Assembly (NCBI GenBank): GCA_964187785.1
Contig: OZ076409.1
Span: forward strand, 49,478,001 to 49,542,000
Direction: 5' to 3'
DNA length: 64,000 nt
Source of the DNA: Amphiscolops sp. MND2022
Lineage: Eukaryota
The notes below the pieces were generated by a model. The model was not told the DNA's origin. It searched no databases and saw only the letters and a program-made list of their open reading frames with translations. Shown one piece after another: positions 1 through 64,000 of this stretch (within the stretch, counting starts at the first letter, position 1; each line of letters begins with the position of its first letter). The translations under genes and the position numbers were made by a program.

Positions 1-1923
1 CATGTTCAAGAAGATGCTACTATTTTAATCAATCAATTATCGTTATGCCAAAAATTTGATAACCTTTAATTAGCCTCTTGAAAAAGCTGAAAAATTACAA
101 ATTTAACAAATGATTTCACTAATGTAATATGATAATGATTCTTCAGTTACGTCAGAGACCACATGAAGAAAATATATTGACTTCGTTTTGTTTGCTCATA
201 ATCTGTGCATTTTTTCTTCACTCTAGGGTCTACGCCAGCTGGTTTTGGCATTTTTGAAAAAAGTCATATCATTATTATTTTGGAGTGATTCATGGCAAAA
301 CAGTCAGGATGCTTGATATAATTTCACTTTGCTTCGCATATATCTGGGGTATGATTTACCACAATTTTTCACCAGAGAATTGTGGAGTTTTTGGGTAAGA
401 CCAAAATGACATTTATATTACTCAAAAATTGACAAAACCCCGCTATTTTCCAATTTTTGACGTCTTTCACGCAATTTTTGTATAACTTTTTTGAAGAGAT
501 ATGTGAAGTTTCTTGTTAAGAAAATGCCTTATAATGACCTCGAGTCAAAAAATCCCATATTTTCATTTTATAAATTTTTCTGACGTGGTTCAAAGATTTC
601 GTGGGTGGAAACGTTCAAAAGCTCAACCACGGAAAACTAGCTATAAAGTACACTTCTTTGAACAAAATTTTCCATTTTTGCTTGAACAATCTCGTCAATT
701 TTTTGAGAGATTTCGTGGATCATAATGTTAAAACTGTTATGCAGTACTTTTTTGCGAAGAGATAATCAATTTCGTATGTAAAAGTGCCTCAAAATGACCC
801 GGAGAAAACTGAACAACCCAAAAACACTACGCTATTTAGGAAAGAAAAATGCGACTTTTTCGTCAGAAACGTTCCTCGGAATTTTACAAAAGTTCGAAGT
901 TTGCAAAGTTCACCAATGTTTGACAACATTCTCCGAGGTTCGGACAGATTTCGAACGTTTGCTCGAATTGAAACAAGACGGAAACGTCTCAAGTCAGCGA
1001 TATACCTAAGGCTCAAAAAGAGCAGAGTTTTCAAAACATGCTCAAGACTTTTTTTATGAAAAACTCAGAATAAAATTTCCAAACACCCAAAGGGTGCTTT
1101 TCGTGCTCGGAAAACGCTTCAGACGTTCGGATACAGCGTGCTGAGACAAATGCGAGCGCTTTTTTCGAACATACGCCTTCTTTTCATAAAAACGCAAATT
1201 ACTTCAGATATAACGTCTAAAGTTTCTTATATAGCGTGCTGAGACAAATGGGAGCGCTTGTTTAAAAAGTCTCACAAAGCCGCAAAAATGTGGGGAAAAG
1301 TCATAACACCAACAAAGTGGAAGGGAGGACTCTTCTGTTTTGGAATGGTTTTGTAATTCATGTTAGAGGCTTAGGATGGGTTCAAAATCAAGTACTAAGT
1401 ACTTATGGTAAAAGTGCACAGTGCACAAAAAGCGGACCATTCAGACTTAGATTGACAAAAAACTAGTCACTGTAATAGTCTGGCTTTCTTCTTAATGGGT
1501 GCAAACAACCAAGCTCAGCGTTGAGACAACTAGCTATCAGGAAGCGTTTTGAAGGAGAGCTCGGAAAAAAGTTGTTCATAAAATACTATAAAAGATTCTC
1601 CTAGAAAAGTTCCGTATTTACACCATTCCGACAAAATTTAATCAACATTTGAAATTAACAATTCAGTAGATATGAAAGTTCAAAGAGTTGAAAGACAAAA
1701 CATTAAACCTTCAGCAAACATCCAAAAACCATGGGATGCTCAGGGAATGTTTACAAAAAGAAAGCTTAGCGCTTTGTTTTTTCTGTTAGGGTTTTGTGGG
1801 GTAATATTGATTTTCCAAAATCTTCTGGCAAATATTTTCATCCATTCCGCCTGAAATATAGTTGAAATATAATGAAAACACATGTTTAGCAGTTACGGAG
1901 TTTTACTTCCAAAAGAATAGGAA

Positions 1924-2064
1924 GGATGATATGAAAAATGACAAAAGTTTCATCTTTTCAGTTTCACAGGGGAGTACAAAACAACTCTATGGCCGCCATA
2001 GAGTTGTTTTGTACTCCCCTGTGAAACTGAAAAGATGAAACTTTTGTCATTTTTCATATCATCC
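1924..2064. repeat. Perfect inverted repeat (70-bp arms, 1-nt centre)
   Basis: ggatgatatgaaaaatgac...ctctatggc-c-gccatagag...gtcatttttcatatcatcc reads the same on both strands around position 1994. Confidence 0.95.
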
Positions 2065-2272
2065 ACTCAGCATGTTTGTGTAGTGCGACTTTCAAAGTTT
2101 CCTTGTAAAAAACTTGAGTGAGCCAAAGTGAAAATAATATATATTTGAACGGTTGTTTTTTTAACTTCATGCAAAATTGGGATGTTTTCGGAAATGTTAA
2201 GATCCAAGAAAGTGAATTGCAAAACTACCAGCTACTTATTCGACATTTGCGTTTGAAATGAACCAAGTTGTG

Positions 2273-2340
2273 AGGACCATCGTGTAGTGGATAAGGCGTT
2301 AGGCTTGTGTTAGTGAGATATCAGGTTTGAATCTCTCAAC
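2273..2340 (+). repeat. Degenerate tRNA-derived (SINE-like) head
   Basis: A-box-like tcgtgtagtgg and B-box-like ggtttgaatct at tRNA-like spacing, but no clean cloverleaf. Similar heads on the minus strand at about 30345-30432 and 47005-47075. Confidence 0.4.
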
Positions 2341-5300
2341 TCATCAAACTAGGGATTGGAGCAATCTCGTAATCTCCAGCTTAGTTGTATGGTTTTGGAG
2401 AAAAAATAAGAGAAGACAACAACGAGCGGTTAGACGTTTGTGACGTAGAGCAAAATTCAACCAGATGACCAAGCGTCTATAACTATGATACTATGCCTTG
2501 CTTTGGGTAGATGGTACCGAGAAAAGTACCATTTTTGTAAGGTAAAAATAGGCCAATCCCAGACACCGCTTATTTCGGGAATTGGTTTTTTCTTTTTTTT
2601 TCCAATTCTAGACAGTTTTTGGCATTCGAATTGCATTTTTTGAACGTTTACAAGGGTACTAGTTTCCACACAGTTCAACGACAAAGTAATTTGGTTCTCG
2701 ATGCGTTCTTAAATTAAGTGTTTCTTTTCAAAATGGAAAAAGGTGAACCGAAATTTGTCAAAACTTTCATTTTTTTCAAATTTCTCTACATTTTCATAGT
2801 CCATTGAACACTCTCGAGCATTAAACGTATGTCGTTGCGAGAACAGGTTGGGGCGGAAAATATCCCACTGGTCAGTGGGCGTCATATTGAGATGTTTAAT
2901 GCATCAAGTCATACTGCATATATGTCAATCAATAAAATTACTGACTCCTTGTAGGAACGTGGGCAAGAAAAGTGGACTTGAAACTGTTATTCAACGGGGC
3001 TTTTTCCACAGACTTTGCTTTTGTCCCGAACGCTCCAATAATCAATATTTGAAAGTAGTTGAAATATACATTACTGTACTCGGCATACATAACCTCAATG
3101 CCAATTCGGTTAATCCATGTATCCTTACGACGGCATGTCTTGAACGTGTGGGATCGGTACCACAAAGAATGTAGCATTTATATGTAACGTTTTTATACAA
3201 ATCATGTGAAAAAATTTGTTTTCAAGGCTTTTGTTGCTCTAATTTACCTGAAAATATCTTGTTTGAAAATATTTAGCTGATTGCAGACTGAAGTGATATG
3301 TATTAGACACAATGGCTCTCGGTATTTTTGAGTAGTTTTGAAAATTGAGTCTAATACAAAAAAAATGAGTCGAATGAACCTGAGCCTTTCCTTTTTTGTT
3401 ACATAGTTACGTCACACAAAATGACGTCACAATGTTTTGTAGACTCCTCCTTCCCATTTCGAAAAAAAAAACAATTTATCCGGAAGATTATGAATCTGAG
3501 CAAGGGCTTGAAGAGAAAACTGTTGAAAAACAGAAAATTCAAGAAATCTTAGAATTTTAAAACTGAGTTGTACTCCATAATTATCCCTTTTTACCCCTTC
3601 AATTACGTTTTTATTACTATGTTGTATACACTGCCTCTTAAAATAGAAAATGATTTTTAATACTATTTTAATACTATTTTAAGCAGGAAATAGTGTTTTT
3701 TTCACATTCAACGTTTGTTGGAACTAACAACTGGTAACCTTTTCTCATGTGTACCTTGTTTTTCGGCCTTCAAAGTCGACTGAATGCTATCCCGTCATAA
3801 AAAATAGAGCAAACAGTTCTTTTTCACAGCATGGAAGTAAAAATAGAAGCATTTGCGTTTTCCTTTTGAAACGTGTTCATATATCTTCCTTCGAGTTAGT
3901 AAAAATTAATATTTTCTGCCACACTGGATTTGCTGTCATTATGAGATTTCAGTCATTTATGCAGACAAGAAGCCTTGTTTTGGAGACAGCTGATATTATT
4001 TTCAGGTGACCAAATACCATTATCCTGATATGCCGAAACTCTGTGTTACCAGGTAGCGTTGGAAGCGGTTATGGGAAACGTTTTCGAACACTATTTGGCT
4101 GACGTAAAAGGTCGTAGCGCTTGTGGAAGAGTGAAGTGACGGAAATTGGACATGAAAATATTCATTTTCATCTGATCGAATCAAGCCCTAACAAAACTCA
4201 AGAATACCATTTTTGTCTTTGCCCATTTTCTACAGCTGACTTTTGAATTGAACATGGTAACCCACGTTCAGCATAATTTTGAATCTTCTACATTGTAGCT
4301 TAAAAGAGAGCCACTTAGTTGCACCATGAAGAAAAAAGCAAGGAACGGCCAGACTCGGCATCCCACTCAAGGTTCAAAAAAGTGAAGTTTGTAAAAAAGA
4401 CACTATTGTAAATTTTCCATCAATTTCGCAGTGCCAAAAAATCCTCGAAAGGATACCCATTAGACTCGAAAACAACTTTTTCCCGACTGGAAAAAGAACA
4501 AAACACGTTTTTTGGGAAAAAACAGGTTTTTTTTCGGAAAAGTCTGATTACCAATTAAAACAGCAAAACGCTTTTTCCAAGCGAAAAACTTTTTGAAAAG
4601 TGAAAGTACTATTTCACCGGAAGAGAACAGTTTCAAAACAACCCACAGTGCCGAAAAAGCCGTACTTCGTTTGCATAATTGTTGAGAAAACTTTCATCAG
4701 TCGCACAACTAAAAACAATCAGAGTTCACACTTAAACTGGAAAAGTGGTCTTGCTCAGCCGAAAACCTCTCAAAAAACAAAAAAAATGAGGAAACAAATA
4801 TTTCCGCATAGTGCTGAAAACCCAAAGTTCTCAATGCTCACAAAAGATTGTGTTTCTGTAAAATTTGAGGGAGGCAATTCGATGAAAACAAATTAGAATT
4901 AAGTCAGAAAGTACCGAAAAAATGCCCGTCTCAAAAAAAAACAAAATTCGGATTAAGCGCTTTGTTTTTGATATAGCGCAACATCCACCTACTCCTTAGT
5001 AAAAAGCAATTTAATTTGGATATACTGTCTAAATTCTGACATTACGCAATAGTTTCGAACCACTATTCCCTCTTTGGTAAAACGCACTTTACTTCGGATA
5101 TAACCTTGAAAGTTCGGATATAACGTGCATGTACAAATGGGAGCGCTTTTTCTGAATCTTCGCTCTTTCCTGAGTAGTACGAATTTTACTACGGATAAAA
5201 CGGACTTTTTCGGATATAGAGTGCTGGACCAAATACGAACACTTTTATCGAACCTTCAACTCCTTTACTCCGCGTTGAACTCCAGAAGTTTGGATATAGC

Positions 5301-7609
5301 GTGCTAGAAAATTGGGAAAACCTAATTTTAGGACGAGAAAAAAAACGAGAAAAAAATTATTTAAAAAAAATACTTTTTAGGCTTTTTCGAAGTCCAACTT
5401 GTTGCAAAATATTTAAACAAGTGAAGGGCACCCTTTAGCGACTATAAAATTTTTCGAAAAAAGTTCACAAAGCCGAAATAACCAGCAGGAAAAGTTTCTG
5501 TCAAGTGCGAAACTCGGACCCACGTCTTTCTGTTTTTCAGACGTCAAAAAAACCTGCACAATTCTTGTGCCAAGTGGCAGTAGAAATAATTACATCTTAC
5601 TAAGGAGCAGCTCATAAAATACACAAAATCTGTCAGTTCTTCAAAAGTTTTAAAAAATCACACCACCTATAATCTGCTCTTTCTCTGAAAGCGCCGACTG
5701 AAAAATCCGATATAGCTCAAAGTTTCGAACTTCTGCCTCCTCTTTCGTAAAACACGTTATATTTCAATTCTTCGAATTTAACGTCACAATTCAGACAATG
5801 CGCAATGCTTTCGATCCTCCTCCACCTCCTCTTTAGTAAAATGCAAACGGACGAAAAAAATGCCGGCTGAAGCAGAGACTGGAACCCGCGACTGTTGGAT
5901 TCCCACTAAACCGATTAACTTGTACACCAAAAAAGTGGTACATATAGATAGAGTGAGCTCTGTAATCTGACAAAAAATCGAAAAAAGTTGCACAGTGTCG
6001 AAAAAATTCAAAAGGGGACCCCTTACTGTCGTCCGGTTTGTAGGTTACGTTAAAAAGTAAATAAAGACAGGGGAACCCTTTGCAGTAAGTTTCCGTTTTG
6101 GCCTCTGTAGTTTCTGTAAAAAGTGGACCTTTCATGTCTGTGGTCTGGAGAAAAAAAAGGGTCACTGTTAGAGTCGTGCATTTTTTGCTCCACAAAACGT
6201 GCCGACTAAAAACAAGACATTCATATGAATATGACCATGATAGCGAATTTGCAATCAGAACAGGAAAAAAGCAGACTGCTTGTCATAACCCCGCCCTTGA
6301 GATAAGTGGATGAATAAAATAAAATCCTAGAAAAAATTGCAATTTCCATTTGAATCTATAGAAGTAAGTTCAATGAGTTTGACATGAGCATTTCCATCGA
6401 ATAGTGTCAATACTAACAAGACGGGAACGCCTAAAGTCGGGGCTATATCTAAAGCTCTAAAAGCGCAAAGTTTTTAAAATTGTAAAAGGGGGAAACTTTG
6501 GGTTTTTTAAAAATCCAGTTTGTTGCAAATTATCAAAAAAAATTGAAGAGGGGACCTTTTGGCGACAAAAAAATTTTGAAACAAAAGTCTCAGTGCCGAA
6601 AAAAATCAAAGGGGGACCCTATAGTCTCGTACGGTTTTGTATCGTTTGTATCGTTAATAATGGAGTAAATGAAAGGGGGGACCTTTTCTCTATTTTTCTA
6701 CTAAACATAATCAGTTTTTAGGCCTAGGAAACGAGACCCAGTTGAAGTCTGAGACACTTTAAACGACATTTAAAAAGATACTAATCAGCTTATCATTAGT
6801 TTCTGCCGAGAAGGAATGTCTTTGGTTTGTGAAAATTTCACCACAATTTATGTACCTGTGTCATCCATAATACGTCTGATATCAAAATCAAAACACTTTA
6901 CAAGTCTCCATGAGCATTTATGGTTTATACATCTACATCGATGTATAAAAATTACATGCAATTTCAGTCATTCATTTTACTTGGATATGCAATACTTGGA
7001 TATCTCTCTTTTCTTCTTTTCCCAATGCTCGCTCATTCCATTTCCCTCATTCTAATCTCGGGGAAAGGAAAAGTAAAAGTGATGAAGTATGCTAAAACAG
7101 TTGATAGCAAGGGGTGCTCGGAGAAAGGCCATCTAAGCAAACCGCAAAACAGTGCTGGAATATTACATGTAAAAATTTCATGGACACGCCTGGCTAGAAT
7201 TTTTAAACATGAATCTCTCAAGCAAATGCAATATTTTTGCCGTTCGAACCGCCATTTACGTCATTTTAAAGCATTAAATGGCAATTTCGTATTTGAATTG
7301 GGAGGGGATAATGTCAACATGATTGTGATTTCTAGACATCACGGTAATGAACGCCCCTTAAATACTTCTTCGGTTGAATGTTTTTGAAAGGTAATTCCTG
7401 TAACAACACTAAGCAAAGAAAAATAAGAGCCGTTAATCTGGTCTATATTAATTGATTTTTTTTTGAAATTCAGAAATATAATCATCGAAAAGCTTCAATG
7501 AATCTTCTACCATCAACACTAACGAGTTCGTCAAAATTGACTTGCAGTTCCGAGTTTTGAAATTTAAAGTTACATTGATTACTTGAAATGGAAATCAAAT
7601 GAAATTTCA

Positions 7610-7863
7610 AAAAACCTGGCTGCATTTTTTTGAGACTCATAAATCCGTTGCTCAAAATTGAAGTCCTAGGATTAATAATAATTTCAGCGCCTTGTTGAAG
7701 AACTTTCCACCTTTGCCGAGCGTCTTATCATAAAAATTTTTATGATAAGACGCTCGGCAAAGGTGGAAAGTTCTTCAACAAGGCGCTGAAATTATTATTA
7801 ATCCTAGGACTTCAATTTTGAGCAACGGATTTATGAGTCTCAAAAAAATGCAGCCAGGTTTTT
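7610..7863. repeat. Perfect 254-bp palindrome (127-bp arms, no spacer)
   Basis: Centre cataaaaa|tttttatg at 7736/7737. Arms are complementary out to aaaaacctggc...gccaggttttt. A partial third copy of the arm lies at about 8126-8190. Confidence 0.95.
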
Positions 7864-9376
7864 AAAATATTATTTATTTATTATTATTTATATTTATTTT
7901 AAAATAAATCAGACACTAAACCCGAGCTCGAATTTGTTCATAAAAGCTTCGAAGATTTGGATATTTCACGGGCTATGTATCTAAGAGTCAAAAACTAACT
8001 TGATGAACTCATCAGGCAAAAGCGTCTTAAGACCAGGATTCTTAACCGTGTTGACTCTCCAGGCAAACATGCAGGTAAACATGCAAGAAAGGCACGTAAC
8101 AAGAATGGTTTAGTGTCGGATTTATTTTTTATGATAACAAGACGCTCGGCAAAGGTGGAAACTTCTTCAACAAGGCGCTGAAATTATTATCTCATACTGC
8201 GAAACGTGAATCGTCAAAATTTTGAGTTTTTTGTGGCTATTTTTGAGTTAATCAATGCTTCAATATAGTGGATTCATATTTTGAGCACAAAATATTTATA
8301 GAGAATTAAAAAAAAACTGATTCGGTTTAAATGAGAGTATTCATCTAAGTTTAAGTTCATTTAGAGATTAATTGTACACCTTATTCAGACCTGAACTGAA
8401 GATATTAAAAAAGTTATTACCACACAAAATTTGGGCAATAGGGAATTGCTGGCATCGAAAGAGCAGGTAATGTTTGAGCTCATGTTTTGGCATGTCGACT
8501 TGTGATCATCGTTCGCTTCAGTGTCCAAAATACCTGAAACATTAAAGCATAGTCAGAGAGCTTTATTTACATTAATTACATTAAATTTAGAGACAAGATT
8601 AATGCGACTAAAAGAGTGAAGCAAAATACGTTCCTGCAAGATGTCACGGTGTTACGCAACGAATTTGAAATTTGTGTGATCGTTTAAATTTTAAAAACAT
8701 TTTGCGATTTCGTTTCTCGGTGTCTTGCGTTTCGTAGTACGAATGTAGTTCTTAAATGTTTTTTTTCCACACATTCGTGGCTTCTCTAGAGAGTCAATCA
8801 GGAGTGCCTATAATGTCTGGTTATCAATTAAAAGATTAATCTAGACTGAAGAGCTTCTCAATTAGGGACAAAACACAAAATTAAGAAGATTTGAGACAAT
8901 TTGATACAAAATGCTAGGTGTTTTTAACCGGCGCAATTTCCTTTAGGGAAAAAAGTCCGACTATTACAGTTGTTCTAATCTCAACAACTAAGCTTCTAAT
9001 TTAAAGGAGAGGGTTAAGATAATTTCTATATGTATAGTTCGGCAACTATATCATAAGTACCAAAATGTATATAATGGTAAATCTAATTAAGTATGTAGCA
9101 AAAGTTCTGTTTGTAAATAAACATGGTAGGCTAGACACATAATAGAGTGTGAAGTTCTTTGAACCGAAACTCGGTAGAGGTCAAACCGGAATGAACCGAA
9201 TATGACAATAGTGACTAGTTTTTTGTCATAATGTATGGTAACAGAATGTATGTGAGGTGAACACTCTATACAGAACTAAAATACTGGACCAGCGAGCATC
9301 TAAATTAGTGCAAAGGATCCCCCTTTCATTTATTACACTTTAACGTAAGATACAAAACAGGACAAGACTATAGGGT

Positions 9377-11473
9377 TGTCACGACCCGCTCCCGGTCGGG
9401 ATTATTCTTGCTGCAGTGGCGTGCCGGGATTCAAAAGGGGGAGAGGACACGGAAGGCCTAAGCAAAGCTAAGTAAAATACTGAACTTACCTTGTCTAAAC
9501 TACAGCACGAACTAAGGATTAACGGAAGCGCAACGTGAAATATCCAAAAATGATCTTGAGCAAAATAGGATTTCTGATTTAAAGTTTTCACATGTAATCA
9601 CTTTACTACATCCGGTTTTGTTTCTGAAAAATCCATGACAATCTAAATACTAAAAAGAAACATTCATAACACTGTGATCAATTCTCGTCCTCTCCACACT
9701 GAAATGAAAACATTAGTTAATACCGTGGTCCCAACGGAATGCATGTGATCTAAAATAAGGAAAATACAGAGAGAATTTAATAGACTTGTTTCCAAAGTCT
9801 GAAGTAGTTGTTAAAAGCCACTCAAATTACAGTCAAGTAATTTGAATAAACCTTTACAACGCTATGGCAACGTCAATCAGATAAACAAGTTGCTAGTATT
9901 CCTAATTTAATGAACCAATAGCGTCGCTGCTAAGGACGGAATGTTTGCGCTCGAGCTAGTAAGGACCATTCTAATGACGTCATTAAGAACGAATTTAAAG
10001 ATGGCGAATTGCTCCGCTCTAACTTCGCTAGCTACTAAGCTAATCTTAATACGTACGTAGCATCTACGGGACGAATTGTAAGCTAAAGAAACTATAGCTA
10101 ATCTTAATACGTACGTGACATCTACGGGGAAGATTGTAACTTGGCAAAACTATACTTAATGTTAATACATGCAAAATAACTGTGGAAAAATCTGAGACTT
10201 AGGGACTAATGCAGTATATCAGGACATTCCTTGGAACACGTAGAATTTTGTTAGGACAACCAAAATATTGTAGGATTCAATTATTTCCTCCCGATTTTCC
10301 TCTGTTCTTTAAGCAATCTAAACGTTCGTGCTGTAGGACCAAGGCAAAAGTGAATTTCTTAATGGAAGGTGCTTTTCTTACTTTTAAGAAAATGATTTAC
10401 GTACTCAGTACGTCTTAAAATGTTGTTGCTTTCCACGTTGTTTGTTATTTTGTAACCATGTTTGATAGTATCATGTAAAAATCACGCAGGTTTATCGTTG
10501 CCAATTTCTGGTTTATAATAACCAAATTTCAGTTTGTATTCGTCACTTTCTCGGTATCATTTGTTCCTTATCAAACATTTGATTTCAGTAATCCAAAAAC
10601 TTAACCGAAATATTTCCGTGACGAATTTCACTTGTTACTTTGTTGCTGCAAGTTGAAAATCTTGCCGCTCATAAGATGAATCATTGTTCATGCCCGCGTG
10701 CCTTTCGTGATGGAAGTTTAACTAGACATTTATTTTACCGCTCTTTTGAGATTAAACCGGAAATGAGGATGATGAACAAAAATGAATTCAACAAGTACTC
10801 CGCAAAAGGGACGTGACTAGGAATTTTAAATTATGAACAACTAGTTAAAGGGTTGAAATAATAAGGATGACTAAGTGATTTTTATGAACAAAATGGATTT
10901 TTAGGATTCCTAGGAATTTTTAGGTGAGGAACAAATGATGCTGAGAAGGTATATATAGTTGTAGATACTTTGAAAAATCAATCCAATCTTTTGTTTCCCA
11001 ATTAATCAATTTGTTCTGTTGATACAATAAAGCTCGCTTCTTCGACGAATTAACATATTTCCGAAGACTTCTCTACCATAAACTTTCAAAGATGACTACT
11101 AGAAGCCAGAAAAGAAAAGCGGTTGAAGAATTAGTCTCTACTGAAATCGAAACACCGGTTCCAGAAATTAGTCTGAGCGAAAATCCCGTAGCGGGAACAA
11201 GCAAATCTCCTAGAGTCATTTCTGAAAACCTAGAAAATATTAAATCGGCTCTTAGAAAAGAGATAATGACTGATCTTACTAAAATCTTAGCCGAGAACCA
11301 GAAGGAGATGCTAAAACTGATAGCTCCAGTAACTAAAAAACAAACCCTAGTTAGAGCTTCTGAAGAAACTGATTCTGATCCCGAGGACATCCCGGAAAAT
11401 GCAACATCAACACCTATAAAAACCAAATCCACTGCGACTACTAATAGGATTACCCCGGTAAATAGTCGTAACA
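9377..11473 (+). repeat. 5' LTR (2097 bp)
   Basis: TG...CA ends with an 8/9 inverted repeat; matches 23210-25306. Contains about 59-bp tandem units (10038-10175), TATATATA at 10950, AATAAA at 11026 and the gag ATG at 11092. Confidence 0.97.
10950..11031 (+). promoter_or_regulatory. Putative LTR TATA box and polyadenylation signal (U3/R/U5 boundary region)
   Basis: TATATATA at 10950-10957 followed about 70 nt later by AATAAA at 11026-11031. The same order occurs in the third element (62359 and 62376). Confidence 0.6.
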
Positions 11474-12504
11474 TGGTGACAGGAGTCCTCAATGACTCAA
11501 CGAACCTCGGAAAGAAGAAAACACGACCGCATCGCCCACAAAGTTTGCCACCCAACGAACGGCCTTCGACATCACGCCTACTCTTCGCTCCCCAACCGGA
11601 AATACACCAGCTGCCACACCTACCCCCAATGCCCAAAGCACTCACTGCATCATTGCCCGTATTCGATGGTAAGTCAGAAAAATTCGAACTTTTCGAGGAC
11701 TTATTCCGGAACAACATAAAAATGTACCCACACCTAACAGAAATTCAAAAAATCAACTATTTCCACTCACTGCTACGAGGCAATGCACTACAAGCATATT
11801 GCAACTTAGACGATGCCAAAAAAGATAACTTAGAGGAGGTAATTACGGCGTTTAAACGGCGCTTCGGAGATTTTCAATCTTCTGCCAAAGCGAGATGCGA
11901 ATGGGACTCGCTACATTTTGACCCAACCAAACAAAAATTACATGAATTTTTGGATACACTGCAAAAAACGGCTAAAGAAGCGTTCGGCTCTGAAGCACAA
12001 AAATTTATAGACAAGGCCATATACGCCAAAATGCCAGACCACGTCAAAAAGATCCTCAACCGAGCCTACCTCGAGGACAAACCCTATAATGATATTGTCC
12101 TACATCTCGAACGAGAGATGCGCCTTAACGGTCTAGGAGCCCCAGACGAAACCACACTAGTACCACTAAATACGGTCGACGTCGTCCCATCGGAACCAAA
12201 AAAGGAACTCACCCAACGAGGAAGTTGCTTCCACTGTGGTAAACAAGGACACTATAAAGCACAATGCCGCAAATTAAGAAAAGATCGTTACTATGAAACT
12301 AAAACACAGAACGCTGTCCCCAAAACCATTGAACCACCCAAACCAAAGTGCGACACTTGCGGGAAGCTCCACAAAACCGAGAACTGCTGGTACGGAGCTA
12401 ATGCGGCGAATGACCCCAGGAAGAAACGTCATGAATTCACAATACCCACTAGCCAAATCAGCGAACAACCAATCCCCACTGTTGAAATTCAGTCAAAAAA
12501 CTAA
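11092..12504 (+). CDS. gag: Gag polyprotein (470 aa); first 127 codons lie inside the 5' LTR
   Basis: Capsid-like LPVFDGKSEKFELFEDLF...LRGNAL region, CCHC knuckle CFHCGKQGHYKAQC and a second knuckle CDTCGKLHKTENC; lies directly upstream of pol. Confidence 0.95.
   Translation: MTTRSQKRKAVEELVSTEIETPVPEISLSENPVAGTSKSPRVISENLENIKSALRKEIMTDLTKILAENQKEMLKLIAPVTKKQTLVRASEETDSDPEDIPENATSTPIKTKSTATTNRITPVNSRNMVTGVLNDSTNLGKKKTRPHRPQSLPPNERPSTSRLLFAPQPEIHQLPHLPPMPKALTASLPVFDGKSEKFELFEDLFRNNIKMYPHLTEIQKINYFHSLLRGNALQAYCNLDDAKKDNLEEVITAFKRRFGDFQSSAKARCEWDSLHFDPTKQKLHEFLDTLQKTAKEAFGSEAQKFIDKAIYAKMPDHVKKILNRAYLEDKPYNDIVLHLEREMRLNGLGAPDETTLVPLNTVDVVPSEPKKELTQRGSCFHCGKQGHYKAQCRKLRKDRYYETKTQNAVPKTIEPPKPKCDTCGKLHKTENCWYGANAANDPRKKRHEFTIPTSQISEQPIPTVEIQSKN
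11474..11488 (+). promoter_or_regulatory. Primer-binding site (probably complementary to a tRNA-Leu)
   Basis: TGGTGACAGGAGTCC immediately after the LTR-terminal CA; an identical 15-mer occurs at 62733. The tRNA-Leu assignment is inferred from resemblance to known Leu acceptor ends. Confidence 0.8.
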
Positions 12505-12548
12505 AAACGCCGCGCCTCCGCTTCGGGGAAACGGTAGACGCGAGGGCG
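12495..12548 (+). promoter_or_regulatory. -1 ribosomal frameshift signal (A_AAA_AAC plus GC-rich stem-loop)
   Basis: Heptamer at 12495-12501 directly before the gag TAA. The -1 frame is open from there into pol. Downstream cgccgcgcctccg-cttcgg-...cggtagacgcgagggcg can fold into a hairpin. Confidence 0.85.
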
Positions 12549-12590
12549 TACACAATAGAAGACCCCCCAAATCGCTATGAAGAAGACTTC

Positions 12591-15500
12591 ATGACAGAAT
12601 GCAACGAAGAACCGACACAGGACTGGCAACGTCGTTGGAACGTAGGCATGATCCTCAGACACAATGCACGACACCCAGAAGACCCAACACCACTACCCCA
12701 ATGGATAACAGAATCGCCTGATAACTACGCGACACTAAAAAGACCCCTACCAGAATCAAAGACCGAACGCATCTACATATATGACAAAGACTACAGATGT
12801 GACCCCTGGGATGAACCAGCCATCTATGACACAAACAAACTCTCTTTTAAGATCCAAGTTTCAAATCCTCAAGCTCAAGTTACCGAGAGTACAACCCTAC
12901 CAACACCTTTGTCACCAATCCTAAAAAAGACGTCACAGTCCTCGCCAGTACCCGTCACCACCACGTACACACCAATAGATGCAGAGAATATTATCTGCAT
13001 CGAAGACAAAACAATATGGTCACAACAAGCAAAAGAACAACGAGGAGTAGCTGACCAAACAGTTTCACCCCCAACAACAACATCTGAATGGCCAAATCAG
13101 AACAACAACCACGAAGACGACGAAGTAACGGAATGCCCACAACAACTGCCATACGATCTCAACATCATAAGAGAATTCATACAACATGATAAAGATGACG
13201 ACTACATTCCGTTAATGTCGGCAATTACCCTCAAAAAGAAGAAAAGAATGCTCTTTATTCCTCTCGACTTTGAAAACACTAGAATTGATGCATTAGTCGA
13301 CTCGGGAGCCTACATCAACGTCATCAGTGAAAGAGATGCAGACAAGATACAAACTGAAGCCAACGCAACCATAATCGCGAAAGCACCTCCGCCCCCTTTC
13401 AAGATACAATATGCCAATACAGAACTCGAAAAAGCCCGTGCAACATACACAATGCAATTCAAAATCGGGGATTACGCGTTCGAGGAGACTTTCATCATCA
13501 TGACCAAAACCTCCTACCCAATCATTGGCCTGGCATTTCTCCGGAAACATTCCGCAATCCTAGACACTGCACAAGGAACAATAGACTTTCCCAAAATACA
13601 AATCACTCTAGCCCTAAAAGATGAAAGACAGAAGTGTAATCCCAAACCCATCACTATCAAAACGGAAGAAAAACACACCATACCAGCACAAGCCACGCGG
13701 ATTATCCACGCGTCCATCACTGCAAGCAACGACCACTCAATAACTGGGACAGTTCAACCCCTACCGCAGTTCGACGAAAATGCAAAACTTATAGTAGCCC
13801 CAGCAATAACAACAGCCCGAGACAAACGAGTAGCAATAAAAATAGCGAACACCACAGATTTCCCCTATACAATAACGCCACATACGAAACTAGCAGAATT
13901 ACAAATACTGAAACCCGAAGAAACGAAACTAATACGAGCAGTAGACATAGCAGCCCTCAATCTACTTACCGAACATGACGACGTTGTTGCGTACGTTAAT
14001 GCACTCATGCAAGTTGATTCGTCAGACCAAACAGAAGAGAAATTCTGGTTTCCAACACCTGAAAATCCCGGAGACGAATCGGAACACACACCCATCCAGC
14101 AACGCATTCTACGAGAACTACGCGAACTACAAAGACTAGAAGAACTGGACCCCAAACAAGATGAAAAATCTAGAACACAATTCCTCTCGCTATTTAAATG
14201 GAATGATTCACTAATAACGGGAGAGGACCGCGAAAATCTAGAGTCCACATTAGTCGAATTCAATGACATTTTTGCACGTCACCGACTAGATATCGGAATG
14301 AACAACCAGTTCAAGGTATCCCTAACTCCCAAAAACGACAAACCGGTATATACACAGAGTCTCCCCGTACCCATCAACCTCAAAGACGACCTCACAGTAG
14401 AATTGGCACTGATGCACAAATACGGGATCATCACAACCCTCCCATTCTCGAAATATGCCAGCCCCATCTTCGCGCAACGCAAACCCAACGGAAAACTACG
14501 GCTCCTAGTAGACTTACGGAAAATCAACGCCCTCATCTCAGATGACTACATAAATAACAACCACCCCATCAGCACCCTCTCGGACGCCGCGCAACATCTA
14601 GCAGGAAAGCAACTGTTCTGCAAACTAGACTGCTCACAAGCCTATCACTGCCTCCAAATGGCAGATCAAAGGTCAGTAGAACTCCTTGCATTTAATTTTG
14701 CTAGTAGAACGTTTGCCTATCGTAGGCTAGCCCAAGGCCTTAGTAGAGCCTTGTCAGCTTTTTCGAGCTTCATGCGGGAATACCTCGACACCGTCATCAA
14801 AGCAGACCAGTGTGCCCAATACGTAGACGACATCGGAATTGCCGCCAACACAACGGAACAACTCATCAAGAATATCAGAGCAGTCTTCAAATGCATCCGC
14901 AAGGCAGGACTAAAACTCACAATTGAAAAATGCCACTTTGGTGTCACCCAAATCGAATTCCTAGGGAGAACCATCACACCCCACGGAGTAGCTCCGCAAG
15001 AACACAAAATCACCAACTTCTTATCAAAAATCAGATTTCCCCGGTCAAAGAAACAAGTCCAGAAATACATTGGATTCATCAACTACTACCGAAACTACAT
15101 ACCAAGACTGTCTGAAAAAATGATTGGGATGTATGAACTCCTAAAAGCAGATGCCAAAATCACCATATCAGAAGAATTAGTCGACAACTTCAAAGCCATC
15201 AACGCGAGCCTAGCGGAAGCATGTGGGTTAGCCCTCAGACAACCAGTTGCGGGAAAACAATACGTACTAATGACGGACGCAAGCTTCCGGGCATCAGGTT
15301 ACGCCCTGATGATAGAAGAAAACGACGATAAAAAGCTACTCTCCAAACGGAAAACTTTCGCACCGGTCGCTTTCGGCTCCCGCGTATTCTCGCCGTCACA
15401 ACTGAAGATGTCGATATACTGTAAAGAATTCCTCGCAATATATCATGCATTCCTCGAATATAGTCACATTCTCTGGGAAACAACACTACCTACACTAGTA

Positions 15501-17711
15501 CTGACAGACAACAGGTCAGTAACGAGATTTTTCCAGACGAAAACAACGCCACCCGCTCTCTGGAATGCCTGTGACTACGTACTACAGTTCAAATTTCGCA
15601 TCATGCACGTAGCTGGCTCGCAAAATACAGCAGCTGATTTCCTGTCTCGCCTCGAATTAACTCCAAAAGAGAGAATCCAACTCAAATTGAGAGACGACAT
15701 CATAACAGCACCCATCGAGGTTAACCTACAGTCTACAGATGTTGCAGACGAAGAACAACTCTTTTTCCTACCAGACGAAGAAGAGGAATCAGAACAAGAA
15801 ATTTTCGCCAGGAAAGCCCTTAGCAAACAACGAGCAATAGACGAAAAGGAACAACAAAACTTGACAACGGAAGTCACTGAAACAGTACACATACCTCTCA
15901 ACTCAGCAGTATACGCTTTTGGAGCCATCAAGGAAAACGCCCGCATCCGCAACGAACAAGACGCAGACCCGATATTGAAAGCATTGAAACTACGGCTGCT
16001 TCACGAAGAATACGACAAACACCTTCTCAAGACAGAACCCAGAGGACGAAACCTACTACGTCACGAAGAAAGAATAATAGTCAAAGACGGAGTACTCATG
16101 CGTAAATACTACGGACAAGATGGCACAGTAACACATCACCAAATCCTCATACCAAAACATATAGTGCCAGAACTCCTATCGACACTACATGGAAAAATGA
16201 ACAAACACCCAGGAATAACCAAAATGATTCAGGAAAGCCGAGCAAAGTACTACTATCCGGGACTAGCGCGGAAAATTAGAGCCTGGGTAATCAACTGCCC
16301 AGATTGCATCGCCAACAAACGAATTGACACGCGCCAAATACGCCCTAAAATGCTGAGTAACACAGAATTCACATTCGGACCAGAAGATTGCCTAGAAGTC
16401 GATATACTACCAAATCTACCCTCATCAAACGGCTACAAACACATCGTAACCATGATGGATGTTTTCTCCCGTTATTTATTCGCATACCCCACTCAAGACA
16501 TGACAGCCAGAACAGTCGGCCGATGCATAATTGACGTTATGACGCGTCATTGTTATCTGCCTACAGTGATGCTAACTGATAAGGGATCACAATTCCGATC
16601 AGATGTAGTAAATCAAATTGCACAGACACTTGACATCCGGATCAGCCACGCGTCAACAAAGCATGCACAAACAATCGGCATACTCGAAAGAACGCATGCA
16701 TCTCTGAAGACTTCCCTCAAGATATCAACGGGAGAACGCCGCTCAATGTGGCACAAATACGTTCAAATTGCAGTCATGAATTACAACACTAGCTACCACG
16801 AGAGCCTAGGATGTGAACCAACAACCGTATTTCACGGACGCATCCCGTACAACATTCTGGACATCAAGCTGGGACTCAAGCCAGAATGGAAAAAAGATGC
16901 CAACGAAGACCTAACGGACGAACTACAGAAGCAAATCGCTGAAATCCACCAGGCAGCCAAGGACAACCTCATGCAATCATATTTGAAGTACAAGCGATAT
17001 TATGATAAAAAAGCGACAGCAACGCCATTGAAAATCAATGACTATTGCTACGTCCTGAACCCGAAGGCTGATAACCAGTCAATAAAATTCGCTTTCAAAG
17101 ATTGCATTTGGACAGGACCATATATAGTGGTCAAAGTCCTTTCCAATAACAATTACGTCGTAAGACGGACAGGAACTAGATATACGCAAACCCTCCATAG
17201 AATTCGCCTAAGGCTATATGCGCCCAATCAACGAGTACCTGACGTAACAGTCAAAGTGGAAGATCAACTTCCAGATCCCGAGGTTAAAACAACCCATGAT
17301 GATTGGTACGCGCAAGCTTGGGAAACCGAATTCGGAGAAGTTCTGTTCGGAACCCCAACGGAAAACGACAATGAAGAAGCTACTATCACGGAAGTACAAA
17401 ATGCAGACGGAGATACAACGGACCATGAAACAGCTACAACAACTGCAGATGAGAATACAATGATGGATAAAACATCCTCCGGAGATAACACGTCATTCAA
17501 TTTAGACGTCAGTGATAACCCTTTCATAATGACCCCGCCGCCTACAGAAAGTCCCCCAATACCGCCTACATTGCCGCCTATAGTTGTCGGATACAATCCT
17601 AGAAAAACGGGAAGATATAACCTACGACCTAATCCTAGACCTAATGCACACCCTGATTTTCGGATGCTCGACGCTATCACTACGGAAGAGAATTCTCAAC
17701 CTCAACACTGA
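12591..17711 (+). CDS. pol: Pol polyprotein (protease, RT, RNase H, integrase); probably expressed as a Gag-Pol frameshift fusion from about 12498
   Basis: Uninterrupted 1706-aa ORF with ALVDSGA (protease), YVDDI (RT), LMTDAS (RNase H), HHCC zinc finger H..HPG...CPDC, integrase core EVDIL/TDKGSQF/GILER, and a WTGPY motif. Confidence 0.98.
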   Translation: MTECNEEPTQDWQRRWNVGMILRHNARHPEDPTPLPQWITESPDNYATLKRPLPESKTERIYIYDKDYRCDPWDEPAIYDTNKLSFKIQVSNPQAQVTESTTLPTPLSPILKKTSQSSPVPVTTTYTPIDAENIICIEDKTIWSQQAKEQRGVADQTVSPPTTTSEWPNQNNNHEDDEVTECPQQLPYDLNIIREFIQHDKDDDYIPLMSAITLKKKKRMLFIPLDFENTRIDALVDSGAYINVISERDADKIQTEANATIIAKAPPPPFKIQYANTELEKARATYTMQFKIGDYAFEETFIIMTKTSYPIIGLAFLRKHSAILDTAQGTIDFPKIQITLALKDERQKCNPKPITIKTEEKHTIPAQATRIIHASITASNDHSITGTVQPLPQFDENAKLIVAPAITTARDKRVAIKIANTTDFPYTITPHTKLAELQILKPEETKLIRAVDIAALNLLTEHDDVVAYVNALMQVDSSDQTEEKFWFPTPENPGDESEHTPIQQRILRELRELQRLEELDPKQDEKSRTQFLSLFKWNDSLITGEDRENLESTLVEFNDIFARHRLDIGMNNQFKVSLTPKNDKPVYTQSLPVPINLKDDLTVELALMHKYGIITTLPFSKYASPIFAQRKPNGKLRLLVDLRKINALISDDYINNNHPISTLSDAAQHLAGKQLFCKLDCSQAYHCLQMADQRSVELLAFNFASRTFAYRRLAQGLSRALSAFSSFMREYLDTVIKADQCAQYVDDIGIAANTTEQLIKNIRAVFKCIRKAGLKLTIEKCHFGVTQIEFLGRTITPHGVAPQEHKITNFLSKIRFPRSKKQVQKYIGFINYYRNYIPRLSEKMIGMYELLKADAKITISEELVDNFKAINASLAEACGLALRQPVAGKQYVLMTDASFRASGYALMIEENDDKKLLSKRKTFAPVAFGSRVFSPSQLKMSIYCKEFLAIYHAFLEYSHILWETTLPTLVLTDNRSVTRFFQTKTTPPALWNACDYVLQFKFRIMHVAGSQNTAADFLSRLELTPKERIQLKLRDDIITAPIEVNLQSTDVADEEQLFFLPDEEEESEQEIFARKALSKQRAIDEKEQQNLTTEVTETVHIPLNSAVYAFGAIKENARIRNEQDADPILKALKLRLLHEEYDKHLLKTEPRGRNLLRHEERIIVKDGVLMRKYYGQDGTVTHHQILIPKHIVPELLSTLHGKMNKHPGITKMIQESRAKYYYPGLARKIRAWVINCPDCIANKRIDTRQIRPKMLSNTEFTFGPEDCLEVDILPNLPSSNGYKHIVTMMDVFSRYLFAYPTQDMTARTVGRCIIDVMTRHCYLPTVMLTDKGSQFRSDVVNQIAQTLDIRISHASTKHAQTIGILERTHASLKTSLKISTGERRSMWHKYVQIAVMNYNTSYHESLGCEPTTVFHGRIPYNILDIKLGLKPEWKKDANEDLTDELQKQIAEIHQAAKDNLMQSYLKYKRYYDKKATATPLKINDYCYVLNPKADNQSIKFAFKDCIWTGPYIVVKVLSNNNYVVRRTGTRYTQTLHRIRLRLYAPNQRVPDVTVKVEDQLPDPEVKTTHDDWYAQAWETEFGEVLFGTPTENDNEEATITEVQNADGDTTDHETATTTADENTMMDKTSSGDNTSFNLDVSDNPFIMTPPPTESPPIPPTLPPIVVGYNPRKTGRYNLRPNPRPNAHPDFRMLDAITTEENSQPQH

Positions 17712-17913
17712 ATAAAAACGATCAGAGAACCAAACCGAACCGGAGTGGCAACGGTAAATTTTCAACTCATAACTAAGCTACGCAAAACAATTGGACAACC
17801 AAGGTGCCCCGAAAGAATAAATCAAAGCATCACACAAGGCAGAGCCAAATAAATAAATAAAGCATCAAGAAACAACTCAACATCAAATCAACGATATCAT
17901 AGCATTATCTGTT

Positions 17914-20900
17914 TCATGGCTTTCCCAGTTTGTGAACGACGTCTGGATCACAGATATCACCTTTTTTGTTCTTCTTAGACCCCTTTGAACCACCAGCCCT
18001 GCTCTGTTTTGATGAAGCTGCTCCACTTCCTTTATCGCTACCTTTAACAGCCGGACGAACAACGGGCACATCCGCCTTCACAAATTTTGTAACTGATGGC
18101 TTATTGGTCGACTTCCTCGAACTAGCAACAGAACTCGCCACACTTCCAACCTCAGTTGAACTAGAACAATGTCTTTCACGAGCACTTCGATTCGCTTTGT
18201 TTGACTCCACATAAAATGCCTCGCACTCCTTCCGTCGCTCCGAGACATGACGACAATACAGCGATTCATAATGTTTAATGAACGCATCCATATCGCCCAC
18301 GCAGAAATCCCTCCACACGTCAAAGTCAGTAACCCTGAAGAAGTCACCAGCATTCAGAAGAGCATCACGGATAGCGGACAGGAGTGAACCAGAAAAGAAT
18401 AACCGAGCATTAAAACTAGGCCCGATAATATGGGATTGCACCATCAAAATGCACTCTTGCAGAACAGACGACTTCAGCGTGCTACCACCCAAATCTATCG
18501 TCACAGCAGGAGGGTCACTCTTCGGCAATCCAACGAAAAGGCAACATAACTTGAATAGCCGAAATACGTGGACTCGGGACTGAAATGCAAAATCCCGCAA
18601 CAGGAAACTAATGACATCATCAATGTCACTCGCAGCACACGTAGCATCCTCGTGATGTCGCCGTTTCTCAATGACATAACTTTTAAACTCAGCAGAAGCA
18701 GCATTCAAATCGTCCGGTGTCATAACACGACAAGATCTCAACAAATCACAGAGGGAACCAAACAATTCGAATATGTGAAGATCATCGCCCTCCAACATAA
18801 TTTCAGGACAGAAGCTGTAGAGTCCGCGAGAAATACCAGAAGTAACAGCAGTGCTTGTCACAATTAGTGAGACAACACGATCAATACATTCACGACACTT
18901 CACCCGAAAATCTTGCACGTCGCCAGTCTTGATTGCAGACAATCCTCGCCCAAACTCACTATGCATTAAGAATTCGCTCATAGAAATCTGATCGAACCCA
19001 GAGAGTTTTGAAACATCCATATAACTCTCCCACTCATGTATCCCAGGCAAACTGGACAACTTGCGAGTCCGCATCAGGAGGCAATAAACGAAGTTACAGA
19101 CCTCGCCGTAACCATGGAAGGCGTAATCTTTACGGCCTTGACGAAGCTTCTCAAAGTTGAAGTAATCTAAAACGAAACACCCTCGTCAACAAACACACAT
19201 CTTGCCTCCAGGACACAGCAATCAACAGAAATTGAACGCAATAGCACCAACACAATAAAGAAAGCCAATCAACAAAAGACAACAGCCAATTGAAAGACCA
19301 TACTCCTAACGAAACGTCTCCGTACTTACAAGAATCCAACAGCAGCCGAAGGAAGCCAAAGCGATGCACAATGAGACTGTCGGAGACCAACTCGAAGTCC
19401 GTACCACGCAACTGAAATAAATAACACACCATCAAAATCAAATAGCAAAAGAGGAAGACAAGCAACTATAACCGAAGAAAAAAAAAACACGGAAACACGA
19501 AGATCGAACGGAAAAACAACCAAGAAAATTACAATGTAACAGCACTCACACGATCAACGGTACTCTTGAAATGCGGATGTCCCGTGTACCGAATGAAGGG
19601 ACGTATGGAAGGCCACAGCTCAATCAGATCACTTAAGATCTCCCGCAAGTCGCAAAAGGCCACAGAACCCGCACGTATGGTTGCACGCAGAAGAGGCTTG
19701 TCCTCGCTCCAGTCTTCATACAGAGCCCCTTTCAACCGATGGATTATATACTCCACTGCTGTTGTTATCTCAATCATTCCGAAAATATCCTGGTGAGCTT
19801 GGCGAAAGCACTGCAAAAACACCTCTTCATCAAAGGACTGCCAAGACACAAAGCGACGATCATCAGTTCTCCCTGCGTCCAGCACCCGAAACAGCGAAGG
19901 ACTGGCACCACAAATAGATACGGGCATCTGTTGCCCCTCCAAGCAGTTCACAACTCGGGCCAACGGAAGCAATTCAGGGGCAGGCATCCTTTGGTCGAGA
20001 GTCTCATTGCCCACACAAATCTTTTTCAAAACAAGCCCGTCCCAGCACAGAACATAGCACCGTTCGACATGACCAGACTTCTCAAATTGCACCCCGTACT
20101 CCTTAAAGGCCTTGATGTTGCTAATCATCAGCCGAAGAACCCGAGGGGCCAGCCCTTGACAAAGAAACGACTAAAATACGTACAACCGACCTCACTCCCA
20201 AATTACTGAAAATCATCATCCCTCCCCCACACGAACAAACTACGAAATTAAACTGGCGTAAAAAGAAGGAAAGAAACGAAAAAGAAGAGAAAACAACAGA
20301 CTAACCACAGTCTCCGAACGGCTCCAACGCAAAGGAAAACACGGCTCCCGTTCGCCCAAAGTTGCACAAAAATGGCCCCACAGACGACGAAGGTAGTCGA
20401 AGTCGCCACCATTACGAAGAAACTCGAAAAAGCAGGAAACCAGGGTCATGAAGGGCACATTTGAATCAGGCTTAGAGTGTTTGGGAACCAAGTCTTCTGG
20501 AAATGGGTACTCTTCACCCAGGTCACAAAAGGGCCGTGACTTGTAATCCGCCAGCTGTCTCTCTGACAATTCCATTGGTTCCATCAAACGGTTCAAAACT
20601 TGCAACCCCATGTGGACGCGATAGGTTACGTCTTTGAACCAATGGGCATCTGATTGGAAATGCCTCCTGAACTCGCCAACGCCCTGGGACTTCATGGCTA
20701 CATCACGTTGACAGACTCGACAATTGAAGTGGGTTCCCACACCCTTTTTGGAGCCCGTCACAAAATCGGGGAAGGCAGGATGACGACTCAACATCCGACG
20801 ATGGAGTATGTTGCGACTACCATACGTCTTCACCACTTTCTTCGTCAATTTTTTCTCGACCCTTCCGCTGAACTCCTGCAACTCTGTAAAACAAAATACA

Positions 20901-22031
20901 AAAATAGGCGCACAGATGAAACCCAAATTCCGAACCACACAACTGCCCGCAACAGCGTAGCCACCGAACACACACCGTTCAACCGAAAACCAAAAAATAC
21001 TAACCATTCTGGATAGCCAAACTGGTACCCTCCTTCACTTCTTCCACTAGCCGTTGACCAAGGCGTACCACGTCCTGAGGACTTAACATCACACCACCAG
21101 AGCGATACAGCTGCTCCTCATCGTTACCTGAAACAACAACGGATGTTTAATGGCAACTTAGAGAGAATATCACCCACCCGAAAAGTTCCTGACAAAATAT
21201 GACAAACTATTCCCTTTTTTCTTCTTCCTTCCTCCAGCACCACAGAGGCAAACCAAACAACAAATGCGAAAAACAACACACTAACTAAGCCAGTTACCAG
21301 CAGCATTCATCAATGGTGGAGGAGACGGTGGCAATAACACAACCTTCTTCCCACGTTTTGAAGGCGTAACGTCACCAACAGAAGCGTCAGCCGAATTATC
21401 TCCGCGCAGAACTATAATATCAAATATACTCTGGTGCTACCACCTACATGACGTAAACATGACGCCAAAAGCAAACCTCACCAACCTGTTTTCCTCTTGC
21501 TGGGGGGATCTGTCTCACCTCCTTGAGACTCACTATCGCTGCTAGTAGCGACAACAAGGCGAGTAACAGGACTACTAGTCTCGGGGAGAGTATTGGCAAC
21601 TTGAGGAGAAACCTCAGAGCAAGAAGCGACAACTCCGGAAGCACACAATACACTGGTCAACGCATCATTGACGCTGCAAGTAGACTTGGGCGGCAGAATA
21701 GTTGAAACCGACGGCAAAACATTAGCAACAGTGGAAGATACGCCCGTAGCAGGCACGGAAACAGTCACTGTCGGGATGCCAGGTTGAGCTACTGAAAATC
21801 AAGATCTGGTTTGACGCGTCAGGGTTACGGGTAAAAGACTACAAAAGGCTGATCACCAAAAGAATAGTCAAAATACCCATGAAAGTCAGAAAGATTTTAC
21901 CAACCTGAAGAAGTAATAACAGCATCTACATCTGAGAAAACCACATCATCATCAGTATAGCAGAAATTTGTCTCGTTTCCACTCACAGTACCAGCGACTG
22001 CACCAGATGAAGGAACAACAGCGTCGTCCAT
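17914..22031 (-). CDS. Antisense gene with 8 coding exons inside the retrotransposon; predicted 1067-aa hAT-transposase-like zinc-finger protein, probably catalytically inactive
   Basis: Coding exons (minus strand): 22031-21905, 21791-21486, 21411-21298, 21127-21005, 20883-20306, 20170-19550, 19411-19330, 19166-17914. Seven GT-AG introns of 74-170 nt with pyrimidine-rich acceptors, all phase-compatible, give 3204 nt (1067 aa plus stop). Contains a CRVC...H...H zinc finger and hAT-like motif order. Confidence 0.85.
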
Positions 22032-22593
22032 AACTCGGAAGATTACAGAAGTCTTCAAGAGAATCTGAAAAAGAAGAAAACAAATAATCAAAGAAAAGAA
22101 AAGGAGAAAACTACGTCGTGCTCCCGTAAAATTTTGGAAAAAATAACAACATCATCCCTGTGTGACTAAAGAAATGTACATATTTTAAACTTCAGTAAAT
22201 GCCCATTGCGGCACCGACGGGACAAAACGTTCCCACAAAAAATGCCACTGAAGAATCTAAATTCACCAGGAAGTTCTGAAGGAAAGCTTAACAAACTAAA
22301 ATTTACGAAAGATAGACGTTATTCTACCTAAAAGAAATGAATGATGTCATTGAACCGATGACCGAAAAGGAAACAGATACTAAATTAGAAGAGTTTTCCT
22401 AAAGCTACAACCAATCGCAGCGAAAGCGGAGAGGAAACGGCTCACCGAATTAGGTCGGACCGAAACGAAAATAAAAAATCAACCAATAGGATTGCAGCAC
22501 GAGGTACGAAAAGAAGATCACCAAACGGTCATTTGTCGTATAACTTTACAAAGAACAGCTTGTTCAGCTAAAAATCTCTACCAAACTATCGAA

Positions 22594-23304
22594 ATGGAAA
22601 GTTTTCATCAACGAAGCATCATCGACATTTCGTCTGATGAAGAAGCCACTCCGTTGCAGCAGAGTACTCCAATCAAGTACTACCCTTTAAACGTAGTGCA
22701 AGCCCTCAATTTGAGCGAAGAATCAACGACGGCTAAAATGGGAAGTGAATCCAGCATGGACATAACAGCGTCGACATTTGAGTCCGGCCCCTCCCCGTAT
22801 AAAAGAATCACTTTCTCAGCCACACGTGACGAAGAAAGAGAAGAATTCTCTGTGGAAAGGCCGCCGATAACAAACTCCGAATCAAGTTTTTATGAAGAAC
22901 TCGAGTCGTCTGATGAAATGCCCCGCCTAACTCCCGCACCCACTCTGAGAGAGGTGACGAATACGTCCCAAGAGGATTACGTCCCCCCTCCGAAGACGAC
23001 TAAACTAAATGATTTAGAAGAACTATCTGAAAATGAATTGGAAGACATCTGGGGTTTGAAGCCTAACGAGGATGACTTCTACTCGCTAGCTGGACGCGGT
23101 AGCAGCTTTACATCGAAAAAACTACAAAGGAACATCAGACAACCCGTGACGGTAGTGAAAGAAATTCCTCACTGCTCTGGTCTGCCAGCTTTTCGCGCCA
23201 GAGGGGCCCTGTCACGACCCGCTCCCGGTCGGGATTATTCTTGCTGCAGTGGCGTGCCGGGATTCAAAAGGGGGAGAGGACACGGAAGGCCTAAGCAAAG
23301 CTAA
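22594..23304 (+). CDS. Accessory ORF (236 aa from ATG 22594); acidic and S/T/P-rich, SIM-like IIDISSDEE, basic C-terminus encoded by the 3' LTR
   Basis: Long ORF in an otherwise stop-rich area; it crosses the PPT and the LTR start at 23210. The ATG context resembles that of gag. Confidence 0.6.
   Translation: MESFHQRSIIDISSDEEATPLQQSTPIKYYPLNVVQALNLSEESTTAKMGSESSMDITASTFESGPSPYKRITFSATRDEEREEFSVERPPITNSESSFYEELESSDEMPRLTPAPTLREVTNTSQEDYVPPPKTTKLNDLEELSENELEDIWGLKPNEDDFYSLAGRGSSFTSKKLQRNIRQPVTVVKEIPHCSGLPAFRARGALSRPAPGRDYSCCSGVPGFKRGRGHGRPKQS
23199..23209 (+). other. Polypurine-tract-like sequence
   Basis: cagaggggccc immediately upstream of the TG of the 3' LTR; short for a PPT. Confidence 0.55.
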
Positions 23305-25306
23305 GTAAAATACTGAACTTACCTTGTCTAAACTACAGCACGAACTAAGGATTAACGGAAGCGCAACGTGAAATATCCAAAAATGATCTTGAGCAAAATA
23401 GGATTTCTGATTTAAAGTTTTCACATGTAATCACTTTACTACATCCGGTTTTGTTTCTGAAAAATCCATGACAATCTAAATACTAAAAAGAAACATTCAT
23501 AACACTGTGATCAATTCTCGTCCTCTCCACACTGAAATGAAAACATTAGTTAATACCGTGGTCCCAACGGAATGCATGTGATCTAAAATAAGGAAAATAC
23601 AGAGAGAATTTAATAGACTTGTTTCCAAAGTCTGAAGTAGTTGTTAAAAGCCACTCAAATTACAGTCAAGTAATTTGAATAAACCTTTACAACGCTATGG
23701 CAACGTCAATCAGATAAACAAGTTGCTAGTATTCCTAATTTAATGAACCAATAGCGTCGCTGCTAAGGACGGAATGTTTGCGCTCGAGCTAGTAAGGACC
23801 ATTCTAATGACGTCATTAAGAACGAATTTAAAGATGGCGAATTGCTCCGCTCTAACTTCGCTAGCTACTAAGCTAATCTTAATACGTACGTAGCATCTAC
23901 GGGACGAATTGTAAGCTAAAGAAACTATAGCTAATCTTAATACGTACGTGACATCTACGGGGAAGATTGTAACTTGGCAAAACTATACTTAATGTTAATA
24001 CATGCAAAATAACTGTGGAAAAATCTGAGACTTAGGGACTAATGCAGTATATCAGGACATTCCTTGGAACACGTAGAATTTTGTTAGGACAACCAAAATA
24101 TTGTAGGATTCAATTATTTCCTCCCGATTTTCCTCTGTTCTTTAAGCAATCTAAACGTTCGTGCTGTAGGACCAAGGCAAAAGTGAATTTCTTAATGGAA
24201 GGTGCTTTTCTTACTTTTAAGAAAATGATTTACGTACTCAGTACGTCTTAAAATGTTGTTGCTTTCCACGTTGTTTGTTATTTTGTAACCATGTTTGATA
24301 GTATCATGTAAAAATCACGCAGGTTTATCGTTGCCAATTTCTGGTTTATAATAACCAAATTTCAGTTTGTATTCGTCACTTTCTCGGTATCATTTGTTCC
24401 TTATCAAACATTTGATTTCAGTAATCCAAAAACTTAACCGAAATATTTCCGTGACGAATTTCACTTGTTACTTTGTTGCTGCAAGTTGAAAATCTTGCCG
24501 CTCATAAGATGAATCATTGTTCATGCCCGCGTGCCTTTCGTGATGGAAGTTTAACTAGATATTTATTTTACCGCTCTTTTGAGATTAAACCGGAAATGAG
24601 GATGATGAACAAAAATGAATTCAACAAGTACTCCGCAAAAGGGACGTGACTAGGAATTTTAAATTATGAACAACTAGTTAAAGGGTTGAAATAATAAGGA
24701 TGACTAAGTGATTTTTATGAACAAAATGGATTTTTAGGATTCCTAGGAATTTTTAGGTGAGGAACAAATGATGCTGAGAAGGTATATATAGTTGTAGATA
24801 CTTTGAAAAATCAATCCAATCTTTTGTTTCCCAATTAATCAATTTGTTCTGTTGATACAATAAAGCTCGCTTCTTCAACGAATTAACATATTTCCGAAGA
24901 CTTCTCTACCATAAACTTTCAAAGATGACTACTAGAAGCCAGAAAAGAAAAGCGGTTGAAGAATTAGTCTCTACTGAAATCGAAACACCGGTTCCAGAAA
25001 TTAGTCTGAGCGAAAATCCCGTAGCGGGAACAAGCAAATCTCCTAGAGTCATTTCTGAAAACCTAGAAAATATTAAATCGGCTCTTAGAAAAGAGATAAT
25101 GACTGATCTTACTAAAATCTTAGCCGAGAACCAGAAGGAGATGCTAAAACTGATAGCTCCAGTAACTAAAAAACAAACCCTAGTTAGAGCTTCTGAAGAA
25201 ACTGATTCTGATCCCGAGGACATCCCGGAAAATGCAACATCAACACCTATAAAAACCAAATCCACTGCGACTACTAATAGGATTACCCCGGTAAATAGTC
25301 GTAACA
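23210..25306 (+). repeat. 3' LTR (2097 bp)
   Basis: Copy of 9377-11473. I noticed only two substitutions by eye (actagaC/Tattt and cttcG/Aacg). Followed by the TSD AGGGT. Confidence 0.97.
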
Positions 25307-25416
25307 AGGGTATCTCTTTGATTTTTTTCAGGTACTGTGCGACATTTTTTGATTTTTTTGTCTCACCTTCAAATTTTCAAATATTTTGCAACAAACTGGA
25401 GTTTCCAAAAGCCTAA
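24925..25416 (+). other. Chimeric ORF: 127 Gag N-terminal codons from the 3' LTR fused to 36 codons of flanking DNA
   Basis: Identical to Gag up to ...PVNSRN, then diverges exactly at the LTR end (25306). Confidence 0.8.
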
Positions 25417-25599
25417 AAGGTCTCCCTCTAAAGGGCACTATGAGACTGTTTCACAATTCTTACTTAGTCTAAAATTTTGACGTAATATCGGGAGTGAAGT
25501 GCTATATCCGAAGTAGCTTGAGTTTTCATGAGGAGGCATAGGATTGAAAAAAGTGCTCGCTGCAAAAGCGTTTCTCTCTGGAGATCCAGATGGCAAGTG

Positions 25600-26830
25600 G
25601 ACGTACCCGTTTCAAAATCCCTTTCTCTTAAAAGCAAGCTCCCAGCTATATTCTATATTTCCGGGATGACCCTGTCATTCATAACAGAACTAATTGCTCT
25701 ATTAATTTACTATGCATCATGCTCACCAATGAATACAACTCTTGAGAGAATCTTAAGTTCATATAACCGGATGATATGTCCATAGAATCTCCAAGTCTAT
25801 CCGGTCCAGAGGTATCATTCCTGCTTCCCATATTCTTTATTTCGTTTTCTTGAGATGAGTTTCTTATATGTGTGAGAATAGCATCATAGTCTTCCTGTCC
25901 AGAAGGTCCTCTCATTCTGTTTTCTAGTTCTCTCTCAATTGAATTTGAGTTGTTCTCCCCGTACTGAGACTCCATGGCATTCCATCCATGGCCATGGATG
26001 GTCCAGGCCTGGCCACCAATGGATCCAATTTGTAGGTGGTCATTGCAAATTCCATCGATGGCCATGGATGGTACATGGATGGTCCACCACTGGCCATCGA
26101 TGGAGTTTCGAAAAATTTTTCGAACAAAAATTCGTTCGAAGTGCGAAAATTCGAAATGTACGTTAGTAAATGCAAAATTTGAGTTGGCGAGTCACTCTGT
26201 AATAGAGAATGTCATTATAATGGATTTTTTCCTTGAACTCGTTCCTTGCTAGCTTCTCCAGTGTCGACAGTGTACTTTTTACCGGGCGTTTTAGAGAAAA
26301 ATGCCTTTATCATAGTTCCGATTATAGTTTTGAATGGAACTCATGAGATGCAATACTGATTTTTAAAGTTTTCATTTCAGTTTCTGACTAGGGCATTGCA
26401 GCGTTTTAATCTTACGTTGATTCAAAGACGACTCAAAATTTCAGAAAACGGAGCTTCTGTAAGCTGTTTTGAGCTTTCCGGACTTTTGGTTTCCAGGCCT
26501 GGCCAGGGATGGTCCATCCCTGGCCAGGGATAAAAGTGGCGATTGCCATCCCTGGTCCATCCATGGACCAGGCCTGGCCAGGGATGGAACTGCCATGGAC
26601 CATCCATGGCCATGGATGGAATGCCATGGAGTCTCAGTACGGGTCTGATAACATAATATCCTTATTTTCGTAGTTGGACAAGATGTCCTTCTCTCTAGAG
26701 CGTCTTGCTCTAGCCTTTTGTTTTGTTGTCGAAGTTTTCCTTTTTCAGATTAACAAAATGTTTTGAAAACATTTTAACCGTAAATTTGGTTACAATCACA
26801 GCGACAATAATCTCAATGGTGTCTTACCTC
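25600..26830 (-). pseudogene. Decayed coding-like sequence interrupted by the MITE; possibly the Gag N-terminus of another LTR element
   Basis: Removing the MITE joins ...KARARRSREKDILSNYENKDIML to ENNSNSIERE...SQEL.SLVSMMHS/INRAISSVMNDRVIPEI, with stops and frameshifts. Confidence 0.35.
25958..26643. mobile_element. Non-autonomous DNA transposon (MITE) with CCC...GGG termini, CMC/EnSpm-like
   Basis: Long TIRs cccgtactgagactccatggcattccatccatggccatggatggtcca and its reverse complement at the right end; subterminal ccatgg/ggatgg repeats; apparent 2-bp TSD tc. Confidence 0.8.
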
Positions 26831-28946
26831 TTTCACTTGGTCTTTTATGTCCCTGAAGGAAAGACACTTAAAATTCAAGCAGTCATGTGTCTTTTTAAGC
26901 ACCTCCTGATCTATTTACAGCACCGCTGATTGCGTCATGTGACTAGAATGAACTTCCAAAATGGTTGCAACTAAATTTGTTTACATGACCGGGTTAGGCC
27001 GAGTAAAGATTACATGTTGGGATGAAAGGATCTTTTAGCCCCATGTAACTACAGCGTACATGTACAAGCACAAGAAAAGTCCAACTGAGACAACTTCCTG
27101 CTTTCTGAGAGACAGTTTTTCTGCGTTTCGTGAATACATATTTTTTTCATTTTTGTTGCATTAATAATGTTCTTATGAGGCGCTAGTTCTCCAAAAGTTG
27201 TTCCTGATGAGCTCGAACAACGTCCAAAGAATAACGTCTAAAGCCAAGTCATGCTCATTCCCAATCTTAATACATTGAATTTGATACTTACATTGATGAA
27301 TCAAAATGATGAAATGATAAATTTAATTAGATCGATGGTAAAGGAAGCTTTCAGTTCAAAGTGAAGTAAAAAAAGGTTTCTCCTTTGTTGCTCTTGTTAA
27401 ATTTTTTGCAATCTTGTAAAAAGCACCAATAAAATGTTGACTGCTCTGAAACGATTGCTCATTTGTATCTTCTTCAATCAACTCTGAATCAAAGACTATT
27501 CAATTTAGTAAATGCGTTTGCACTCTAGAAATATACTCTAGAAAGAAAATAATTTTAATTGGCTGAACAAGTTCATCTTTGATGCTCGAAAAGCTTCGGA
27601 CAGTTCGCTCACCTATCTTCAAAAAAAGTCATCATTTAATCATATTTCTGGATAAATATTATTAATTGCAGTAACCGTATTTGATTTTGTTGAAACGGAA
27701 ATTAGTTTTTTGATGTTTCAGATTCAAGAAACGTTTTAAAAGTTGAGGAACGTTTGAAAAATTCCGAAAAACTTATAGGGAAACACTTTGATCCCATGCT
27801 GTTTTGTCGTAATAGTATAAATTTAAAATATTCAAAAGGGGAGACCGACCCTCCGGTTGCCTGTAGAAACAAGTCTGAAAGCCATTAAGCAGGAACAAAA
27901 GTGTCCGAAAAAAAACGTGAATCAATTGGAAATTACGTTTTTCCGTTATAACATTTTTGGACACTAACATCTATGGAAATTTTTCGAGGATATATGTGGC
28001 TCTCAAAAATTCACCATTATAATCTCGTTTTCGAAAACGTTTTTCTTAAAAGTCAGCATCTTGAATGAATTTTAAACTGGTCTCGATGCCATTAACTCAT
28101 CCCAAAAAGTCTCTTTTTGAAATCAAAAAAGTAAAAAAATCCATGTTCACGTATCTTTGAGAAATCATAACCTCTAAAAAATTAACATCTTTATCGAATT
28201 GACATCATAGCTACATTCTTCCGGAAAAATCTCATAGTGCCGAAAAATGTTTCAGCTCGCAAAATTACTTTTTCTCATTCCGAAATGAGCTACGAAAGCC
28301 TTCGACCAAATGAAAGTCTCGGGAAGACACACAGATCTGAAAAAAAGCTAAAAAAGATATTTTCCACAAGCATTAAGAAAACTCATCAGTTCCACAGGAT
28401 CAAAAAGTAACAAAGAGGTACCCTCAAGACTCGAGAAAGCAAGGCGGTAATAATATGCATGGTCTTTCACAACATTACGAACTTCAAGTCAATGATTTAA
28501 GGATGGCTTCAAGGTTAGTGGCTTATTTGTCAAGTTTTAAATAAGTGTTATTCAGACAGTTTTTGCGGCTATCCGATGCTCAAAAAATATGTGAAAACTT
28601 GTTGCTCGTAGAGGAGTCTTCCCATGCGCTTTTTGAGTTTCAGCGCTATCTCAATCTTTCAAATTGTAAAAACCCAAGAACCGCCGTGACACTGCGATAG
28701 CTTTCGTATATTCGGCTTAAATACCTTCATTAGAAAACTCAGACACCATACAGTTTCAATTGTTTGAAAAAAAAGTATCGGAAATTGTTGAAACAAAAAA
28801 CTATCTAGAGATCTGAAAACTAGTTCAGGCAAATATGCACATAAATTTTCGAAATGATAATGCAAAAAAAAATCGCTGTGCCTTCCTCCGCACTAGATTT
28901 AATATAATTCTGGATTAACTTTGATAATTCAGATGTACGGCATCTC

Positions 28947-29689
28947 TTTTTTAGTTGGCGCTTTTAGAATAAAAAAGCCCGACTATTACAGTCACTCGTG
29001 TTTTTATCTTTCAAAATATTTTCAAGACAGATGCGAATGCGGCGAAATTCTCAATTTATTGTTTAGTTTATTCAGCTAAACCATTGCCTCGGGAACACCT
29101 CTAAGTTAGTCCAAAGGGTCCACCTTTCATCTTTTCCTTTTTTAACGTAGCATAGAAAACAGGACGAGACTAAAAAGTCGTTGAATTTTTTTCGATTTTT
29201 ATGGCATTTTAAGACTTTTTTTTGAAAAAAAATTAATGCCTCCAAAGGGTACCTCCTTCAATTTGTTTGACTTTTTTTACAACGAATGGGATGTTAAAAA
29301 AGCCCAAATGGCTCCCCTTTTACATTTTTCGGCCATATTAGACAGTTTCAAAATTTTCATTTTTCGTCCTAAATTAGGTTTTCTCAAAATATATCCACCA
29401 ATAACTTTCTTCAATACTATCCGAGTTTTTGACGTTATATCCGACGTAAGTTGCGCTCCACTAAAAAGGAGGTGGAGGTTCAAAATATTGCGCTGTGTTC
29501 GAATTCTTGACGTTATGTCCGAACTAATTGCGTTTTACTGAGGAGGAGGCAAAGGATCGAAGCGTTTTCCTTTGGGTGTTTCGAAAGGTTTTTGGCGTTT
29601 TTCCCAGAAAAAATCCCGAGCATATTCTAAACCATTTCGCTTTTTGAACTTTAAGGGGGGCGTCGACTTGAGACGTTCCCGTCTTGTTT
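28947..29689 (-). mobile_element. Helentron/DINE-1-like non-autonomous element
   Basis: Reverse-orientation copy with the same termini as 51879-52369 (tttttagttggcgct... and ...gacttgagacgttcccgtcttgtt). Confidence 0.55.
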
Positions 29690-32600
29690 TACATATTTTG
29701 ACAGAAAACGGTTAAACTAATGTTCAACATGAAAAGATACGAACGTTCGACACTGGTGAGGTCGAACGCCACTCTTTTCTTCGTAGTGTCTCCAAGTCCG
29801 TAAAGCGCATGTTTCATCGATTCAGACCTTTTATCTGGAAACGATTTAAAACTTCAACAGGGTTGAATGCGAGCTTCCATCCTAGTGGGAATCATTGTGG
29901 GAAAGTCGAACAAAGCCAACAAAAACAAAGTGGATTGTCCCAGGCTGGAATAGATTTTCCTTGCAACAAAGTTGTGGAACTTTTAATTTTTTCTTTAAAT
30001 TGAAATGACAGTGCTGAAAAACACTCAAAGGGACCCTTCAAACTTTAAAAATGCAACATTCTATCTGAAACGGTCAAAAAATTCACAGTATGACTAAAGA
30101 ATTTTGGGGAAAAGTCACACAGAGCCAAAAAAGTTTAAGGGGCAGAACATTTTTGGCTCATTCAGATTTTTCACGACTTAAAGGGTACAGGAAGCAAAGG
30201 GAGTTCGTAAGCACCCATGGATGCATTTCAAATCTTGTGCAATTCTAAAATTGCACCAGAGTCGAGCCAAAAGTGATCGCACAATGCTGGAAAACACAAA
30301 AGGGGGACCCTTCGATCTTTTCTACCTTTGCAAGTATAAAAAATTGGCCCATCGCGGGATTACAACTCACGCGCACCTGCTCCCCAGACTCAGTCATCAG
30401 GCACAGACACCCACTATAACCATTATGCCAAGTTGAGTGTACTCATCAGCAAAATCAACGGAGTAGTTTCTGCAAAAGAGGATTTTTTGAGAATAAACTA
30501 AAAATATAAAACAGCTTTTTCACTGCGATGTATTTTTCTCATAGAACAAGAAGCCTTTTTGAAAGATGGGATAGTACGTTGCAGCATCAATAAAAACACA
30601 AAAAAAGGATTGAGAAACAATGAACTAGGATAGTTGCTACAGTACTGCTAAAGGCTACTTCATAAGTACATTAGTCCTACCGAAATTGTTGGGCTCCAAC
30701 GTTTGAAAGTTGTTCAAAAGAGCACATTTCAACATTTCAAAAGTATTGCTTCAAAATATTGTAGAAAATCCCATTTTGACCCTTCTCCTCGAAAATGTAT
30801 TTCATTCAGAGAATTAGCACATTTTCCTTCATTTTCAATCGAAACGCCAAATGTGAAATCAAATACGGAAGCTTCAACAAACGATATCAGACTGACACAG
30901 AAACTGAAACTCGATATATTAAAAACCCTCAAAACATTCAACAGTAAAACGACGTAAATCACTGTCCCGCTATGCTCAAAAAGTTATATAATTAGAGGTA
31001 CCTATTTTTCTTGAAAAGCAGCTACTTTTAGCACTTAGACTTGGTGTGTTTTGACTGGGCTATATATAATATTCGGAAGACGCGACTCCAAAAATTGTTT
31101 TTAATGCTACAGACTTAATTGAAGTAACCCTTTAGCTTCAATAATGAATGACGACAGTCAAAAATCACATTCTCAACAATTTTTCCAATATCATTTTTTT
31201 TCGGAAATAATTGCACCGGTGTCAACTGGTGGAGCAACGGTGGAATTAGTGACTGTTATCCAAATGGTCTCCGCCAACTGCCGTTGGGGCCATCCTTGTG
31301 AAGCATTCCGTCCACTCTTTGTTAAATTTGTTAGTTTACAAATAATGAAGGTCAAATTTTCCAATAAGCCAATTTTTCGAACTGGCAATTTTCTACTGTT
31401 AGACAATTGCCTAAACGAGTACAACAATTTGACCCTTAAACATTACTTGGAAATATTCATTGTGTGAAAAAAGTGTCTCGTAAGGAAAACAACTACACCA
31501 ACCTAGAATGAGGAAAATGAAAGGTATCATTTTGTTGGCAAGTAAGAAGTAAGTAAGTAATTGTATATATCTATATGTGTATAAATAACAATTTTTGATT
31601 GATAAGATTGAGGTTGAGATTTCAGCGAATTGATCTGTTCACGGTAGGTGCACCTGCGTCAAAAGCGCAGTTACAATAATCGCAGGCAAGGGCTCTTTGC
31701 CACTCTCAGCGGACATTTTGGAGAGAGAGCACAACTGAAATTCACGGCAACAAACTGACAGATTTTTCACATGGCAAAAATAATCGATCTACAAAACGCC
31801 ATATCTCCGTCTTAGTAGACTCTAAGGTGATTTCACGGGGAAATTCAATTTTAAAAGCCTTTTAAACTGTTTTGACACATAAATCCGTGTAATTCTCCCT
31901 TTTAAAAGGAATCTTCGATCTGTATGTGGAATAGCAGCTATTAGAAAATAAACGGTTCCTGTCTCAACTTAATGCATTTTCCAATTCCCCTTTTCTCAGC
32001 TAGGGGCATGAATATCTATCTACTCATTTCGACCACGCTGCGTAAGTTGGCCAGTTACAAACCAGCAGAGTGAACAGAAAATTAAGGATGCTGAAAAAAT
32101 TGGAATAAAAAAACCTGAATTAGGAATAAGAAGCAGAAAAGACTTCATGCAGTGTACAAGGACAAAATTGACCAATGAGAGAGGTTCTCTAATTTAGAAG
32201 CAGTGTTGGTAAATATCCAAGCCTGGAAGGGCAAAGTTGTTTTCGCAGTTGACGGGTATCGAAAGTGTCAAAATTAGACAACCAATGAGCGCGCTGCTAT
32301 GCTGTTTTGATTGTTCTCAATTCACTTTTCACAGCATGTCAATTTCGATGTCATAAAATGCCTAACAACTAACAATGTTCAAGGATCAATTTTTGTCAAA
32401 TGCATAGCGCTGAATTTTAGATAACAAGCATCCTTTTTCAGAACTAGTACAAACCAATGAAAAAAATGCATGCTGCAACATAGATTGTACGATTTTACGT
32501 GGATTGTGATTACTTCTATAAAATCTTACCAGAAGTAAATTTCAAAGAACTTTCTTGGTCTTTTGTTGGTATTAGACCCGCACCGTTTGATATTCAAAGT

Positions 32601-35600
32601 GCTCTTTAAAAAATGCGATGTTCACGGCAAGGATGACTAAACGAAGTCATTGTGAGATTTCTAATATTATCAATACATCAAGTGGTAACTTCCTATAGAT
32701 TGCAATTATTCGCACTCTATAAATAGTCACCAATCCACCGGCTGTAAGAAATGTAATGAGAGTAGCCGAATCCAACACAAGACGTAATTCCACGCGATTC
32801 AATCAATGGATAATTAATTATATATACTTGCATAGATTGAATTGTATGTAACCTGAAGAAAATTTAAAAATCAAGGGCGGAGAAACTTTCCCAAGAATCC
32901 AACTCTATCAGAAAAGAGGATTTTTGGTGAGTCATTCGGCTCTTTCTATCGTGCAAAATCTCAAAATCTCTCCAGCAGCTCAAGTTATTCAGCTCTCTGG
33001 AAATGGCTGAGAACGTTGAAATAATGTTCGAATAACTTTTTTATAAATTAAATCTGGTTATGTTACAAAATTCGCTAAATAACAATTATTCGCGACTCAG
33101 TCAACTGAGTTGTAGCACAAAACACAAGTGGAAACTCAATCTCTAGCTCACGGTTCTAGCGATGAACAACAACAACTTCCTTATCGCTCAGCTAAGTTTC
33201 TTGTCCCCTTCTCGAGCCTCAAACGTTCTCGCAGCTCTCTAACTTGTTTGTGTCTATTCCAGTATAGTATAATCCAATTCCGTTTTAATTATGTTAATTC
33301 GTTGCACGTCTTTTGGGGGCTACATCTTCATATCTTTCATACTTGACGTTTACAATACTGGGTGTCGGCATGTGATTTTTGCATGTAGTTATTTTCATGT
33401 TTACCTTGTTCTTTTATGGCAGAGCGAGCTTCCCTCTAGTTATACTTCCAAAAAACATTCTTTGCCGCCAACAATGAAGAGTTCTACAACTGTCCGACAT
33501 TCTTCACATTCCATGAAAATTCAAGTCTCCAAAGATATTCCCAATATCGAGAAAATCTCTCAATGACCTTCAATTACATGGTTTACTTGTTCTCTACACG
33601 TTGGGTTACCTTTCCGTCCTTATGAGTGCAGAATATCATCGCAAATTCTCTAGCCAAAATGAAAATCAATTCATAGGCTATACGTTCATCACGCAAATGA
33701 CGCCGAGTTACATGTTTTTGTACGTTTTTCCTATATGATCAGGGGTGGCCACCTGAGGTGACATTGATGCCTGCCTGTGACCTTGACGTTGTCTGTAGCC
33801 ATCAGAAGTTGCCCCAAGCCAAGATACATAATTTTAGGGTCTAAAGTTCCCGAGTTAAGTGTTATCCGTATGGTATGGTTTGTTTACTCAAAGCTAATAC
33901 CCCAGGTTGGGTAAAAAATCAAATTTATTCACGTTAGCAATCGACTACGTTCGTTATTGCTGTCCTTTTGATTTGAGGTTTTACAACCTAGGTCAAATGC
34001 CTCTTTTTCGCCGGGCCTGCACGTCCGGTCCCGAGAACCCTAAACCATCATTACTCCTTGCGCAAAAGACCAATTGAAAGAACTTTCATGTATTTTACTT
34101 AGGGTTGGTAGGTGATTATTTTTGACAAGTTTCATTATCGTTGAATCAACAGTTGACTGTCATTGGGATGGTGCTCCTACTACGCCTGTCTGAGGGTTGC
34201 GATAGTATACGAAAATGGCTTAATGTTCTATGGTCTGTCAATTCCATAGATAATTCGACACACTCCGAGCTTTCCCGACGCACATATCGGGTGGTCGACA
34301 TAGTGCACTTCCGGTGCTGATAGCTCGGGATCCGAGGGTCTCGACTCGGTTCCAATTGTTTAACCGAGTAGCATAACAGCTCATGTACATGTGTACCAAA
34401 GTTTAAGTCTCTACAGTCATTAGTCTTTTGATTAATTCGAGTGAATCAAAATGAAGCGTTGTTCGCAGATTTGTCCACTCTTGTTGTTCTCAAGGTGAAT
34501 CTTTGAATCTTTTTGTTCAAAAGTGAATCTTGGCGCAAATCGCCTTACGGTATCAACTCTGACTTAGCCGATTCCATCGCTGAAGTCTATTCTAATCAAT
34601 ACTTAATTTGTGAAATGTGTCGTCTTCTAAGTAAACACCGAGTTTGACATATAGGTATCAGTCACTCTTTTCAACTACTTTCAGTAATCCTAAGGCCAAG
34701 AAAGGTGGTAGATACAGTTCTGTCTATCGTCTTGGCTTCGCACAAAAACAAGGGGTTTTTTTTAAATCTTAAAATTCCACATAACCACATGACATAATGC
34801 ATAGGAAGACACAGTAGCTAGCACACTAGTCGCACAAAGTAGCTAGTCATTATTATAGGTTGACATATCTGGTCAGAGTTTTCAGTGTGCACTGGGGCGG
34901 TATCAAGGTCGAAAATTGCTCAACTAATCATTGTTGGGTCTTAAGCTAATCTTTCACCCCTAGCTTGTTAAAGTGGTCATCACAAAAATTCCCAGTTGGC
35001 GGAGATAATCAAAATGTAAAAAAAACACCGGTGAGCACTAAGACTTTGGTGAACTTGATCAAACCACTGTGAAGCCACAACTTCAGGTCGATCATTGCAT
35101 GACCAGTTAGCTGCAAATATGGCACCATTCAGGAGATAGTATCCGTAGAAAGCGCTAAAAAGTAAAAAATTCTCTTCTGGGCTTTATTTCATAATATTAT
35201 TCAGCACAGTATGAACGCACAGTATTTCAGGACAAGGATCAAACTGCAGTCGCACGAAAAACGAGACTAGATAGATGCTGATATAAAGTATCTAAATCAG
35301 AGTGGTTATTAACTCAAAAGGTTTATCTGAATCAGGATCTGAGGTCGTTTTCCGGAAGCTGTCGTTTTCCTGCTCCACGGCCATTTAAATGGTCCTGGCT
35401 GTCTTTTCCTTCAAATTGAGTTTTATGTGTCTTAAAATGATGCAACTCGACTCCATGTGTTCGACTTATGTTGCTCAAGTGGTAGTGGTTGTTGAGTTCA
35501 GCTTTGTTGTTCTTTGAAGACTGCGTGAAAGTAAAATTTGGAAGGAAACATCCGTCTAGCCCATCCAGGTCACGTGCCAACAGTCGTTCCGTCCTTCGAT

Positions 35601-37288
35601 GTGGTGCTTAATCTCGGGAGGTTGGTGATCGAGCTTGGTTCCTGGGTTCGCAGGAAGCTTGAGCTTTGCTAGTTTCTGATAATCAGTTGGATTCACAGTG
35701 ACATTTCAATTACGTGATAGCAAATTGAATAACTCAATTAGCACTACACATGACGGGGCGATATGGAATTTCAGTTACTACTAAGAATTTTTTTGGCGAT
35801 ATTTTTCTGTCTTTTGGCGCCGTTTTCGGCTACACTCATAACTTTTCGGCGGCAAAAACAATTTTTGGGCAAATATGTAATTTTGCTTAAAAGTACATTA
35901 CGAATCAGTATTATACTTTATGGACATGAGTTTGTTCATGGTTTTTCGACCAAATGACTCGGTCTATGTTGAAACTGTTCAGAATCTAAAACAGACATTC
36001 CACGTGGACTGTCGTACAGGGGCAATGAAGATAAATCTTCATTTCTTTAGGGTCTGAAACTTTTTCACCTTTTGATTTGGCAACAAGGTCTTTGTGCCTC
36101 ACATTTTTTCCAATAAAGTCAGCAGTTCCTGGATAGCAACATCAGCTAATATATTTCCCGTTTCTTTCAAAATGGTAAATTTCTTCAACATTTCTCCAGT
36201 CATCAATCCTGCTTTGACTGCAGTAAAATCAGAAGACTCACTTTCTTCTAAAACGTTACAAAAAAACTTGAAACAAGAATTATATTCCTGAATGAAGTCA
36301 GTTTTTCCATTAAATCAGAAGCTATTTCCGTTTAAAGACAATCCTCTTTATTAATAGTCTTGCAGAACAATTTTAATCGGACCAATTATTGACAATAAAT
36401 AAAACGCATTTCAACCACGAGCACCATCTTGTAAGAACGGGACCATTGAAAGCCGGTCTGGTTTCATCATCGAATGTTTTCGAAGCCTTGTTTCTGATTG
36501 AATTTTGTTAAAGTTTTCTTTGTTCAGCTCAGGGGTGTTCAATTAATTATTGCAATAAAACGATTACAATTATTCATCTAACGACTGTTTTACAACCATT
36601 CTTGATTGCGCGTAATCCTGTGGGGAAATTATTAATTGCAGTGTAACATTTTAACCTCGACAGTACACCGAGAAGTTGAAAAAGTGACAAAAAATAGGAA
36701 AAAATTTTTCAAAGCCTAATTTCTCCACGAATAATAGCGCCATCTCAAATCGGTTTTCTGCTCCTGAAAGCCCTTTACCTAAGCTTTCAAATGGACACTA
36801 GTTAGGCTGAGAGTTGGCGCCACTTTTGGGGTGAGAGCGCCACCCCGGCGGGGCGGGCCCAGCTTCGCCGACCCTTTCAAAAACACTCGAACTTTTCGCT
36901 GAAGCTTCATTAAAAAAACTTCTATATGCGGTTTCAATGGTGGCAAACTGTGTTACTAGAGTGTGACAGTAACTTAGTTACTACCCAGTTTTACAGTTTA
37001 AAACACCGTGCGGATCTCTTTCACTATGTCAAGGTTCAAGCTGAAATACCTCTAATTTTCAGTTTGATTAGCTGTGCCAATTTAGTTAGCACCAAATCAA
37101 CATATTTTGTTTTCTTCGACTTGTCTATTTCATTAAAGTAGCTTCTGGGAAGTTGAGCTGAGGAAGTTAATTTCGAAGGGTTGTTCCAGAGTGGTACTGG
37201 GTCCATGTGGTTCCAAATGACGACTTTTTACACCTTGTTCATCAGTTCATCATGGTTATATACTCATCTGGCTTTTCTTTGTTCTTCT

Positions 37289-37790
37289 TTTAGTCGGCGC
37301 TTTTCTTGAGAGAAGAGTGGACTATAGTCATGACTTTTCGTCAGTGTTTTTTTTCGATACACCTGAACTGACCAAAACAGTTTCACAAGTTCTCCAAACT
37401 TTTATGGTGTCAAATTGAACCATTTGGCCTAGCGAACAGAATCAAAACGGCCTTTTCTTTTTTCCGAGTAACATACTATAACGGGCGAGACTAAAGGGTC
37501 CCACCTTTGAGTTTTTCGGCATTATGGGACATTTTTTTGAAAACAATTAATCCCAAAGGGCTCTCCTTAATTTTTTTTCGGAGTTTTGCGACACAGTGGA
37601 TGTTGAAAAATCACAAAGGGGACCACATTTCAGTTTTTTGTGCATTTGTGCATTTGCATTGTGAGACTTTTTTCAAAAAAAAATTTTTCATCAAAGGGTC
37701 CCCAATTTACCAATACTTTGGCACTTTGAAGGTCTTTTGCTATTTTTGAGCCTGTGATATGGCGCCAATTTGGGCCGGTCTCGGCTTTTT
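37289..37790 (-). mobile_element. Helentron/DINE-1-like non-autonomous element (diverged)
   Basis: ttttagtcggcgcttttc...gactatagt at the left end, tttttgagcc...ggcgccaatttgggccggtctcggctt at the right end, and internal aaagggtccc motifs. Confidence 0.5.
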
Positions 37791-40066
37791 TGTAGTTTTC
37801 TACACCTTGTAGTTCTATCGATCTTATCTGCAAGATGAAAAACTTAGCAAACGAAGATTCAGGACTCTGAAACCGACATGATAACGAAAACTGGCGAGAC
37901 TTTTTCCCTCGGGTAATTCCTGTTGTTAGTTGCAATACTTGCTTTGTGTTTGGTCCATTTCATTTGAAAAAAAAACATTCCCTTCTTATAGGTAATCGTG
38001 GGTCCCAAGTAACTGAGGATTTTTTCATTTTGTGAAGAAACGGATTTTGCCATATTTTTTTGACTCCAGCTCCAAAGATGCTTGTGTCAGACCTGAGTAG
38101 ATTATACTGTCATCGCCCCGTTCTCATTTTTTTGTTGTTGCCAAATTTCGTTTCCTATTTGCATTATCCAGTATTAGTCTGTCTTTGAGTTCTTCGGTAG
38201 AAACAAACTGGATATGTTTGTCTTCTAATGTTCTGAAGCATTTTTCTCGGTTGTTTTCCAGCGTCACTCCGTTGATTTCTATGCTTTTAACCATCCTAGT
38301 CTTTGTGGTTTGAGTCATTGTTCGATCGTTTTTGGTACCCTCCCGGAAAAGCACAGATTGTCTCGTTGGTTTGAGGCACACGTTTCTGTTTCCGCGTGCA
38401 CAAAGGCGACTTGCGGCCGTTAAATTTGGAGCGTCATAGGATCAGAAATGAAATGAAGAATATTTGATTTGTTCTGTTTAAGTATAAGGCAAAGTTGGTT
38501 CATATTATTCAATGAATTAAATGAGGCTACACTACCCAAAAAATGCTAACTGAGGTTGGTTTCAAGAGTACACCTCATGAATGAATCATCAGCTAGTAGT
38601 GAAAAGTTATTGTTATTATGGCACTAGCAGTGCTGTTTCCCGAGTTGTTTCATCCCATAATGTCCTAGGAAGAAATTCACAAAACGTTCAAGATAGTTTA
38701 GCAGGTACCAGACAAGTCGTTGTCTGGCAAGCTATTCTTTCCCTGGCGTAATAATGTTATTAAATGCATACGTGAAAAAAAGTAATGCAAGTCAGCTTTT
38801 TAACGATTCCAGATTGTTTGAAGACATATAAATATGCTGCACAAAATCATTAATTCCGTATGGTGTGGTGAACATGGAAAGAGATGATCAAATTACGTAA
38901 CATTTGGATTGAAGACATTTCACTAAGAAAATGTTGAGATGTCAATCAAGTGAATGACATGGACTGACAAACGTTCAAACTATATACTAAAACAAGAGAG
39001 AATCGGGTTCAGTGGGTGACTTCAAACATAAAACCCAAAAAGAGCACGAACGACCGAAAAGGTACTATCGTTGGTAAACACGAAACGCCAAATTTGCTCA
39101 TCAATGCAAAATCAAAGCACGAAAACCGAATGATTGCTAGAGACCTGGTAACATCAAAGAAAACAATTACGTATAACTCATTCGACTCACTACGGTTTCA
39201 AGGTTACTATGAAAAGCCATGATGAATTGATTTCGTGTCCTGAACAGTACTAATTGTGAATTCGTTTTTTCGTACAACTCGGTGTTTCAACAATTTCGTC
39301 AGCTGGCCTATTGTTTGTTTCAAATGTTTTCTTCGAAGTGTTTCGTTTTTTTGTTTGTTTTTTTAACCTGTTGAACGATTTGCTGATTGGAAGGTTTGCT
39401 TTCAATTTTGCCGCAGCCTTTTGCTAGTGTGTTTTCTGCTTTCGCTGTGTTGCTCTGCTTCTTGTGTATTTCTTGTCGTTGGAAAATCTACTTACCATGT
39501 TTGTTTTTCTTAACAACAGCAGAAAAAGTATCTGTCGACGTTTCAATAGAAATTGCAACGAACAGTCGTGGCTTTGTTTGAGACCGCCACGAACGGACAG
39601 ACTCGATAATTTTTTGTTATTTGCTAGCTAAATCTCGCTTTCTCGCCGCTTGGACTAGTGGATGGAGTGTGTGACGTTGAAGCAAAGATACGTGGATTGG
39701 AGTCCTAGGATGGACAATTGTTTGATTTTGCAAAAGTAAATGATACCTTGATACCAAAGGTTCTTCCTTTTTGTTTTTTGGCTCTGTACGACTTTCTTTC
39801 GAAAATAAAGATATCTGTTTCGTTTTGCACGCCTGAAGGTTCTTCTTGCATTAGTGTGTTTTTTTGTCGTTTTCTGTAAAGGAAAAAGTGGTTTTCGAGT
39901 ATCAAGTTTTCGGCACAGTAACATTGATAACTTGACTGTACGAGTTTTTCAATATTGTCTTTTTGCTTCTTAAAAATAATTTGCACTCTTTGAGCCGGGA
40001 GCGGGGCACCGACAACGGCCGCTCGCGACTTGTTCTCACTAGTTTTGACAGCAATGACTATAAAAG

Positions 40067-43000
40067 TGTCGCATGACGTCACTTCATGCAATACTTTACG
40101 TGTATACTAAAAATAGGAGCAGTATCAATTTAGTACTTGTCAACAACGCTACTACTCAATAATGTGCTGACCTACTCATTAATCTTTGAATACTTTTATT
40201 GAACAGAATAGACTCTTACAGCGCTTCCTTTGTTTCCTTATCTTATACATTCACAAGATACAACATGGCGCAGTAGCAAGATGGACAATCAAAAAGCAAC
40301 AGAGAGCACAGGCTCTTCAAGCGGAGAAATCTCCAAAAGAACAAACTCAAAACCCGAAAAGACACACCAAAAGATCACGCTACCAACATTTGGAAAACGC
40401 GGGATATAGGAGGCGAAGATATGGTGGAGACAATTCACGCAGTATACTGAAATGACCCAAAGTAACGATCTCAACGGAATGACAACAGACCGCGAAATAT
40501 TACGAAACTACAGGGATGATCTGAAACACCGGATCAAAGATTTATTCACTTGGGCACTGGGCGAGTCAGCAATAACGGAGATGACAGGAACCGTTAGAGA
40601 CAACGACGCATATCGAATGGACATTATTCAATTATATTCGCTGTTCCAGTTACATTTCATACCGGAACGAAACAAATTCCACAGTAGAGCAGACTTCTTT
40701 GGGATAACAAGAGAAAAACTTGAAACAGCAGAAGACGTATGGACGAGAATACTAAAGGTGGAAAAGAACTGCGAATTCGAGAATGTAACACCAGCAGAAT
40801 TGTTAGCATCAAAAATCCTATCTGTAATCGGCAGATCAACAGGCGATTATGAACTAAAAAAGTAAATTCGAAAAAGCGACATTACGGTCGAAACAATAAG
40901 AGCCTTGATACATGAACACTTGTATGACCGATTAAATGATTCAAACAATTCGAACGACGGAAGGGAATAAAAACCCGTACAAGAACGACCGTACAAACGA
41001 AAATGGACGGACAAAACCCGATGCAGAAAGATCAAAGAAATGGCCGAAATGTCAAAAAAAGCCAAAAGATATCCGACGTGGACAGTGCGGGGCACCAAAC
41101 TGGTCGAGACAGCACATTTGTCCAGCAAAAATGGCAGAGTGCGGAAATTGCAAAAGGAGAGGCCATTACAAAAAAATGTGCAGATGGAACGAGTAAAATA
41201 CAATAATAAAACAACATCATCGGCAGAAAAAGATAACTGGGAATACGATAGAATTCAAAGAATAGATAACACAAAACAGAAGAAAAGCTTTTACAATGCC
41301 ACACTATTGGTGAACAATGTATCAATCAAATTTATTATTGACAGCGGCTCACCAGTTACACTCATTCCAGAATGCCTTTTTAACAAAATTACACCAATTG
41401 AACCACTCAAGACCACTTATATGGATGTAAACTATCAAAAGAATAATTTCATAGGCCAGACGAAAGCTACGGTCAAAACAAACCAAGAACTAATCGAACT
41501 ACCATTATTAATTACAAAGGCACAAACGGCCCCGCTAATGGGATTGGACTGGATGCAACGGCTGAAAACTTGAGTTCAAACAACGACGCAATTCAAAATC
41601 ACAACATAGAACTTCACAACACGGAAGGAAGGATTATAAAACTTCAGAACAACATCGAAGATTCACTTTCCAACAATAAACAGATAAACAGTCTCTCGGT
41701 CAAAATAAATCTGAAAGCCGGAGCATATATAATACAACAAAACAGACGACCAATCGCAATACATTTCCAAGACCAGGTGGCACAAGAGCTAAAACGCCTA
41801 ATAAAACAAAGTTATGTGGAAAGAAGAACAGAAATTACCGAAGATTGCTTTGTAAGCACCGCAGTGATAACAATGAAGAAAGACAAGTCTGTAAAATTTG
41901 CTCCCGATTCTAGAAAACTAAACGAGATCACAGTGAAGAGAAAAGCACAAATGCCAAATATGGAAGAATTGATATCACGAATGTCGAGAAAAAACTCTGA
42001 AGGATCAGACGTCGAAATCTTAGCAACAAAACTCGATCTCATTTTTCGATTGTGCATACGGACAAATCAAGCTCGACGAAAATACAAAAAACGTATGCAT
42101 AATTACCGTAACGGGAGGAGATTTTACAAGATATTACCGTTTCCTGAAAGGCTTTCACGGACTGGCCGATTTTCCATCAAAATTCCAAGAACGGATAGAC
42201 ACAACACTGCAGCACAAACACCCGGCCTGGCTAGATGACACAATAATAGTCACCATAGAAAACATGGACAAACGCGAAGCGGAAGTATAAGAAACAATAA
42301 CCAAACTGGAACGCGAACGGATCAGATTGAGAGTGTGAACAGAAATTCAACCAATCAGCATCAAGCAAAGCGAACGAACCGAAGTCAAAAGCGAACAAAA
42401 CAAACAAGTGCAGTTCGTTGCTACCTCAGCTTAATACAGTCGATCAAAATACAAATAACATTTAGCAAACCAACCACGAAACGACAATGGACATTCGTCG
42501 CATTGAACAAATGGAACCAACGATCCATCGGAAGAAACTTTACAACTAACAAACCGTTGGAAAGAAATGGTAAAACCCGGAGAATACCGAACATCTAATG
42601 GAGTCTGCAAGAAGTACAATCCGCCAAGACATCACAGAGCAGAAATCAAACAAATCGAAATGAACCTAAGTCAAAGAAATAATAGACTGCTCTGGAACCG
42701 CATGAAAATACAAGATAAAGAACCAGAGGAAGGCACCACACGAAGAGAAGAACTAAACAGAGTGATAGAAAAAAATAGAAACATGCCTCAAAAACAAAAA
42801 CAAAACAACCAGGAACAAGCGACGGCACACAAGATGTAGAAAGCCCACCGGAGACAATTGAGACAGAATCAACAAGTTTCGTTGAATCATTCGGCGTCAC
42901 AGCAATCAACTTCAAAAAATACCCCATGACAACCGGTGTGAGGTATACTCAGAAGGAACGAGCCAATCGCACCCAAAATGAAAATAAATGGGACTTGGGG

Positions 43001-45103
43001 GAGACTATCAGGCAAGCGGAGCGAAAATTTACTACAGACTTGAAAACCATTGCCACAGAAACATCCAATGACGAAAAGTTACTGAAAACACTAGTATGTT
43101 TGGAAGGACGAACGTTAGACCAAATACCCGACGAATGCAAGCCCTAAAAGAAACAACTGTCATTGAGATTCGGTGTGGTATTCTAAGAAGACCGAATTAT
43201 AATCCCGAAGGCCCTAAGAACCACCATTATTATGCTCCTACACAAAGGACACCCGGGCCATTAACAAGATCATGGCAGCGGCGAAACTATTCTGGTGGCC
43301 ACGGATAACACAAGACATACAGCAAACTTGCGATGAATGCATTCCATGCAAAGCGGCAGGTAAGAACATTAAACCACAATTACCGATGACCGAACTTAAC
43401 TACTTACCACCGGTAGAGAAAACAAATCAAGAAATCCAATTGGATTTCATTGGACCAATAAAACTTAAGCACCGTAGGTTTTACATATTACTTTCAATAG
43501 ACCGGAACAGCAGATTGCCGGCTGCGTGCATTTGTGAAGCACCGACAGGAAAAACAGCAAAAAAATGGAACAATATGTTACAATAAATGGTCCACCACAA
43601 ACTGTTAGAACAGATAAAGGCACTGCTTTTACTGGAAAAGAATTTAGAGAACTCTGTAAACCTGTAAACATTATTCTAATATATGGGACACCATATATAC
43701 ACACACCAACCGGACTGGTGGAAAGGGGTATTAGAACATTGAAAGAATACCTCGGAACGAACTTAGAGTAAGGACACCATATAAACGATTGAGCCGTTCA
43801 CTAAATGTAATGAGAACAACGGTCCATTCTCGTATTAAGGAAACACCGTTAGAACGCCATTACGGCAGAAAACCACGCACGGAAATCCATATTTTTTAAA
43901 TATGTCACCCAATAAAAATTACCAGGTTTCAGCAAGACCAGAGACGCTACAAGTCTATTCTTTTACCAACGGGAACAGAGCGTACGACCAACTGGTAATG
44001 AAAGCCCCGAGAAAACTAAAGGAAAACGTAAGTAATAATTTTCCATACTTATTCCTTGAGAAAAAACATAACAGAGATAAATTTTAAAGTATGTTCGAAA
44101 ACAAACCAAAAACCGCGGTAGCAAGAACCAAACACACAGTAGTTACGAATACAAACAAAATAATACATAGAAAATGCATAAGCAAACCTTTGAATCCAAT
44201 TTTTCAGAACCCCTTATCACGACGGGTGGAAAACCCGAGGGGAAAAATGAAGATTCATACAGCCGGAACCATTTGAAGACAATAACACAACAGCAGAACA
44301 CTCGGAAAGATGCAGCACACTGGCGTTAGAAAAAAGTGTGCTGGATAACACTTTGGAAATGGAGAACACAATAATCAGTCCGGTGTACGGCAGAGGACGA
44401 AAAAAACGAATCAGGGACAGAAGCACCACTACAACACCATAACCCCGACCGGAAATCAACGCAAGACCAATCACGGAAGACAACCCCAACGTGATCACAG
44501 TGGAGGAGCAAAACGGTAATACCGATTTAATGAAAACTGAAAACATAGAACAAACCGATAACCACAACGAACAAAATATACGAAAATCATCTAGACTAAG
44601 ATCAACAAGTCCAATGAATACATGAGGTAACCCAATTACCTTCTGACTATTGCAGGTAACACTGTTAACAAATGGAGCAACCACGACCGCTAATAGAAAA
44701 GCCACGACGCAACTATAGAAAAAAATGGAGAAGAAAAATCCAGAAAGGGAAGAAGAAGAGGACTATACGGTAGAAACCGCATATAAAACATTGCTAATCA
44801 TTCGGACCATTCGGTGCTATTATTACTGTTTGAATGTTTGAGTTTATTACTGTGATACTTATATATAGTTATGTTTATACATGTAGTTACTTCCTAAAGA
44901 AGGGGGAATGCGGCATGACGTCTCTTCATGCACTACTTTACATGTATACTAAAAATAGTAGCAGTGACGATTTAATACCTGTCAACAACGCTACTACTCA
45001 CTATTGTGCTGATCTATTCATTGACCTTTGAATACTCTAAGTGAACAGAATAGATTCTTACAGCACTTCCTTTGTTTCCTTATCTTATTCATAAGATACA
45101 ACA
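40067..45103 (+). mobile_element. Decayed Ty3/gypsy (Mag-like) LTR retrotransposon
   Basis: LTRs 40067-40265 and 44909-45103 (TG...CA; roughly 20-25 mismatches plus a 4-bp indel by eye), TSD AAAAG on both sides, PBS TGGCGCAGTAGC, PPT aaagaagggggaa. Confidence 0.93.
40280..44650 (+). pseudogene. Fragmented gag-pol of the decayed element
   Basis: Fragments CPAKMAECGNCKRRGHYKKMC (knuckle), FIIDSGSPVTLI (protease), RT N-terminus DSRKLNE..MPNMEEL and integrase QLDFIGP/RTDKGTAF/GLVER, broken by stops and frameshifts; the RT C-terminus and RNase H appear largely deleted. Confidence 0.9.
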
Positions 45104-45696
45104 AAAAGTATGTTGTTGAAACCTGACATTGCTGGTTTTATGTACAAATTAGAAACAGATTTTGCGATAGACACGGTTACTTTAACAGACACGTTTTTAA
45201 AAGACGTTTTCATTTGACAATCACCTATTATATCACCTATATTTTCAATAAAGTCACGCTTTTACTCCAAGATCGCAGTCTGTCCGCCGCATCAGAATTC
45301 TCTCTTTTCTATTGAAATACTGCTATGTGCGTACTTTCCGAGCTAATCGGTAAGAAGGTTTGCACTTCTGCTCTCATTAATGATGAAATTTTCTAAATGT
45401 AAATTTTTTTTCGGTTTTTTTCTTAATTGTTCACGAGAGGAAAGTAACTTGGTAAGGAAATTGTTGATATTTTAAAACGCATCCTGGAAGCTGCTTTGAG
45501 ATAATATAACCAGCGGATTGTACAGTTAAAGTTTTTCATCAATTCTGATGTTGAAGTTTCGATCCTGATGAAGGTGGTTAACTTGATTTTTGCTGAAGGA
45601 GCATGAACTGAACAAACAAATAATTTGAATTAATTAGATGCAGACAGCAGCCGATGACTGTAAATTACTGACAAAAACACATCCTGTAGACATTTT

Positions 45697-48600
45697 TTAA
45701 GGCATAACGAGCTGTCCGGAAGTTATTCCTATGAACACATTAACAGATGCTGCAACTGCAATCAAAAACAAAATCAGCACGTAGTACACCATCGTATTCC
45801 GGAAATTCTTCTTGTAAAACTCGTCCGAGCAGTACAACACGCAAACTTGGGCCCCTCTTGGAAATAGCGCCTTGAAGGAAGGAGCCCAGAGTCTGTATTT
45901 GGAAAGTTCCAGATCTCCGGCTACTTCATCAGCTCCGACGTGTCTGAACAAGTATTCCCTCCCGAAAGTCACAAAATGTTGTCTTCGGACCCACGGGCAC
46001 CGAAAGAAACGGGCCCTGTTTACCCCATCGATCAATGCTGCAATGGCGAAAATGTAGAACACTATGAGGTCGAGGCCAGCGAATGCAATCCATGAGATCA
46101 GATTCGGAAAAGCTTGAACTTGGAAGTGGTCGGAGAGGATTTTCAAGCATATTGGTTTTGCTATTGTACATACTGAAAAAAAGACAATGTTAGTTTTACT
46201 TTACCGTGCACATAATCAGTCGGCGCTTCATGAAGTGAAACGCGATTATACAAGTGACTCTTTTCTTTCGATCCTTACGAACTAACCAAAATATTTCTAA
46301 GAAGTTCTACAAAACTTTAAGGTGTCAAATTGGACAATTGGTCTGAAATATAACTTAAATATGAAAGTTGTTCCTTTTTTCTAGCGTAAATTACAATACC
46401 AGCAAAAAAAAAACATTTTTCTCAACCAAAAACCTTTCAAAAAACTTTTTTTGATGAGAGTCTCAGGTAAGTCGCATAGTGCCGAAAACCCTAAGGAGTC
46501 CTTTATGCTCACAAAACGTTTCGTTTCTAGCAAAAAATGAGAGGGGGTTTCGATAAAAACCAATAGGAAAAAAGTCACATGGAAAAAACGTCAGTGTTAA
46601 AAAAAATTCGGTCACAGCGTGTTGAGGAAACCTGAGCAAAACAGTCTCATAGTATCGAAAACTGTGAAAGGTGGGACCCTTTGTGATTTTTTACCATGCA
46701 TTCTGTTGCAAAATATCAAAAAATTGAAGGGGGACCCTTTGAAGACTTTGAGAAATTTTCGAAAAAATAAACAAAAATTGAGAATTTTGAACAGTCTCAC
46801 AGTACCAAACAATCTGAAAGAAGAGGGGCCCTTTGGGATTTTTTAACATCCATTCTGTTGTAAAAGATTTTAAAAATGAAGGGACCCTTTGAGGACAATG
46901 AAAATTTTTCTTTAAAAAGTCACACTAAGCCGAAAAGAGGGAAGTCTCAGTGCCACAAAAGTGGAAAGGGGGATCTTTCTGCTTCGGAATGCTAGTAAAA
47001 ATTAGCGACACCGGCACGAACACGTAACCTTTGGGTTGAAAAGCAAGCATCTTGACACTAGACCACGAACGCATGAACTGTGAGAGTTGCCGGCTGAAAA
47101 GGGGGAGTTGTCGCGTGGAAAAAAAGCACCCGCTCTTTCCCATAACACTTGCTTTATCGCTTTATCGCTTTGTTACCCACATTTACTTGAATTAAACTGT
47201 ATTTGAGTATACCTCTTTGTTAACTCCGGTTTAATTCACGCTTCGTCTAAATTAACATTTTTTCGCAATCCCAAGAGGGTGAATTTATGCAGAGTCTACT
47301 GTAGTTGCTTATCACAAATGTAAAAATCGAAAAAGGGTCCCCTTAACAGTTTTTCGGCATTGTGAGACTTTTTTCGAAAATATTTTAACGACTTCAAAGG
47401 TCGACGACAATATTTTAGCGACAATTCGGTCCAACTTTTGGGGTTTTCGGGTACTGTAAAAGATAAAACTTGGTACTTCGGAGTCCTGTTGCTATTTTTG
47501 AGCCTTAGACATGGCGCCGACTTACGCTGTTCCCGGATTCTTTTAACTTCACACTTAGAAGGTCAATTATTGTAAAAAACATAGGCGCGACAGCATGTCG
47601 CGTTTGGGCACGAGCATAAACGTTCAATGGTTCGCAGAAGGTGTTACAAATTCTTTGTGTTCCAGGGCCCACAACCTTGTGAACTTATCCAGTCTCAGAT
47701 GAGGATATTTTGATGAAAGAACTAAAAAGATGAAGGAATTTTTTTTGAGAAAAACGAAAAAAATGTATTTTCGGCAGAAACCCGAAGGCGTCATGCTTCA
47801 TGACGGAAACTTTGATAGTAATAAAAGTACCCTACATACTTGCCTCACTTTGTGAGGGAGAGTGGTTTTCGTATCTATTTTCAGTTCTGAGACATATCAG
47901 CTACAAATTGGAAAAAAATAGAAAAAATTCAGAAAAATTTTTTCATTACTTTATTTGCTAAAAAAATCCAGAGCGAAAAAATTTCGACATCTCTTTTAGC
48001 CTAAAACGTAGCCTACATAAACCTCGTAAACTTAACGAAACCATGAACCCCATATTTGGTCTCGGTCAAGAGATATACGAGCTCAAGTAAAAAAGAACCA
48101 AGAAATTTTTTTGAAAAAATTCGATGTATTTTGGCAGAAAAACGAAGGCGTCATACTTGATGACGGTGACTTTGTTGGTCCAAAAAGTAGCCTTTATCTA
48201 TGTTGTTCTTCTCGAAAGAGAATGGTTTCTGTATCTTTTATCACTTTTGAGAAATATGAGCTACGAATGAGAAAATTTTTTTCGAAAAATGTTTCGTCCT
48301 CTTTATTGCCCAAAAACACCAAGTATCAAAAAAAATTTTGACGTCATTTTTAGTCCAAAATGTAGCCTATTAAACGCTTGTACAATTTACGAAATCATGG
48401 ACCCTGTATTCGGTCTCAGTTCTGAGATATAGGTGATCAAAGATGAAAAATAGACAAAAATAGCGTTTTTTTCAAAAATTCTTTTGAAAAAAACCTATGA
48501 AGCCGAATTTTTTTCGAAAACATTTTTCGGCGAAAATGTAGCCCAGGATCCTGCGCAACTTCTAGCGAAAACATGGTGTCCGTGTCTGTTCTGGGTTTTG

Positions 48601-50370
48601 AGAAATTTGCCTCACAAGTTTGAAAAATTGGCACATGTCACGAAATCTGCGAAAAAAAACGTCACCATATGGGCATCTCGCTAAGCTCGTGCCCCAAAAA
48701 CGTCACCATATGGGCATCTCGCAAAGCTCGTGCCCCAAAAACCCCAGTTCAAACTTTAAACACAAAATACAATAAGCTGGCAAATTCTTCGTCCAAGAAC
48801 TTGGGTTTTAATGCATTATTCTTACATGCGACTTTCAAGGTCTTGTTTAATTTTGTCGGATTTTGGTAGTTTTAATTTTAAGTTGTAAGGTTTTGATAGT
48901 TTTTGTGTGTTATAGCAAAGATTGTTCAGGAATCTTGCTGAAAATTGACACACAAGACAATTCCATGTTTCGTCTGAATTTTAGGGGAAATGCAAAATAA
49001 TTGCAGAATTGTCTGATGCTTCGACTAGGGATATAAAGAAAAGTGGAGAAATGCGAAAAGCTCAAGAGTATCTTTCTCTTTTAAAGGCAAGCGATCAAAA
49101 CTTTGGTCAAGAAATGGAGATATAATTGAATCATTTCAAATGGTAATTATTGATGGAAAAGCGGTTTATAGTCACTTTTTTCAAAAAAAAATTGACATCT
49201 TTTCAATCAACAGTCGCCCTGTTGTTCCAAACCGAATTTGTTGCATTTCCTTTGCTTTACCAGGAGCACCTTATATATTTTCAAAAACATCTTGGGGTTG
49301 GTTTTAATTATTGGAGTTATTGTTTTATAAATATTAGACATTTTTCAGTTATTCTCTTCGAAATTTCCAACAGCGTTTTATAAAAAAATCTAACATATGA
49401 TAATTGCTTGCACAATGTTGCACAGAGTAGTAGAAAAAGGCCCCTTTCCTCCGAAAACAAACACTTTATATAGCTTGGGCCCAAAACTTCTGTTCAGTTT
49501 CCTCAACTCGTTGTAAGCAGATGATATTCTGTTAGACTTGGTTAATCCAAAACAACCAGCTGTTTCCAGGGTGGTTTGCTGCAGTGGTGCTCTCAGTTCT
49601 CTGTGTTCCCTGAAAACAAAACTCACCATGACACTTTTGAAAATTTTTAATCATAAATTGCAATGAAAGTTGCTTCAAAATCATGCATCGTGGAGTGTGT
49701 AAACCAATTGTCGAGTTTTAGCTTGAAATTCATCGCAAAGCTATTTGCCAGGATCCCAAAGACCAATACAAAAGGTTAGGACTTGATGATCAATTTTGAG
49801 GTTTCTTCAATTTTTAAAAAGTATATTGCCAACAAACATCAAAATCAGCCCAATATAATCCGCACGAATACAAGGTAGCTGTACAAAGATCATGGATGGC
49901 TATGAAAAAGCGTGACATCCTGTACATGGTCTTGCATGGTCATGACAAAATTTGCTAAACATTTTTCATGGACCGAAGAGCGTTCAAAATTTCATCTATA
50001 TTACAACTCTCTTTTATCATAAGACGTTGGAACATGGAGCTTTCATTGAAAAATGGGGTTAAATTGGTTATTATAATTATACTAGCCCTATAACTGATGC
50101 TGTTGAAGTGATAGAGTTGGTTCGGCGTCTTTCTTGCCCAGGTCCTCTTGGTTGCGTGGGGGCTGGGAAGCTGGGGGCTGGGAAGCTGGGGGCTACTGCG
50201 TCATCGTAGCGGGGAGGAGGAGTTGGGTTCAGATTGGCCGCGAATCTTGGTTGTACGTTTCGGCCAGCGTCCACTGCGGATGAGCTATAAGACGGGGGTC
50301 TGATTGAACCTGATTCCAGAAATGGTGCTGTCGCGTCTGCAAACTCCATCTGGGCGTCTTGAATATCCAT
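45697..50370 (-). CDS. Probable 3-exon host gene, about 324 aa: Pro-rich N-terminus with PPxY motifs and three hydrophobic (TM-like) segments
   Basis: Exons 50370-50087, 49609-49395 and 46172-45697 join in frame (975 nt). Acceptors ttgttttcag and ttttttcag; second donor gttaga. The first donor would be GC (gg|gctagt), so an extra small exon cannot be excluded. Confidence 0.6.
47603..48737. mobile_element. Putative TIR element with an internal diverged ~360-bp tandem duplication, inside the host-gene intron
   Basis: gggcacgagc / gctcgtgccc ends; 47761-48090 resembles 48121-48440; an ~40-bp tandem duplication lies at 48656-48740. Confidence 0.4.
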
Positions 50371-51878
50371 AAACAATTGTAAATTATAGCGCTTGATGAA
50401 TGATTTATATATATAATTCAAACTTTCTGTTTTGTGGTCACCGTGATAGAGCTAAGAAACGAACATTTTCGCCCTGTTTTTAAATACTTGCAGTCTTCGC
50501 ATTTGAAATTTCGAAGGCAATCAAAAGTTTTGGAACACGAAATCAGCATTGAATCTCAAAGCATTGAATAGTTGAAATAATCGAAAAAATATTTCTTCTA
50601 TTAGATCTAAAATTAGATTGAGGGTTCAACACTGAAAGGACGTATAAACATAAACAAGGTTTGATTGCTTGTTTCAAACTGTAATTCAACAACAGCTAAC
50701 GAAATGCCACTTTCAAATTATAAAGATTTATATAGAAACTTTACTCTAAAACAAAAGTTTTGCGGCCCGAGTTTTGTCCCAAAAAATATTGGGATCCAAA
50801 CAGCAAAAAGAAAACTCTTTTCCTTGAAATTTTTAAATGTCGCGTTTTTTCGAGTGGTGAAAGAGTTTACTAGCCTTTTTCTCGCAAAAATAATTGACTA
50901 TTTCTTTACTAATGTAAAACTTCTTTATGTCCAACTACAACCAAGCACCAAAATTCTTGACAGATGGCAACATTAAGAAAATGGTAATGACGTCAGAGTT
51001 TGCTGCGAACAAACATTTGTGTTCCGAAACTCACGTTCATCTTCTAAACCATTAAGAATGTCACTGTTTGTTAAACGTAGCTTTCGCAAAGATCACAAGT
51101 CAAGGTGGTCACTCTACAAATTGCAATTTGGACCTAATTTGCTTCCAGTTTTGATAGAAGCACGTTTTCTGACAGATTCGAAAGATTACGCTAACAGGTT
51201 TCAAACAGTTTCAAAAATCAGCTAATAGATCAAACTGTTCCAAAGTTTAATCATTCGACTGTTGTTAAAGATACTCACTCGGTCCATCTCTAAGACGGTC
51301 GTAAAGGGCTGAAGTTATGGAGAAAGAAAAATACTAGAGAACGCGTCATAAGGTTATATGTCATAACGTAAATCACTGTCTTGAGAGTCAATTGAACTCT
51401 CTGGTCTGTGATTAGCCTGGCGACATTGATCTGAACCTATTTTAGGTAAGTTTACACACGTTTTTTGGCTGGTTTCTACACCATTGCAGTTCATCTGACC
51501 GAAGGTCCACTTCCACGTAAGTCACTACTTTGCACCCTGCGAGCAGTTTGGATACTCGGTAACACCTTTTCTGCAATTGCTCAATACATTGCATTGTATC
51601 TGTGAATTCAGATCCGATTTCATCTGCTCTAGCTTTTTAGACATCGGCGTCGTAATTTCTCGATGATAGTTCCACTATTTTAACAACTATTAGTGTTTAG
51701 CTAAGACCTAAAATCTTCATCGGTGTGGTTAACATTTCTTTGTAGTCCTCTTGATTCTAAGAAACTGTAACGTCCACCGGTCGACGACCAAAATTTCGAT
51801 GAAAAAGACCAAAAATGTGCGAAAAAAAATGGCCGACGTGACAGGTCCTTGATATCATAGAGAAGCAGAAAGAAGCAC

Positions 51879-52369
51879 AACAAGACGAGAACGTCTAAAG
51901 TCGGCGCTATATCTAAGGCTCAAAAAGCGCAAAACATTTTTTTTGGAAAAAACTTGAATTTTTCGAATAAACTTTTTCTTTCGGAAAATGTCGCACAGTG
52001 CCGAAAAATGTAAAAGGGGGACCCTTTTTGATTTATAAACACGCATTCTGTAGCAAAATTACAGAAAACTCAAAGGGGGGACCCTTTGGGGACATTAAAA
52101 AATATTCGAATAAAAGTCGCACAGTGCCGAAAAAAGTCGAAAGGGGGACCCTTTAGTCCCGTCCGGGTTTGTAGGTAACGTTTAAAAAGTAAAAAACCAA
52201 AGGGGGGACTCTTTGGAATAACTTAGATGCGTTTCCGGGGTATTCGTTTAGTTTTCTTTAGTTGAAGATACTGAACGTTAACGTTCGTCGCTTCGAGTCT
52301 GTCTTAAATTAAAAGAAAACGAGTGTCTAATAGTCGGGCTCTTTTATTATTAAAAGCACCGACTAAAAA
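51879..52369 (+). mobile_element. Helentron/DINE-1-like non-autonomous element (best-preserved copy of the most abundant repeat here)
   Basis: Starts aacaagacgagaacgtctaaAGTCGGCGCT and ends agtcgggctc...AGCACCGACTaaaaa, giving subterminal inverted repeats plus a short hairpin-forming repeat at one end. Internal aaagggggaccc and cacagtgccgaaa units. Related ends near 972, 4337, 6171-6211, 6416, 46218, 47530 and 60117. Confidence 0.6.
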
Positions 52370-55300
52370 GATCCCCCTACCCATCACCCCCAACGCAGAA
52401 GAACGTGAATGACAGCCATCCCATCATAGAAAAAGCCAGAAAACCCGGAATTGTGCCATATGTCAGTGTATTTTTTAGGTTTCTACTGAAGAATGCCCCG
52501 AAATCCAGATGTCACCTGTTTGTGAATGATGGAGAAAACTCCATACCCCAGAATGAACGAACTAGAAGAGCTACTTTTGATCAATTCTGGTGTTATTGAT
52601 GTTCATTTGCAGGTTTATGGTGTTGCCGGATCTGGTGGATCCTTGTATTTGCATTTTCAGACGTTAATCATCTAATAGAATGCACTTTAATTGAGCCCCT
52701 GTTTTTGGACCGCGGGAGTATGTAGGAACACGCAGGAACCTCTAAGAATATTTATACGTGCTTGTGGGACGTGTCCGGACTTTGAGTGCACCGGCACGTC
52801 GCCACGGAGCTCTCTGGGAGGAGTCTTCTGAGACGTTCGGAAATGTCCCCTAGGAGACCGCTTTGGGACTAAAAACTAGTGTCTAGGTTGTGTTAAGGCA
52901 ACGGTCTCCTGTTCATGCAATCTGGGCATCGTCCTGTCTCTAAGAAGTAGCTGCTAGATTGACGTTACAAACTATATATACTTCCCCTCCCATGACACAG
53001 TTAAATTCGGGTGTCATAGAACCATGTATAGGTGTGAAATCATCTGAGCTATGAATAGCTAGCACTTTAGCCCAGACATTACGTCATCTTTCACCGTAAT
53101 TCTAAAAATAGCAACAGTTTTGGACCTTTACATTTTTACAATGAAAAACAAGTGTTCACATGACAGCAACATTTCATTTTTGGAGAAGCTGTTTAAGTAT
53201 TTGTTAAAACCATAACACATTGGACTTTGTGTCCATTAGACTGCATCAAATATGAGTGCGCTAGTATAGGGCATTCTGATTGGTTTGGAGGAAATTCGGA
53301 CAACGCGCCAACCGAACAAGAGGTTTAGTCCGGTTGAACGCGTTTTCTTATTTCCACCAGTTACCAGTTAGTACTATTAAATTACATTGGATGAATCAAC
53401 AATCAATTGCGCCGATAACGTACTAGTTCATAACAACAACAGTATATGAAAATATATATACAACAGTATATATATAAACTGGCATTAAAAGATTAAGAGA
53501 CTCATTCTCTAATATTTTTTTGTTTAGCAAAAACTAACTACCCAGCTGCAGGTTTAAAGCGGCCTTAAATTAATTATGGTGTTTTCACATGCGTTTTTCC
53601 ATGTAATGTTGTTTTCCCATGTAAATTATGGTGTTTCTCCATGTTAATGCGGCCTTTAATTAATTATGGTGTTTTCCAGGTTAACGCTCGCACCACTTTC
53701 ACGGCTCAAGCAGTTGAACCGTAACCTTGTAATTTCAATCATTGACCTAAAACGACGGTTCGTACCGCGAATTGTACCACGAAGTGCCCGTCTTCTGGGT
53801 GCATGAAGCTTGAAATCGAAAGCGGTAAGATGAGAAAAAAATTTCGTTCCATGAAAAAATAGTTTATCGTTGCGGTTGGTTAACTTCACTCTATTACGAA
53901 TAATTTTTGCGAGAACGTACAATTTATTGCGTAGTTTTCTTTAGTTGGGATTTACCATGATTTCCAAATCACGCACAAATTGAACAAATTTTTTGATCAA
54001 ATTGCCTCTATTCTCAGACAAAATTACAATTTTGCTGCTCGTCGGCAGCATGGCTAGTTTCGACTGTTTCAAGTGGCCAACCAAAACTTTACAAACTAGA
54101 GTGTCCAAGGTACTGATGTAGATTTTAAAGGTAATTGGAGGCATTCGAACAACGACTTCTTCACACATATTTTTATTTCAATGTAGTAGAGGTGTTAGCG
54201 TGCACCCGCTCGATGGAAGGACTGCTTTTGTCATCTCGTTTCAAACACACCGAATTGATTTTTGCTTCTCGTAGTACGATGTCTCGTACCATCATACGTT
54301 TGGCATCCAATGTGTCGTAGAACGTCTGTGCTGCGGCATCACGCCAACCGTGGTACGAATCCGGGCAAATTTACTGCTGAAATTTTTGCGCGCTCGTGCC
54401 ACAATGTTACTACGATCGAACTACGACTTGCGTGTAGGTTAAAAGCGTGATACGGCTTTATTTTTTTCGTTGATTTTACAGGCACAAATAATTTTTTGAA
54501 GCATATTTTTCCATTCGTTGTTTCGAACAACTCGATTTTTCTCTTACCTTTTATGTTTCTCTAGTTGAGACTGCTTCAACTTTTTACATGATGCAGGCCT
54601 GCATGCAGGGTAATTTTTTAATAAAACCTAGAAAATTCAGTAAGCATCGGGTGGTAAATATTGTAGAATTACACTGAATTCTCCAACAGTGCAATCAAAT
54701 TTGAAAGTATTTACCCCTTCTTTACGGACATGATCACCTTGTATTCACTCATTAATTTCTCAACTACTCATCTGATTCACAGTGCAAAAGAATTTCCCTC
54801 CTAAACTTTTTCACTTAATTCTTCAAGCTGTAAAGTTCCTAAAGCTTTTGGATGATCTCTTCAAACTGTAACGTCAGGCAGTCGATGTTACGAAACTTCG
54901 ATGAAAAATTCGAAATGTGCGATATCAAATAAGCACATTCAAGATGGCCGACCCGGCAGGTACGAAAATCGTAGAAGAAACCAAAAACGTACAAACAGAC
55001 CACCCCGTAGACCCCGACACCCGAAGACACCCGGAAGAGGCTGAAAAGAGAGTGAAACTCAGTGTGGTACCATCTTATCCAGGAAAATGTCGGAAGCGAC
55101 CCTCCAGAATCAAGATGCAACCTGTCAGTGGATCTTTGCAAGAACTCCAGAACCATCTTGAACATGCCCTGCCCGAGGGAACTCTTAGTAGTTAATTTCA
55201 TTGTCATTAAAGTTTTTGGCCGATTTGTGATGAAATTGAACCTAGCAGATCCCAATTTTGCAAATTTTAAATCTAATTCTGCAAACATGTACTTTTGCTG

Positions 55301-55541
55301 AACACGGTTTTTGGACCTCGGAAGTATGTAGGAGTCGCGGGAACACGTTAGGAACCTTAGGATTCGTTTTTACAGGCCTGTGGTGCGTGTCCGGACTTTG
55401 AGAATGACGGCGCGTTGCCTCGGAGCTCTAACTAGAGGAGCCTCCTTAGACGTCAGAAAAGTCCCTCTAGGAGACCATTTTGGGAAAAACTAATGTCTAG
55501 GGCTGTAGTAAGACAACGGTCTCCTGTTTAACGAACCATTA

Positions 55542-56368
55542 GAGTGCATAGGCAAGCTAAAACTGCTCAAAGCACACTTTCGTGCTTTCAATACCTCGAA
55601 TTCCTCGACCATACCCTTAACCGTGCAAAATTGGCAAATTACGTCATAAGTCCCGGATTCCACGGATTTTGTCGTGAATTCCAGTAACAAATGCTTACCT
55701 GTACGCACTGTCGGCATGCCGATTTGTCCCGGATTCCACACAAACGTAAATTTTGCAAAACGAACCAATCAGATTGCAGAAATTATAAAATTCTTGGATT
55801 CCACGACTTTATGCTTGACGCGATACGCGGCATCTCTTCTTGAATTAAATTCAAATGTGAAATTAATATGAACAATTTTGGTCCCAATCATGAGTACTTT
55901 TTTTACTCACGATTGGGACCAAAATATCACAAAATCTTTTTGCATATTATTATACTAATAGGCCAGCTTTTTGTTCGCACGAAAGATATTATGGACTTAT
56001 TTTGCCTCTCTGACTTTTAATAGCAACGAAATTCGTCTCAAAAGTTATTATGGAAGGTAAGACCATATTTTTATCTATGTGTCGTGAAAACCGCATACAT
56101 ATGTTGAATTGTAGGAAACCAGCTACCAAAGGGGGTAGTACGTCAATATTGAATTTTTAATATACCAGATTCAGCGGACCAATCAGAGAGCAGCGGCAAA
56201 AGCGTCATTATAGCAGCAGTATTGTCGTGGAATCCAGAACAAGCATTGTCGTGGAATCCAAGACACGCTTAACATCAAAGAAAAACTTTGTCCTACATTC
56301 CACGACTTTTCTCAATTTTCGTGTCCCGGATTCCACGACAAGCAGCAAAATTGCTTGCCTATGCACTG
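55542..56368. mobile_element. Tc1/mariner-like MITE nested in another repeat
   Basis: TA|(g/c)agtgcataggcaagc ... gcttgcctatgcactg|TA, with internal ggattccacg repeats. The flanks (55305-55540 and 56370-56430) rejoin into a copy of the repeat at about 52700-52972. Confidence 0.8.
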
Positions 56369-57721
56369 TAATGACCTAGGCATTGTCCCTCTTCCTAGAT
56401 TTGCGACGCTAGCCGGACGTTACAAACATTCTTTGTTCCATTTCTCTTGGGCCATCCATCCATCATTTGTTTCCATCTCAAACTTGGGCCAGAAGATCAA
56501 TTTTCAACAGTTGTAGCACTTGGGGATCCTGTTGGCCAAATAGCGTTTCTGTAACCTTTTTTGAGAATTGAGGCCAAAGAAATCCGACCTTTTAAATTAG
56601 CGTGAATGGTTGAAATACTTGGCTTGATTTTGAAAGATTCATAGTTTTGGAAACGAATCTCTTGGATTTATTGTTCGGAAACAGACAAAGACTGGGGATT
56701 TATAATACTCAGAAAGAAAGCTTAGATGCAGTTTGCTATGTTTCTAAACACAATAAAGTTATACTGACAGTTTTTTCAGTAGAAAGACTCTTATTATTTT
56801 CAGCCCGCATGAAAAAGGGAGGAAAATCATGATCTGTTCATTTTCCGCCCACATAAATGGGGGAGAAAAATCATGATCTGTGATGCGTTTTTTTTTACAA
56901 ATTCTGCCAAAACTCCAGTTTATCTCCACTCCACGGAGTGAAGTGCACTTCACTTATTGCTTTCCCAGCGAGTAGGTCGTGGGTTCGAACCTGGGCCGGT
57001 GCTTGAAATTTTTTCGTGTTTCCCAGCCAGTAGGTCATGGGTTCTATCCTCTCCTTCGCCATACTTTTTGCAATAAGTGTGTCGCGGAAAATATCCCAGT
57101 GTTTAGCGGGCGTCTTGTTTGGCATTGAATGTCTAATACCCTCAAAAATTACCATCACGTGGGAAAATTGACTCCCACGCGCTTTGGAAAATCTCAGTAG
57201 GATCTTTCGGGAGAATCAAAATCCTGCCTCAACCAACAACCCAATAATTTCAGCTATGTTTCTCCGGATAACTGCTATCGACTATGAGAAGCTAATTTTG
57301 TGAAAAAATTGTAGCTAAAAATTTGCCACCTTTTCTAAATGCCCTTCCACAAGCTAATCCACTGAATAATTTATTATCCGTTTCTGACAATATTTTTAAC
57401 TGGCAAAAGTTTCTAATTGGATACCTCAACTATCAACTTGTTCCTTGGAAACTAAACAGTCATTGGTTTCAAACGCTTTCCGCAACCATTTCCATCTTGA
57501 TATTGTTCTTGAATAAGATATCTTCTGTTAAATCTGCGAAAGGATAAGTAAAAAGTAAATTTCTGCATTCTAGAAACAAATCCTTGTCTTGAAATAGAAA
57601 CAGAAGGGCTCAAAATTGAACCTCGACGAATACCATATTCGATTCGTTTGTTCAAAGGATTTCAGTCACCTGAAAATACGAATTGATTTCTAACAGAAAT
57701 ATAACCCTTGAGCAAACTTAC

Positions 57722-57809
57722 AGTTTTTACATGTATATAATACTTACTAGTTTTTCGAGAAGTAAAGTTTTTACATGTATATAATACTTACTAGTTTTTC
57801 GAGAAGTAA
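57722..57809 (+). repeat. Exact 44-bp tandem duplication
   Basis: agtttttacatgtatataatacttactagtttttcgagaagtaa occurs twice in tandem. Confidence 0.9.
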
Positions 57810-58789
57810 AGTGTAGTAAAGTACTATATCAAAGACTTTCTTTAAATCAGTGAAGGCAGCCAGACCAAAATGTGCTTTGTCAAGTTTTTTGCAAATGTTC
57901 TATCATTTCTGCTATTGCATTGCCCCATGGAACATTTTGTCTGGAATCAAACTATTTTCGATAAACGAAGTTCTTCAAATTCACTTTTTAAATGTTCTTT
58001 ATTTGTGAATCACTTTCTCGAAGACCTATAGAGTGATAGTTCTTCGCCATCGTGCTATCACATTCATTCAATCATGGGACCTGTGGCGGTTTTCATTGAC
58101 TTGAAAAAATCTGATGTACGAATGCAATCACTGAAAACACTAGCTAGAAAATTACCTATCACAGTCGCTGTGAGTTTCAAAAATTTGTTTGAGCTGCCAG
58201 TGTGACCACAAAAGTTTTCATTTTCCATCAAAGAAAATTACTAAACAGTCATGATGGCACTCGAGAGAACGTATGTAAAGGTAGAAATTGTCTGAATTGC
58301 CGAACCTCTTACATCACTCTTCTCCATTGAAAGCTGACAAAAAAGGTAGTTAAAATTATTAGAATTGGCCAAGTCATAGCGTACGGCGACAACTCATACC
58401 ATGCGACAACTCATATAAGACGACAACTCATATCAGAAAACTGGAATCGACATAAGAAAATATCTTCCAGATAATTCTTCAGACAATTACAGAAAATCAG
58501 ATAAGTGATAGAAATTTTTAGAAACTACAAGGGGATGCTAAGCAGATCAAAAGCTCGAAACTAGATAACTGCCTAAAAATTTACAGAATACACGTTTTAG
58601 GTATCTTTTAAGTATGCAAAGTATTTTGACGAAAACACTTACCAAGCTTTACTTACGACTGCCTGGTTGACAACTTGCAATCAATTCTGAAACTGATTTG
58701 TCCAGGAAAGGCACTTGCAAAATCCACTATACACAATAACCTTGAGATGCCCTTCTTTTTCAATTGCTGGACAATATTTCTTGTAGAGT

Positions 58790-59325
58790 ACCTTGCGTTC
58801 CAGGATATAGGTAATTCCTCTCAATGTGTTGATGTTCAAATGAACGTTATCCTTCTATATGTGATTTTTGCTAAACACTTGCCAAGAAACTCTCCTGAAG
58901 TTCCAGCCTTCTCGACAAGAAGCTAGTAAAGAATTACCTTCGTTTGCTTGATTAGGTTGGGAGTGGAGTCAAGGTATACCAAGTACAAAAACCCTTTTGG
59001 TTTTGGTCAATACAAGATTTGCGAAATCAGATATCTGTCGAACAAAGTTGTCTGATATTACAGCAAACCAGTTGTTACCGCCTATGAATAGGACGATGTT
59101 ATTATAAAGAGCTTTCTTGGGAATCGAATTGTAAACGTGTTCTACTTTAGCTCCAGGCAGTGATAAAACGGTAAAATTTGCTATATCGAGCCTTTTTCCT
59201 TGGCTATCAGAAATTAAAAGGTTTCTGATGTTTGAAACATTGATTACCCTGAGTTGCTTTGAATAAATTCCTGGAATCGGAGTTACTTCATCTTTGACTT
59301 TGCACTTATTCTGTTTCGCAAACAA
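58790..59325 (-). pseudogene. Decayed SGNH/GDSL esterase-like ORF (type found in ORF1 of some non-LTR retrotransposons)
   Basis: Blocks LLISDSQ, SLPGA, IVLFIGGN, VFVLGIP and, after a frameshift and stop, DNVHLN follow the SGNH block order. Confidence 0.65.
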
Positions 59326-60594
59326 AAAGTATTATTGAAATTCTAAACCGTGACTATAAGGATCAACTTTGCTGTCTCGATGTGAGGTAGTGTGGTTGAT
59401 CTTCTGAACCAAACGATTAGTCCAAATCCTCGCGTCCACGGTAACTTCCTCAAGCAAAAATATCGCAACAATTAGCATTATAGGTAAACTGATGTTGGAA
59501 TTTCGAAAGAAAATAATGTCACCTGTTCAACCTTAAAAAAGCTCTTCAATAGCCAGAGTTGAATGAATTAATTGTACGAGAAACTTCCAAGCTTTCACTT
59601 TCCTCAATACTTGAGTAGCAAAGTCGACCGAATTTTTGGGTAAGATTCAGGCAGAAAACGTGGTATTTGCTGGTAAATATTCATCGAGGTTCACAACTAG
59701 TTGTCATGGGTCCTACGGACACCCACGTAGCGCAAATATGGCGTTCGTAACAAGTTAAATACAATAAACAAAGACTACAGACCAAATATACACTAATTTT
59801 GAAAAAGGAATCCAAAAAGGGACATTAGACAGGAATTCCAAAACTTTCGTCTCCGATTTTCATTATTTTCTCTCATTTGGGTCAAAATATGTCGATTGGG
59901 CGATAACAGGCCCTCAGATGCAATTGTACACAATTTTACAGCCTTTTGAATTTGGGTAAATTGACTTAATTTTTTCATATTTTTTTTCATATAATTCGAG
60001 GCGCCATCAGTATCCAAATGTCAAAAACATAATGTCAAAAACGTTAAAAGCCAATGAAGTTGGAACAATTTTTTATCAAAATATGAAGGCAATAGAATCG
60101 TTCAGTTCAAGGAATAGGCAAGCTGGGAATGACCCGAGTCGGCGCCATCCGTGAGGCCCAAAAAGAGCAATGCCAGAGCAACGCCGAGTCATACAATCAG
60201 TATTTTCGATGGTGTATAAGGCACTAGAGTGTAGTCGATTACTGTTTGAGACCTAATGTTTAAGTTTGGCTGTTTGAAAAGTCTCCCGCCCACCTGCTTG
60301 AGAGGATGATCAGAAATTAACACTATAGGACTTTGGAAATTGACTATTTTCCATGAATTCGATTTTTGAAAAAATTTTAATGATTTGTATCATCAGTTTC
60401 ACAATTTGAAAAAGTTGAAATTTCAAACTATCAAAACAGTTGATTTCAATATTCCGCTCTCCATAAACGAGTAGTCGTTAAACCAAAGGGTTCCAAATCC
60501 AACAATTTGAAGTTTTGTCGACGAAACGGAAGAAAAATATGTAAAAATTTAGATTTTGTATATTCTCTTAGACCGGTCTTTGTTCTTAAGACTA

Positions 60595-60932
60595 CCAGAA
60601 AACACAACACAAGAAAATTCAACACAAGAACGTTCAACACAAGAAAATTCAACACATTTTCATCGAAATTCTCAGTTGATTTCTCGTATACCTGATTAAA
60701 TGATTCTCGTAATACATGAGTAAATGAGGCATTGGTACAACCAAGTGTGAATATGAATAATCCAAATTCTCAAATTAGTTAATTGAATGGCCCATACGGA
60801 GTAATTGTTCACTTTTTAACTAAAATTATTAGGAAGTGAGAAAGTGTTGAGCTTTTTGTGTTGAATTTTCATGTTGAGTTTTCTGTATATGGCAATTTCC
60901 TGTGTTGAATTATCTTGTGTTCAATTTTTCGT
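60595..60932. repeat. Foldback-type MITE with arrays of 15-bp units in inverted orientation
   Basis: Tandem caacacaagaaaatt units at 60605-60656 mirrored by tgtgttgaatt units at 60845-60925. Confidence 0.6.
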
Positions 60933-61563
60933 ACCCCGTTCTTAGCTACTTTGATTATCAGAAATCCTCGTTTTATCGCGTATTGAAAATACCCAGATGT
61001 TACCTTACTCTGACTTACTTTCGAATGATTCACTTTAAGGATGTTGATTGCTTTGAGCAACAAAAACTCGTCACAGCGGAATCTTTCTACATTTTTTGTT
61101 CCAAAGAAAGATTCTATAGATTTTTTTGGAAAATGTGTTTCTTCAACTATTTCCACGTATTTGAAACAGCATGCCACGCCACATATTCGCAATGACCCCC
61201 TCCCATTGTAGCTTCCCAGTACCGGTGACGGTTACTTTTGACAGCGACGACAAAATTGACAAAAGGTCCACTTAGAAGAGGAGATGTGGCATACATGATG
61301 TTAGACTCTTAGACGCAGCTGGATATCCCTTAATAAAACTCAGGCCGCTAATTACTTACCGTCTAACATATGACCAGTTCATAGGTTCAAAGAAAGACGT
61401 GTTGCTCTCGTATCAGTAATTGGTAAGTGTCATGCCCGAACAGCATGAAGGAAGGAGTGGGAACTCGAAAAACTGTTTCATTTAAATAAATACCTTGAAT
61501 TCCAAGTTTTCATGTACCGTTAAAAGCCATAATTCATTTGCTAAGCAGAGCTGTTAAACAAAC

Positions 61564-62154
61564 GACGACTGGCTTAACCAGTCGTCAAATTCATATTTAC
61601 TGGCGCAACGACCACCACTTTAGTTAATTACATGCAAACATGACTGAAATATTCAGTCGTCAAAGTTACTCACCACTATCATGATGTTCCTAGTGACGGT
61701 GCACTTATATATTGATATAATAACGACTGGGATTGTCAGTTGTTAATGAGTATCTGTACCGTCATCAATGTCTATTATCCCGATTTGTCTAAATATACAT
61801 GTAACCATGACTGAAGTTATCAGTCGTCAACAACATATTTCACCAGTTCAATACATTAAATCTCATATTTGACCAAGTGTCCACACATGTAGGACTGAAA
61901 TACTCAGTCATCATACCCGTTATTTTAAACATGATTATGTACTTTATTAGATTTCAACATGTACACATTCGTTTCACTAGTATAAAATAACCATGACAAC
62001 CATATCATGCAGTTTTGCTCTCTGGGCTATACTGGTAACTACCATAATTGAGTGCTATGATGACTAAGAGGCGCAGTCATACACATTACGTTGCTGCTAT
62101 AATTGGATCAAACGAACCAAAACAGTTGCTATAACGACTGAAACGACAGGTCGT
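61564..62154. repeat. Phased array of GACTG-N7-CAGTC palindromes
   Basis: Motif starts at 61567, 61642, 61725, 61809, 61893, 62062 and 62136 (spacings 75, 83, 84, 84, 169, 74); the intervening sequence is mostly unique. Confidence 0.8.
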
Positions 62155-62408
62155 GCATTATGTTCATATTCGGCATTGATGCTAATTAACACCTGTTAGT
62201 GAGGGCAATACGATTGGTTGATACAAAAGGTGTCAAGACGCCGGGACCAGCAAGGCGTCGACACCAGAGAGGTCACAATTACGGAGATATCCATACTGCA
62301 TAGTTGACTACTTTGACTTGTTGAATTTTACTTAGAATTACATTAACCTTTTCGTGATTATAAATATTGTTACACAATAAACCTTCAAAATCCCATCATT
62401 TTGTTTAT

Positions 62409-63946
62409 ATGGTAACTACCAGGTCACAGAGTAGTAGAAATTTCCAAACTGAAAATATAAATATGGATCGAATAAGCGACAATGAAAGCGAAGCGAGTTT
62501 TCCGGACGTCTTATCTAGAGAACAAATGACGGTTCGTTAGATAGTGACAATCTCCTAAACGACCGAAATAACGTTGAAAGGAACGTGATCGATCAGAGAT
62601 TCTACGAGATGAAGAGACAAATTGGAGAACTGACCGACTTAGTTCTCGCACTGACACAACAGATATCCTCTAATCATAGAGAAGGGAATGGACTTAACAT
62701 GGCAAAGCCTAGTGCCAATGGTCATTCCGACATGGTGACAGGAGTCCAGAACCCACAACCGTCAGGCTTACGAACGACCCCACCAAACGCGACCCCCAGA
62801 AGCGATGTCAGCGCACCACAATTGACCGACGTGATGACCGAAATTCACCACCTTCGAAATACAATGGGCGACAAGATCACCCAACCGAAAATACAAACAC
62901 AAGTACCGCTATTCAAAGGAAACAGGGAGAAGTACAACGAGTTCGAGCATTTGCTACTCAACCATTTACGGCCGCATGCTCACAAACTCACAGAAGAACA
63001 GAAACTCAACTATTTCCAGAGCCTCCTGAGAGACGATGCCATTGAATTCTGGCAAACGTTAAAGATTACAACAGAAACCACTCTACGAGATATACTGGCC
63101 GCCTTCAAGAAAGAGTACGCTAAGGAGGAACTAACCGAAGTCTCAAAATTAAAATTCGATCAGCTCCGATACGATCCAACCACCGAGTCATTCAGCACCT
63201 TCCTCGCAAACTACAAGAAAGTCGCGAAACAAGCCTATGGAGACAAGGCACAGGAAATAGTCCAGACATTCCTATTCGCGAAACTACCCATTCAACTTCA
63301 GAACGAATTAGCAAATGCTGGTAAACATGACGCCAGCATCGAAGAAAAAAAAACGTTTGTCCAGAGGCGATGCCAATATGCCCAATTACTGCCTAACCAA
63401 CAGCTTCTCCAGCCATTCAACCTAGCCGTTCAAACACAAGAAGCCCCAAGCAAACCGGTCATCCAAAAACAAATTGAGGCCGACAGACCTCCTGTCAAGA
63501 AGAAGTTCGACGGAAACTGCCGATACTGTGCAATCTACGGACACAAATGGGCCGAGTGCCGAAAACGACAACGAGACGCGGCAGCCGGACACAATAACTC
63601 CCAGGCTCACAGAACGTCTGAACAGCAAACGAACACCCAAACAGAAACACAACCAAAATTTGACGCCAAATTAGTGTGCCAATTTTGCGGCTACACAGGA
63701 CATTCCGCAAAAGATTGTCGGTTCCGAATACCGAATACTTCAGCATACGGGAGTGTGCCATACAACCGACAATCCACAACGGAAAACATGGACTTTCGAC
63801 GTGACTTCAGACGAGCTCAAATTGAACACTACCCAGCCAACGAAATGACAGATCACACACCAACGGAATAAGGAGCAGAGACAAGTGATACCTACTACCA
63901 ACAGGAATATGTCGACAACTCTACCAATCAGCCAAAAAACTTCTGA
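62409..63946 (+). pseudogene. gag: Gag of the third element; frameshift near 62530 and premature TAA at 63869
   Basis: MVTTRSQ start (compare MTTRSQ), VPLFKGNREKYNEFEHL capsid region, and knuckles CRYCAIYGHKWAEC and CQFCGYTGHSAKDC. The frame continues past the TAA to ...PKNF* with A_AAA_AAC at 63934-63940. Confidence 0.85.
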
Positions 63947-64000
63947 AGCCACGTCATCCGAACGACTACTACAACTACAATGTGCGCAACAAAAACACTC

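Follow-up and report, generated by a model that had tools for sequence, protein, structure and literature searches.

A gag reading frame that begins inside the LTR in an abundant Ty3/Gypsy lineage

Introduction

In typical Ty3/Gypsy elements, gag starts downstream of the PBS. The LTR of Ty1, a copia-type element of Saccharomyces cerevisiae that uses a tRNAi-Met primer, is 334 bp long. The available part of one Ty1 study describes a GAG that starts in the 5' LTR and a PBS that is coding (PMC5454406), and a second, also available in part, describes an internal truncated Gag, p22 (PMC9283973). LTRs usually have TG..CA termini with short inverted ends, an AATAAA, and a weak TATA box, as outlined in the accessible portion of PMC3601003. 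For Tor, TSSs have been mapped in the 5' LTR, and the portion of that report available to us does not state whether gag is placed within the LTR (PMC4402516).

A longer overlap can be read from the coordinates of insect Ty3/gypsy elements that carry an HSV/gB-type env and a tRNA-Leu PBS, for which the methods put the gag start ~3,000 nt into the extracted sequence (PMC13524379). In 13 of the 35 Leu_UAG_AAG rows of its supplementary file 1, the upstream LTR spans the gag start and ends 192 to 646 nt beyond it; this is our own reading of coordinates, and the rows covered are part of 1,512. The 13 rows come from bees, wasps, ants, and one beetle, with LTRs mostly of 1.4 to 2.4 kb. A 14th Leu_UAG_AAG row, whose LTR ends beyond position 3003 but also starts beyond 3000, was dropped, and the annelid and mollusc rows were left out, as the 3,000-nt offset seems not to hold there. 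Among the Leu_UAA_CAA_CAG rows, the LTR ends before the gag start in 15 of the 16 shown and overlaps it in 1. The available text of PMC13524379 makes no remark on an LTR-gag overlap, and the word "overlap" is absent from its main text.

A search of titles and abstracts, with Repbase and most older subscription papers outside its reach, turned up no paper that explicitly describes a gag start far inside an LTR. Repbase and older papers reportedly contain remarks on gypsy gag ORFs that begin in LTRs.

The element presented here lies in a window of 64,000 nt (the whole stretch of DNA that was analysed). Like Ty1, it has a gag ORF that is open from within the LTR through the PBS. The overlap in Ty1 is ~41 nt (13 to 14 codons, taking the LTR length given above) versus 382 nt including a whole predicted helix here, and Ty1 is copia-type with tRNAi-Met as primer, whereas ours is of gypsy type and probably primed by tRNA-Leu. 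It shares TG..CA LTRs with short inverted ends, an AATAAA and a weak TATA box, a putative PBS, a PPT, a 5-bp target-site duplication (TSD), gag followed by pol in the -1 frame, and the PR-RT-RH-IN order with typical Ty3/Gypsy elements (Metaviridae), but differs from them in a U5 that appears almost entirely coding. The insect elements carry env, whereas the scanned ORFs of our element gave no env match. Judged from sequence comparison, the layout is real, lineage-wide, and under-described, a longer form of the known Ty1-type arrangement. The principle is already known from Ty1, and the long form, which seems to recur in the insect elements, is probably recurrent among long-LTR gypsy elements.

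Results and Discussion

A young Ty3/Gypsy element

The element at 9377-25306 is a young Ty3/Gypsy LTR retrotransposon and a very recent insertion. Its main parts are as follows.

9377-11473, + strand: 5' LTR, 2,097 bp, TG..CA ends, 99.9% identical to the 3' LTR
23210-25306, + strand: 3' LTR, 2,097 bp, from self-comparison of the window
9372-9376 (left) and 25307-25311 (right), no strand: 5-bp TSD, the same 5-mer on both flanks
11092-12504, + strand: gag, 470 aa, with the capsid at about residues 183-346 and two CCHC-type knuckles
12486-17711, + strand: pol, PR-RT-RH-IN order, -1 frame relative to gag

Self-comparison of the window returned the LTR pair as one long direct repeat with mismatches only at positions 10727 and 11044. 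The Ty3/Gypsy assignment follows from direct TG..CA LTRs with a TSD, from the PR-RT-RH-IN order (Pfam positions 254-360, 665-830, 897-1030, and 1222-1391 of pol, respectively), and from a Gag with a capsid fold and CCHC knuckle. Gag matched DUF1759 (E 3e-10), Retrotrans_gag (E 0.0015), and zf-CCHC (E 0.015) in Pfam, and the top rows of a Foldseek search with Gag were retroviral, PNMA2, and dArc capsids, the best at E 0.013 and none at E ≤ 0.001. The Gag family is very abundant: of 8,000 candidates that were scored, 2,639 are relatives at E ≤ 0.001, and clusters reach 241 members.

An A-AAA-AAC heptamer directly 5' of the gag stop (12494-12504) is a probable -1 frameshift site; pol is in the -1 frame, and GC-rich sequence follows the heptamer. 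Pol also has an additional segment separating the protease from RT (~13640-13930, residues 385-480); it may be a dUTPase-like remnant, since 2 of 120 Pol relatives among the matches listed carry the dUTPase Pfam mark PF00692. The four longer ORFs of the region between pol and the 3' LTR (17914-23304) were scanned against Pfam and gave no env-like match; the four are antisense or S/T/P/D/E-rich.

The gag frame is open inside the LTR

The original prediction held that gag starts inside the LTR, and the gag ATG at 11092 does lie within the 5' LTR, 382 nt before its end, so that 127 codons and 1 further base are LTR-encoded. The features of this part of the LTR are given below.

10950-10957, + strand: TATA-like box, the sole TATATA of the LTR, putative promoter
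11026-11031, + strand: AATAAA that probably serves as the poly(A) signal, placed in R by motif
11092-11473, + strand: LTR-encoded Gag N-terminus, 127 codons, consisting of a basic M-T-T-R-S start motif, a linker, a helix, and a linker
11221-11322, + strand: predicted amphipathic or coiled-coil helix (AlphaFold2), Gag residues 44-77, fully LTR-encoded

No stop interrupts the gag frame in the 381-nt LTR part of gag, against 15 and 19 stops in the two remaining frames, and none of 5,000 dinucleotide shuffles was free of stops in the gag frame (mean, 9.05 stops), which together exclude chance as the source of the open frame. A weaker control, in which the whole LTR was shuffled and all six frames were read, left a run of 127 or more codons free of stops in 88 of 2,000 shuffles, and one of 150 or more in 16 of them. 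The codon-position bias of the LTR part of gag resembles that of pol and is unlike that of U3 (T1 0.08, and G1 0.28 versus G2 0.10).

The TATA-like box would place the TSS at ~10975-10985. From this box, the AATAAA, and the usual LTR anatomy, we place R at ~10980-11050 and U5 at ~11050-11473, and U5 would then be almost entirely gag. There is no ATG between the TATA-like box and 11092, which makes the gag ATG the first AUG past the box. A protein-coding U5, as had been proposed for this LTR, is well supported by the open frame, the codon bias, and conservation, its upstream border being set by motif, and the coding U5 is lineage-wide.

The layout in related elements

The window holds part of a second, diverged element with the same layout.

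62231-62732 (left border tentative), + strand: LTR of the second element, with TATAAA at 62359, AATAAA at 62376, and ATG at 62409

Its LTR|PBS junction is at 62732 and reads D-M-V-T-G, its Gag is 29% identical to that of the first element over 296 aligned residues, and the frame of this copy is broken near 62.5 kb, inside the LTR part. A third element came from metagenomes, where a profile scan found two loci: L001, with a 1,792-bp LTR bounded by a PPT and a PBS, and L002, which begins downstream of the junction. A scan of metagenome contigs with the single protein and a profile scan of viral contigs each returned 0 relatives. In L001 the ATG lies 388 nt inside the LTR, the three frames of that part hold 0, 6, and 10 stops, and the junction reads H-M-V-T-G. 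The layout of the first element recurs at the DNA level in L001 and, as a broken copy, in the second window element. The order TATA, AATAAA, ATG is common to all three elements.

In L001, a single LTR (1955-3746) sits between PPT and PBS, such that an internal 3' end is followed by the LTR and then by gag; this may reflect two elements in tandem with one LTR in common, a circle with one LTR, or a collapse in the assembly.

These three elements are those in which the layout was verified at the DNA level; for all other homologues the LTR end was read from the peptide. The census comprised 382 homologues (120, 119 with the window's own protein left out, and 143 new from a third list), drawn from the best 120 of 2639, the best 120 of 190, and the best 150 of 3218, with proteins from longest-ORF gene callers, which favour long open N-termini. 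Among these listed homologues, 159 of 382 have at least 89 aa before an exact MVT[GAVE] and 21 have 1 to 88 aa, 14 start at the junction Met, 60 do not contain the exact motif, and 128 do not contain the capsid anchor motif. In 179 of 180 listed homologues the junction Met is preceded by N, D, or H, residues that an x-A-C codon can encode, as an LTR ending in ACA would give in the gag frame. The length of the extension differs between subfamilies by whole codons. One of the proteins P0003-P0385 uses the other open frame at the junction (P0330), and we take it and the 14 junction-Met starters to be probably broken copies. A U5 can by this evidence be nearly fully protein-coding over ~100 to 134 codons, in an arrangement stable across Gag subfamilies that are 21 to 29% identical.

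The LTR-encoded N-terminus as a protein

AlphaFold2, run on an alignment of 25 sequences, predicted a helix at residues 44-77 (block pLDDT, 71 to 93) in a model with an overall mean pLDDT of 61.7 and a pTM of 0.27; residues 1-40, 81-128, and 130-176 were of low confidence, with pLDDT below 50 for the latter two. Conservation follows the same segments. Close relatives, 55 in number, matched the query at 97% of positions in residues 1-10, 51% in 11-43, 80% in 44-77, and 56% in 78-127, with 56% identity in the post-PBS linker and 95% in the capsid; the corresponding values in 18 farther relatives were 77%, 38%, 42%, and 28%, with 49% in the linker and 86% in the capsid. Within the helix, hydrophobic positions were more conserved than other positions (95% versus 73% in the close relatives, 58% versus 32% in the farther ones), and a heptad-like segment occurs at a similar place in diverged Gag subfamilies. 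The Gag N-terminus had no Pfam match better than E 0.038, no sequence match in the PDB, and no usable match in the Atlas. By analogy, and from its place ahead of the capsid, it could be described as matrix-like.

These observations bear on the alternative that Gag truly begins at the junction codon, Met128, with the upstream frame open by chance or through conserved cis-acting RNA or DNA elements. The capsid and knuckles all lie downstream of Met128, and the 14 homologues that begin at the junction Met would fit such a start, but stop depletion is specific to one frame in two elements examined as DNA, and both the whole-codon length variation and the residue-type-specific conservation of the helix are protein-level signatures. 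We regard this alternative as highly improbable and largely refuted.

The LTR|PBS junction and Met128

Where the LTR meets the PBS, the sequence has the following features.

11473-11475, + strand: junction codon Met128, formed by the last LTR base and the first two PBS bases
11474-11485, + strand: PBS, adjoining the LTR without a spacer, translated M-V-T-G, primer probably tRNA-Leu

The PBS is complementary in 11 of 12 nt to the 3' end of another animal's tRNA-Leu(CAA) (PMC13524379, supplementary file 3), and no exact tRNA match to it was found in the tables of that source. As predicted, the terminal CA of the LTR and the TGG of the PBS form an in-frame ATG; codon 128 starts at 11473 and opens the peptide MVTGV. 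All 25 aligned Gags, of 21 to 92% identity, keep M-V-T unchanged between flanks that cannot be aligned. A TGA in the PBS closes one of the three frames across the junction, another is translated HGDR, and the remaining one is the frame of this lineage.

The attachment site and PBS had been proposed to be under dual constraint, as DNA signals and as coding sequence. The DNA side of this proposal stands, since the bases are set by the integrase signal together with the tRNA complement, and the peptide N/D/H-M-V-T-G follows from them; the protein side does not find equal support, for the protein there is modelled as a low-confidence linker. The constraint at the junction is real and mostly one-directional, from DNA to peptide. 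The residues around it are probably a disordered linker that seems to require an open frame only. Two practical points follow from the junction: LTR ends become readable from the protein alone through the peptide N/D/H-M-V-T-G, and gag annotation restricted to the sequence between LTRs truncates the products, since the Met inevitably formed where LTR and PBS meet is then taken for a start.

The further suggestion that Met1 and Met128 give rise to two Gag isoforms did not find support. On this reading, a helix-less form starting at Met128, produced from an internal TSS in U5, by splicing, or by internal ribosome entry, would be regulated and would modulate assembly as p22 does in Ty1. There is precedent in the Ty1 protein, which in the available part of PMC9283973 comes from an internal transcript, and Met128 lies in frame within a good context (A at -3, G at +4) and is retained by 77 of the 78 close homologues of full length. 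However, both the conservation and the good context of Met128 are forced, because an LTR ending in CA and a PBS starting in TGG (the LTR end and the complement of the tRNA CCA) always give this ATG, and Met73 is likewise kept in 72 of the 78. Conservation of Met128 was for this reason rejected as a sign of its use. Counted from the TATA-like box, Met128 comes fifth among the AUGs (11092, 11266, 11308, 11399, and 11473), and leaky scanning to it was also rejected, given four AUGs upstream, three of them in frame with a purine at -3; a short protein would therefore have to come from a TSS inside U5, from splicing, or from internal entry. We consider regulated isoforms unlikely.

A model for gag expression and the fate of the LTR copy

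We think it very probable that the element belongs to a large Ty3/Gypsy lineage whose U5 became the first part of gag and in which ribosomes start at Met1. Transcription would start ~30 nt past the TATA-like box, the poly(A) signal (R) would lie in a leader of ~110 nt, and ribosomes would scan to the first AUG and initiate there, at Met1. In the sequence, the frame runs for 127 codons through U5, encodes the conserved start motif and the predicted helix ahead of the capsid, and then passes in one fixed frame through a linker of low complexity that spans the integrase attachment site and the PBS; we take Met128 for a by-product of CA|TGG and not a selected start. As expected consequences of such an arrangement, the Gag N-terminus would be copied in a minus-strand strong-stop DNA of ~490 nt, and every 3' or solo LTR would carry a promoter and a 127-codon Gag-N cassette open to host DNA.

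The 3' LTR of the element repeats gag codons 1-127 identically at 24925-25306, and the frame continues into the host flank to a stop at 25416, for a total of 163 aa. Solo LTRs of this lineage become candidate coding exons. It could be supposed that such cassettes are used, with read-through or solo-LTR transcripts giving Gag-N peptides or host fusions that join or poison particles as a form of copy-number control, or that seed host genes. The 3' copy is intact and has the same promoter-like motifs upstream, the predicted helix could oligomerise, and the family is very abundant, but the copy is an unavoidable outcome of LTR duplication and no Gag-N/host fusion gene was seen in the window, the only two tblastn matches being both LTRs of the element itself. 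We rate use of the cassette as quite unlikely. In an extended version, an abundant Ty3/Gypsy lineage would have moved a whole matrix-like Gag domain into U5, and a solo or 3' LTR would be a ready-made promoter plus exon for the Gag-N helix. The LTR peptides or the Met128 form would then act as dominant-negative regulators of the family's particles, a gypsy counterpart of copy-number control in Ty1, and as a source of fusion genes; this version seems unlikely to us. The reading in which U5 encodes the first part of a Gag started at Met1 is the one we adopt.

Other features of the element and window

An S/T/P/D/E-rich ORF approaches the downstream LTR both in the window (22594-23304, + strand) and in L001 (1315-2034, + strand). 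These ORFs, of 236 to 239 aa, read through the PPT and end 95 nt (window) or 80 nt (L001) inside the downstream LTR, with 0, 15, and 17 stops before the LTR by frame in the window and 0, 7, and 17 in L001. The two proteins have no significant similarity to each other (E 2.3). With gag at the upstream LTR and an S/T/P/D/E-rich ORF at the downstream one, ORFs cross both LTR borders.

Antisense ORFs of 423, 213, 264, and 106 aa lie between pol and the 3' LTR (17914-21798, - strand) and resemble the exons of a single spliced gene. A CxxC...HxxxxxH motif in one of them is BED-finger-like. The antisense ORFs had no convincing Pfam match, and the Atlas pointed only weakly to the hAT dimerisation family, at 0.90 and with recognition that stayed below threshold.

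Elsewhere, the window contains two perfect palindromes, at 7610-7863 (127-nt arms) and 1924-2064 (70-nt arms), and perfect inverted arms of 48 nt at 25958-26643. Dispersed MITE-like repeats with GGGGACCC-type motifs (families D1, D5, D6, and D9) occur in many copies and in both orientations across 5983-52154.

Follow-up and report, generated by a model that had tools for sequence, protein, structure and literature searches.

The genome of Amphiscolops sp. MND2022 contains an intact Ty3/gypsy-type LTR retrotransposon which carries, on its minus strand between pol and the 3' LTR, an eight-exon gene conserved among copies and between element families. The explanation that we favor, with a probability of about 0.7, is that this gene belongs to the element, that it is maintained by selection and that its product is an accessory factor which binds DNA in the nucleus and stems from a hAT transposase. 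The window analyzed is a stretch of 64,000 nt (assembly GCA_964187785.1, contig OZ076409.1, positions 49,478,001-49,542,000, forward strand), and all coordinates below refer to it.

The carrier retrotransposon

The element spans 15.9 kb (9377-25306). It had been described as intact, an assessment borne out by its near-identical LTRs, its target-site duplication and its open gag and pol frames. The 5' LTR (9377..11473, plus strand) and the 3' LTR (23210..25306, plus strand), paired by self-BLAST, are 2097 bp each and 99.905% identical, the two mismatches lying at 10727 and 11044. Both LTRs show TG..CA termini, and the 5-bp target-site duplication AGGGT flanks the element on both sides (9372..9376 and 25307..25311). 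A putative primer-binding site beginning with TGG (11474..11488, plus strand) directly abuts the 5' LTR. The gag open frame (11023..12504, plus strand), in which Pfam detected DUF1759 and a zinc knuckle, has its first Met at 11092, within the 5' LTR. Just 5' of the gag stop lies an A AAA AAC heptamer (12495..12501, plus strand), a candidate slippery site; the pol frame is -1 relative to gag. This pol frame of 1741 codons (12486..17711, plus strand) contains protease, RT, RNase H and integrase in that order (residues 254-360, 665-830, 897-1030 and 1222-1391 in Pfam searches), with matches to RVT_1 (3.7e-23), RT_RNaseH, Integrase_H2C2 and rve. Such a domain set fits an assignment to Ty3/gypsy, and the Pfam matches of the element include no Bel-Pao-specific family. 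A sense-strand open frame of 306 codons from stop to stop (22384..23304, plus strand) occupies a subfamily-variable region and enters the 3' LTR; it is open in 13 of 21 copies of the same type and its codon signal is weak.

Structure of the antisense gene

The antisense gene occupies positions 17914-22064 of the minus strand, pol ending at 17711 and the 3' LTR beginning at 23210. The original prediction had proposed that the minus-strand ORFs of this region are the exons of a single gene with an unbroken 1067-aa ORF, and this model was recovered: seven GT-AG introns lie exactly at the positions claimed, with the donors GTTGGT, GTTGGT, GTAACT, GTTAGT, GTTAGT, GTGAGT and GTAAGT, and join eight exons into one continuous frame. 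Read from 22064, the joined exons amount to 3237 nt, in which frame 0 contains only the terminal stop; stops number 48 and 78 in the two remaining frames. From the ATG at 22031, this frame runs through 1067 codons to the stop at 17914-17916. All intron acceptors are AG dinucleotides preceded by pyrimidine tracts.

Exon 1 (21905..22064, minus strand, as for all features of this gene) contains the ATG (22031-22029) within a frame that has no stop as far as an acceptor-like CAG (22067-22065), and is followed by intron 1 (21792..21904, 113 nt, GTTGGT..AG, phase 1). Exon 2 (21486..21791, 306 nt, pN/pS 0.49) encodes a Ser/Thr/Val/Pro-rich linker and is separated by intron 2 (21412..21485, 74 nt, GTTGGT..AG, phase 1) from exon 3 (21298..21411, 114 nt, pN/pS 0.59), in which a basic NLS-like patch is found. 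After intron 3 (21128..21297, 170 nt, GTAACT..AG, phase 1), exon 4 (21005..21127, 123 nt, pN/pS 0.21) and intron 4 (20884..21004, 121 nt, GTTAGT..AG, phase 1), exon 5 (20306..20883, 578 nt, pN/pS 0.12) holds a zinc-finger motif, C-x2-C-x16-H-x5-H (residues 278-304, 20642..20722), which is conserved in homologue alignments. Intron 5 (20171..20305, 135 nt, GTTAGT..AG, phase 0) leads to exon 6 (19550..20170, 621 nt, pN/pS 0.16), which aligns with the RNase H-like beta-sheet core of a modelled homologue. Following intron 6 (19412..19549, 138 nt, GTGAGT..AG, phase 0), the short exon 7 (19330..19411, 82 nt, pN/pS 0.07) and intron 7 (19167..19329, 163 nt, GTAAGT..AG, phase 1), exon 8 (17914..19166, 417 codons plus stop, pN/pS 0.27) encodes an all-helical C-terminal half with a basic tail.

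Conservation among copies and between families

Family 1 was examined in 30 genomic copies at 94-100% identity, taken from 31 near-full-length places on many chromosomes. Comparison of genomic copies had been suggested as a check on the splice sites and on the distribution of indels, and both aspects agree with the gene model. All 210 splice dinucleotides are kept (210/210), and 54 of the 67 distinct indel events are intronic (59.1 per kb, versus 4.1 per kb in exons; p = 5e-24). Exon indels are private in 12 of 13 cases, intron indels being shared in 25 of 54. The ATG of exon 1 is kept in 30/30 copies, all eight exon lengths are unchanged in 21/30 and the whole frame is open in 17/30. Variants common to at least two copies occur at frequencies per site of 0.036, 0.022 and 0.087 at codon positions 1, 2 and 3, respectively, and of 0.074 in introns. 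In all 30 copies examined, the gene is located between pol and LTR with element sequence on both sides; it therefore belongs to the element and not to a host locus, in line with the earlier proposal of an accessory gene of a gypsy-type element.

A second element family (~70% DNA identity, gag 73% identical at the amino-acid level) has 36 further near-full-length matches and accounts for at least 37 more places in the genome; seven of its copies were sampled. Its exons measure 127/285/114(117)/123/578/621/82/1255-1256 nt and its intron lengths differ from those of family 1, with intron phases and splice sites kept. Exon 2 is 21 nt shorter, in frame, and the donor of intron 3 is shifted by 3 nt with the frame preserved; GT-AG is retained throughout the seven copies, the exceptions being an AT and a GC donor of intron 5. 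The further check proposed originally, that dN/dS be below 1 in related copies, gave a clear answer, with values between families of 0.089-0.107 over 1042-1058 codons, silent sites being saturated. Within the predicted frame, pN/pS is below 1 in every exon (0.07-0.59) and 0.23 overall. Collectively, these comparisons show, at the level of sequence, that the eight-exon frame is a real gene under selection.

Flanking regions

The 5' flank of the gene (22065..22400, minus strand) is a candidate promoter and 5' UTR. It is 90-99% identical up to ~22313-22413, even in copies whose further sequence is unalignable, and a conserved block made of the gene and ~280-380 bp upstream recurs across subfamilies in which the remaining 3' region is unalignable. 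A pyrimidine tract followed by CAG is present at 22065, its AG being kept in 30/30 family-1 copies and YAG in 6/7 copies of the second family; upstream of it, the donor-like motifs GTGAAT (22266) and GTAAAT (22306) are both conserved. An acceptor at 22065 had been read as implying a 5' non-coding exon: the acceptor-like motif stands as a conserved feature, whereas no upstream exon could be assigned to it. On the other side, the spacer between the convergent stops of pol and the antisense gene (17712..17913) is 93-100% identical in the family-1 copies profiled. Five AATAAA motifs occur on its plus strand; its minus strand, 3' of the antisense-gene stop, has none.

Protein family and predicted fold

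Further support for the splicing model was provided by single-ORF homologues from other assemblies (528-890 aa). All 19 align in one piece with the joined protein over junctions 5/6, 6/7 and 7/8 (E 1.7e-42 to 8e-79), two of them also spanning junction 4/5, and the 5 residues on either side of junction 5/6 are free of gaps in every one of these alignments. These intronless homologues back junctions 5/6, 6/7 and 7/8, and 4/5 in 2/19 cases; junctions 1-3 rest on conservation. With exon 8, 475 homologue clusters were retrieved at E<=1e-3. Ten of them were looked up; all derive from ENA assemblies, six having 10 to 59 members and four being singletons. Both Cys and both His residues of the zinc finger are invariant in a 13-sequence alignment, and the motif is kept in the single-ORF homologues.

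No Pfam family matched the exons searched (five of the eight, including 2, 5, 6 and 8) or 15 homologues, which holds for PF04195 (Transposase_28) and for Dimer_Tnp_hAT, zf-BED and similar profiles. Likewise, no bZIP match was obtained in the antisense-gene exons, and a sequence search of the PDB gave no match. A structure was predicted with AlphaFold for the homologue P0147, which is 28% identical to the protein of the window (pLDDT 77, pTM 0.66). The only significant PDB matches of this model are entries of the Hermes hAT transposase, with Foldseek E-values of 1.8e-5 to 6e-4 (probability 1.0) and VIA Z-scores of 12.8-13.6 over 383-399 aligned residues (rmsd 5.2-5.9 Å); the next unrelated VIA match has a Z-score of 7.0. 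The model displays the overall hAT fold: a helical insertion domain splits an RNase H-like core, and a C-terminal domain is also present. A model of exon 8 of the window alone did not match Hermes. Among the language-model look-alikes of this exon, 22/30 belong to the Dimer_Tnp_hAT set (score 0.90). From the predicted homologue structure, the protein seems to derive from a hAT transposase, a likeness that did not figure in the original prediction.

Proposed role and alternative explanations

In the mechanism that we propose, the gene, which belongs to the retrotransposon, is kept by selection on the element's own propagation. The RNA which is reverse transcribed would be the sense transcript, in which the introns are present as reverse complements and would be invisible to the spliceosome. 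Following established retroelement biology, the introns would persist because the reverse-transcribed RNA is the sense strand; being unspliceable in that RNA, they imply that the gene must be transcribed separately, from integrated DNA. Its promoter is likely located within the ~300 bp of conserved sequence that precede the ATG, and the transcript may begin with a short non-coding exon. Judging from the predicted structure of the homologue, the product would start with a disordered region that is rich in Ser/Thr and bears basic NLS-like patches, followed by the C2H2 finger and a hAT-type body with its RNase H-like core, helical insertion domain and C-terminal domain, the positions of the hAT catalytic Asp residues probably being non-acidic or non-conserved. 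It is most likely, on the basis of this model, a nuclear, sequence-specific DNA binder taken over from a hAT transposon. By analogy with retroviral accessory proteins, we think that such a factor may act in trans on element DNA or host chromatin. Transcriptional or chromatin regulation of the LTR could be given some two chances in five and tethering or targeting of integration about one in four, the rest falling to other roles.

A broader version of this explanation is tentative, and we give it slightly less than an even chance: a lineage of animal Ty3/gypsy elements may have domesticated a hAT transposase as a catalytically dead DNA-binding factor, whose antisense encoding would allow seven to eight introns to be kept or even gained over repeated reverse transcription. 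The association would be old, and the protein family, with its 475 clusters and its intronless forms, would represent a widespread, unannotated accessory class. The association of the finger module with the element appears old because a neighboring element, with a pol identity of only 42%, carries the same module in the same place.

Among the other explanations, an unlikely one is that the gene is a selfish passenger, either a hAT-derived gene or a nested hAT remnant, conserved for itself or for a host-directed effect and of no help to the element. The resemblance of the predicted fold to a DNA-transposon enzyme is compatible with this idea, as is the abundance of genuine hAT elements in the genome (150 scored matches to Dimer_Tnp_hAT). 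In addition, the gene block behaves as a recombining module, more uniform than the adjoining pol end and LTR-proximal region. However, its location between pol and LTR in every family-1 copy examined indicates that the gene spreads only by retrotransposition of the element, and a dN/dS of ~0.1 across families with saturated silent sites would be hard to sustain unless transmission of the element is increased. Moreover, an inverted-repeat scan of 17500-23300 revealed no terminal inverted repeats or 8-bp duplication bracketing the gene; the repeat pairs of this interval either have at least one arm inside the gene or are of low quality, being short (12-26 nt) and imperfect (71-93%).

The same absence of flanking inverted repeats speaks against an active transposase that still cuts and joins DNA, for instance to mobilize non-autonomous hAT-like elements with the retroelement as a vehicle. 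While the full-length hAT-like architecture predicted over the Hermes-aligned residues and the conserved zinc finger would suit such an enzyme, the core sites that close strand 1 and follow strand 4 hold basic or polar residues, Gly or Cys, differ among family members and, as judged by secondary-structure position, show no conserved acidic residue. In contrast, three genuine hAT transposases encoded by this genome have Asp-containing blocks at the corresponding positions, which are presumably those of the catalytic motif, and hhalign found no similarity between them and the family (probability 0.1). Based on the model, the catalytic acidic residues seem to be absent from the protein family, and an active enzyme is quite improbable.

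Marginally less probable still is that conservation reflects another constraint, for example cis-acting elements, at the RNA or DNA level, that serve the sense genomic RNA, the spliced frame being untranslated. Constraint of this kind does exist in the region, as intron 1 is 85-88% identical between families, above any exon (it has no match in Rfam). Yet identity between families is only 39-61% for the remaining six introns, compared with 59-82% for exons. Codon periodicity follows the minus-strand frame and changes phase exactly at the predicted junctions, pN/pS rises to 1.25 and 1.55 in the wrong frames, and hundreds of homologues, single-ORF forms among them, are recognized at the protein level. 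Finally, a host gene overlapping the insertion by chance, suggested by the multi-exon structure with short GT-AG introns typical of host genes, has a negligible probability and is contradicted by the copy data: the entire gene is enclosed by the LTRs and the target-site duplications and recurs at the family-1 loci, all flanked by element sequence, and at the additional places of the second family.

Comparison with known systems

Antisense accessory ORFs are already known from other LTR elements. In HTLV-1, HBZ is a spliced minus-strand gene of an LTR retroelement which is expressed from integrated DNA and encodes a nuclear regulator; it has one intron, is transcribed from the 3' LTR and codes for a bZIP factor. 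The present gene is likewise a protein-coding minus-strand gene of an LTR retroelement, its splicing being predicted, and differs by its at least seven introns, its C2H2 finger and transposase-like body without a bZIP match, and its conserved internal upstream block.

In plants, the aORF-3R of Retand/Tat/Grande Ty3/gypsy elements lies on the opposite strand between pol and the 3' LTR, is conserved within lineages and is regarded as the source of a nuclear or regulatory protein expressed from its own promoter, the Retand product carrying a Transposase_28 domain (PMC7264820, PMC11963269). Position, orientation and conservation over copies and lineages (30 + 7) are thus shared, whereas the gene described here has an animal host, as also indicated by the presence of Wnt genes, which are not known outside animals, seven introns, a term absent from both PMC7264820 and PMC11963269, and a predicted hAT-like fold instead of Transposase_28 or another Pfam match. 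Bdelloid rotifers provide other animal LTR retrotransposons with additional ORFs, which were captured and are common to several element types; this work uses the term antisense only for small-RNA reads and mentions neither introns nor a transposase (PMC5408684). A spliced, antisense, transposase-like gene inside an animal LTR retrotransposon was not found described in the literature searched.

With Hermes and other hAT transposases, the protein shares the predicted homologue fold and, like BED-finger transposases, a Cys2His2 finger towards the N-terminus. No sequence or profile similarity to them was obtained, the catalytic Asp positions are seemingly lost in the model, and the gene is bounded by neither inverted repeats nor an 8-bp duplication, moving through the retrotransposition of its carrier. 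As a probably inactive, transposase-derived and finger-bearing nuclear protein under purifying selection, it would resemble ZBED proteins, DAYSLEEPER and the GTF2IRD2/FAM200 group. Language-model look-alikes also point to domesticated hATs, as leads only. Those proteins are encoded by single-copy host genes, while the gene studied here is multi-copy and its "domesticator" would be another mobile element.

Implications

The usual picture of an LTR retrotransposon is that of a gag-pol machine, accessory genes being documented mainly for retroviruses and some plant lineages. Here, an animal element appears to keep a large multi-intron gene under strong purifying selection, to its own benefit. It shows in a natural setting that introns placed antisense are protected from loss in retrotransposition, and is probably an instance of a transposase put to use by a second mobile element and not by the host. 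The protein family that the gene defines has hundreds of unnamed members, which annotation pipelines either miss or would take for host genes. It raises the testable question of what a retroelement gains from its own sequence-specific DNA-binding protein, with control of transcription, evasion of silencing and selection of the integration site as candidate gains.

Structure of the Antisense Gene and Its Carrier Element

The original prediction placed seven introns on the minus strand of the element at 9377–25306, in the interval from the pol stop (17711) to the 3′ LTR, and these were found in the sequence exactly as proposed (21904–21792, 21485–21412, 21297–21128, 21004–20884, 20305–20171, 19549–19412 and 19329–19167; 113, 74, 170, 121, 135, 138 and 163 nt). 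Their donors are GTTGGT, GTTGGT, GTAACT, GTTAGT, GTTAGT, GTGAGT and GTAAGT, and every intron closes with a pyrimidine-rich tract and AG. The eight exons (17914–22064) join in compatible phases, introns 1 to 4 and 7 being in phase 1 and introns 5 and 6 in phase 0. The resulting frame of 1067 residues from the ATG at 22031 is interrupted by its terminal stop only, versus 48 and 78 stops in the two other frames.

The carrier of this gene was delimited by a self-comparison of the window, which revealed one long direct repeat (9377–11473 and 23210–25306; 2097 bp, 99.9% identical, with mismatches at 10727 and 11044). Each copy starts with TG and ends with CA, and an AGGGT 5-base repeat flanks the entire unit. 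The plus strand between the repeats holds a 493-codon open frame with Pfam matches to DUF1759 and a zinc knuckle (gag), and a 1741-codon open frame (pol) whose domains run in the order protease, RVT_1, RNase H, Integrase_H2C2, rve. These features identify a Ty3/gypsy-type LTR retrotransposon of 15.9 kb that is intact and very young. Its 1.07-Gb host genome encodes Wnt proteins (best E 3e-45), which to our knowledge are confined to animals, and the host is therefore an animal.

Several features of the sense strand were also recorded. The heptamer A AAA AAC at 12495–12501, which we take to resemble the classic −1 ribosomal frameshift site, directly precedes the gag stop (12502–12504), the −1 frame of pol being open from 12486 onward. 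The gag frame enters the 5′ LTR by 150 codons (11023–11473), with a first Met at 11092 and another at the junction of the LTR and the primer-binding site; since gag of a second element family (see below) aligns over the LTR part too, in a single 494-residue match, gag may start inside the LTR. Directly 3′ of the pol stop, five AATAAA motifs (17711–17861) lie in a spacer which is 93–100% identical in the profiled copies of the family. The genomic RNA must read through this cluster, where a shorter sense mRNA might end or polyadenylation might be regulated. Finally, a plus-strand open frame at 22384–23304 (306 codons, 236 from the first Met) is acidic and Ser-rich and has its last 95 nt inside the 3′ LTR. 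Open in 13 of the 21 copies of the same subtype, with 9, 13 and 20 shared variants at codon positions 1, 2 and 3, it could tentatively be regarded as a third sense ORF.

Putative Expression Signals

Together with ~280–380 bp that precede the ATG, the gene makes up a block which stays 90–99% identical among copies, even in the nine of 30 whose 3′ region has diverged. This upstream block contains A/T-rich TTTAAAATA and an acceptor-like tract ending with CAG at 22065, a signal from which a 5′ non-coding exon had been predicted and which is indeed retained as AG in 30/30 copies of the family and as YAG in six of seven copies of the second family. Two donor-like motifs are located further upstream. 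At 22266, the nine bases around the motif are identical in 28/30 copies and the donor hexamer is unchanged in 29, and at 22306 the corresponding counts are 25/30 and 27. The gene may therefore begin with a short non-coding exon. From the stop to 16480, the minus strand contains no AATAAA which could serve the antisense gene as poly(A) signal. At the stop itself (17914–17916), 12 of the 30 copies have TGA and 18 have TCA; the next in-frame stop in the window sequence lies three codons beyond, so the TCA copies would yield a product three residues longer.

Conservation Among Copies of the Family

The genome contains 31 near-full-length matches to 17914–22064 at 94–100% identity, the window copy counted in, of which the 30 returned as loci were aligned. 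Conservation of the splice sites, proposed as a test of the model, is complete, 210 of 210 dinucleotides being GT or AG. All eight exon lengths are unchanged in 21/30 copies and the complete frame is open in 17/30; in the remaining 13 it is broken by a frameshift or a premature stop, as expected for insertions decaying after landing. Variants common to at least two copies, which arose in replicating lineages, have per-site densities of 0.036 (codon position 1), 0.022 (position 2), 0.087 (position 3) and 0.074 (introns), while the distribution of single-copy variants is much flatter (0.073, 0.065, 0.100 and 0.096, respectively). The anticipated concentration of indels in introns was likewise observed: these make up 22% of the length and hold 54 of the 67 distinct events (59.1 vs 4.1 per kb, p = 5e-24). 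Among the exon indels, 12 of 13 are private to a single copy; among the intron indels, 25 of 54 are shared.

The family is also mosaic. Compared over window positions 22314–23564, nine copies (loci L015, L019–L022, L024, L027, L029 and L030) diverge from ~22314–22414 to the LTR, this stretch being 40–60% identical and the start of the LTR 69–79%, with 95–97% identity in the antisense gene. Moreover, the 3′ end of pol varies between 85 and 97% independently of the antisense gene. This pattern suggests that subfamilies have recombined, the gene block acting as a module which they share.

A Diverged Element Family Carries the Same Gene

The same antisense gene is carried by an older relative on another chromosome, whose LTR pair is 97.6% identical and whose amino-acid identity to the window element is 73% in gag and 69–93% in pol. 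In this second-family element (L031, L033 and L032; G000:C5:67556000–67585999), the antisense gene has its 3′ part triplicated, as tandem repeats of ~1.3–3.0 kb that are 98–99% identical. The genome holds 36 further near-full-length matches of this family, seven of which were sampled. These seven copies have ~70% DNA identity to the window gene and exon lengths of 127, 285, 114, 123, 578, 621, 82 and 1255–1256 nt, the exceptions being a 41-nt deletion in one copy and 1-nt indels in two others. The intron lengths all differ from those of the window, and the GT-AG borders are retained throughout apart from two donors at intron 5, one AT and one GC, each in a single copy. The CT at intron 3 is only apparent: the donor has shifted by exactly 3 nt, to GTTGGC, and the frame is preserved.

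Synonymous sites are saturated between the two families (pS 0.68–0.70; pN 0.16), and the dN/dS below 1 expected of a functional gene was obtained, with values of 0.089–0.107 over 1042–1058 codons. For exons 1 to 8 taken separately, pN/pS is 0.25, 0.49, 0.59, 0.21, 0.12, 0.16, 0.07 and 0.27, each below 1; a wrong-frame control on the same joined sequence gave 1.25 and 1.55. Identity between families is 59–82% in exons and 39–61% in six of the seven introns. Collectively, these data show that the antisense gene is part of the element and has been under purifying selection across a span with saturated silent sites.

The remaining intron, intron 1 (21792–21904), is 85–88% identical between families, above any exon, and is probably a functional non-coding element. 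A comparison with Rfam gave no match, only two sub-threshold rows (E 4.8 and 6.3), and the folding z-scores on the two strands were −1.83 and −1.85, with 9/200 shuffles folding equally well.

Homologues Spanning the Exon Joins

Among 1.84 billion protein representatives, exon 8 alone retrieved 475 clusters at E ≤ 1e-3 and 58 at E ≤ 1e-30. Ten of these clusters were looked up; all derive from ENA assemblies, six having 10–59 members and four a single one. The matches include P0147, a single ORF of 890 residues, which used as query retrieved 18 more single-ORF relatives of 528–887 residues. All 19 align collinearly and in one piece to the protein spliced in silico (E 1.7e-42 to 8e-79), spanning junctions 5/6, 6/7 and 7/8, and in two cases also junction 4/5. 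At junction 5/6, the five residues to either side are free of gaps in all 19 homologues. The support for junctions 1 to 3, which fall in a fast-evolving, low-complexity N-terminus, comes from conservation. A search for longer annotated gene models with homology to exon 8 gave none that scored, and a pattern search of metagenome contigs based on an alignment of 13 homologues (A2) gave 61 pattern matches and no confirmed relative.

A second, distantly related LTR element begins in the same window at ~61428 and continues beyond its end (L041/L042, G000:C1:49542001–49560000). Its LTRs (1305 bp) are 99.2% identical, and its amino-acid identity to the first element is 29% in gag and 42% in pol. Directly after pol, on the opposite strand, a 203-codon ORF matches the zinc-finger region of the antisense family (profile E 5.7e-10), and the clade may therefore have had an antisense finger module for a long time. 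A transposase-like body was not detectable in this ORF. The window further contains decayed retroelement fragments with Pfam matches to protease and integrase zinc finger (40400–45100), a 195-bp repeat pair, 87% identical, at 40071 and 44913, and a 288-bp palindrome in perfect register (7592–7879, 96.6%).

A Predicted hAT-Like Fold

Sequence profiles identified no family for the antisense protein. Pfam gave none for exons 2, 5 and 6, DUF7852 alone for exon 8 and below threshold (17.5 bits, cut-off 22), nothing for the homologues P0147, P0001, P0003 and P0013, and, at E ≤ 10, no meaningful match for any of the 13 A2 members. The sole match in a PDB sequence-profile search was a chance low-complexity one (E 8.4). 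DUF4371 had 0 matches in the genome, a count that carries no weight since it found nothing in the control genomes either.

The link to hAT transposases comes from predicted structure. P0147 was modelled with AlphaFold from an alignment of 26 rows, the window exons among them (pLDDT 77, pTM 0.66; core >90), and the model matched Hermes hAT transposase entries in Foldseek (E 1.8e-5 to 6e-4, probability 1.0). In VIA-align, residues 236–728 of the model matched Hermes 135–609 with Z 12.8–13.6 over 383–399 residues (rmsd 5.2–5.9 Å). These entries were the only significant structural matches, the next unrelated chains reaching Z 7.0 over ~85 residues. Language-model look-alikes, to be read as leads only, fall in the Dimer_Tnp_hAT set for window exon 8 (22/30, score 0.90) and in hAT-related families for P0147 (0.79–0.82). 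Exon 5 encodes a C-x2-C-x16-H-x5-H motif (20642–20722) which is conserved in homologues.

Three results were counted against the hAT link. A comparison by hhalign of a homologue alignment (A1) with three genuine hAT transposases of this genome gave nothing (probability 0.1). A model of window exon 8 alone (pLDDT 70) had no Foldseek match at E ≤ 0.001, Hermes being absent, and in a wide VIA search matched through its long terminal helix only (Z ≤ 5.9). Lastly, no inverted-repeat arm pair brackets the antisense gene, and a nested hAT transposon was rejected on this ground.

In the RNase H-like sheet, the positions that close strand 1 and immediately follow strand 4 vary across the family, being basic, polar, Gly or Cys. 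At the corresponding places, the three genuine hAT transposases have Asp-containing blocks, which we take to be the corresponding motifs. Judged by secondary-structure position, the antisense protein thus appears to be catalytically inactive.

Known Systems and Proposed Mechanism

A spliced antisense gene is known in a retrovirus, HBZ of HTLV-1, and host-domesticated hAT transposases, SLEEPER among them, are a well-known class. Plant Retand/Tat/Grande elements are known to carry additional ORFs in antisense orientation, placed between pol and the 3′ LTR and in some cases encoding a Transposase_28 domain; neither of two reviews of them mentions introns (PMC7264820, PMC11963269). Within the full-text literature, a scope outside which most subscription journals and the repeat-database (Repbase) notes fall, no intron-bearing or hAT-like antisense gene was found described in an LTR retrotransposon, nor any LTR element of an animal whose antisense gene has several introns or encodes a hAT-like product.

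A mechanism can be proposed for the persistence and use of this gene. Reverse transcription copies the sense transcript only. Introns antisense to the genomic RNA would never be presented to the spliceosome in that RNA, and so would be copied faithfully, while a separate antisense transcript would read the gene from integrated DNA. To judge from the fold prediction, the finger and several basic patches, its product would be a nuclear protein that binds DNA and descends from a hAT transposase. This protein would act in trans for the element, by regulating its transcription or chromatin state or by tethering its integration; the present data are compatible with both roles.

Follow-up and report, generated by a model that had tools for sequence, protein, structure and literature searches.

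The intact Ty3/gypsy LTR retrotransposon analysed here carries an antisense gene downstream of pol whose product very probably descends, remotely, from a hAT DNA transposase, and this gene is a fixed part of the element family. It is under purifying selection and is swapped between elements independently of pol and LTR. We give about an even chance to the reading that this protein, derived from a domesticated hAT, binds DNA or chromatin without cutting and, working in trans, helps the elements of the family to escape silencing.

The element occupies positions 9377-25306 of the window, that is, of the whole 64-kb stretch of DNA that was analysed (Table 1). It is assigned to Ty3/gypsy by its LTRs with TG...CA ends, its target site duplication, its gag and the order of the Pfam domains in pol (PR-RT-RH-IN). 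The two LTRs are 99.9% identical, differing at 2 positions, and the 5-bp duplication AGGGT stands on either side of the element. The gag and pol frames are both open, and the primer-binding site begins with TGG. In the 1.07-Gb assembly that was searched the family is large and young, with numerous full-length pol frames. The exact core motif of the 58-bp repeat of the LTR is present in 7 of 20 LTR stretches. Rfam gave no match across 17500-25400, and no tRNA gene was found in the 64-kb window.

Table 1. Window positions of the retrotransposon, its antisense gene and the neighbouring features.
Feature	Position	Strand	Description
5' LTR	9377..11473	+	2097 bp, TG...CA, TSD AGGGT before it; 2 mismatches to the 3' LTR
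gag	11092..12504	+	DUF1759, Retrotrans_gag, zf-CCHC; start inside the 5' LTR
pol	12486..17711	+	Protease, RT, RNase H, integrase; Ty3/gypsy Pfam set and order
Exon 8	17914..19166	-	Remaining hAT-like insertion domain; degenerate C-terminal region without ER.FS
Exon 7	19330..19411	-	Antisense gene
Exon 6	19550..20170	-	RNase H-like strands 1-3, the first Asp strand reading YGVQFEKS; beginning of the insertion domain
Exon 5	20306..20883	-	C-x2-C-x16-H-x5-H zinc finger; hAT-like DNA-binding/dimer helices, end WSRSETV
Exon 4	21005..21127	-	Predicted; matched in 14/20 copies
Exon 3	21298..21411	-	Predicted; weakly conserved; matched in 6/20 copies
Exon 2	21486..21791	-	Predicted; Ser/Thr/Val-rich; matched in 12/20 copies
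Intron 1 element	21779..21911	-	Intron 21792-21904 with exon edges; conserved non-coding; predicted long hairpin over both splice sites
Exon 1	21905..22031	-	Predicted; ATG at 22031; matched in 19/20 copies
Second accessory ORF	22594..23304	+	236 aa, acidic/Ser/Pro-rich, conserved [VI]IDISSDE
3' LTR	23210..25306	+	2097 bp, then TSD AGGGT
58-bp tandem repeat in LTR	23867..24001, also 10034-10168	+	Part alignable at 76-88% in many subfamilies

The antisense gene is read on the minus strand from 22031 to 17914, its eight exons comprising 3204 nt, i.e. 1067 amino acids and a stop. All donors are GT, the acceptors are CAG or TAG, the phases are consistent and there is no internal stop, in agreement with the intact 1067-aa spliced frame of an earlier note made on this DNA, whose quoted peptides are all found at their minus-strand positions. 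The span given in that note, 17914..20883, is right for exons 5-8; four more exons lie upstream of it, to 22031. These exons 1-4 are predictions, made from their splice signals and from conservation that is only partial. For exons 5-8 the joins have independent backing from collinear relatives without introns, which match exon 5 (hhalign 99.4%), exon 6 (98.0%) and exon 8 (E 1e-28). One such relative, P0128, is a single frame of 890 aa collinear with exons 5, 6 and 8, and it led to 30 further intronless proteins. Of 1.84 billion protein clusters, 766 matched the exon 8 profile at E <= 0.001 (the best 150 of these were listed), and no longer forms of exon 8 turned up in a word-index search. Exon 6 has a Phe at the W319 position, and exon 8 ends with a low-complexity basic tail followed by the stop.

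The likeness to hAT transposases was found with a group that we call here the HGG-finger/RTK subgroup. Its members, which carry PF05699, were fetched by what we take to be their HGG finger and RTK motif, a choice that favours a match at the finger. Profile-profile alignment of the antisense family with this group is collinear from the finger to the late insertion domain (hhalign 91.5%, E 8.4e-7, score 65.7, 460 columns; 107 of 159 family rows and 58 hAT rows after redundancy filtering), the reversed template scoring 18.4 and 30 block shuffles at most 33.0. An earlier run gave 87.5% and E 3.6e-6; all these E-values are pairwise, against a single template. Six sub-regions were also aligned separately, and four of them match in order, namely the finger (E 1.8e-4), the dimer region with strand 1 (7e-4), the insertion (3.5e-3) and the late insertion (0.028). 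With the equivalent of the whole exon 8 the E-value was 0.014; the central part of the RNase H core (0.26) yielded no match. The finger spacing 2-16-5 is kept in 20/21 and 20/22 family rows; it occurs in 24 of 70 HGG hAT rows, which are all the rows retaining a finger, and in none of 5 Ac-type rows. Pfam zf-BED does not match the family.

Two further methods are independent of the choice of templates. The ESM Atlas gave matches to exon 8 at 0.93-0.94, with 23 of 30 in Dimer_Tnp_hAT clusters and with only 148-169 shared features. VIA aligned the exon 6 model, in which a three-strand meander is predicted, with residues 281-347 of Hermes (8edg_A; Z 4.6, rmsd 2.6, 59 residues); the match tied for first among 48,161 chains, at a Z within the range that VIA calls common. 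The Atlas is also the one method that suggests the C-terminal dimerisation domain proposed in the earlier note: the domain gave no stand-alone hhalign match, and PF05699 no match in Pfam. The low-confidence exon 8 model gave helical hairpins only in VIA, Hermes not being among the matches. Pfam hAT families did not match single exons, 67 aligned members, 28 database relatives or the intronless proteins; the PDB gave no match by sequence or by profile, and Foldseek none with the AlphaFold models of exons 6 and 8, which are of low confidence (pLDDT 62 and 54). The hhalign probability varies with the profile, falling to 14.5% for a trimmed core and to 2.9% for intronless rows only, and the window-lineage profiles of exon 6 or exon 8 alone do not clearly beat their reversed controls. 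Thus the hAT-collinear scaffold that had been read by eye is supported for the stretch that begins at the finger and closes with the insertion domain, as a remote likeness to the HGG/RTK subgroup; it is not seen by Pfam, with Ac-type hATs or by Foldseek. Of the profile and structure comparisons proposed earlier, profile-profile alignment gave a collinear match and VIA, within its common range, a match at the Hermes insertion domain; Pfam, Foldseek and the PDB gave none. Free hATs with full motifs occur in this genome, and neither Ac-type nor other hATs of it are detected by the family profiles. No HGG-type hAT, and so no donor, was found here by one exact motif, and PF14291 matched nowhere.

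hAT catalysis is described as requiring both the catalytic triad and the CxxH motif, the latter for hairpin formation (PMC4763223). In the antisense family no DDE triad is conserved throughout. The column of the first Asp holds Glu in 24/25 window-lineage rows and is non-acidic in 22/22 intronless rows. The second Asp falls on a Gly/Ala/Cys column when placed by eye from strand lengths; in the hhalign placement the column is acidic in 25/25 window-lineage and at least 17/22 intronless rows. Residues 655-674 contain no acid column common to both lineages. No conserved C or H is found at the expected place of CxxH in either lineage. The RW motif is lost, Arg being replaced by P/S or D/A/E/N and Trp by Phe in 17/22 and 24/25 rows, and ER.FS is absent, the expected stretch being proline-rich. 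Since the tests for triad, CxxH, RW and TIR all fail, the protein cannot be counted among the active hAT transposases. Judging from these residues, it is in all likelihood catalytically dead, although some weak metal binding may be conceivable in the window lineage, given its Glu at the first position and the acidic second position of the hhalign placement. The earlier reading of CxxH, RW and ER.FS as lost thus agrees with the family rows. Its description of the DDE residues as replaced applies to the triad of the family as a whole and needs correction at the first position, where the window lineage has a conserved Glu.

The antisense gene is a fixed component of its family of elements. Exon 8 was found in antisense at all of the best 30 loci picked by integrase or pol, and pol lies on the opposite strand at 42 of 44 loci picked by the gene; of the two exceptions one is a tandem duplication and the other a truncated copy beside gag. 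In the genome, exons 8 and 6 have matches in many subfamilies at 60-100% identity (best 100 of 7374 and best 150 of 6055, respectively). Counted by eye, 79 of the 100 best exon 8 matches are stop-free, and the copies have saturated silent sites while their proteins are still 45-86% identical, which means that the antisense frame is not due to chance. The intronless lineage is present in the same genome as well, and in both elements examined the gene has the same place, antisense after pol. The pol of these elements is 50-52% identical to that of the window, and their own LTRs are 99.8-99.9% identical. P0128 has no scored match above 53% in this genome, so the gene family may extend to another host. 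With respect to the window copy dN/dS is 0.06-0.25 wherever dS is finite, and the median values for pairs with dS 0.15-1.5 are 0.14, 0.12 and 0.19 for exons 5, 6 and 8 (6 of 190, 13 of 300 and 9 of 210 pairs, respectively); only open-frame copies were used in both estimates.

The base composition of the gene is that of a retroelement. Read on the plus strand, its fourfold sites have A 37, C 29 and T 15%, as compared with A 44, C 27 and T 14 in pol and A 31, C 18 and T 32 in the flanks. Its introns share the A/C-rich, T-poor plus-strand bias of pol, from which five free hATs and the flanks differ. No inverted repeat of 11 bp or longer joins the two sides of the gene (17701-17930 vs 22031-23209); this comparison gave one 10-mer and nine shared 8-mers, which is about the level of chance. 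A 10-bp inverted match at 17906/22370 was considered as a TIR and rejected on the same ground. Hence the absence of TIRs in the flanks, the strand bias and the long residence in the element, all proposed in the earlier note, are borne out, the last by the pol-picked copies and by the intronless relatives at about 50% pol identity.

The gene is exchanged between elements. Among 20 elements chosen for gene diversity, U3 distance correlates with integrase distance (rho 0.78) and exon 6 distance with exon 8 distance (0.71), whereas the correlation of the gene with U3 or integrase is only 0.00-0.12. Separately, these values are 0.03 and 0.12 for U3 (-0.04 and 0.05 after removal of close pairs) and 0.00-0.02 for integrase. 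The integrase tree and the exon 6 tree disagree (23 of 25 rows kept). In eight of the 20 elements identity to the window DNA is 86-94% through pol and falls within about 50-110 bp past the pol stop, and in three copies pol 3' DNA is 99% identical while the exon 8 protein is only 37-38% identical. Template switching is probably the simplest cause of the exchange. Exchange without regard to pol or LTR speaks against a protein matched to the LTR variant of its own element; it agrees with a trans-acting factor that has a shared or host target.

Intron 1, together with its edges, is aligned at 78-93% across subfamilies with saturated exon silent sites. The predicted hairpin has folding z of -2.5 on the minus strand and -1.7 on the plus strand, and compensatory changes are few (6 cells, in 2 of 33 pairs). 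The intron 1 element could function in RNA, as a switch or packaging signal, or else as a site on DNA.

These observations can be joined in the following model. An ancestral gypsy element would have gained the gene of an HGG-finger/RTK hAT transposase, inserted in antisense between pol and the 3' LTR. TIRs and cutting motifs would then have been lost, and the zinc finger and the helical scaffold retained under purifying selection, the element itself having been the domesticator. With the gene in antisense, its introns would be copied intact, i.e. unspliced, into the genomic RNA, and expression would have to come from a minus-strand transcript of its own, with a promoter probably in 22031-22594 or in the 3' LTR. 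The protein, presumably expressed and able to bind DNA, would work in the nucleus, where it would bind DNA or chromatin without cutting and, in trans, help the family to evade host silencing; the counter-silencing role itself we propose tentatively, as somewhat short of probable. Any variant of the gene would be compatible with any pol or LTR variant, so that elements could trade the cassette, with template switching between genomes packaged together as the probable route.

Several other explanations have to be weighed against this model. That the gene is an ordinary active or recently nested hAT transposon, as its intact frame and the free full-motif hATs of this genome might suggest, can hardly be maintained: the gene is found in 30/30 sister copies and in distant elements, it has no TIR, CxxH, RW and ER.FS are gone, and its silent sites have the strand bias of the retroelement. 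The comparison of sister copies that the earlier note had proposed therefore rules out a nested DNA transposon. The protein could also be unrelated to hATs and consist of a generic C2H2 finger followed by helices, or belong to another CxxH-type superfamily (P, MULE). The lack of matches in Pfam, PDB profiles and Foldseek is in line with this, as are the unmatched Ac-type hATs and the leads from the ESM Atlas for exon 6, which point weakly (0.76-0.80) to P-element-like RNase H clusters. We nevertheless find such an origin improbable, since four regions align in order to one hAT subgroup, the finger spacing is exact, and the hAT matches of the Atlas (exon 8) and the Hermes match (exon 6) do not depend on the choice of templates.

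Other alternatives concern the function. A sequence-specific activator of the element's own LTR variant, co-evolving with a U3 site in a strict VANC-like or Tat-like pairing, would account for the retained finger and for the LTR repeat with its partly conserved core, but the gene does not follow U3 (rho 0.03 and 0.12), while U3 follows integrase (0.78). Of the roles suggested in the earlier note, LTR trans-activation is thus argued against where it concerns the element's own LTR variant, and such pairing has little probability; binding to one invariant LTR motif may still be compatible with the lack of U3 correlation. It is unlikely, though somewhat less so, that the protein is an integration-site tether or a pre-integration chaperone which binds chromatin or cDNA ends and steers or imports the integrase complex. 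The finger and transposase scaffold kept under selection, the basic C-terminal tail and the presence of the gene in every pol-picked copy agree with this role, yet a partner of integrase might be expected to co-travel with it, which the gene does not do (rho 0.00-0.02); this objection is a weak one as integrase is 89-99% conserved. We also consider doubtful a self-limiting repressor or splicing switch, in which the protein or the antisense transcript restrains its own element and the intron 1 hairpin sets the output. The conservation of intron 1 and its fold over both splice sites amid saturated exon silent sites speak for it, and regulation by antisense RNA is discussed for plant elements (PMC7264820). 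On the other hand, this is a large, young family in which full-length pol frames are numerous, the compensatory changes are few, and the hairpin could act on the genomic strand instead.

The nearest known proteins are the HGG-finger/RTK hATs (L143, L181, L195 and L168, with PF05699, and relatives with PF14291 and PF27073). They share with the antisense protein the C-x2-C-x16-H-x5-H finger, the collinear dimer helices, the first RNase H strand, the insertion domain and an aromatic residue at the W319 position. The antisense protein differs from them in having only ~16% identity, ~60 extra residues after the finger, additional N-terminal exons and a tail, and its gene in lacking CxxH, RW, ER.FS and TIRs and in being housed in an LTR element. 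The gene falls under the definition of an aORF-3R (antisense additional ORF). As in the antisense ORFs of plant and fungal gypsy elements (Grande gene23, RIRE2, Retand, PvRetro13 and Boty), it is conserved, lies between pol and the 3' LTR and is present in most copies (PMC7264820). In that source those ORFs are presumed to be nuclear and regulatory, their function is described as unknown, the origin of most of them is likewise called unknown, and a TE origin is given as unsupported. Some nevertheless bear transposase-named Pfam domains (PMC7264820; PMC11728184), 'transposase 28' being the sole Pfam domain of Retand ORF4 (PMC7264820). Unlike these ORFs, the present gene contains seven introns, encodes a hAT scaffold of nearly full length and is exchanged as a cassette. 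The VANC proteins of MULEs and the PMD proteins encoded by plant gypsy elements resemble it as accessory chromatin-related proteins captured and kept by a transposon, counter-silencing being shown for VANC and proposed for PMD (PMC13547354, PMC5418596). Their fold is unrelated, derived from MAIN/PMD and not from a transposase, and VANC is described as sequence-specific and co-evolving with its targets (PMC13547354, PMC5418596), whereas the antisense gene does not track LTR type. Co-variation of the VANC kind with a cognate target is absent with respect to U3, and intron 1 is nearly invariant. DAYSLEEPER/SLEEPER, an example of host-domesticated hAT proteins, is similarly a hAT without transposition residues or flanking hAT features and under selection (PMC3499209); it is a fixed host gene, in contrast to the multi-copy, mobile gene described here, whose domesticating host would be a retrotransposon.

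A search of the literature at the level of titles and abstracts gave no account of an LTR retrotransposon that had domesticated a hAT transposase. Among antisense accessory genes the present one has a probable Class II origin: it would be a Class I element, and not the host, that domesticated a Class II transposase. Such genes have long been noted as a puzzle in LTR retrotransposons, with neither an established origin nor an established function, and this case gives one of them an origin that can be traced. The family is also a natural experiment, with near-identical pol backbones that carry very different versions of the gene in many young copies; expression, chromatin state and insertion sites can be compared across the versions with no more than genome and transcriptome data. 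Should the role prove to be counter-silencing, transposon-encoded anti-silencing proteins would extend beyond the VANC system of plants.

A second accessory ORF, on the sense strand, lies head to head with the antisense gene, its last 94 bp being inside the 3' LTR. A frame of at least 150 aa is present in 18/20 copies, and [VI]IDISSDE is kept in 20/21. This peptide resembles what we take to be the consensus of a SUMO-interaction motif (SIM). It is possible, though rather unlikely, that the domesticated hAT gene is an exchangeable counter-defence cassette: its non-cutting product would bind family DNA or chromatin and, jointly with a SIM-mimic ORF, block small-RNA-guided, SUMO-dependent silencing, the intron 1 hairpin would gate expression, and variants would circulate among sister elements like arms-race alleles. 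An arms race would be expected to show positive selection, and the selection measured here is purifying. In the piRNA silencing of Drosophila, SetDB1 is recruited through SUMO-SIM contacts (10.1101/533091). The neighbouring ORF with its SIM-like motif was counted in favour of the trans-acting anti-silencing factor. Against a counter-silencing link between the two genes, the ORF travels with integrase (rho 0.76) and not with the antisense gene (-0.09). Two elements of the intronless lineage have a similarly placed ORF without [VI]IDISSDE.

The core of the antisense gene is a single frame in the lineage of the related elements L103-L108, L120 and L122, and it is divided by three introns in the lineage of the window. 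As antisense introns survive the reverse transcription of genomic RNA, the introns of this gene appear to have been gained or lost within a retroelement. Intron 1 together with its exon edges (window 21779-21911) is conserved far above the silent sites of the exons. A hairpin spanning both splice sites is predicted for this region, which contains the palindrome TGACGCGTCA and has no match in Rfam.

Comparison with the related element L023 (G000:C2:6961000-6970999) demonstrates 96-97% identity to the window in U3 and the antisense exons and only 89% in the integrase DNA. This discrepancy indicates that the exchange between elements extends to pol segments as well. In L024 and L073 the antisense gene is partly duplicated in tandem within single elements. 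Ac-type hAT transposases are also encoded in the genome by several long open frames (L087-L091) with DDE, CxxH-like and RW motifs; none of these frames is close to the antisense gene.

The start of gag lies ~380 bp inside the 5' LTR (overlap 11092-11473), so the primer-binding site falls in the gag frame and the gag start is present again in the 3' LTR. The latter is entered for 94 bp by the Arg/Gly-rich end of a conserved sense ORF. This ORF and the antisense gene are arranged head to head, with 562 bp between them. Outside the element, the 686-bp stretch resembles a non-autonomous DNA element of small size, and both A-rich stretches are probably further retroelements.

Sense ORF of the element and features outside it (window coordinates)
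Feature	Position	Strand	Details
Conserved sense ORF	22594-23304	+	[VI]IDISSDE motif resembling a SUMO-interaction motif (SIM); Arg/Gly-rich end
Perfect palindrome	7610-7863		127-bp arms; outside element
Perfect palindrome	1924-2064		70-bp arms; outside element
686-bp stretch	25958-26643		Perfect 48-bp inverted repeats at both ends; internal repeats CCATGG-rich
A-rich stretch	40071-45103	+	Flanked by 190-bp direct repeats, 87% identity
A-rich stretch	62000-64000	+
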